From contig JASJQH010006900.1 of assembly GCA_040143965.1 (NCBI GenBank), positions 1-46,079 of the forward strand: a stretch of 46,079 nucleotides of DNA, written 5' to 3'. Position numbers and translations under genes: made by a program. Within the stretch, counting starts at the first letter, position 1; each line of letters opens with the position of its first letter. Of this stretch, positions 1 through 46,079 are shown piece by piece. The stretch comes from Basidiobolus ranarum (Eukaryota). The notes below the pieces were generated by a model. That model saw only the letters and a list, made by a program, of their open reading frames with translations. It ran no database searches and was not told the DNA's origin.

Positions 1-53
1 CATATAATCTCACCACCTCCCGCCCCCCCCCCCTTTCCACCCTATCCAGTGCC

Positions 54-551
54 CTAGCCACCACCTCGCCTATCTCCGTTACCATTCCCCCCACCGCCAT
101 TACCTCCACCGTTTCCACCATTTCCAGAGTCATAGGCACCAGCTCCGTTACCGCCGTTACCATTATCACCGCCACCATTACCGGCACCGCCATTACCTCC
201 ACCGTTTCCAGAGTAATAAGCACCAGCTCCGATACCAGAAAAACCACCGCCATTACCTCCACCGTTTCCAGCGTCATAGGCACCAGCTCCATTACCACCG
301 TTACTATTATCACCGCCACCACTACCGGCACCAGCTCCGTTACCGCCGTTTCCACCATTTCCAGAGTCATAGGCACCGGCTCCATTACCACCACTGCCAT
401 TATCACCACCATCTCCAGCACCACCGTTAAAAAGATCTTTAACGTCGTAGGCTCCACTCCCTCTTGCTTGTAACCTTGGGTTTAGTGCAGCTGCATTAAT
501 GGCGGCAAGTCCAGAAAGAAGACATAGCAACTGAGGGGCGGAAAATTTCAT
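54..551 (-). CDS. Secreted glycine/asparagine-rich repeat protein (putative cell-wall or structural protein)
   Basis: 165-aa ORF. Hydrophobic N-terminus MKFSAPQLLCLLSGLAAINAAAL resembles a signal peptide. It is followed by repeated GNGAGAY(D/Y)(S/A)GNGG units. Confidence 0.75.
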   Translation of the reverse strand: MKFSAPQLLCLLSGLAAINAAALNPRLQARGSGAYDVKDLFNGGAGDGGDNGSGGNGAGAYDSGNGGNGGNGAGAGSGGGDNSNGGNGAGAYDAGNGGGNGGGFSGIGAGAYYSGNGGGNGGAGNGGGDNGNGGNGAGAYDSGNGGNGGGNGGGGNGNGDRRGGG

Positions 552-1245
552 TTTTAGGAATTGTAGTGTTGTAGAAAGTATTAAGTGGGTTCTATTAAAT
601 CTAAAGAAAGCCTATGGATACTTTTTTTGGAGAGACTGATAGTCACTATTTATATTCTTATATTTCTATGATCTATCACCTTCTTTACTCCTTACTGACA
701 GAATTACTATTTCTCCTATATCTGAGATGCGTATGCATGGGGTCAAGGTACAAATGTTTATAATTGACACTCTCCCACCCCACACTCACTGTTTCACCCT
801 ATATTTCTACTCTCTATTTGAAAATATACATATCTGACTGATAAATAGTATAATGTTGCGAATTTAGCATCGTTTCAATCATCGACTTTTTACCAAATCT
901 ATAACGGTCTTAAACTTGCAGCCCAATTTGACCAAAGGAGTAGCCTTATGCGGACTTGGGCCAACTAGGTAGTTTTACCCATCTGGAGTGTTTTGAAAGT
1001 TCTGAACTGTATAGAGTTAACGCCACAAGTGAACTTTGAACATAATATACGACAAAACTTCATTTAATGTAATAAAGGGTCTGATTAAACCTGACTACTC
1101 GTAGCATGCATTATGATTTAACTAAGGGATTTTTTCTAACTATTCACAGTAGATAGCATATCACATCTACAGCCTATCATAGATATATTTCTAAAATTGT
1201 AGCATTGCCTAGGTATTCTTACCTCAATTCTACGAAACTGTCAAC

Positions 1246-1309
1246 AAAAAAAAATTTCCTCCGAAGAGGTGTCCAATCAATATTTACGTGACATCCTTGT
1301 GCAGGGGCC

Positions 1310-1340
<31 letters not shown>

Positions 1341-1366
1341 TTCAAGTGTCAGAGGTTCCGAAGAAC
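1246..1366 (-). ncRNA. U6: U6 spliceosomal snRNA (variant 3' end)
   Basis: Minus strand reads GTTCTTCGGAAC...AAAATTGGAACGATACAGAGAAGATTAGCATGGCCCCTGCACAAGGATG, which contains the ACAGAGA box, the AGC triad and the ISL. It has a 5' UUCG hairpin and a T9 Pol III terminator at 1246-1254. The 5' end is at 1366 or 1371. Confidence 0.95.
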
Positions 1367-1390
1367 TTGACGAAGGGTCAATGGTAAAGG

Positions 1391-1400
1391 AATATATATA
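1391..1400 (-). promoter_or_regulatory. TATA box of the U6 gene
   Basis: TATATATATT on the minus strand, about 25-34 nt upstream of the U6 5' end. Confidence 0.65.
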
Positions 1401-1803
1401 GTCAAGTTATTTACTGAGTGAGAAACTTATGGGAATGGACTAATTAGTAAGATCCTCATGTATCACTCATGTCATGTGAAAAATTCGATTGATTCCAGAT
1501 TGCTTATTCATAAATTTTTCATGCAGATTTCTACTAGCAATCTGTATAAATCGAAGTAAATTTACGTAACACCTAGTAATTGAATTCCAAAATAGGTTTC
1601 TTCACTGATGTGCATAGGATATTCTCACCATTCCCAATCAATTTTTATATCTCTAATTAATTCCTTACTTCTACCATAGAGTCATTTGAAAATCTTCGAA
1701 ATAGATCACAAGTATTTATAAGCTATATTAGTGAGTGGCTTATTATTATACAGAAATTTTAAAGGTTTAATTTATGTTTATTTACAGTAAGCCTAGACTA
1801 CGT

Positions 1804-2323
1804 CTAGTTTTGTCCATTAAGCAAATTTTGATCCCACAAGTACAAACCAAGTCCTTCTCCTCCGACACGGTTCAATTGGGTAAGCATGTCTGAAATCTTC
1901 TTGATGGCTTCGACTTGTTCAGTGAGGTAGTGTCCTTCCAAGAAATCGCACATTTGAGGGTCACCTTGCTCAGCAGAGATGTTGTGCAAGTTCAATAATG
2001 ACTTGTTGACATCTTTCTCAAGTTGAAGGGTGGCTTCGATGGCATTCTTGGCTGAGTCCCACTCGATGTTGGGGACGGGGATGGGTTGGAATGAAACACG
2101 ACCACCACGTTGGTTGACGTAATCAATCAACTTCTGTGCGTGTTCATACTCCTCTTGGGCACTGTCACGGAAGAACTTGGTCAATCCTGGAAGGGCGACA
2201 TTATCACGACCAAAGTAAGCGGCAAGGGAGGTGTAAGTGTATGAAGCAGTTAACTCCATGTTGATTTGGTTGTTAAATACCTTCCTCGGAGGCAATGGAG
2301 AAGTTTTGTTTAGCAAGAGACAT
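1804..2323 (-). CDS. Ferritin (eukaryotic H-type), with a one-base frame disruption after codon 16
   Basis: ATG at 2323 gives MSLAKQNFSIASEEGI and then a TAA at 2275-2273. The +1 frame continues NNQINMELTASYTY...EEYEHAQKLIDYVNQRGG...LQLEKDVNKSLL...DFLEGHYLTEQVEAIK, with the ferroxidase residues present. Intronless. Confidence 0.9.
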
Positions 2324-4914
2324 ATTGATGATGATATGAAGTTGAATGGATGACTTGGTTCAGGGCATCTGCTTGCCTTTATATTGGTTTTTCAAAATTG
2401 ATATATAGACTATTACGTGTGAATGTGGCAGAGTGACATTAGTAATGAATAGTAGAAATTGTTTGTTGTATCGCTCTAGTAACCTATATATGGTAGATCA
2501 GTAGATAAACCTGGAATTATATCAAGTAGCCCACTTGAAGATTTATACAATCATTACCATATATAACATAGCAACCGTTCTTAGATGGATGAAAGTAAAG
2601 ACCCACCCATGGACTAATGTTTCGTGTAACAACAGACGTTGTAATATTGCGGGGCACCAGTGGATGAAGAAAATTTTTATTACTGGGCATACATTTGCTC
2701 ATAATACAAATAGAGGGATTTAATATCAAAATAAGTTGATAATGGCCTATATTCTCGAAAAGGCAGATCAATAGATAAGCGAGAAATTTGTGTAGCAGTA
2801 TTTTTGGAATAAGAATCCCCACAGATTCTCAGGGAAGTTCCGGAGTGCAATTTTGTGGGGCTCCGGACTGATTGACTACTTTCGTTCCTAAAAACAGTCA
2901 GTACCTCGATACAGTAATCGCAAACAATTAAATACGTATTCCATATTGCGGGCCTTTTAACATGGACCCTGTAATTTGAAAATCATTGGAAGCAAAATCA
3001 ACACCTAGCCAACGTTTCTCTACCATTTCTGAACAATTGATAATTAGTTCTACTTGATAGATTTATCTTCAAGTGAATGGAAGAATGTTGATAGATGGTA
3101 TATTTCGTTGGGTCATACTTTTTAGCTACGTTATAGTTATTAGAGTATTGACTTTATGGTCATCAATCCAAAGATGTACATTGCTACTTCATGGTATTCA
3201 AATGCTGTATATACCTATATTTAGAATTATACTTCACTAATTACATTTGAGATGTCAGTGAGTTCTGTGTCATCTGAAGAGTTCATTTCCCACTGCATAC
3301 TAGTTTTTCATTATACATCAAATAGTACATATATCTCAAGAGGTTAGGTCACTGAATATCATTGTTAATAGTGACCATTCATGTCAGCTTTGTGCTGAGA
3401 GATTATAAGTTGGTGTAAGGGCTCTGTAATTAAATAAACCTGAAATAAACGTGATTAAGCAGTGTCCAAGGATAAATATGCATATTGATTGATGCCAAGG
3501 TGATTTAGTACACAACCAATGATGGTGGATATTGGTTTATGGCTAAGTCTTATAACATGCATTATAAAAAGGTAGGAAGTATAAGAGTAGGAGGTATATA
3601 GCGAGGATTCAGCAGAATGAGCGGATAATTCATTTGATATTTTCACCGGAATTACTGTGTCGAAAGTAGCGAAATATTGTTAATTTCAACTGAAACTCAA
3701 GACTGGCGGTTTAAGGGGTGTCATCTAGTTATTGTGGCTGGATCGTGCGAATCAAGCAGACGGGCCATCGGTAGTTGATTCTTGTTATTCAGTGTCCAAC
3801 ATAGTTGCTATACCACTCTAGCTTGCATATCTTCAACAACCCTAACGGTAGGTTTGTACTTTTGCATTTCCAATCATCCAAGTGTTTCGAAAATGCTCAT
3901 TTAAATCAAATGACTTTTCAGGGGGTGAAGTGAAACATATTATGGCTTGTATTAAACTCGAGTTATACAACCATGAAGACACTATTATGAAGACACTGTT
4001 ATATATAGCGTTAGGCAGAAATGATCATATATAGTGTGAAGTATAATTATATATTGCGAATCGAAAAGTTGGATGGATTTGACTCACTTATTCAGATATA
4101 TGAATACAAGCCTAAGCACGTGGTTTAACACTTGATACATAAGCCAAGGCACGTGGAATGTAAACTCACCCCGTAGAGCTCATTATATTAAAAGTGGAAT
4201 TATTAGATATATCCTCAACTCAACACTGAAGTGACTGTGTAACAATATAGAGCGAAACGGATACAGGGGATGTGAATTTATGGCTGATTCACCAAAATGT
4301 TACACTAGTTGACCATTTCAACCCTACCTATTTAGAATAATCAAACCTTGATGTGGCTGAGCTGATGTACAAGATAGTCCCTTAAATACACATCCATTCC
4401 GTTACCTAACATTTACAGTCAAATTGAGCAGGCCAGAGTTACTAAAGGCTGTTGGAAGTAGTGAGATTGTCGACAGATCTAGCATAATGAATCAGGGATA
4501 GCTAGTGGTTTGAAAATAGATTCATTTCAAGCTACTTGTTTTTCTCTGGAACTCCTATTATTTTGACCGTGATTAGAAAGATTTCCTACCAAAAGCAACA
4601 CTAGTTTTCATGGTAGCAGTCTTCTCCCTTTTATCCTTCCACTCTAGCCATATTTTGCATTTATGTTTAGTTTGATTGGGTTGCATCAGATATCCAATTG
4701 GTTCTGTTAGAGGATTGACTATAGTAAAGTCAAATAAAAACTGATCATGCAAGCTCGGTGCCGTATTCGGTTCAAATACTCAATTCTAAGTTTTTGTTAA
4801 TTCCCATTCTCTTTGAAGTTAACCATCGTTCAAGTATTGACATTATCACTCGTAACACTGCTTTGAATATCCATAGAGAGCACCCTTACTTGTTCCCGTT
4901 CTTACTACCTAACC

Positions 4915-5478
4915 ATGAATTTCATCACCAACCACATACTTCAGTACAGAAAGCGGAACTCTCCCCAGAGCGTGGTTTCATCTTACGCAGAGGTTAAACC
5001 CTCCAGAGCGATGGTTATGACCTGCCCCATCACAGATACAGATACAGAGGATTCACCGACCTCATCAACTCAGGAGGAGACGATCTTAGACATCCTTGGA
5101 GAGGAACGCGTTGAGAGAATCGTAGAGAGATTCTACCACTACAATCTTACAGACAAAAACACCAGGGCGTTCTTCCAAGGAATCAATGTGGAACGTTTGC
5201 AACGGATGCAAACCAGATTTCTTGTTCATCTCTTAGGGGGGAAAGCTATCAATACGCGAAAGATGAGAGCTGCGCACAAACGTTTGTTGGATCTTAATGA
5301 TAGACACTTTGATGCTGTTTTGAGTAATTTGAGAAAGGCTGTGAAAGATATGGGTATCAGTCGAGAGCTAGCACTGAAAATCATGGCAGCTGCGGAGACC
5401 ACTAGAGATGATGTTTTGGGTAGGACACCATTGCCCAAAAGGCAGCCATCAGACGATCCGGATTTTGATTTAGTCTAA
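4915..5478 (+). CDS. Group I (HbN-like) truncated 2/2 haemoglobin with an N-terminal extension
   Basis: Motifs LG...V..FY (B10 Tyr), FF.GIN..RL...Q..FL...LGG, MRAAH (proximal His) and HFDAV are typical of trHb group I. Intronless. Confidence 0.9.
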   Translation: MNFITNHILQYRKRNSPQSVVSSYAEVKPSRAMVMTCPITDTDTEDSPTSSTQEETILDILGEERVERIVERFYHYNLTDKNTRAFFQGINVERLQRMQTRFLVHLLGGKAINTRKMRAAHKRLLDLNDRHFDAVLSNLRKAVKDMGISRELALKIMAAAETTRDDVLGRTPLPKRQPSDDPDFDLV

Positions 5479-6902
5479 GTGGAGTTGTGGCACTGGCGTT
5501 GTCATGAATGGAGCACAGTTTTCAGAGAAATCGAGACACCCATCAGCTTCCTCTCTCACTTGACCTTTAGAATTTTCTCCTTGTGATAGCTCTAACATCT
5601 TTCATCCATCCCGCTATATCAATCTCATATGATTACATCAGATAAATGACAACGAAACCAGTTGGGATGGGAGATATCTCTCTTTTAATTGACAACCTTC
5701 ATTGTAATTAGTTTCAATTTGACTGTTTATCATCTATGTCCTTAATAAAGCTCTTCAACACTAGCTCTATTGGATTTAAGCCTTTGATTTACGTAAATTA
5801 CGTATGGTTACCTGTTATTCGATTAATTGACTACATCGCAGGTTAATTTAAATTAAATCGAGAAATTGGACATTTCTGTCATACATACGTACGAACATTA
5901 TGAATCTAAACTGTAAATAGTAAGTACAGGTGGTTACAGACTGTGGAGAAGTTGAACCATGTAGGAAATTTTAATAACAATGTGATATCAACCTATTCTA
6001 TTCGTAGACTTTGATATGATGAATGTTGCTGTAAACATTACTCTTTTCCATTCTATCAAGGACATTTGAATCTTGCGTTTTACTCGATAAATGTACCTAG
6101 CTACATTGATGTACAGCTATTAAATGTTTTCTGCAAGTCATCTTCTGTAGCCCATCTTGCCGTATTCTTGGTTCATGACACAACAAGTGGCTGAAGAACT
6201 TCCCACTTAGGGACATTTGTATATAGCCCATTTAGTCATCGCAGCCACTTGAATGGACAAATCAACGAGGAAGAGATATTCTCGGGCTGTTCATATAGAA
6301 TATTATTCAATTCTCTATCGAAGGGAATTTCTGACATGTGCGTACTGTAATGTGATCAAAAAAGGGAAGAATAATAGGGAGTGGATTCTTTGCAGTAAAG
6401 AAGCATATGCTAAGCTTCTATGATGTAAAGATGGGCATTAGGATAATTCTAATGATGCTTCTAGAATTGAGCATTTTATTTGACTAACACGAGGTTTCCA
6501 GTATTTTTTTTGAATTTCACCAATTTCGCGAATTCCTCATATGATTAAAGGGAGATTTATCAAACTAATGATGATGGAAAAGATAAAACCAAATTGAACC
6601 GTACCAATACAGAAGTAGAAATAGAAACAAACACACAAATGGAAACAGAAAGGGAATCTATCTACAAAGCAAAAAATGCTTCTCAACTAGAATATGTTCA
6701 AGTGAGAATATTGATGGTAATCATGAAATGAAGCCAACGTTAGATAAAAGAGGAGTAAATTCGAAATCTCAAGCAAAACTAGTCAAAAATTTGGAAAGTG
6801 TAGCCAAAGGACCAGCAATGGATAAAGTCATACCAACTGCCTTACCCAGTGAAAGAGATATTTTCAAAGATAAGATGAGAAGCGGCTGCAAGAATACGTC
6901 GA

Positions 6903-7955
6903 TCACGACTTTCTTTCTAGTGATGGGCGGCACTCATCCTCTTGTGTATTGTAGAATAAATTAGGCGAAGAGTTGGTTGATGCAGAGTTGGGATTCGTAG
7001 ACGAATGCAGCCATGTGTCCTCTTCAAGCAACCATTTGAAATCAAATCCGGTAGTATCAGGCATCGTAACAGGTGGTAAGGGAGTGTACTCTTCTCCAAC
7101 TATGTTTGAAAATTCGTTCACCCCCATCCCTTCCACACCGAATCCCTTTCTCGATAAATTCGAGCCATTAACGTTGCTAGCGGTCTCGTAGCTAGAATAG
7201 TAAGGGGAGGACTTGTTCAAGGTTGATACTGGAAAATATGGGTTCATGAGGTCATGGGGTCCTGTAGGTGGGATGAAATACGATTTCATAGTTGGGTCCA
7301 TCATTTCGCCACAATTCTGTCGTTTCAGTGGTGAGCCTTCGATTGAACCTTCCAGCTCTAAAGCAGGGGATTGTTTACGCTTACTCTTGGTTCTGTTGGG
7401 ACTATACTTGTAATCAGGGTACTTTTGCTGGTGGTCTATTTTGATCTTTTCAGCCATCCATTGATACTTTCGTTTCTCCTCAACTGAGATATTCTTCCAC
7501 ATTTTTCCAATGATCCGAGATACTTCCATGTTGGTGATACCAGCATTGGAAGCGAAAATCTCGGATTGTTTATCACGACGAAACAGGAAAAAGCAATTGG
7601 CAGGTCGTGGGATTTTGACCTTCTTGGTTTCTGATGGGATCTCTTCGGTCTCCTGTTGTTCGGAGTGGACTGAGGAGGTATCGAAGCTGGTCTCCGATCC
7701 AGGTGTCACGAAATGTTGTGCTTGTGGTGTGTTGATCATGTTTGAATAGTTGGCATAGAATGGATCGTGAGGGTGAGGCTGTTGAGGATGGTAATAAACA
7801 TCTTGAACTGAATAGGGGTTTGGATACATCCCAAAATGGATGTTATCTGGCAAGGAAGGATGGTATGACATGGCTGGGACGTGTGATGGGTGAGGCTGAG
7901 TTGTCAGGTTTTTGGGTGCGTAATCGTTGGCTGTGTATACTTGTTGAGTCTTCAT
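6903..7955 (-). CDS. MATA/SOX-type HMG-box transcription factor (HMG-1)
   Basis: 350-aa intronless ORF containing KIPRPANCFFLFRRDKQ...ITNMEVSRIIGKMWKNISVEEKRKYQWMAEKIKIDHQQKYPDYKYSP followed by a basic tail. TATA-like element at ~8080. Confidence 0.93.
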   Translation of the reverse strand: MKTQQVYTANDYAPKNLTTQPHPSHVPAMSYHPSLPDNIHFGMYPNPYSVQDVYYHPQQPHPHDPFYANYSNMINTPQAQHFVTPGSETSFDTSSVHSEQQETEEIPSETKKVKIPRPANCFFLFRRDKQSEIFASNAGITNMEVSRIIGKMWKNISVEEKRKYQWMAEKIKIDHQQKYPDYKYSPNRTKSKRKQSPALELEGSIEGSPLKRQNCGEMMDPTMKSYFIPPTGPHDLMNPYFPVSTLNKSSPYYSSYETASNVNGSNLSRKGFGVEGMGVNEFSNIVGEEYTPLPPVTMPDTTGFDFKWLLEEDTWLHSSTNPNSASTNSSPNLFYNTQEDECRPSLERKS

Positions 7956-10028
7956 GAGTAATGTATAAGCAGCAGTAATATCTAAAGGTAAAGGCTTGGG
8001 TATATAAAGGCAGCTCTAAGTCTAATAGAAAGAGAAGAAAGAATGAGGATGTGTTTACTGCAATCTGACTTCTCGTAGCTTTTATAAAATCGCACAGTAC
8101 AGCCTTGGGTCGGAGAATAGATCAGAATTCGTCCGTACGCAACACGATCAACCTGATCATTTCGCGCGGTTTTGGATATTTTTTACACTAGGAAGTTGTG
8201 GCATACCTTCGGAAGTGGTATTGTTGAGCGCGCTCTACTTACTATTTGGAGTTCGCTTTATTTCCCGATGCTGTAGGTCGCTTAGACCGGCCAGACTTGT
8301 GTGCATTAGATTAGCTCTTAATTTCTGATGGGCATTGTGTATAATAAACGTGGCCAATGAAGCTTCCCAAAATCCACCGCATTTACCGCGATTATAGCGC
8401 TAAATACGAAAGGAGCTAGAAAAGCAAATGATTTGGGATTTCGGATTTGATCGGAGAGATCTGAATTCCGACTGTGCTTACTCTTTCAAAAACTCCAACC
8501 GTACATGAGAGAATCCCAGGCATCCTCTATTGTTTGTAGAGTGTGTAAACAGATGTCGGTGTTCCTTGGATTGGATACAATGAGTGGAGATCATACGTCT
8601 GAAATTGGATTAAAGCCATATACCTCACCAACAAATAGCCAGGTGATGCTTATGTAAGAGAATAAACTGGAATGATTGACTCCAATAGAATCATCTGTGA
8701 GACTTTTAGACCCAATTCGTCAAAAGTTGTTTACCGAAAGGTTCGGCCAGATGTTGACAGCTAAAACAGCGGATATGTTGTGAACAAATCCTACTCTGCT
8801 CGGATAAATTGCTCCACCATTGAATTTCCCACGTCGTTGGTATTCCCGATATCTTCAGAATAACTCAGACTCGCTACTGTATACTTATACCAATATGAAG
8901 CCTAAGCATTTCAAATGAGGTCAGTTCTTGGAGAGATGAATACTTGGTCACCGGCTAATAGAATGGTGAATGCGGTTAGACTGCTTCTAATCGAACGTCA
9001 TTTTGCTCGGCAACTTCGAAGAAGCATTACGTATTACGGTCATAGACTATTGCAAATTTACCAAGTTGGTGCTACCGTTTGTCCATTTCTAGATCGGTAG
9101 TCGATATTGACAGGAGCCTCACCCCACAATGATACCATGTTCTAGTCGAACACATTGAACTGACTATAAATGGGGCTTGTATTGCGCACAAAAGAGCCGC
9201 ATGTGTATTGGATACATTAATTATTGATAAATGTAGCAGTTAACCATACAACACTTATTATCAGTAACTGATTATCGCTGACGTTTCTAGAGTTACATTC
9301 AGACAAATAAAGTGTGAGAAAAAGACTTTTAGCCGTGATGAACAGCTATTTCAAGGCTAATATGCGGGGTTTTACATATTATATGGGAACTCCACGCATG
9401 TCTGTCCAATGCCATGAAACCAGCAAAGAGCTTCTTGGGCTGGTTAGTCTTGGAGTGTAGCTGGGTTTTTCGACTATAAGCAATAACATAAACATTGATT
9501 TCCTCGTGGACACTGGCGGCAGTTACTCTTTGTACAATATGCTAACATGTGTTATGATCCTGGTTTGGAAGTTATGAGTAAGAACCTTTCATATATATAT
9601 TTTTAGAAACTTGAATGAAAATTGCGAATGAGTTGCACTCCATGGTTTCTGACAATATCCGGTTTAATCCTAATGGGGCGGCTTCGTTGACGGATTAAAC
9701 TAGCGCGAAATATGTGCACAACGAAATTGGTCAAAATCCAATTTTACATGGAAGGGCGATCGCAACAGCCTATCAAACTTTGCTGTAATCAATTCATTTC
9801 ATACATTATAGTATGTGTCAGCTTGTGACAACTTTCCACTGAAAAGTTCCATTTCTGTAAAATACCCCGCTCTCTATTGGCTCACTGGCCTTACCTCCAC
9901 TAAATAATGTGATGCTCAACCAGTTTACCATATTTATATTTACATATATATATCATTAGGGAGCGCTAATCTCTCTTCCCTACCACATCTTCTCAAATTC
10001 CCTTGACTACAAGCAATCCATTCACAGC

Positions 10029-12075
<2,047 letters not shown>

Positions 12076-12764
12076 ATGTATTATTGAACCTTTACATTTG
12101 ATACGGTTCCTATTTGCATCAATCATTTACCATTTATTCCTTTCCTCTCCTCTCCTTCCATTTCACTACAATCAAACAAAGTCACATCTCCAATCGGCAT
12201 CGAACTCCATTATACAATAATAAAAGTGTTTATCCACAAACCGTGGGAAGAACACATTTACTAGTAAATTGACACATCCGATGATTTACATATTTGTAAC
12301 CCCACTAAAATGAGGTAACTTAAAATTCCTAAAAGTAGTAAGCAATACTAATAACACCATACAAACTCATTTTGAGGTAACCTATAATAACCAGAATGCG
12401 CAGCTGCATAGAACAGTTTAAGTTTTCAAGGAGATAATCTTGGCTGTATGGTAAAATCTTTTGGCCAAACATATACTTAGTAATGTTGCTCCTTTGAAAA
12501 TTTGCATTTCGAAAGTATGAAGGTTAATTGTCTACCATCACACTTACATATTAATTAAAATCACGTATAAAACAGAACTATAAGGATAAGGATGTTCAAA
12601 GTATGGATTTATTTTCCTACAAAGAATGAAGGGCGAGTGAAGCTTTCTTAAAGATCGAGCTGTTTCAAAATGAAAGCAAGAATTATCAAAAAAAGGATGG
12701 ATGGTGATGGGGGACTGGGTGAATGAGATGTAGTCTACTCAACGCAGGTGAGGCGAAGAGTTAT

Positions 12765-15700
12765 TTATTCTTCATCTGGATAGTATTTTTTAAATTCGTT
12801 CACCTTCCTTCTTGCATTGTTCATTTCTTTCTCCAGTTTAAGGATAATCACTTGTTGTTCCATCTCTCGAAGCTTATGGTCTTGTAAGGATAATTTCGAT
12901 AAATCCAAGTCCTTCTCTTCCTTTTTACGTGCTGTAAATGCCTTGACAGCCTTAGCAACATCTCGGGACGCATCTGTCACTGCACGTGAAGCCAATTCTA
13001 ACTTTTCTTGTGTTTTGGAATACATGTTGGCTTTTACACGAGCTGCCGCTACTAATTGGGCAGTGGCAGTTGCAACATCGTTCGAGGCATCAATAAGTTG
13101 CTCTAAAGTATGAGTGCCATGGATTACTCCGTTTGCAACTTCAACAAGAGTATTGGTTGCTGAAGAGACACCTCTGGCTGCCGATACAAGACCCTCAGTC
13201 CAACGGTTATTCTTTTTATAATAAGCGTTTTTAGACAAAGAGCCACGTCCTTGATCGACAATTTCTTGTTGAGAAGCATGAGCACAACGAACTAAATTGA
13301 CAATAGCTTGAGTCATAGCTTTAGCAGTATCAAGTATAGCATTGTGAATTTGATAATCTGCAGTCGATACTTCAGACCTCTTTGGTTCATTTCGAAGATC
13401 GGAAAGTTTCACAGTAGCCTCTTCTACAGTACGAGCAGCATTCAACATTTCCCGCTCGACTAGAGCTGCCAAATCCTCTTGACCGGCAGTATGGGAATCC
13501 TTAGGTAAAAGTGATTCGATCAACTGAATAAGTCTATTTAAAGCGACCTGGATGTTATGATTGCCTCTGGCTATATCGTCTGGACGCTTGGCCTCGGGAG
13601 AAGCCAGAATATTGAAAGATAACATATCGGTGAAAAATTTCTCTGCTGCTTCGGCTGAAAACTGTCCAGAACGGATTATCTCTTCAACCTGATCATCTTC
13701 ATCAGCAAGTCGGGTTACACCTTTAACATGGTTGAGAAGCTGGGATACAGCTTCAGCAAAGGCTGTGGCCGTATTGATGACTGATATTTGATCTTCGAAA
13801 TCGGTGAGATATTGCAAGTAACCGATAGCAAATTCACTAGATGTAATGTATGCACGCTCCACCATCGAGAGGACGTATTGTGCAGTAGCGGATTGATTTC
13901 CTTGGCTAGCAGGCGAAGTGAGCTCAAAAGCAGCATCATTCAATTTTTTGATACAACTGCGAAACACCGAATCTGGAAGTGGAATACTGGACTTTAGTTC
14001 CTATACATCGAAAATCACACATTCATGCAAATGTCACAAACCCAAGATGCTATGAAGCTTGGCAGACTGTTCATCGTGAAGTGACCCAACGAGTTTCTGA
14101 AGCTCAGACTCGGTAGCATAGGTTGTCTATAGGACATGTTGCACGTTAGTTTGATACACCATCATTGGTGTTATGAATAGCTGAACTTACATCTTGTAGT
14201 GAAGCTAAAGCCATCAAACTCTGGTCCATACCAGCTTGTAGGATAGCAATTTCCTCTTCTTTAGCCTAAAACCATCGCTTAGTCATCAATAGATTTGAAG
14301 AGGACTGTTTCACATTACTTACTGATGTCATTTTATCTAGCTCATTCTTGACGATTTCCCAATCTTTAGCGATACCTTCTTCAGCTTCACGCTTGTCCTA
14401 ATGCGAGCGAAATGTTATCATCGGCAATCAAGTACAAACCATATGAAATCTGATACTAACACGAAGAACTTCTTCCAATTCATTTTGTTCTTGTTCGAAC
14501 CTTTTACGCATATCATACAATTCTCCTCCAGTCGACTAAAGCAAACGAAATTCTAGACCTCTTCATACATAACAATGACGTGCTGGAATGCTTTACCTCC
14601 ATCAACTTCTCAATCTTAGCCTTGGTTTCTTCCAACTCACGTTTCATTCGTTCCAATTCTCCAGAATCAGACTGATACAAACTGTTTAGTACGTATTACT
14701 AGATTTCATCCAATCTTTCTTTACTCACCCCACGCAAACGTTCTAGCTCGTCCTTGGCCCGATCGCGCTCACGCATCATGTCCATCAATTCGGTGTTCTT
14801 TGCCTATAGATTAAAGTTCAAAATGCCTGCATAAATCGCATGAATGCAATCAAATAAGACTTGTTCCGGATTTACCTTCAACTCCGATTGCAGACGATCA
14901 AATTTGTAAGTGGCTTCAGTAGCGGCGCTAGCTTTAAGATTCACTAGCTTGACTTTGCCTAAAAGCTCAAGGTGCTCTTGACGAAGTTTTGCATAGAATT
15001 TGGCAAGGGCTTCATACTTGGCTTTCCATTCAGCGATTTCATCTAATTTGCTTTCCGCCGTTAATCAGATGTCTGAAGTTGGAGAAATAAGTTGGGGATT
15101 ACCTTGAAGTTGCTTAATCAAAGCATCCAAATCGCCGTCACTTCGTTGTTGCGAAAGACCGATTCTCGCCAGTTCATTTTCTAAAGCTTTAACACGCTAA
15201 ATACTCGTCATTAGTGATGTTGTAAACACTCCATAATGCTCTATGACCCTTCCTTTTACCTGATCGTACTGTGACATAAGCGTCATATCACGCTCTTGTT
15301 GATTACGATAGTTCATAATTTCACGCTCAAGCTCACTATATCGGTTCTGGGCCTGCTCTTGTAATTGCCTTTCTCGTAGGAGACGTTGTTGCTCTTCCTG
15401 TTCCCTTTGCAGGGCAAGTAGTCTCTCTTGCTCCTCTCGAGGATCGACCTCTGGTACTTGAGGTGGTGGTGTAACTTGACGAGGAGGTAAACGAGGAGCA
15501 GAACTAGGACTTTGAGCAAGGAAATTTGGAGGATCCTAAAAATATGAGGACATTGTGTCAAACAGGATTCACTACAAGAATCAAAACCAAAACCCTACTT
15601 GTGGTAACTTGGGGATAGTGATCAAACTGGTAAGATACTTAATAGTAGAGCATTCATGATAGAATTGTCTCAAGGAGTAATGCTGAGCATTGAAGCGAGA

Positions 15701-16726
15701 ACGTAGTGGTTCAAGAGGTTCATGTGATTCGATGCCTGTTATCATAATATTGAAATAATTTAGGAACATTGTATATATATATATCTACAGAAATATAACT
15801 AATAGAGGGTTTGAATAAGTCACTTACGTCGATGCATAGCCATCAACATCCTGGTGGCGAACTCATAAATACCATAGCTTTCTTCTACTAAAGGTACCAA
15901 AGCCGAAATTCGACACTCGTTATCCGAAATTGGACGGAAAGTTCGAAAGATAAGTTTCTGGAACCTATCAATTCGATCTTGCAAGTTCATAAGATCGGCA
16001 ATAGTCTCATAACTATCGAATATGAAGATATTAAGTAAGGCAGAAACACTTTGAATCCAGGTCATTTGCAAAGCGGCAAATGTTACGAACGAAAGAACTT
16101 ACCCTTCATTAGGATCATCTACACCTTTTACACTCACGTAATCCTCATAGTCGAAATTTCCATTGAACTCCGGATGTAAACGATGATAATCAAGTTTTGC
16201 AATAATGAAATCAACATATGCCCGGATAAGAACACCATATCCTTTGAAACTGTCTTGGGCAAACGATTGGCTCAACACTTCCAGAAACCCAAGCTCATTC
16301 ATGGCTTCACGTAGAGCCTAAGTTGAAGAATGTTCGTACTTCTTTTATTGTTTCTTTAAGTCGATTCCTTTAAATATACGTTTAGTGCTTACCACTGGGT
16401 GACCACCGCGAAGAACCTTGTGGATGGTGATTAGAGCTTTGAAGCATTGAACCTCATCAGCTAACAATGGTTGGACTTTCAAACCCATCCAAAAAGATTG
16501 GGAACTCTTTGAATCCCAGGTGTACACAATGCAACCTTAACAAGAACATGTATCAGTTATTACAAATGATAGCAAAAAATAAAACTGAAAGAGACTTGGT
16601 GCGTTATTACTTACTTCTCACATGCTTTTGTTTAGGTGCAGTCTCATCGGCGTTCACCGCCTTTTTGATATTCATTGCGAGCTCATGCTCGACTTTATCT
16701 CTATCTGCATGACGCGTTGTAGCCAT
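12765..16726 (-). CDS. SLA2: Sla2/End4/HIP1-like endocytic adaptor (ANTH, coiled coil, I/LWEQ talin-like domain), multi-exon
   Basis: The N-terminus has ETAPKQKHVR.CIVYTWD and ECRISALVPLVEESYGIY. The C-terminus has YYKKNNRWTEGLVSAA, TAQLVAAARVKA and EMEQQVIILKLEKEM. Confidence 0.95.
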
Positions 16727-16950
16727 CTTGTATTATGACAGAGAGTGCTAACGAACTATATCTAATCAATAATATTCCTCGGTTCGACGAATATATCGTT
16801 CGAGCTGTATATTCCAAATGAACCAATGAAATTCATTCAAATAATCTTCATTCATTTCATAGCGTTTCGATCACCTGACTTGATAATTCTTACGGTCACA
16901 ATAATCATTTAGAAAAGACAAAACCCTACTACTATATCGCCTACGTTTGT

Positions 16951-17172
16951 ATGAGTGCGACTCAAGTAAAGTTTGATAAAGATTGTACACAATTAGAAAA
17001 AGCTTTTAACTCATGCTTTGAAACGTGGTATTCTGAAGATTTTCTTAAAGGTAATACTGAACCTAATCCACAATGCGAAAAGATCTTTCAAGAATTTATT
17101 CAGTGTGCCAGCCTGCGTTCCATATGCTCTTTACTGGTATCTGATGCTAGGTGCTCCAACGATGAAAAGTAA
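16951..17172 (+). CDS. MDM35: Mdm35/TRIAP1-family twin-Cys mitochondrial intermembrane-space protein
   Basis: C-x9-C...C-x9-C spacing and the motif CF..WYSE.FLKG. Head-to-head with SLA2, with start codons ~225 bp apart. Confidence 0.8.
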   Translation: MSATQVKFDKDCTQLEKAFNSCFETWYSEDFLKGNTEPNPQCEKIFQEFIQCASLRSICSLLVSDARCSNDEK

Positions 17173-17893
17173 TCTCTTCATATGATTACAAGTGCAATTA
17201 TTCGTCTCGTAGTTATATTTTGTTTCTCTGCGGCCAAGTAATAAACCATTTTCCTAACTCACATACTGAATCGCTTTCTTCATATATACAACAACTCAAG
17301 ACTATGACCTGAACTCGAGGCAATTCTAGCTACCAAGTCGAAAGTAAATTACTCTGACTAAAACTTGCTTAGTATACCTTGAGTGATTAACATAAAATAT
17401 GATGAAAACACCCGATTCATTCATCTCCGTTTCATTCACTAAATAAACAATCCTAAGGCAAAATATTCTCGATCTATATATATTGGAATACCAAGATTTA
17501 ATTTTATCAATTTGATTCTCGGCTTTTATTGAGTCATATGTTAGCTTAGATCGTAATTGATTGGTTCAGGATTTTTTTTGGCCTTCTATAAGCAGACAGC
17601 CCACTATTCAGATACAGAGGATTCATGCAATCTTAGGCCCTGGCACTTTTAATTGGTGAAGCGGCGATCAAAAGAATCTACATTGAATGAATCCTACCAT
17701 TTATAGACCCATTGAGTAGTATAAAAAGTCCACCAGTATCTGTGGGAACGCAACAGATTTTCCTCAGTCCCATCATTAAACACTTGTTGATATTAAATAA
17801 AACTATCCCTTGCGAGTGATCTCTAACTCAGTTGTTTTCATTTTACTACTCGAAGATACTCTTTTACCTTCATAAAAGTCTATCTCAGTAATT

Positions 17894-18697
17894 ATGAGTG
17901 GTATTCCTCCCATCAGTTGCTTCTTTGGTGTTCCGGAATATACTGTGAACTACCCACAGAATCAACCACCAGTGGTCTCTCGAACTCTGGAAGATTCAGT
18001 ATCGTTAGATTTTACTTTGGAAGAATCCCCGAATTTTTTCAGCAATTTCAACTCTAATGACAGTCATATTCACGGGACAGCTGGCTCTATACCTGAAGAG
18101 GGTGAATTCTTCTTCGTCCCTGATGGCTATGTTCCAGTATTGATGATGGACTCTTTAGCTTCAGTGGTAGAGTATAATTTGCCCCCTGAAGCGATTCCAT
18201 TAAACCATCCAGTTTGGGTGCCTCATGATTATCCACTCCCATCCAGTCTTTCAAAGAAGATATGCCCACTAACAGGTCCTATCTCAACCGTGCCAAGAGT
18301 GCCTCCAAAAACCATCAGAAAAGAGAAGAAAACTCCTCGTCCAACCAATGCTTTTATTCTATTTCGTCGAGAAAATCATGGACGAATCTTTCAACAGAAT
18401 CCACACCTCTCCAACAACGATGTGTCCAAGACTTTGGGTAAGGAGTGGAAAGAGCTACCGGAGAATCAAAAAGAGATATATCGTCAAAAAGCTCGCAGTC
18501 TACAACAAGAGCATCAAGCAAAATATCCAGATTACAAATTTACCCCTCAACAGAACCGCCGTAAGCGCACCAAACCACCTGGAGGAGGCGAGAATGACTC
18601 AATCAATGGACAGCTGCCGGGCGTTGTATCTCATCTGCCAGATACCAATCATAACCCCTTCCACATTATTTATATTCCGCAAGTTACCAACACTTAG
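17894..18697 (+). CDS. MATA/SOX-type HMG-box transcription factor (HMG-2)
   Basis: 267-aa intronless ORF containing KTPRPTNAFILFRRENH...LSNNDVSKTLGKEWKELPENQKEIYRQKARSLQQEHQAKYPDYKFTP. TATAAAA at ~17720. Confidence 0.93.
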   Translation: MSGIPPISCFFGVPEYTVNYPQNQPPVVSRTLEDSVSLDFTLEESPNFFSNFNSNDSHIHGTAGSIPEEGEFFFVPDGYVPVLMMDSLASVVEYNLPPEAIPLNHPVWVPHDYPLPSSLSKKICPLTGPISTVPRVPPKTIRKEKKTPRPTNAFILFRRENHGRIFQQNPHLSNNDVSKTLGKEWKELPENQKEIYRQKARSLQQEHQAKYPDYKFTPQQNRRKRTKPPGGGENDSINGQLPGVVSHLPDTNHNPFHIIYIPQVTNT

Positions 18698-19444
18698 GAG
18701 AAACATTTGTCTATGAGCTAGAACTTATCACATACTTAGCCAATGATATTAATGCTGAACTTGTCAGAACTTTCAATGATTTTGTTGTCAGCAATAATGA
18801 GCCTAATTCCCCACGAGTTACTTACTCAGCATTCTATTTCATATTTACCTTATTTCTTAACCAGAATGTATAGAAGCTTTTATTTTATTCTTATCCCGTC
18901 TCTTCCCATACCCATACCTTTGGCGATAATCTTGTACATGTATCTTTGAAGGGAAGTAACTGAAGTAAATATTCCTTAATATTGATCAAAATCTAGAATG
19001 CAACCAAATGAAGTATCATTTGCAGAGTTTATTCGAACGCTGCAGTTTATTCGTTACACGGCGCATTCACAACCCTTATTATGATTGTTCGAATATAAGC
19101 ACCCAGAAATAAACTCACCCCAACGAATCAACATTAGTATTCTGTGTGGAACCCAATCTGACAGTTCAAATATATTACTCATAATGAGATCAATAGAAGT
19201 ACCGCCCAGCCTAACTCTACTAATCCGGTAACATTGAAGCAATTCCACATTTTCCCGCTCATCGGTTCCACATCGGGTAAATCACTTCAGAAAGTGTACC
19301 ATTGGTTAAATTACTCCAAGCCAACTGGATCTGATGATACTGGAGGTCTACCAATCAACCATTACGTCCACAGGTGGAGTCCAAAGCTGCCAAACCACCG
19401 ACTGTAAACACCCAAAGACGACACCAGTTTAATCATTTATTTTG

Positions 19445-19490
19445 TCAAGCAGCGTAATCATCAAGCAGCGTAATCATCAAGCAGCGTAAT
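19445..19490. repeat. Tandem repeat, about 3 copies of TCAAGCAGCGTAATCA (16 bp)
   Basis: Read directly: two exact copies and a 14-nt third copy. Confidence 0.9.
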
Positions 19491-19782
19491 TATTTAACAC
19501 TGAGAATTTGATGGTGTCTTTTTCCTTCAACATCTCCATCAGTGTGGGAAAAGGGGTGACTTGTTTTTGGGAATTCTTGTGAAACCTTCCATTTCGAAGA
19601 CTGGCAATGGTATATATTACTCCACTAAAAATGTTGACTCATTTAGATGAGCCTCGGCCATCTATCATCGCTACATATGTTCTTGACCGTTATCACGATA
19701 AGAGGTCATTTATAAGATAATAGCAGAGTAAGATCAAACGAGTGTGTCCAGATAAGGGTAAGGGATGTAGTTGAATGGGATA

Positions 19783-19816
19783 ATCAGTGCTAACAAAAGA
19801 TCAGTGCTAACAAAAG
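19783..19816. repeat. Tandem duplication of ATCAGTGCTAACAAAAG (17 bp x2)
   Basis: Read directly in the sequence. Confidence 0.85.
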
Positions 19817-20045
19817 AAAGATCAACAATAGTGAACAGATGTGCGACAGGACTAGGGTTAGGGGAACTCATACAAAAGAAATAATTAAAGTACATCATAC
19901 GCCAGGATGAACTCACAAATAAAGAATATAGCAATTTTTGGACAATATATGCAGGAATCATTAAGGTGATCGTGAAATTATTGCAATATAGTAATGGTGG
20001 TTGTACGACTGTTTTCTAGTATTAGACCATACTGAAACAAACCAC

Positions 20046-20528
20046 TTAGCGGAATAAGGCTCTTTCTTCGTTGTCAATATTTTGCCAAATGCTCATGATA
20101 ATGCGTGAAGCCTCTTCGCCGTTAATATTACACTTGACCAACTCTTCCATCTTGGAGGAGTAGAAGTTGGAGTAAGCCTCCTGCATACCTTCTAATTCCA
20201 ATGCAGGTGAAGGAACCGACATAGTAACATGCTTAAAACTCTTGATTGGAGCAGGTACATGCGGTACTTGATTGCGACTTTCCGAAGGTAAATAAGCAGT
20301 TAAAGAAGTGGGAAGATTATTCCCGCCTTCATTCTTAAACTCAGACAACTTCTCCTGACTAACCAACAGAGGGCGATAACCACGAGGAATGTAGTATATT
20401 TTCCCCTCTCGACATTCGGAGAGAAGTGTGTTGATGTGTGAAGAGGGTCGAGAAATATTTAGATTGATGTCCTTCTTCATGGGTTGAGTTGCTTGGTTAG
20501 ATCTCTCCAAAGCAATTTGAGCATTCAT
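20046..20528 (-). CDS. Degenerate, C-terminally truncated HMG-box-like protein (HMG-3), probable paralogue of HMG-2
   Basis: The C-terminal AYSNFYSSKMEELVKCNINGEEASRIIMSIWQNIDNEERALFR aligns by eye to HMG helices 1-3 (compare EVSRIIGKMWKNISVEEKRKY in HMG-1). It shares EGKIYYIPRGYRPLLV with EGEFFFVPDGYVPVLM of HMG-2. Confidence 0.65.
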   Translation of the reverse strand: MNAQIALERSNQATQPMKKDINLNISRPSSHINTLLSECREGKIYYIPRGYRPLLVSQEKLSEFKNEGGNNLPTSLTAYLPSESRNQVPHVPAPIKSFKHVTMSVPSPALELEGMQEAYSNFYSSKMEELVKCNINGEEASRIIMSIWQNIDNEERALFR

Positions 20529-21316
20529 GACTATGTTTGAATATTAAAATGGTGGTTGGTATTAAAGGAATAATGTTTGGGAGAGAAAATGACTACGGTT
20601 TTGTACAGTTATGGTGTATCCTACTATTGTAAGTATAGCGCTAAAGTAAAGCTAATGGAATTGGCCACATAAAATGATTCAAGTTTACAGTCAAGAAACC
20701 TGTGCATGGCTTTTATGAATTGTTAGCATCCACAATCCCATTATCCAATCCCATTCATAGATTTCTCTTATTACCTTAAATAGCTCTAGAGATCAATTAC
20801 AATTGTTCGCTTGAGTCATTGGTTGATATCTCGGACGATCAAGGATAAGAGATTGGTGACTGACATATCGAGAGAATGATAACGATGGGGATGCAGAATA
20901 GTTAAGATAGATGGAATCCCATTTGAGAGCGAATCAGCATTGTTTCACACATAATGGTGACTTTGGCGGACGTTAGAATTTCCATTACGAGTTTGATCAT
21001 TATTAAAGATGCTTCCAATTAGTGGATGTTAGTAACACCTTGCCCGTAACATTATTATATGCAGCAATAGCTTCTTGGGTGACCCACCACGTGACCTAGG
21101 GTTCAGACTTCATGTCAAAAGATATCTAATAAACAGGTGGATTTATTGATGATAAAATAACTCAATTTTTTTATTGCTCGGCTTTATATTTAGTGTTGAG
21201 GAACTGGGGAGAAGAAAATCATAAAATAGAAAATTACTAACCCTCAGATTAGGGAAAGTCCATTTGGGATCCTACAGACATATCCATCTGAGGAAGTTTG
21301 ACTGAAGTAACTAAAC

Positions 21317-22948
21317 TTAGTTGGCTTCAGGTGATCGTCTAGGCGATACAGATCGACGATTGTTGGGAGACATACTACGACGAGGAGATAAGTCACGCTT
21401 AGGGGAACGACTAGGGCGAGGAGACATATCGCGTTGAGGAGAACGGCTACGACGAGGGGACATATCGCGTCTAGGAGAGCGACTACGACGAGGGGACAAT
21501 TCACGGCTACCGCGAGGTGACATATCACGTGGAGCAGACATACGAGGTGATGCGCTACGCTCACCAGAACGTGATCTTCTACGAGAGCTACTACGAGGTT
21601 TGGGAGATCTACTTAAAGAGCGACTATATCTAGAGCGTGAGCGAGAATTGGAACGGGAGCGAGAACGATATCTTCTTGGAGATCTACTACGTCTAGGTGA
21701 GCGAGATCTAGAAGAGGGTCTTCCCCGAGCGCCACCTGGACCTCCAGCGCCACCTGCACCTCCACCCCTTCAAAGTGAACTCCAGTTAGACTTCTTGTAA
21801 AATAAAGCAATAGATAATAATTGATAGGTTATGAACATGTGTTCAAAATAAACCATGACAACTCGCTAATAACTATTGTTAAAAAAAGATTAACTTACCG
21901 GCAATCTCTAGCTTTATGGCCAGTTTCACCGCAAGAGCTAACAAAAAAATATCAGTATCTACCATATGCATACAATTATACTAAAGTTGGTCGTACAAGC
22001 AACGGTTTTCTTCATATCTATACATGCAAATAGTTAGTTTTGAATGTTAAAAGATAATAACGCAATGTGTTGATAAGTTACCTTCTAGAGCGAACACCTC
22101 TGTATATGAAATAAGAAGAATGAAAAGTTAGAATATATCGTCACGAGGAAAGGTAGTGAAATTCTATTCTGACCTGCCAGGGGGATCGGGACAATCTCTA
22201 GCCCTGTTGAGTTAGAGTTTTCAATTTAGTATTATGAAGAAAGTAATGACTTGATATTTGGCTTGGACAGATATAAGCCAAGATTTAAGTCTACTAACCA
22301 ATGACCTACGACAATAATAAGGTTATGTTACTATGCAAACAAAAAAACCCACCAACATTTCAACTACATACCACCATTTCCACAGTTGAAGCAGCGCTCC
22401 CCGCCTTTCTCTTTCTCTTCAGTACGACGACCACCTTTGGCAGCCTCAACGATAATTCTTTCGCCTTCAAGCTTATAACCATCCAAAGCTCTCACAGCAT
22501 CATCGGCATCTACAAATCGAATAAGTCTAAGTTAAAAAAAAGAAATGGTATTTGATTATTGCCCTAAAATCAAATAGCAACCTCTGTCATCGTCGAATTC
22601 GACGAACGCAAAAGAGCTCTAATATGTAAAGTTAGTGCTAACTCACGGGTAAAATTAAATCTTTGACTATATAGCGCTAAATAAATACCTTCATATCAAT
22701 TCGTCTAACTCTTCCATATTTAGAGAACATGTCGTCTAGATCACGTTCGCGGACGTAACGCGATAAGTGGCCTGGCAATGTGAACAATAAAAGTAAGAGA
22801 TCAGCATGTCTGGTAGATCAATGATAAATAGTTTGATAGAAAATGGGATGAAATGGGATAAAAGAGAGGTAAAACTACCGATCTACGCACCAACATAAAC
22901 TCTAGTGTTGCCACGACGGCGATCATCTCTCGAATCGTAGTTTGACAT
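21317..22948 (-). CDS. SR splicing factor: RRM, two CCHC zinc knuckles and an RS/SP-rich tail (about 9 exons)
   Basis: Spliced translation TRVYVGHLSRYVRERDLDDMFSKYG...FAFVEFDDDRDADDAVRALDG...CFNCGNGGHWARDC...CFSCGETGHKARDC...RSRSPRR repeats. Confidence 0.88.
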
Positions 22949-23996
22949 TTCCTTTTTGAATTTATCTTCTCAAATAGAAAACCCACAAAAAAATAAGTGG
23001 ATATAGAAAGAATAAAACTCGAAGAGTGATTAAGAGAGTGGACAAAAAGTGATAGTCCTTCGGACTGTTGTAGGGAATGCTTTTCTTAGTCTCGAAAAAT
23101 CCATAATACTCAACTTTTTCTCCCATCACCTGACCCGGGATGACCAGAACTTTTAGAATAGAAATTAGGGCAGTAACCAAAAAATTTTAAAGGGTCATGA
23201 TCAATGGATAGAATCATCCAACAACACACCAAGATAATAACAATAGACCGTCATTACAGCTTGGTTAACAAACGACCAGCTAATAATAATAAGCCAACTG
23301 TTGGTCGGTTACTGACTGAATTCTACTCGCTCTTCAGAAGTGATAGGAAGTCCTCAACGCATACAAACAATTGCTCTACTATTAATAAATATTAATTAAA
23401 CATGTGGCTTATAGAGCAGAAAATCGTATCAATGCTACGTATTTTCACTCGGATTCTTGTAGCAGTTGTGCTGACCGACAAACAAATCTTATTTCAACTA
23501 CGATTGGCCACTACACCTTTGAGGTTCACTTCCCAATTGGACATCTGGATTTTTTCAGCATGTAATACTGAGATCATTGGGTGAATTATTAACCCCAACC
23601 CCACTGCAGCACCTTTCAACCCTAACACTTACACAGGAAAAGTTTATTGCGGGAGATTGCACTTGGATTCTATTCCATTATGATTGCACTTTCAATTAAT
23701 ATATGCTCTACCTATAACGGATTAGAGAGAGTATATGTGGAGGGTGTATCTCGATCATATCCTTATTTAGAATATATCAAAGTAAAATTTGGCATACAAT
23801 CATACAGTAGTGTGGCCCAATGAATATGAAGTATCAAAAAAAATCTCACTTATACCTAAATATTCCTAATCCTTATACTTGTTAGCTCAAGTTTGATTCC
23901 CCCTATTCTTTAACTGCGCTTTTTCGAGTGGTATTAGTTTCGTTAGAAAGTTGAATTTCCTTAATTTGACCACATTAACTAGCCTGGTAGTCTTCA

Positions 23997-25707
23997 ATGG
24001 TTGATTCTACGGCTAGCACAACTGAGACTCCGAAGTATGGAACGACCCGCGGAAATTTTGCTCAAGCTAGAGATCCTAGCCTGAAGTACTCGGATGATAT
24101 TGATCCCACACTCTCTTTCTTTTGTTAGTATTGGTTTAACTAATGAAATATTTTTGGCCCGCCACTAACGAGTATCTTGTTTATTTCCGCAGATTCTTCG
24201 AAAACCATTAGTCTTTTGATTCTAATGCTTTTTGTTCTTTTATACGTGGCTTTGGGTTCCAACTCGCAAGATACCGTCGGGAATATTAAAATGTAAACTT
24301 TTTTTGAGCTTAGGAGTCAATTACATTTCTAACATTCTATTTATTAGGGGTATTCTTGCTGCGGCATTTGTTTTCATTTTCATTGGACTAGTACAATTCG
24401 GAGATGGTGCCTTCATTCGGCCTCATCCTGCTATTTGGAGAATTGTTCTCGCAGCAAGTGTTCTTTATGAGATGTTCTTAGTTTTTATCTTATTCCAGGT
24501 AAATTCGATTTTGAATGCAATTTGCTCTTGATACAAAATTAACGGATAGGTATATACATTATATGTAATAGAATGCTACAGACGCCCGCTTGTTATTCAA
24601 GTACATTGACCCCGCTCTTGGTATCCCACTTCCTGACAGATCTTACGCCGAAAATTGCGACTTCACTGTATCAAATGTTTGGGTAAGATGAATGAGTAAT
24701 TTCGATATGTTTAAATAGTACTAACAAAGGTACATATTGATTTGGCTATTAGGATTCTATGGACGCTTTCGTTCTAGCTCATTCCATCGGTTGGTTTTGT
24801 AAAGCGATTATTCTACGTGACTACTGGTTTTGCTGGATTATTTCTATAATGTTCGAGTTTATGGAGTACTCGTTACAACACCAACTTGCTAATTTTGCTG
24901 AATGTTGGTGGGATCATGTGAGTAATTGAATATATTAGACATTTCACACACCATATACTAAACTGATTGCATCGATTTACAGTGGATTCTGGACGTTCTA
25001 GTCTGTAACTGGCTTGGTACATACGTCGGTATGAAGTTCTGCGAATATTTCTCGATGAGAGTAAGTTGGCATTTATTACCTCAACCGAAACTTCAGCCTA
25101 ATACTCACCTATATTGTTAAAATATAGCATTATTCTTGGAGAGGTATCAAGCAAATTCCCGATTATCGCGGAAAAGTTAAAAGAACTGTTCAACAGTTTA
25201 CTCCACATAGCTGGACAACTTTCCATTGGGGAGCTACTGAAAGTTTCAAAAACTATGTTGCTGTTATTTTACTATTGGCAGCGGTTTTGATGTGTGAATT
25301 GAATGCATTCTACCTCAAAACTCTATTGTGGTTGCCTCCGGAGCACTACCTCAACATCTCCCGCCTCTTACTATTTTTCCTCATCGCCACTCCTGCTGTT
25401 AGAGAAGTATACCAATTTCTCATGGACAAGTAAGTCATCATGATCATTCGTTTGGTTTGCAGTTGCATGTCTAATTGTCGGTTAAATTAGGAACTGTAAA
25501 CGTATTGGTGCTCAAGCCTGGCTTGCGATCGCATGTATCATGACTGAAGCTCTCATCATTCTCAAGTTTGGTCGGAACGAATTCCCCAACCCTGCGCCAT
25601 CTCACATCAAGATATTCTGGGTTGTTCTACTTAGCTTAGTTGCCATATACCCTGTCTGGCAATTCTTGATCAAACCTAGATTAGAAAAGGTTGAAAAGAA
25701 AGACTGA
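23997..25707 (+). CDS. Phosphatidylserine synthase, base-exchange (PTDSS/PSS) type, multi-exon
   Basis: Motifs [28 protein letters not shown] and [34 protein letters not shown]. Multiple hydrophobic segments. C-terminus ends KKD. Confidence 0.92.
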
Positions 25708-25907
25708 ACACAGCATTTATATGGTTTGTCTTAAGCCATGAACCAACTTTACATTTCAAGCAATCATGATAGACATCTTTAGTGCCCGGATATGTTTTCT
25801 GGCTCTATGCTATGTGTACTCGGCTAGGCATCTCATTCATCAATACATCGTTTTATCTTCATGAATAAATAGTTATTACAATATTTAAGACACCTCATTG
25901 TCCGATA

Positions 25908-25967
25908 CATGGATACTGTCGTCACTAGTCAATTATTCATGGATACTGTCATCACTAGTCAATTTTT
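25908..25967. repeat. Near-perfect 30-bp tandem duplication upstream of RPS15
   Basis: CATGGATACTGTC(G/A)TCACTAGTCAATT(A/T)TT occurs twice. Confidence 0.9.
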
Positions 25968-26141
25968 TCCATGGAAATCCCAATTAGGGACAGGAGGAAT
26001 TTTTCACAGTACCCCTGTTTATTGTATGGACTGCATTCGATGAGAAGAATCAAAACTGATCGGGGGTTGATAAGAGACATCCTCTTAGCGCGTGGAAAAT
26101 CCCTCTTGATCCTTTAGGAATTCATTCACTGGACCTTCACC

Positions 26142-26690
26142 ATGGTATGTATAGGCAGTTTATCTACATCTATTCATCCATCCATCCATCTAGCAAATGC
26201 AAACCATGAATAAACTATCCAACCATTACTGATCTCGATTCATTACTATCAGGCCGATAACGTCGAAATCAAAAAGAAGAGAACCTTCCGTAAGTACTCG
26301 TACCGTGGAGTTGATCTTGACCAACTTTTGGACTTGTCCAGCGAACAATTCATGGAACTTGTCCACTGCCGTGCCCGCAGAAAGTTCAACCGCGGTCTTA
26401 AGCGCAAGCCTATGGGTCTCATCAAGAAGTTGAGAAAGGCCAAGACTGAAGCCCCTGCCAACGAAAAGCCCGAAGTTGTTAAGACTCACCTTCGTAACAT
26501 GATCATTGTTCCCGAAATGATCGGCTCAGTTGTCGGTGTTTACAACGGAAAGACTTTCAACCAAGTTGAAATTAAGCCTGAGATGATCGGTCACTACCTC
26601 GGAGAGTTCTCCATTACCTACAAGCCCGTCAAGCACGGTCGTCCCGGTATTGGTGCCACTAACTCTTCTCGTTTTGTTCCCCTCAAGTAA
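26142..26690 (+). CDS. RPS15: 40S ribosomal protein S15 (uS19); ATG-only first exon, intron 26145-26252
   Basis: [27 protein letters not shown]...[17 protein letters not shown]...[20 protein letters not shown]. Confidence 0.97.
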
Positions 26691-27198
26691 ACAACACAAT
26701 TATAATAAATACTTCACAATGTGTATTCCAAACATTTACTTGTTCACAAAATATTTTCCCATTCTTTTCGTATCTTGACGACATGTACATGAGTGCACAG
26801 TTACAATTAAACTGCAGTAAATTTCAAGCTGGTGAAATACTTGGCAGACGATGAGCAATAATGTTGTGTATTCAATTCTTTAAGATCAGTTGTTCAAATC
26901 GTTTGTTAATCGCTGCTAGATGATATTATCCACGCGATCTGTAGATTGAATTCCAATTGGGAAATCTGAAAAAAAAATTCCTAATTTTTTTCAGAAATTA
27001 GGGTCTCTGTTCAAGGACCCCGAAAGAGGTGCTTACAAAAGAGGTTCGTTGCATTGGACGTATCTTCCTTCTCGAATTTTCGTGTACTCTTCCTAGGGGT
27101 AAGAAATCATTTCCAACATAATTGGCGTCATTGATAGATGCATGTCCATGGTTGTAGATAGATACGGATGTTAACTCCATTTTTATTTAGAATTTAAT

Positions 27199-27531
27199 AT
27201 GCGTTATATTGCTGCCTACCTTCTCCTCACCCTTGGTGGTAACCAAGCCCCTTCCGCTGGTGATGTTGAAAAGCTCCTCTCCTCTGTTGGTATTGAAGCT
27301 GACTCTGAGCGTCTCAGCAAATTGATCTCCGAATTGGAGGGTAAGAACGTTGAGGAACTCATTGCCCAAGGTAAGGAGAAACTTGCCTCCGTTCCTTCCG
27401 GTGGTGCCGCCTCTGCCTCCGCTTCCAGCGGTGCTGCTGCCGGTGGTGCTGACTCCGCTCCTGCCGCTGCCAAGGAGGAGGAAGCCAAGGAAGAGTCCGA
27501 TGACGATATGGGTTTCGGTCTTTTCGATTAA
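27199..27531 (+). CDS. RPP2: 60S acidic ribosomal protein P2 (probable 5'UTR intron ~27099-27190)
   Basis: [12 protein letters not shown] at the N-terminus, an Ala-rich hinge, and C-terminal [13 protein letters not shown]. Confidence 0.97.
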
Positions 27532-28034
27532 ACTAATATCCTCTCTACGCGTCCTTTATGTTGCTTAGCAACTTTACATTGTGCTATTAAGAGCACTTTG
27601 AATGTTGTATAATCACAATAAACAAACAAAAATAAGAATTTTGCATTCACTATATAACCTATGATATTATCAGTTGGTCAAGAGATTTCTATATGTTCTA
27701 CGATGGTTTAGTTCCAAATGAGCATCTTCAGATGAATCCACTTGAGGTCATTCGGATCCAATGAAATGAAAGTGCATTTAATGATTTCGTTAAGGGATCC
27801 GATATCATGTAAGACCACGTTCCAAGCAAGAAATTACCTTTCCAGAAGAGTTAACAAAAGCGGTCACGCGAATCAGAGGTTGTGAATTCTTTTTTTTTTA
27901 GTTGGTTCCAACTAAAAAAAAGTTATGTAAATGTGAATGTGGATTTTCTCTATTTTTCCGTTTAACGAGGGGAATTTTTTTCTCGAGTTCTTGTGTCTTA
28001 AGGAGTTGACTATTTTTCTTACTACCTTATTGAA

Positions 28035-30226
28035 ATGACCACTACTCAGCCAGTTAGTAATTCCTTTGCTAAGCGTTTAGCTCACACAGGTATGGATTTC
28101 TAAACAATCGGTTGAATCAGATCGATACCTTGAAGAATATATATTGGAGCAAAGGATTTATTTTCTCTCACTTTATTAGACAAAGCTATTCGGGATAAAG
28201 CTGTTAAAGCACTTGGAAAATGGCTTAGCAGCAGAGAGGAGCTTGATCAATTAGAGTTATTGAAACTCTGGAAGGGACTCTTCTATTGTGAGTCTATTTT
28301 GCGTAGTCATTTCACCAGTGGAGTATTTTCTTATAATTTTATACGATATATCTATAGGTTTTTGGATGTCGGACAAACCTCTTGTTCAACAACAATTATC
28401 CAATACTCTCGCCACTATGGTTTTGAATCTTCCCAGTACAGTAGCTATTCCTTTTGTCAAGGCTTTTTGGGAGATTATAGTTAGAGAATGGAATGGAATC
28501 GATCGTTATAGGTAGTTTTATGTATACTTTCGATTCAACCTAGAGTGATTCTTATTGATATTTCTCCTTAAATCATTCATAGATTGGACAAATTTTACTT
28601 ACTCTTGAGAAGATACGTTCATTTCACCCTGGTTTTCTTGATGAAAAACGAGTGGGATTCCGAATTAGTGGATCAATATGTAGATATGATGAAGAATGGT
28701 GTTTTCTGGTAAAATATCGCTGAATCCATTTTCACTCTTCAGCTTCAACTAAACATTCTTCTTTTTAGTCCAGGAAATGCTCAAATTCCCGTTAGTGTTC
28801 GTTTACATGTATCCGATTTATTCTTAGAAGAACTTGAGAAAGTAGTTCCAGAGGAGGTAATTAGAATATGATAAGGAAATCATTTTTAATCAATTTCATA
28901 TTAATCATTCATTGATTGATTAGCAAAGAGAGCAAATTCCAATGGAGAAACTTTTATTCCCCTTTTTCCATTTCGTCTCTCGTAATCCTAACAAATTGGT
29001 ATTTACTCGTATGCAAGAGAACATATTCCGACCACTTTTAGAGCGTATGACTCAATGTAGGTTTCATATTCCTGGTCATAGCATTTCATTTATATCTTAC
29101 TTATCTTGCGTACTTTTATTAGTGGATTCGGAAGAGGAGGAACAGAAATCGGTTTATAATTATCAATCCATTGCTCAATCACTTGTTGAAATCATGGCTG
29201 ATCCTGAAACCACCGGAATTAAGCGTAGACGTATTAAGAAATTCTTGAGTGGTTTCTCTGGATCAGTGGATCTAGAAAATGCCACTGAAATGGAGGGTGT
29301 TGACTCCATGGATATCGAGGAAGAGGAGGAAGAAGAAGAAGAGATTCAAGTGGTTCAACCTACTAAAAAGGAGTTGAAAAAGAGAAAGAGACAGAAGAAT
29401 GAACAAGCACCTGTGGAAGAAGCTGCCCCTATGGAGGAAGCTGAGATCGTGGATGAGGTAGTAAGCGAACCTGTTTCAGTCAAAGAAAATAAGAAAAAGA
29501 AGAAGCAAAAGGTCGTGGAAATTCCCGTCGAAACTCCTACCGAAGTCGTCGCTGAACCTGTTAAAGAAACTAAGAAAAAGAAGAAACAACAGGTTGAGGT
29601 GAACTCTATGGAGGTTGAATCCGTAGAAGAGACTACAGTTACTGAGGAAGTAAGTCAACCAATCAAGGCAAAAGCCAGTAAGAAACAAAAGAAGCAAAAG
29701 GTTGTCGAAGAAACCGTGCAACAAGTAGTCGACGAAATCTCGGAAGAAATCGCTGTCACAGAGGAACCCGTAAGTCAATGCTATCTCATGAGGCTTTATT
29801 CTATTGTTTTCTAATCCCAATTTACAGGTTAAGAAAGTTTCCAAGAAGAGCAAGAAGCAAAAGATCGTTGAAACTGAGGTTGTTGAGGAGACTGCTGTAG
29901 TGGAAGCACCCGTAAGTTGTACATTTTGAATTCATAAAGTTGCATTTATTCATATATATCGGTCATTTTAGATTAAGAAGTCCAAGAAGAAGGTAAAGGC
30001 TGAGGAAGTTTCTACACCCAAGCCAGTAGAGCCATCCACTCCTATCTCCAACGCATCCAAGAAGTCCGTTCAATGGGGATTGGAAAACAACTCTGTAAAA
30101 AGGTTCAAGAAGCAACTCCCAGTTTCACCAAAGCCATCTCCAGTCTCCTCAGACAGGAAACCCATTAAGAGTGCGTTGAAGAAATCTAAGCGTTCTTTTA
30201 TTTCCATCACCAAGTCATCCACATAG
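28035..30226 (+). CDS. RRP1: Rrp1/Nop52 rRNA-processing protein with a long Lys/Glu-rich tail, multi-exon
   Basis: [36 protein letters not shown] and REWNGIDRYRLDKFYLLLR are Nop52-domain motifs. Confidence 0.92.
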
Positions 30227-31319
30227 ATTTTCTTAATGATTTTTTTGTTTTATTCGTTTTATTCGTTCCTGATTATATCAACTTTTCCCTTATGATTCTT
30301 TACCCTTACACATATAATCATAATCTAAAGACAGTTGAAATAGAATCCCTCGCCAACGTATCAGTAAATTCTTATCATAAAATTGCTTTAACATCGAGTC
30401 TTCAGCCATTGCAACTACGTTAAGCCATAAAAGAATTGGTAAAATCCTTCATGTCGATGATGTCAACCTTTGAGATATTGGAATTAGTTCAGTGCATTGC
30501 TATTGGTATTGCTATTCACGTGAAGTTGGTTATTACTCCAAAACTATGCTCTTTGGGCCTAGTGTCGTCAATAATGATAAAAAAGCGATGGCTTCGAAAG
30601 TATCGTACATGATACTTGGTCATGACTCTTATTAAGCCTTCCCCCTAAACAGCTTCAGTTAGGTGCTGTTGTAACTGACTCAATGTCTTTGACCATTACC
30701 TCTGAGTTAATGATTTCCACTCTTTTTGCTAGGTGTAAATCCTTTAAAGAACGATAGTTTCGAGTAACACTAAAAAATTCCGATAAAAATAGAATTGAAC
30801 GATTGTTGGATTCAACCAGTCTAAAAAAATACCCCTCACATATTCTTATTTTTGGGTTGATTCAAGGATGAAATGTTGGCTAAATTTCCCATCACCTGCT
30901 CATCTATTAGCAGTTCCCAATTTTCCCGCTACAAGTTAAAAAATTGTGTCATTGTCAATATGTAAGATATCTCATTTTGCGACATATTTACAAATTCACA
31001 GAAATGAACCACTCGATCGATTATTGTAGAATCCTGTAGTAATGGCGCTAAAGCAATGGTGAGGAAGCCCCCTTTTGAAAATACCTTTGAGCCTCGAACA
31101 CCTAAATAAGCATGGAGATGTTCCCCTAACCTTGTTGATATATCGGAGTAAGACTAGGCAGTCCATTACCAATGGTAAAGGTATATCCAAAGAGAAGAAA
31201 TGTTAGGTTTGGGAGTTTTCTTATCAGGCTTAAATTTGGGATAAAAAAGATCTGATTGCTGACAGTGCGGTGTACCTGTATATTCCAAGGTTAACTTATC
31301 ATTTCCTCTCCACAGATAT

Positions 31320-32236
31320 TAAATGAAAAAAAATACAAAAACAAGCAAGAGATTCTGACTTGTACATGTAGTGTCTTCTCTCATCTGTGAAGTTAAATAT
31401 CTTCTTAGGGTTCTAACTTCTGGATGCAATCTTGGGCCATGGATGTAAAATGTATGGCCTTGCCACTGTTGAGGTATCTTCAAAGTAAACAGTCAATCAA
31501 GAGACTTGGTATAGTGACTGTTTAATGATTTACCTGAGGAAGATTTATCAAAAACTGATTCACTATTTTATAGTAACTCATGGAGACTGCAGAGACATGG
31601 GTTCTATTATACAACATTAGTAATTATTCTCAATAAGATTAGGGTTGCTTTGACTCACTTATTCATTGATGATCCTTCACTGCAGCTCTCATCTGAACTT
31701 TAGAACAACTTTGAATATTAGAAATACAAAGGAGAACAGAAACACTGACGGCATACGTTGACTCTGATTCGTAATGTATTTCTTGCATTCTTTTGGAATC
31801 ATCATTTAGACGTGCATCAGCTGTTATTTGGGATCTTCTCATCAGGTTACGCGCTTTTTTCTTGAAATGTGATATGATTGAGATACATAGATGGAGTAAC
31901 ATATCAATTGTTTCCTTCTCACCCAGTTGTGTGCTTCCAGTTGAAGTGCCTTGAGATCATGGTCCACAATATCTGGTCTAATGGAAATGAGCTTCTAAGT
32001 ACTAGACGTTGATTTGGGACTGCTTACTTGTTGTCTACTACTTTTTGTGTCCCCTATTTTATGATATAGAATTTATTACCAAACCTGGATACATAATACA
32101 AGATTACTTCTACCTCATTCGACCAGTCAGCTCGGTTCAAATTGTCACAGTTCTCCTAACAAGTCAACTAGTTGATATAGAATCAAGCCTCAAAATGAAC
32201 TGAATGAAACTCAACTGCATCTAGAATATTTATCAT
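31320..32236 (-). CDS. Putative multi-exon orphan gene (boundaries uncertain)
   Basis: Exons 32155-32114, 32053-32028, 31977-31923 and 31860-31757 are each bounded by AG/GT and join in one open frame. No family recognised. Confidence 0.4.
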
Positions 32237-32944
32237 ACCAGAAACTAGATATTCATCTACAAGTTCCGGGCAATCTAGATTCTCCGCCGGTTCCAAACTA
32301 CCCGTAAATTATTTAAGGAATATTCGCGAAAAAACGTGAAAAAATTTCTTGGAATTTTACGTGATTTCATCGCTACCCTCCCATTTGGCTGCATAGTATA
32401 CCACACCCTACAATCGAAGAATTGAATGGAATTAGATAAGAGTTATGGAGACCACAAGTAGACATGATGCTATACATCAATTTTCCGATAACCAAGTATC
32501 CTTTCGATAACGTAAGATTGATCTACGCGAGAACTCATGCTTCCTTGTAGGCGAACTGTGGATGTTCGTCGGTATTTATTTATACCCACTAGATTGATGA
32601 ATCACTAGATCAGTGAGTATATCAAATGATGCTCTTTAGCTATGAAACCGATAATTGGAATTGAAAGCCAAATGCTTTAATGATAGAATACACGGTTAAA
32701 GAGGGTTAAGTTTGGTTGGAGGAAGTAGCAGTAATACTCCCGGGTTGTAGAAGAAGGATATGTATGTCTGGCACCCCTGGATCACAACTTCACAACCACT
32801 AGGAGAAGTGTTCATATATTAAACAGAAGGGGAAGGGTTAGCCTAAAGGGATGGGCGGGTAGGGGATGTGAAAGGGTAAAAGATAATAAATGAATCTTAA
32901 TAATTCGGAGAAATATGATTAAAGTCTAAAATAAAGGGGATAAC

Positions 32945-33988
32945 TTAGGCGCTTGGCCTACTCTCTTCGATTTTCAATGTAAAATCATTACTTTCTAAAT
33001 TCTTCATCTGAGTATCAACTGATTGATAGGTACTCGGTTTCTTAGAGTCATCTAGACCATACATGTAACTGGAGTAAATGACTAGAGAGGATCCCACAAG
33101 GAAAAGAAAGGTAATATGGAAATCAAACAAGTAAACTGAGAACAGACTAGATACAATGATAGAGATACTAGTGGCGAATCCCTTGAGAATGTTATCTGCG
33201 TACTTGACTACCATAGCAACGATGATACCTCCACAAGCTTGACAAGCGATAGCCATGTAGGTGTATTTGTCATAACCATACCAGAAGCCGTTGGACCTGA
33301 CACTTTCTCCATCCATCCATAAGACACCCAGGAAAATGGCTGGGAACAAGGAGAAAAAGGACAATTGAATGTTACGTACCCAGAGAGAGGCACGAGTTCC
33401 CTTGAGGATTTTTTCAAAGTACACACCAGCCAAACCAGATATGACACAGGCACACACTACAGTGAACAAACCAAGAAGCCTTTGGTTACGTTTCTCTTCA
33501 TCGCTTGAGGCTTCCGTTCGAAATTGAACCAATATCACACCGATGGTAAGAAGAACCAAAGATAGCCATTTCTTGGGGGACAAAGTTCTACGAAGTATGA
33601 TAACAGTACAGAGAGCGGTGGTAAGAATTTTGAGTTGATAAGTAACTTGGAAAGTTGCAGCATCTAAAAGAGTAACCGCAACGTATTGCAGGTTATTTTG
33701 CAGAGTATATAATCCAGCAGGAATCATCAGTTTCCAAGCATCTCGGCTGAAAACTTCGGAAAATATCTCTCGAGGTTGAATATATCCTTTGAGTTTTAGT
33801 TCATCACGGGCGTGCATAAAGAGACAAATAATAAGTTTGGTAAATTCGGATAGCGCGACAGCTGTTGAAGTGGCATAACGTGGTTCGCTATATCTAGATT
33901 GTCTCATGACTAGAACCAGAGCACTGTTCTGTAAGACCAGAATGAGTAAACTCAAATACTTCATCGGGATTTTTTCTAGCGATGACAT
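32945..33988 (-). CDS. Nucleotide-sugar transporter, SLC35A family (UDP-galactose/UDP-GlcNAc-like)
   Basis: KYLSLLILVLQNS, STAVALSEFTKL, PAGLYTLQNNLQY, FQVTYQLKILTTA, AGVYFEKILK and VVKYADNILKGFATS. Confidence 0.93.
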   Translation of the reverse strand: MSSLEKIPMKYLSLLILVLQNSALVLVMRQSRYSEPRYATSTAVALSEFTKLIICLFMHARDELKLKGYIQPREIFSEVFSRDAWKLMIPAGLYTLQNNLQYVAVTLLDAATFQVTYQLKILTTALCTVIILRRTLSPKKWLSLVLLTIGVILVQFRTEASSDEEKRNQRLLGLFTVVCACVISGLAGVYFEKILKGTRASLWVRNIQLSFFSLFPAIFLGVLWMDGESVRSNGFWYGYDKYTYMAIACQACGGIIVAMVVKYADNILKGFATSISIIVSSLFSVYLFDFHITFLFLVGSSLVIYSSYMYGLDDSKKPSTYQSVDTQMKNLESNDFTLKIEESRPSA

Positions 33989-35061
33989 CTATAAAATTAA
34001 TGATTACTTGTTAGTGACTGTGTTCGGAATAAGAAAGGCATATTATTTAGAGAAGGGAGCATAAATACCTTGGCAACTCACAGAGTACTAAAGTGCGATG
34101 AAGAGAAGAATAAAGAAACCAAAGACAAAGTCTCCGCTGAAATAGTAATGACACAAAAAGAAATCAAGTCCAAAAAAAACTAAGGAAGATCAATGATTTT
34201 AAAGGCCATATAAGATTGGCTTTGCAGTTTAGTTGGCGTCCAATTACATGATAAAAAGATTTATTTATTAGGAAGCTATGCTAGTCCAAGTATCAAGCCC
34301 GCATTTATCTTTAAAAATAGAATATCACGTATTCATGAATACTTGACACTGTCATGTCAATCCAATAACACCCCTAAATAGCGCCCTCTAGAGAGTTAAA
34401 ATAATAGCCGCGACATTAACCAAAGTCCACGAATGGGAAACATAGGAATAAATTGCCTAGTGTTGATCATGGAGGAAGTAAGTTATACAAAAATCATATA
34501 TTTGTAACCGTGCAGCCAATGGATGAAGATGAAATCTAAGGAAGTGTTTCTAAATCGAATGTTGATTCCCGTAACAAACATAGAGCAGGATTTCTCAGTA
34601 TTGATTGGTTAGATCTTGTTGACTGGTAACCAGAGTTGGCGAAATGCTTTCTCATGGATTTTTCCTTCTCTTTGACCGTGGAATTTACTCACAATTCTTG
34701 ATTAAACTTGAACAAAGCTCGTAAACTTAATCAGGAACTTTGATAGCCTTCTTGATTAAATCTATGGGCTTAGAATACAGCTATGAAAAGCTTGATCAAC
34801 CAGGTTGAGCTAACTATGATTGAAATGTCCACTGTCTGGTTTTTGTTGCTCGTTATTGAATCACTATTGATTCACACTACTGTGTCATATCTACCTACTT
34901 ATATCTGCTTTGACGACAACACTAGAGAATGTTAACGGGTGCGAGTTAAATTTTATGTAATTAAGCGATAATAAGGCGGTGACAAAGCGAAACGACTGTG
35001 ATATGGTATCAGTAATAATTTATTTCATTTTAGATGTGATACCATCGTTGACAAGAGAAAA

Positions 35062-35593
35062 TTATTGTTCCATGGCATCGGCAGTCTTGGTAGAGCGATC
35101 CTTGCGAGCGAGGAGAGCCTTACGGTCTTTGTCGAGCTTGATGTTGGTAATAACAACTTTGGAGGGATGAACACCGATGGCAGTGGTGGCACCGTTAACC
35201 TTTTCACGGGTAAGACGTTCGATGTGAATAACCCACTTCTTACGGTAGACTTGAACAATCTTGCCTTCACGGCCCTTGAAGGAACCACGAACAACCAAAA
35301 CTTCGTCATCCTTACGGACAGGGATAGAACGAGCATTGTACTTTTCTCTCAATTCCTTGGAGAGAGAAGCAGACATGATCTTTCTTCTGATGTTAGAAGG
35401 GGCGGCAAAGTGAGCCTTACGGCACTTGCGGCGGGAGGAGCTGACGTCTAAATAAGAATGGCGAGTTTAGTAGACTATTTATTGTAAGACGCTATTTAAT
35501 CCAAATTCATAACGACATCATAGACACTACTGTGCTCTTTGATGGATGGGATGATATAGGGAAATTGGATAATTTACCTTGACTGAACTTCAT
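35062..35593 (-). CDS. RPL26: 60S ribosomal protein L26 (uL24), one intron near the 5' end
   Basis: [55 protein letters not shown]. Confidence 0.97.
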
Positions 35594-35956
35594 CTTTATC
35601 CCCAAGCACTACACGAAGTTTGGTAGTATATTTGAAAGAGAAAGTCTCCAAATCTAATTTTCCTGGATTTTTGTCATTATTTTGGGATCATGTGATATAT
35701 CTTATACACTGTTGGTCTGAATTCAATTTTTTTCGACCTTCAGTTTTCAAATTTGATTCCTATTTCCATTAATGATCAATCGAATATGTACCTGATTAAT
35801 CGTTTACAAGCTAATGGAAATTATGACAACATATTCACTCAGAATGACATGAGGTCAATTAGATTGATTAGTAAGGCAGTGCTTTTCGACAGTCCATTTT
35901 CTTTTAGTTGAATAAATATCCCTTTGGCCAGTGTGATTTTGAGTTGAGCTTGAAAA

Positions 35957-36960
35957 ATGTGGGTCTTTGGTTACGGTAGTCTTATCTGGAAGGTGGATTT
36001 TCCTGTTGAAAAAATGAAAGTATATCTTATTCAGTGTTTAAGTGAAATCCCCAACTTATAGTTCATTGTTTAGAGTCCCTGGGTACATCAAAGGTCATGT
36101 TAGACGTTTCTGGCAGGTATGTCAATCTACTTAAAAATTGAACTTGCCTCTTTGCTAATAATGGTTTTTTTAGGCAAGTACTGATCACAGAGGAGTGCCC
36201 GGTGCCCCTGGAAGAGTTGTCACTTTAATTCCACACGAACAATGGAAGCTTTTAGATGACTATGTATGACCCTTCGATATGATATTGCCTTCACATTGCG
36301 ATAATACTGACTTCTCAATTAGCATGAGCACCAAGCAGATGATGTAACTTGGGGAGTAGCTCTAAAAGTACCGGAAGATCAGGTCAAAGCTGTAAAAGCT
36401 CATTTAGATTATCGGGAAAAAGTAAGTCTTCTATAGACATTCATGTTCGTCATATTATACAAACTAAGTGTGATGATAGGGTGGTTATACTGAACATTAC
36501 ATGGATATCTTTAATTACGAAAGTACTGAGCCAGTAGTAAAAGATGTAAGTTATTTGCTCTCGACTGTTTGTTTATGATTCATTTTTAAGTGTGTTCGTT
36601 AGGCCCTTGTATATGTTGGAACAACCATGAATCCTCAGTATGTTGGACCAGCTAAAGCCGAAGACATTGCCTATCAAATTTATTCTTCCGTTGGTATGTT
36701 TAGTTAACGTTAGAGCAATTCTAACATCATCATATATTAATGCAATACATATAGGACCTAGTGGGCCTAATGTTGACTATTTACTAAACCTGTGCGAGGC
36801 GTTACGTTCAATAGCACCGAATGCTCGTGATGACCATATGTTTGACCTTGAGAAAAAAGTTAAAGCTTTGGTAGCGGCTAGTGCACCCAAGGCATCTGAC
36901 GGTAAATACTTGGCGTCTGATTTGATTTTAGAGATACTAGCAACCAGGGTTACCGCTTGA
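35957..36960 (+). CDS. ChaC-family glutathione-specific gamma-glutamylcyclotransferase (7 exons)
   Basis: [16 protein letters not shown]...[30 protein letters not shown]...LDYREKGGY...[10 protein letters not shown]. The first intron appears non-canonical. Confidence 0.92.
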
Positions 36961-37614
36961 TCCATATGATCTTCATGAACCTTCCACATATACACATTTA
37001 GAAGCCATCACAACTATCTATTGATTTATTAAACATTTTCATTACTTTTTCATTAAAATCTTGACTGAAGTCAATTTGTGTGGGAGAATTCGAGGATTTT
37101 CCGATTATTTTATGATCATTCTACCATATTTAATCGAATGATCGTATTTTTTAATTACCCCAATTAGATGATCAGATAGATTGTTATGTTTTCTTCAATA
37201 TCAACCAATCAAATTCTACAAAATCCATTATACCAAACTCACCATCACTTCAGAAATTCCAAGTTGTCAGGATCAAGATCAGGATCGGGAATCTTTATTA
37301 TCTGCAATGAAAGGTATAAATCCCTAAGAAATTCAATAACCAATGATGGAATTCACCTTTTTCCGCTCACCAGTCCTTTTTTCTGCTGTACGGAAAAGTT
37401 TATAAAGTAACCACTAGGTTATACTAGTCTATCCCCTGTGGGCCGTATATAAACTTCGGTCACTTCCAAACCCATATTCCCAAAAAAAATATCTTTCTAA
37501 AATATTTCTACTCTATTAAGTCCACGTTTCTTCTTTGACTTATCGTCTTTACTTCACTTGGTGTATTTTTAGTGACTTTACGTTGGGTGTTTTTTTCTCA
37601 CATTTATTGGAAAT

Positions 37615-39080
37615 ATGGGCGAGGTAGGTTATTTCTGCTGATGACTATTGATATGTTCTTGATTTCTGATCGGTTAAGGGGTTATTCTCATTTTATTTTT
37701 CAGTTTGAAGAGCTTATGAGACTTGCTACTCAACATACTCGTGAAGTTGATAAAGAGTTTGAGCGTAAGAAAAAAAAGCAACAACTTGAGAATGAGAAGA
37801 AAAGAAAGGAGCAGGAAAAAAGAAGACAAGAAGGAAAGGCTACCACCGCGGTTCAATTGGCTGAAATGAGAAAAAGAGATTTGGCTTTGGAAAGAGAAAG
37901 AGCTGAACGTAGGAGGGAAAGAGAGAGAGAGATTGAAAGAGAAAAATTAAAGGCTGACCAAAGCAAAACCCGGGAACCGAAATCTTCCTCTTATAGGAGA
38001 GAGAAAGATAAGGAACCCGTTTATTCCAGAGAGCCACCCAAAAGAAAGGTGCGCTTATCCATATTCCCCCTAATTTACTCAATGCAAGTTGCTAATTTGT
38101 TCTCTATCCCTTTCAAATAGCCATTCACATCAATGTCATTCGATGACCTTATCAACCAAGCATCAGATATTCCTACGTCATCACTTAAACTTGTTCCTAC
38201 CAGCAGAGTGAGCCAGAATGCCAATACTCCCCGCAGTTCCACTTCAATGAATGCTAAGCGAGACTTTAGAGATTCTGGACGTAATCCTAAGGGTACATCA
38301 GGAAGAGATTCTTCCACTCGAGACCGTACTAGTATCGACGAAAGAAATTTCAATAGAACAAAAAGTGGGTCTAGGTCCCGTGAAGAGGATAATTACAGAG
38401 ATAAAAGAGATAGGATATCGGAGTCGGACCGTGATCGCACCCGCTCTGTATCATCAAGCAGAAGCGCACTACCAAAATCTACGAGTATGAGGGATGTGAG
38501 AAGGTCTGTTAGTGATCTTGACGTTCCTTCCAGAAAAGCAAAATTATCTCCTGGTACCAAATCCGCTTCAAGGTCTTCGGAAGTCGCCAAAGGACGTAGA
38601 CGTAGTTTAACCCCTCCCCCCAAATCCCGTAAACGAAGTCTATCTCCGTCTCGTAAAGCCAGTGGGCGTAAACCTATTGACGACAGGGAATTCAATGAGG
38701 ATTACGTTAAGAGAGGAAACATTTCCTCTATTATTGGTCAGCTGTTTGGATACGATAGATCAAGGTAATTGAAATTGCTCTCTATAATCCCTTATCAACT
38801 CTAACAATCCAATCCGTTGTTTAGATATGCCAATGAAAGATATTCAGATGATGATATGGAAGCTAGTATCACAGATCTAAGGAAGGAAGAATCGAGAAGG
38901 TATGTTGGTTAATAAGAAATTCATACATCGACCAGTTTGCTCAACATAACAATTTTTAGTGCCAAGATTGCGCGTCTTGAAGACGAACGTGAGGAGGAGC
39001 TAGAGCGACAGGAGCAAGAACGTCTAAAAGCCCGTAAAAAAGCCAGACTTGATATGGAAAGAAAAAAAGGCTCTCGTTAA
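37615..39080 (+). CDS. SPT2: Spt2-like chromatin protein / histone chaperone (5 exons)
   Basis: N-terminal MGE|FEELMRLA, a charged coiled coil and a low-complexity R/S middle. The C-terminal ISSIIGQLFGYDRSRY...DDDMEASITDLRKEESRSAKIARLEDERE matches the SPT2 signature. Confidence 0.8.
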
Positions 39081-39813
39081 TAACGAGAAAACTAAGATCC
39101 AGAACACTCCAAGTATTGTAAATTGAATCCGATTTGTATACATCTTATCACGTAAAAGATGGCCTGTACGCAGTTCCGGTGGGCCTAAGCGAGCCAAATA
39201 CCCGCTCCAGTGTAGTGGGTTATCTTTGATAAGACGAATCTTTCCGGGAATGATTTTCACCTGAACCTTACTTTGGACAAGTTTTCGACTACTATTAACA
39301 TAGGATATTCCGATTATAGGGTATATATGAGTATAAATGAGGAAGCGCTTTAAATGATATTCAAGCAAAAAAAGGAACGACGATGAGAGCGTTGTCATGT
39401 CGTTAAACCAGAATCGTCAAATTAGACAACAAATCTCAGTCACCATTCGCCATTCGAATGTATTTTATATTATTCGAGCAGTTTAATAGATAGTATGAAT
39501 TTTAGAAGAATCAACAGTCAATAAATGTACATAAAGTTGCGCTTCTTTCTCAATAACGATTCGTGTGATGCATTTACATGATGCATTGATTGATGTTCTA
39601 CCTCAATCCATGCGTATAGCATTTACGCTTGTTTCATTTACTCTCGAATCACATCCCATTAAACCAGCAACACATAGACTGTTAGAGTATTTATATTATC
39701 AAATATACATGAATAATTACAGTGATTGGGGAAAGGGTCAAATAGATATGGTTATTGTTACAAATTGAGCGAACTCTATGGTATAGTGTTGAGAAGGTGA
39801 GTTGTAAGTTAAA

Positions 39814-41028
39814 TCATTGGATGTTCAACAATGATTGGAACCAAGGATCCATAAATACTTCTTCAACAGTAGGGCGTCTGCATGGGTTAGGGTTCAACAT
39901 CGAACGAAGTAGTGGCAGTGAATCAGAGGGAATATTCCGGAAAAACCGGTCTTCATGTCGATATTTGAGATAATTGGCGTAACCTTTGTCAGTCATACGG
40001 GCCTGCTCCCAAGGGAATTTTCGAAGAACCATACAAATCAAAACAATAGCAGCGGACCAAACATCTGCCTTCGCCGCATCATAAGCAGAGCCTTCATGTA
40101 CTTCAGGAGCAATATACGGGTCAGTACCAGTTATTGATGTTGCCAGTTTGTGGGTGTTACGGTTCAATGAATCATTGAAAATGAACGCACAACCAAAATC
40201 AATCAACTTCAGTAGGCCATCCTCGCCAAGGCAGAAATTTTCCAGTTTTAAATCACGGTGTGCAACCCCACGTCGGTGCAAGTACCTTAAGGATGTCATC
40301 ATCTGTACGAAATACTGATTGATCTGGGATTGAGATATTTGTACACCTTTAAACAGGCTCACCAGATCCATTGAGCAGAACTCCATGACTTGATGGATTT
40401 GGCCATCTTCCATAGCCACATCAATTGTTCTAATTATGTTTGGATGATCGAGCGAAGCACCGATGTAGATTTCATTACTGATATTCTCGTAATAATGCCG
40501 TCTGCTTTCGGACCCACGAATCGACCGAAACTTCTTGACAGCGTACTTCTTGCCGGTATCGATTGAATATGTAGAGTGAACCTTTCCGCCAGAGCCAGAG
40601 CCTAAAATTTCCGAGAATGAACCATAGAGCTCTTGAAGTGAAGGAGCATTCCGATTTTTAAGAGCGATCAAAAGAGGTAAGTCTTGGTAGACATCCTCTT
40701 TGCGTGACTTGTTTTTCAAGTCACATGAAAATCTCTTGTCCTTTTTTGCCTTGCCTTTGTGGTTTTGAATTGCTGAAAAAACAAATCTACTGGAAATCTG
40801 AGAAAGACTGGTGATATCGACTTCAGAAACATTCGAATCTTTGCCTGATTCGCTCGAGGTAAGTGTTGAGAAGGCGGAAAGTGCATAGCTAATAGAGGCG
40901 TTAAAGTTCAAAGGAGTCTTTAGGGATGAATAAGGGATGTGAGAATCTTTGTTGGGTGATACAAAGTAGGCATTCCCGTCAAATAGGTTTTTATCCTGAA
41001 TGATATCTGAGTTTCCGGAAAGTAACAT
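39814..41028 (-). CDS. Ser/Thr protein kinase, fungal HAL/NPR-like group (paralogue 1)
   Basis: GSGSGGKV, YAVKKF, HRDLKLEN, DFG and GTDPYIAPE. Intronless. Confidence 0.9.
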   Translation of the reverse strand: MLLSGNSDIIQDKNLFDGNAYFVSPNKDSHIPYSSLKTPLNFNASISYALSAFSTLTSSESGKDSNVSEVDITSLSQISSRFVFSAIQNHKGKAKKDKRFSCDLKNKSRKEDVYQDLPLLIALKNRNAPSLQELYGSFSEILGSGSGGKVHSTYSIDTGKKYAVKKFRSIRGSESRRHYYENISNEIYIGASLDHPNIIRTIDVAMEDGQIHQVMEFCSMDLVSLFKGVQISQSQINQYFVQMMTSLRYLHRRGVAHRDLKLENFCLGEDGLLKLIDFGCAFIFNDSLNRNTHKLATSITGTDPYIAPEVHEGSAYDAAKADVWSAAIVLICMVLRKFPWEQARMTDKGYANYLKYRHEDRFFRNIPSDSLPLLRSMLNPNPCRRPTVEEVFMDPWFQSLLNIQ

Positions 41029-41722
41029 TTTCCTTCACGCTTGACGGTTTAATATGAAAGGGATTAGCCGAGGAAAAGTGTTGTTCAATATGCGTGCACT
41101 ATGCGAGATGCTGGTAATGAGAGAAAGGAGAACGAGGGCTTAGGTTGAGAAATCGAAGATATCGTAATGAAGACGGGAGGTAAATGCATATTTATTGAAG
41201 AAAAAAGTGGCAAAATACCTTGTGCCTGCGGAAACTCAATGATTAATAATAATATGGTGTGATCTCCTGTTTATTAGTCAATAAATGTTTAGCTTAACCT
41301 TCCCAAGACTATGACATCAAAGCCCCTGCTTAACATATATTTATATAGTCTCCATAGTCCGATCATTCGTACACGTGTTTTTCCGCTGTTGACAAGGTTT
41401 AGCTTAGCTTCTTACCAAGACTGATTAGTAAGATTGAGTGATGCTGCGGATGAAGCGATTTCATATTGATTAAAGATAAATCTGATAATGATTGAATGTC
41501 TTAAAATAATTCTTAATTCCATTTTTTTTCATGGATAGCGTGAGGACCGCATTAGGGATTACGGAGGATTATTGCCCATAGTGACTCTTCCGACTAAGCT
41601 AAGGAGTTTCGGAGGGGAGTCGGGGAGTTTCTCCGGAAATTCCGTGAAGATCAATTCGACCGATTATATAAAAGAGCATTTAGCACCCAAGATTGAAACA
41701 TTCATTATCTCCTATATTAGCA

Positions 41723-42922
41723 ATGCAATCCCCTAATATTGCACCCAACATGTTCAATAGCGTCAAGTCAAATCCTTACGCTAGCAAAGCTTATATTGCT
41801 ATGCCAAACAAGGGTCTTGATATTCCATATAATAACTACTCCTCACTTAGCCTTCATCATAGCAACGCCAAATTCAGTAGTAGTTCAACTTCATTCTCTA
41901 CTTTCTCTTCCACTGACTCCGACCAATCTCAATATGCTTCTCAAATACCGGAGCGATTTGTATTTTCAGCAGCACAGAAGACGAAGAAGAAGAAGCACCT
42001 AAAACTTTCCAATCTACTAAAAACCAAATCCAAGTCTTCCAAAAAGCCCACCATACCACCACTCCCGCTGCTGGATGCTTTGAGAAAGCGGGACCTTCCT
42101 TCTTTAAAGGAACTATACGGCTCATTCGGCGAGCTTATCGGCCACGGAGCAAGTGGAAATGTAAGGTCTACCTACTCCTTACGCGACGGAAAGAAGTACG
42201 CTATTAAGACCTACAAAGCCAAGCATGAAGGCCAAAAAGATAAACAATACTTTGAACGTATCAGCAACGAGATATATATCGGTGCCTCACTCTCACATCC
42301 TAACATTATCCGCACTGTTGATGTTGTGATGGAAGAGGGACAAATTCATCAAGTGATGGAATTTTGCCCCAGTGATCTAGTTACAGTCATCAAAGATGGT
42401 CAGACAACTCAAGAGCAGATTAACGGATACTTTATTCAAATGCTGGAAGGATTAAGATATCTGCATCATCGAGGAGTAGCTCATCGAGATCTGAAGCTGG
42501 AGAACTTGTGTGTTGATGAGAGTGGAACGTTGAAAATCATCGATTTTGGAAGCAGCTTCATTGTCACAAATCCACTTGATTTATTGCACCGTAAATCAGC
42601 CATGTCTCTAGTCGGCACTGATCCCTATATTGCACCCGAAGTCCATGAGAAGAACGGATATGATGCCACCAAAGCCGATATTTGGTCGGCAGGAATTGTT
42701 TATGCTGCAATGATAATTCGTAAATTCCCATGGAACGTGGCACTCCCCTCAGATAAGAGCTATGTCAGATTCCTTGAGAACCGGGAGAAAGACGAGTTCT
42801 TCCGAGTGCTTCCAGCAGAGTCAGTAAATATCATCAGGAAAATGCTGGATCCCAACCCAGATAGCCGCCCCTCGATTGATGAGATATTCACAGATTCCTG
42901 GATTCAGTCCCTCACTAATTAA
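41723..42922 (+). CDS. Ser/Thr protein kinase, HAL/NPR-like (paralogue 2)
   Basis: GHGASGNV, YAIK, HRDLKLEN, DFG and GTDPYIAPE. The first ATG is at 41723, downstream of TATATAAAA at ~41666; the ORF-track start at 41693 is a TTG. Confidence 0.9.
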   Translation: MQSPNIAPNMFNSVKSNPYASKAYIAMPNKGLDIPYNNYSSLSLHHSNAKFSSSSTSFSTFSSTDSDQSQYASQIPERFVFSAAQKTKKKKHLKLSNLLKTKSKSSKKPTIPPLPLLDALRKRDLPSLKELYGSFGELIGHGASGNVRSTYSLRDGKKYAIKTYKAKHEGQKDKQYFERISNEIYIGASLSHPNIIRTVDVVMEEGQIHQVMEFCPSDLVTVIKDGQTTQEQINGYFIQMLEGLRYLHHRGVAHRDLKLENLCVDESGTLKIIDFGSSFIVTNPLDLLHRKSAMSLVGTDPYIAPEVHEKNGYDATKADIWSAGIVYAAMIIRKFPWNVALPSDKSYVRFLENREKDEFFRVLPAESVNIIRKMLDPNPDSRPSIDEIFTDSWIQSLTN

Positions 42923-43612
42923 TATTTAACCATTACATAGACAAAAAGCACTGTATTTTAGATTCACATTGTATTGTATATATATATAAAGAATTTATAT
43001 TATCAAAACTACCAAGCTTTTTTCAGTTTCTTTCAATGCTATCGAAGTCCGAATTTCCGATAGCAATCTAATAACTAGTGATATATAGTAAATTCCGATG
43101 GTTTTTCCATATTGATCTAAATGGAGTTTTACTATCAAACAATACTCATAATTTAGTTCGAAATTCCGCTCATCTCATGCTATTCGTAATCTTGACAATT
43201 TCAGCATAACTCTATCCACAAATCTAATGACAAATCAGCATTCATCAAGTATATCGCCAAGCCCGCAGCAAGAGATTAAATTATTTGACTCTATTGGCTG
43301 CATGATTGTTGATGGATGCTATATTCCAGAATGAAATGAGCGCTGAGTCCCGGAGAATTGGCCGGAATGCTGTGGACTCATCTAATCGATTGATATCTAA
43401 AATATACAGATTTTGTACTTTGATATTAAATACTAACCTGCAGTAATAATTAGCTTATCCGGAGTAATATCGGCCACGGAGGTGCCAAATTCCGGGAAGC
43501 CAATTTGTCACTGGGGGGATACAATATATAAAGGCCACAGACGTAGTAGACAGTTATTCAAATCAATTTCAGCACACTTTTTAGCATTCACTTTCAAATT
43601 GATATTACAACA

Positions 43613-44818
43613 ATGCAGGTTCCTGAACTTGTCTACACAATTGTGAATCAACCCAACATCAAATCGGCCAGTCCGCATACTTACATTAGTCCACCAAACA
43701 AAGGATTACATATACCATACAATTCTTATGGCCATGTATCCTATTCCATCTCGAACTCTCACAAAACTAGCATTTCCTCTTTCTCTACATACACCTCCAA
43801 CGACTCTCAATGCTCAGGCTTTTCTGACGAACAGATCCCTGAAAGATTTGTATTTTCAGCAGCACAGAAGACGAAGAAAAAGAAGCACTTAAAGCTTCCC
43901 AATCTACTAAAAACCAAATCCAAGTCTTCCAAAAAATCTACAACACCACAGCTCCCATTGTTGGATGCTTTGAGAAAGCGAGACCTTCCTTCTTTAAAGG
44001 AACTATACGGCTCGTTTTCTGAGTATATGGGCAACGGAGCAAGCGGAAATGTAAGATCTACCTACTCCCTACGCGACGGGAAGAAGTACGCCATCAAAAC
44101 CTACAAAGCCAAGCATGAAGGTCAAAAAGATAAACAATACTTTGAACGTATCAGCAACGAGATATATATCGGTGCCTCACTCTCACATCCTAACATTATC
44201 CGCACTGTTGATGTTGTGATGGAAGAGGGACAAATTCATCAAGTGATGGAATTTTGCCCCAGTGATCTAGTTACAGTCATCAAAGATGGTCAGACAACTC
44301 AAGAGCAGATTAACGGATACTTTATTCAAATGCTGGAAGGATTAAGATATCTGCATCATCGAGGAGTAGCTCATCGAGATCTGAAGCTGGAGAACTTGTG
44401 TGTTGATGAGAGTGGAACGTTGAAAATCATCGATTTTGGAAGCAGCTTCATTGTCACAAATCCACTTGATTTATTGCACCGTAAATCAGCCATGTCTCTA
44501 GTCGGCACTGATCCCTATATTGCACCCGAAGTCCATGAGAAGAACGGATATGATGCCACCAAAGCCGATATTTGGTCGGCAGGAATTGTTTATGCAGTAA
44601 TGGTACTTCGTAAATTCCCATGGAACGTGGCACTCCCCTCAGATAAGAGCTATGTCAGATTCCTTGAGAACCGGGAGAAAGACGAGTTCTTCCGAGTGCT
44701 TCCAGCAGAGTCAGTAAATATCATCAGGAAAATGCTGGATCCCAACCCAGATAGCCGCCCCTCGATTGACGAGATATTCACAGATTCCTGGATTCAATCG
44801 CTCACTCTGGCGTGCTAA
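43613..44818 (+). CDS. Ser/Thr protein kinase, HAL/NPR-like (paralogue 3)
   Basis: The kinase domain is nearly identical to paralogue 2, but the N-terminus differs. TATATAAA at ~43525. Confidence 0.9.
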   Translation: MQVPELVYTIVNQPNIKSASPHTYISPPNKGLHIPYNSYGHVSYSISNSHKTSISSFSTYTSNDSQCSGFSDEQIPERFVFSAAQKTKKKKHLKLPNLLKTKSKSSKKSTTPQLPLLDALRKRDLPSLKELYGSFSEYMGNGASGNVRSTYSLRDGKKYAIKTYKAKHEGQKDKQYFERISNEIYIGASLSHPNIIRTVDVVMEEGQIHQVMEFCPSDLVTVIKDGQTTQEQINGYFIQMLEGLRYLHHRGVAHRDLKLENLCVDESGTLKIIDFGSSFIVTNPLDLLHRKSAMSLVGTDPYIAPEVHEKNGYDATKADIWSAGIVYAVMVLRKFPWNVALPSDKSYVRFLENREKDEFFRVLPAESVNIIRKMLDPNPDSRPSIDEIFTDSWIQSLTLAC

Positions 44819-46079
44819 ACCCGCCGAAGGTCTAACGTCAAGTTGTAACATAAAAGTCCACATCAATTAACATCACCTCATCAATGCAGCTGACATTGCA
44901 TACTCATACCACCTAATTGTACATAATTATAAACCAATAAACCATCATGCACTAAAGAATATTCGATAGCCCCATTTTACTCATTGATTCTCACTCAGTC
45001 AGATTTTGCTTTCCACTCCTTATGTAGCCTTCCATATTTGATAGATATATAAACATTATTTTAGTATGCTTGTATCACCTTTAACGCTCATTAATATTAG
45101 CTTTCTACTTGCCGAATCCATGAATCTTACTATATTTGGATATTCGATCATAATTTTAGGATCTATTCACATGATCAATATATCATTGAGGCTCACACCA
45201 ATGGATACATACCGATTATGATGAAAGCAATGGAAAAAGGGGAAAATAGCCTAACCCCAACAATGATATGTATATTACATAATGCACACAATACGCAATG
45301 CCTGCTGTTATCAAGGATTGTTTTTTACATATGTATCGAGAATCCTGATTGCTAGTTGGAATATACTCGCTAGATGAATAACACATGATCTTGTATACCC
45401 ACAATTGCTCAGTCCTATATTGCATGACCATAACTCCCTATTTTAATCAACATGCCAGTGTTGAGCCTCTCAATTCACTGTGCAAGGTTAATTTTCTCAT
45501 AAAATGATTATCTGATGTATTATATCGAGTACCAATCATTGCAGTATTATTGTCGAGAATTAAAATAGTCATCGCTAACTAATTTCATGTTCTTCATGCT
45601 GGCCTCAGGTATTCTACCAAATATATAGACGAATGTCAAAAATATCATTATGCTGTGTATCATATGAATACTGTAGGAATGCCATTATTTTACTTCATTC
45701 CAGCTCGAGGATAATACATCCAATTTATTAATATAGAAAGCATAGGAATTATTTCTGTTAAAGTATATGGGAGCCTGTTGGTAGTGGTTTGGAGAATTAG
45801 AGAAATTGGTGGTTTTCACTTATTGATTTATTGAGTAAAAAGTTGACATTGATATTTTTGTCAAGACGTAAACAAAATAACATATAGAATACGTTAAGAA
45901 AGGTCCCAGGAACATGTGTGCAAAGTTTGGGGTTTCTAGCACAAGTTTGAAAAATCTATATATCTGAAAACTTCTAAGTTGGTAAAAATATTCCAAGTAA
46001 ATTCCGATTGAGAATAATTGATAATATCTTGGTGAATTATAAGATAACTAAGTACTAAGCTATATATGACTATATAGGT

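Follow-up and report, generated by a model that had tools for sequence, protein, structure and literature searches.

An HMG-box gene cluster beside SLA2 in Basidiobolus ranarum, a candidate sex locus

Known sex loci and the layout of the B. ranarum cluster

The Mucorales sex locus, as described in PMC3116813 and PMC10386755, carries SexP/SexM between a triose-phosphate transporter (TPT) and an RNA helicase, and the ascomycete MAT locus, in the account of PMC3116813, places a MAT1-1 alpha-box gene or a MAT1-2 HMG gene between APN2 and SLA2. Rhizophagus (Glomeromycotina), which lies outside Dikarya, has been reported to hold several paralogous mating-type-like HMG genes dispersed over different contigs (PMC3834313). 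Within Basidiobolus, species are either selfing or outcrossing according to PMC7466969. A description of sex determination in Zoopagomycota or in Basidiobolus itself was not found in the literature searched.

We analysed a 46,079-nucleotide stretch, contig JASJQH010006900.1 (hereafter the window), of B. ranarum, a fungus of the frog gut, in which two HMG-box genes, HMG-1 and HMG-2, flank the genes for NADP-dependent isocitrate dehydrogenase (NADP-IDH), SLA2 and MDM35, with about 10 kb separating the two HMG genes. HMG-1 (6903..7955, minus strand) is an intronless ORF of 350 aa with a complete HMG box at aa 115-183 and flanks that have no family match. The multi-exon NADP-IDH gene lies between HMG-1 and SLA2 on the plus strand (approximately 10029..12075); its exon at 10782-11135 resembles NADP-IDH chains of both the cytosolic and the mitochondrial type (E 5e-20), its N-terminal exon was read over 21 residues, and its last exon ends at 12075. 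SLA2 (12765..16726, minus strand) is a multi-exon gene for a 998-aa protein with ANTH and I/LWEQ regions (I_LWEQ E 2.6e-47; three ANTH exons). It is 100% identical to the protein record P0126, named sla2 [Basidiobolus ranarum], which tblastn mapped to 16726..12768 of the window, and this identity bears out the earlier placement of the organism among fungi of zygomycete grade. The first exon of MDM35/UPF0203, a small CHCH-type protein, was recognized at 16879..17169 on the plus strand (PF05254, E 3.9e-12), with a start codon near 16951 and in divergent orientation to SLA2. HMG-2 (17894..18697, plus strand), an intronless ORF of 267 aa with a complete HMG box at aa 147-215 and family-specific motifs toward both termini, lies beyond MDM35 at a distance of about 1.2 kb from SLA2. 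The original observation that HMG genes bracket IDH-SLA2-MDM35 is upheld; all three genes between them were identified by family, chain or tblastn matches. Farther right is a third frame, ORF3 (20046..20528, minus strand, 160 aa).

The cluster is bordered on the left by a bacterial-like (truncated) globin gene (4915..5478, plus strand; PF01152, E 5.3e-11) and on the right by an SR-type splicing factor (21317..22817, minus strand), recognized from an RS-rich ORF at 21317-21769 and an RRM exon at 22680-22817 (RRM_1, E 1.5e-4). The splicing factor gene contains 36-nt coding repeats. DNA repeats that might join the three HMG genes or mark the borders of the block were limited to short, weak matches.

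To compare this setting with the described loci, we scanned three sets for protein families: 5 ORFs; 54 stop-to-stop frames, out of 91 that reach 75 aa or more, which partly coincide with the first set; and 102 short ORFs (38-74 aa, 431 in total), all located at 2.4-24.3 kb. The ORFs scanned, which represent part of all frames, yielded neither TPT (PF03151) nor a DEAD/helicase family, in line with the earlier statement that both Mucoralean flanking genes are missing from the window. The closest member of the DMT clan encodes a nucleotide-sugar transporter (PF04142) and lies at a distance of 14 kb, at 32948-33988. The likeness to the Mucorales locus of PMC3116813 and PMC10386755 lies in class and setting, with a zygomycete-grade host and single-box, sequence-specific HMG candidates with divergent flanks. 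Unlike that locus, the B. ranarum locus has neither of the two flanking genes among the ORFs scanned, and it carries two HMG genes on one haplotype with three housekeeping genes between them.

With the ascomycete MAT locus of PMC3116813 our cluster has in common an HMG gene near SLA2. However, APN2/endonuclease and alpha-box families (PF04769, MATalpha_HMGbox) were not found among the ORFs scanned, MDM35 separates SLA2 from HMG-2, IDH separates SLA2 from HMG-1, and the Basidiobolus lineage lies outside Dikarya. In the chytrids covered by PMC6572847, moreover, the scaffolds that bear SLA2 or APN2 carry no HMG gene; common descent with ascomycete MAT would therefore need many losses, and the proposal that the SLA2-HMG linkage is older than Dikarya is weakened.

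HMG boxes of HMG-1 and HMG-2, and the probable relic ORF3

Both intact genes encode boxes that span the whole PF00505 HMG_box profile (1-69/69), HMG-1 at aa 115-183 with 75.8 bits (E 3.6e-21) and HMG-2 at aa 147-215 with 85.3 bits (E 4e-24), each above the gathering cut-off of 25.4 bits. The two proteins are 40% identical (39/97) and alignable in the box only, which agrees with the original description of two intact, clearly different HMG genes. Each ORF is identical throughout to a stored protein record (P0121 in the case of HMG-2), and this fits intronless gene models.

We compared the boxes with proteins of solved structure. Nearly all of the best PDB matches are SRY and SOX proteins (E 1e-15 to 1e-11), the exceptions being an SRY/HMGB1 chimera in the top row and yeast Abf2, an HMGB-type box (E 5.4e-15 against HMG-2 and 2.4e-11 against HMG-1). 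For HMG-1 the best solved relatives are the SRY/HMGB1 chimera, SOX-17/18 and SRY, at E 5e-19 to 5e-12, compared with E 8.6e-9 for the first plain HMGB1 construct; for HMG-2 they are SRY/SOX, at E 9e-23 to 3e-15. Against the two boxes, the first plain HMGB1/2/3 constructs score at about 1e-8 to 1e-9. By sequence, both boxes thus fall in the sequence-specific class (SOX/SRY/TCF and fungal MATA_HMG) and not in the HMGB/UBF class. The assignment to MATA_HMG proper is provisional, drawing as it does on the SRY/SOX matches, on Atlas leads and on the RPxNAF(I/F)L(F/Y)R motif, which we take to be a sign of MATA_HMG. In the Atlas, HMG-2 has as its second-nearest cluster one that bears the name 'Mating type protein (Fragment)' (score 0.92); we treat this as a lead only. 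An AF2 model of HMG-2 from a 5-row alignment has three helices at 152-210 with pLDDT 82-91, and the remainder lies below 50.

The single close relative of HMG-1 among the matches listed is P0246, a 111-aa fragment that is 84% identical and differs at 1 box residue; as in HMG-2 and its paralogues, the box is strongly conserved and the flanks have diverged. HMG-2 ranks about 78th among the 150 listed matches of HMG-1. In a FastTree phylogeny of 150 HMG boxes (150 of 153 sequences yielded a box), the HMG-2 family received a support of 1.0 and HMG-1 with P0246 a support of 0.989, with 13 nodes on the path between them. This topology indicates that HMG-1 and HMG-2 are old paralogues in anciently separated clades. 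A search of all six frames of the window with our own 4-sequence box profile yielded no HMG boxes beyond these two.

ORF3 is a different matter. At a threshold of E<=0.01 it matches none of the Pfam HMG families, and against the 4-sequence profile it reaches only E 1.4. Against a 150-sequence box profile it scored 10.0 bits, confined to profile positions 17-56, a score reached by 0 of 1000 shuffled controls (maximum 9.3). Pairwise, an N-terminal motif is common to ORF3 and HMG-2 (12/29, E 2e-4) and a helix-2 stretch is common to ORF3 and HMG-1 (15/41, E 8e-5). The N-terminal strand and helix 3 of the box are absent from ORF3, and a six-frame search of the window gave no helix-3 remnant downstream of it. 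Its in-frame codon score is 0.194; HMG-1 scores 0.176 and HMG-2 0.093, and four control frames, either antisense or lacking a family match, range from -0.079 to 0.115. The score suggests only weakly that ORF3 is or was coding, because open frames without stops score high anyway. Of the third HMG-like gene proposed earlier, the ORF and a weak HMG resemblance therefore stand, whereas a recognisable HMG box and a Pfam HMG match do not. Probably, ORF3 belongs to the HMG-2 family and has decayed or been truncated.

HMG-2 paralogues and a second SLA2 copy

The same B. ranarum assembly encodes at least three paralogues of HMG-2, namely P0122, P0123 and P0124 (68%, 58% and 54% identical to HMG-2, respectively), so that the family has at least four members. 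P0123 and P0124 are 67% identical to each other, and at the protein level the divergence within the family forms a 2x2 pattern of two pairs. Short motifs outside the box, N-terminal as well as C-terminal, are conserved across the family. As in Rhizophagus, several paralogous HMG genes thus lie on different contigs. The family seen in B. ranarum is small (at least four HMG-2 members, the ORF3 relic, and HMG-1 with one close relative), in contrast to the expanded MATA-HMG gene counts of Rhizophagus.

P0122 and a second SLA2 protein, P0128, are both reported on one contig of 9,931 bp; P0128 breaks off toward its C-terminus, as would a gene that runs off the end of a contig. It is therefore probable that the SLA2-HMG-2 block is present twice in the assembly. 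The SLA2 copy of the window (A) and the second copy (B) are 87.1% identical, and their identities to SLA2 of B. meristosporus are 88.7% (A) and 86.3% (B). Because the two copies are about as diverged from each other as from the B. meristosporus protein, the duplication must be old. We read the doubled block as the result of gene or genome duplication, a process already reported for B. ranarum, for which PMC3281927 estimates the haploid genome at 350 Mb and reports that the fungus is at least diploid, with differences in gene copy.

For the contigs of P0123 (45,150 bp) and P0124 (15,779 bp), no SLA2 was found among the 240 SLA2-like proteins listed (120+120). It had been argued beforehand that many dispersed HMG genes would make proximity to SLA2 a matter of chance. 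This applies in part: two of the four HMG-2 members are on contigs without detected SLA2, and the other two share contigs with SLA2, one of them probably. No HMG-2 homologue of B. meristosporus was found among the matches listed from a database that does contain the SLA2 of that species (on a 47,045-bp scaffold), and the idea that relatives share the HMG-SLA2 linkage loses weight accordingly.

Developmental regulators or sex determinants

We favor, at slightly better than even odds (roughly 0.55), the reading that HMG-1 and HMG-2 are developmental regulators in an unremarkable cluster, which was copied in a genome rich in duplications and adjoins SLA2 by coincidence. HMG-1, HMG-2 and the presumably decayed ORF3 would simply sit among the housekeeping genes NADP-IDH, SLA2 and MDM35, and the proximity of SLA2 would most likely be a lineage-specific coincidence rather than inherited ascomycete MAT synteny. 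The two intact genes are predicted to encode sequence-specific transcription factors of the SRY, SOX and fungal mating-type kind. Judging from the family, each protein would bind and bend DNA through its three-helix box and would recruit partners through its long, low-confidence flanks; the two short conserved motifs outside the HMG-2 family box may be an interaction module. A role of HMG-1 and HMG-2 in zygospore development is plausible. Several points nevertheless speak against an ordinary regulator cluster. Two anciently diverged HMG genes 10 kb apart are unlike random placement in a genome so large, SLA2 is the classic neighbour of ascomycete MAT in the account of PMC3116813, and its adjacency to HMG-2 appears to have outlasted a duplication as old as the split of B. 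ranarum and B. meristosporus. In addition, sex in the related Mucoromycota is determined by HMG proteins as reported in PMC10386755, and a selfing Basidiobolus species would be expected to hold both determinants on one haplotype.

These same points lend some credit to the tentative and less likely alternative that the cluster serves a self-fertile Basidiobolus as its sex (mating-type) locus, in which HMG-1 and HMG-2 would be opposite determinants on one haplotype that jointly switch on zygospore development, with an SLA2 link either ancient or convergent. The analogy, equally tentative, would be to SexP/SexM of Mucorales or to MAT1-1/MAT1-2 of homothallic ascomycetes. Two intact boxes of the sequence-specific class but of different clades within 10 kb, SLA2 about 1.2 kb from HMG-2, a linkage probably repeated in the second copy, boxes conserved between copies while their flanks diverge, the Atlas lead and the existence of selfing species in the genus are all consistent with it, and a competing published locus was not found in the literature. 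However, the HMG-2 family is spread over at least four contigs with half of its four known members lacking a detected SLA2, the B. meristosporus homologue is absent from the matches listed, neither the Mucoralean flanks nor the ascomycete partners were found among the ORFs scanned, and SLA2 was singled out post hoc from about six neighbours. We regard as unlikely the fuller proposal of a sex locus of the whole Basidiobolus lineage, with two ancient HMG determinants on one haplotype beside SLA2, a linkage that predates Dikarya or arose twice, and two SLA2-HMG-2 copies that could be old sex-linked haplotypes. Two narrower explanations also need to be weighed. HMG-2 and ORF3 alone might share a history of local duplication followed by decay, with HMG-1 a chance neighbour and no functional cluster at all. 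ORF3 indeed keeps the N-terminal motif of HMG-2 in the same order while most of its box is gone, HMG-1 and HMG-2 share nothing outside the box, and the three genes are not joined by DNA repeats; but the box remnant of ORF3 matches HMG-1 (E 8e-5) better than it does HMG-2, and chance would hardly place an HMG gene without kinship as close as 10 kb unless HMG genes were very numerous, so we consider this explanation improbable. Alternatively, what looks like a duplication might be allelism: the 9,931-bp contig and the window would then represent a single sex-linked region in a nucleus that is diploid or of higher ploidy, as old haplotypes that have diverged in the manner of idiomorphs, and suppressed recombination would account for the 13% difference even in SLA2. 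The at least diploid state reported in PMC3281927 would permit this. The divergence between the copies, with an age close to that of the species split, resembles trans-specific MAT polymorphism, and SLA2 is 87% identical between the copies, compared with only 68% for HMG-2. Flanks of transcription factors, however, normally diverge faster than SLA2, and P0123 and P0124, on contigs without detected SLA2, are equally diverged (67%), which is more in keeping with duplication across the genome than with a single special region. We therefore hold such haplotypes to be highly improbable.

The HMG cluster beside SLA2 is a reasonable candidate for the B. ranarum sex locus, and it offers a concrete, testable locus with three named genes and a defined neighbour in SLA2. 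If it is the sex locus, HMG-based sex determination would extend beyond Mucoromycota, and the age of the ascomycete SLA2-MAT linkage relative to Dikarya would be reopened. If, as we favor, its genes are ordinary regulators, the cluster is still of value as a record of an HMG family that is small and specific to this lineage, and of a duplication of the SLA2 region that took place long ago in a genome for which large-scale duplication was already suspected.

Gene content around SLA2

The SLA2 gene (12765-16726, minus strand; multi-exon, 998 aa) encodes a product that is 100% identical to a protein of equal length, named sla2 [Basidiobolus ranarum], which bears out the early-diverging, zygomycete-grade lineage proposed in the original prediction. 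In other species, its closest relative is in B. meristosporus (89%), followed by those in Entomophthora and Massospora (52%). B. meristosporus (P0127, P0129) also has a second, far more divergent SLA2-like protein of 874 aa (53-56% identity), of which no B. ranarum counterpart was present among the matches listed.

HMG-1 (6903-7955, minus strand, 350 aa) is separated by a divergent spacer of 2.1 kb from the gene for NADP-isocitrate dehydrogenase (about 10029-12075, plus strand). Beyond SLA2 follow MDM35/UPF0203 (from about 16951, plus strand), HMG-2 (17894-18697, plus strand, 267 aa), the HMG-like frame ORF3 (20046-20528, minus strand) and an SR-type splicing factor (about 21317-22817, minus strand). 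The spacers at 8.0-10.0 and 18.7-20.0 kb are without any Pfam family match, and the gene-poor one between HMG-2 and ORF3 carries perfect tandem repeats at 19445-19490 (16 nt x 2.9) and 19783-19817 (17 nt x 2.1).

Upstream lie a U6 spliceosomal RNA gene (1263-1371, minus strand; 74.7 bits, E 3e-17) and two single long ORFs, one for ferritin (1807-2391, minus strand; PF00210, E 2e-37) and one for a bacterial-like truncated globin (4915-5478, plus strand; PF01152, E 5e-11), both families being uncommon among fungi. Downstream, 24226-25430 (plus strand; PF03034, E 2e-33) encodes a phosphatidylserine synthase of the base-exchange type, which is the animal and plant type, Dikarya usually having the CDP-DAG type. 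Three adjacent intronless ORFs of ~410 aa each, at 39817-41034 (minus), 41684-42919 (plus) and 43550-44815 (plus), are paralogous genes for Ser/Thr protein kinases (Pkinase, E 2e-56 to 1.5e-58), with 52-53% identity to the first and a Ser/Lys-rich N-terminal region common to all. The contig start (33-297) carries 78-nt and 60-nt tandem repeats, with raised GC (0.45), strongly negative GC skew and overlapping long ORFs in several frames without a Pfam family.

Two complete HMG boxes and a probable remnant

Three HMG-box genes had been proposed around SLA2. This holds for HMG-1 and HMG-2, whose coordinates were exact and which contain one complete HMG box apiece, the PF00505 matches (E 3.6e-21, aa 115-183, and E 4e-24, aa 147-215, respectively) both spanning all 69 profile positions; the case for the third, ORF3, is weak, as it reached no Pfam HMG model. 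The two genes also appear to be intronless, as proposed: a stored 267-aa protein is identical to HMG-2 end to end, and ESM Atlas entries match both proteins letter for letter, which puts the uninterrupted ORFs in agreement with existing intronless gene models.

SRY and SOX domains account for nearly all of the best solved relatives of both boxes (E about 1e-15 to 1e-11), with the HMGB-type box of yeast Abf2 interleaved among them (5.4e-15 for HMG-2, 2.4e-11 for HMG-1). Because these SRY/SOX boxes outrank the first plain HMGB1/2/3 constructs (about 1e-8 to 1e-9 against both), the two boxes appear on balance to be of the sequence-specific class, and we infer that they may be MATA_HMG proper. Their closest ESM Atlas clusters, taken as leads only, are fungal HMG proteins, including for HMG-2 an Ascomycota cluster labelled 'Mating type protein (Fragment)' (0.92) and a Zoopagomycota cluster (0.90). 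With a shallow alignment, AF2 modelled the HMG-2 box alone with confidence (three helices at 152-210, pLDDT 82-91; <50 elsewhere).

HMG-1 and HMG-2 are paralogues of long standing: their 40% identity is limited to the box, and HMG-2 ranks about 78th among the 150 listed matches of HMG-1. In a FastTree phylogeny of 150 boxes, recovered from 153 input sequences, 13 nodes separate the HMG-2 family (support 1.0) from HMG-1 and P0246 (0.989). This 111-aa fragment (84% identity) was the sole close relative of HMG-1 in a search of 1.84 billion representatives, and its box differs from that of HMG-1 by one residue.

When all six frames of the window were searched with a profile of the four local boxes, HMG-1 (E 6e-48) and HMG-2 (E 9e-51) gave the only significant matches, ORF3 scoring E 1.4. 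Against the 150-box profile ORF3 reached 10.0 bits, a score that none of its 1000 shuffles attained (maximum 9.3), with a match confined to positions 17-56, the end of helix 1 plus helix 2. ORF3 lacks both helix 3 and the DNA-contact strand at the N-terminus, and no remnant was found downstream in any frame. The motif EGxxxxxPxGYxPxL occurs in ORF3 as well as in the N-terminal portion of HMG-2 (12 of 29 residues identical, E 2e-4), and the order of motif and box remnant is the same. The in-frame codon score of ORF3, 0.194, is similar to those of HMG-1 (0.176) and HMG-2 (0.093), with -0.079 to 0.115 for four family-less or antisense control frames; as a measure biased toward any open frame, it lends weak support to a coding ORF3. 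ORF3 is read as a putative decayed or truncated HMG-2 family member, presumably with no working HMG box.

HMG-2 paralogues and a second SLA2

Searching with HMG-2 at E<=1e-3 returned 5 proteins among 254 candidates, namely HMG-2 itself, three from B. ranarum and a distant JGI protein (29%). As the window itself comes from B. ranarum, these three are same-assembly paralogues (identity to HMG-2 in the search and after alignment, respectively: P0122, 68 and 68.3%; P0123, 56 and 57.6%; P0124, 52 and 54.1%). No family member was returned from B. meristosporus, whose proteome is in the database, among annotated proteins of 146-468 aa. Outside the box, HMG-2 and P0122-P0124 keep the motifs FVPxGYVPVLM (near aa 74-85) and FHIxYIP (near the C-terminus), which AF2 renders as paired beta strands at pLDDT <50.

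SLA2 likewise has a second copy in this assembly, P0128 (87% identity, C-terminus cut off). P0128 and P0122 are each reported from one 9,931-bp contig; judging from the protein records, they probably lie on the same contig, and the SLA2-HMG-2 block is therefore probably present twice. The two SLA2 copies are about as far from each other (87.1%) as from the B. meristosporus protein (88.7 and 86.3%), which makes the duplication as old as the split between the species. P0123 and P0124 come from contigs of 45,150 and 15,779 bp, from which no SLA2-like protein was reported among the 240 matches listed (120 of 259 and 120 of 584).

Pairwise identities resolve the family into two pairs, HMG-2/P0122 (68%) and P0123/P0124 (67%), with 51-58% between pairs. 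Their equal divergence is more in line with large-scale duplication than with one locus having had a history of its own. It is very improbable that both SLA2-HMG-2 copies are old sex-linked haplotypes. B. ranarum was estimated to be at least diploid, with a haploid genome of 350 Mb, and its evolution was proposed to have involved gene or genome duplication (PMC3281927).

Sex locus or ordinary regulator cluster

This region makes a reasonable sex-locus candidate. Its two HMG genes, which are ancient, distinct, intact and of the sequence-specific class, are 10 kb from each other, and HMG-2 is only 1.2 kb from SLA2, the classic neighbour of ascomycete MAT (PMC3116813); this linkage probably outlasted an old duplication. 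Both determinants side by side would be expected in a self-fertile species. B. ranarum itself is self-fertile. Basidiobolus zygospores form by selfing or outcrossing, depending on species, and HMG proteins determine sex in Mucoromycota (PMC7466969 and PMC10386755, respectively). However, half of the four known members of the HMG-2 family are on contigs without SLA2 among the 240 SLA2-like matches listed, B. meristosporus returned no family member, and the ORFs scanned, which are part of those in the window, yielded no APN2, alpha-box, TPT or helicase family. In chytrids, HMG and alpha-box genes are on scaffolds separate from SLA2 and APN2 (PMC6572847). Moreover, SLA2 was chosen post hoc among about six neighbours, with very many windows scanned.

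Taken together, the evidence favours somewhat better an ordinary HMG-box regulator cluster in a duplication-rich genome, its adjacency to SLA2 being coincidental (probability about 0.55), and a true sex locus is possible but doubtful. That there is no functional cluster at all, HMG-1 being a chance neighbour, is less likely still.

In a literature search with most subscription journals outside its scope, no mating-type locus was described for Basidiobolus or Entomophthoromycotina, nor any SLA2-HMG linkage outside Ascomycota. The HMG/SLA2 cluster offers a concrete, cheaply testable candidate locus for sex determination.
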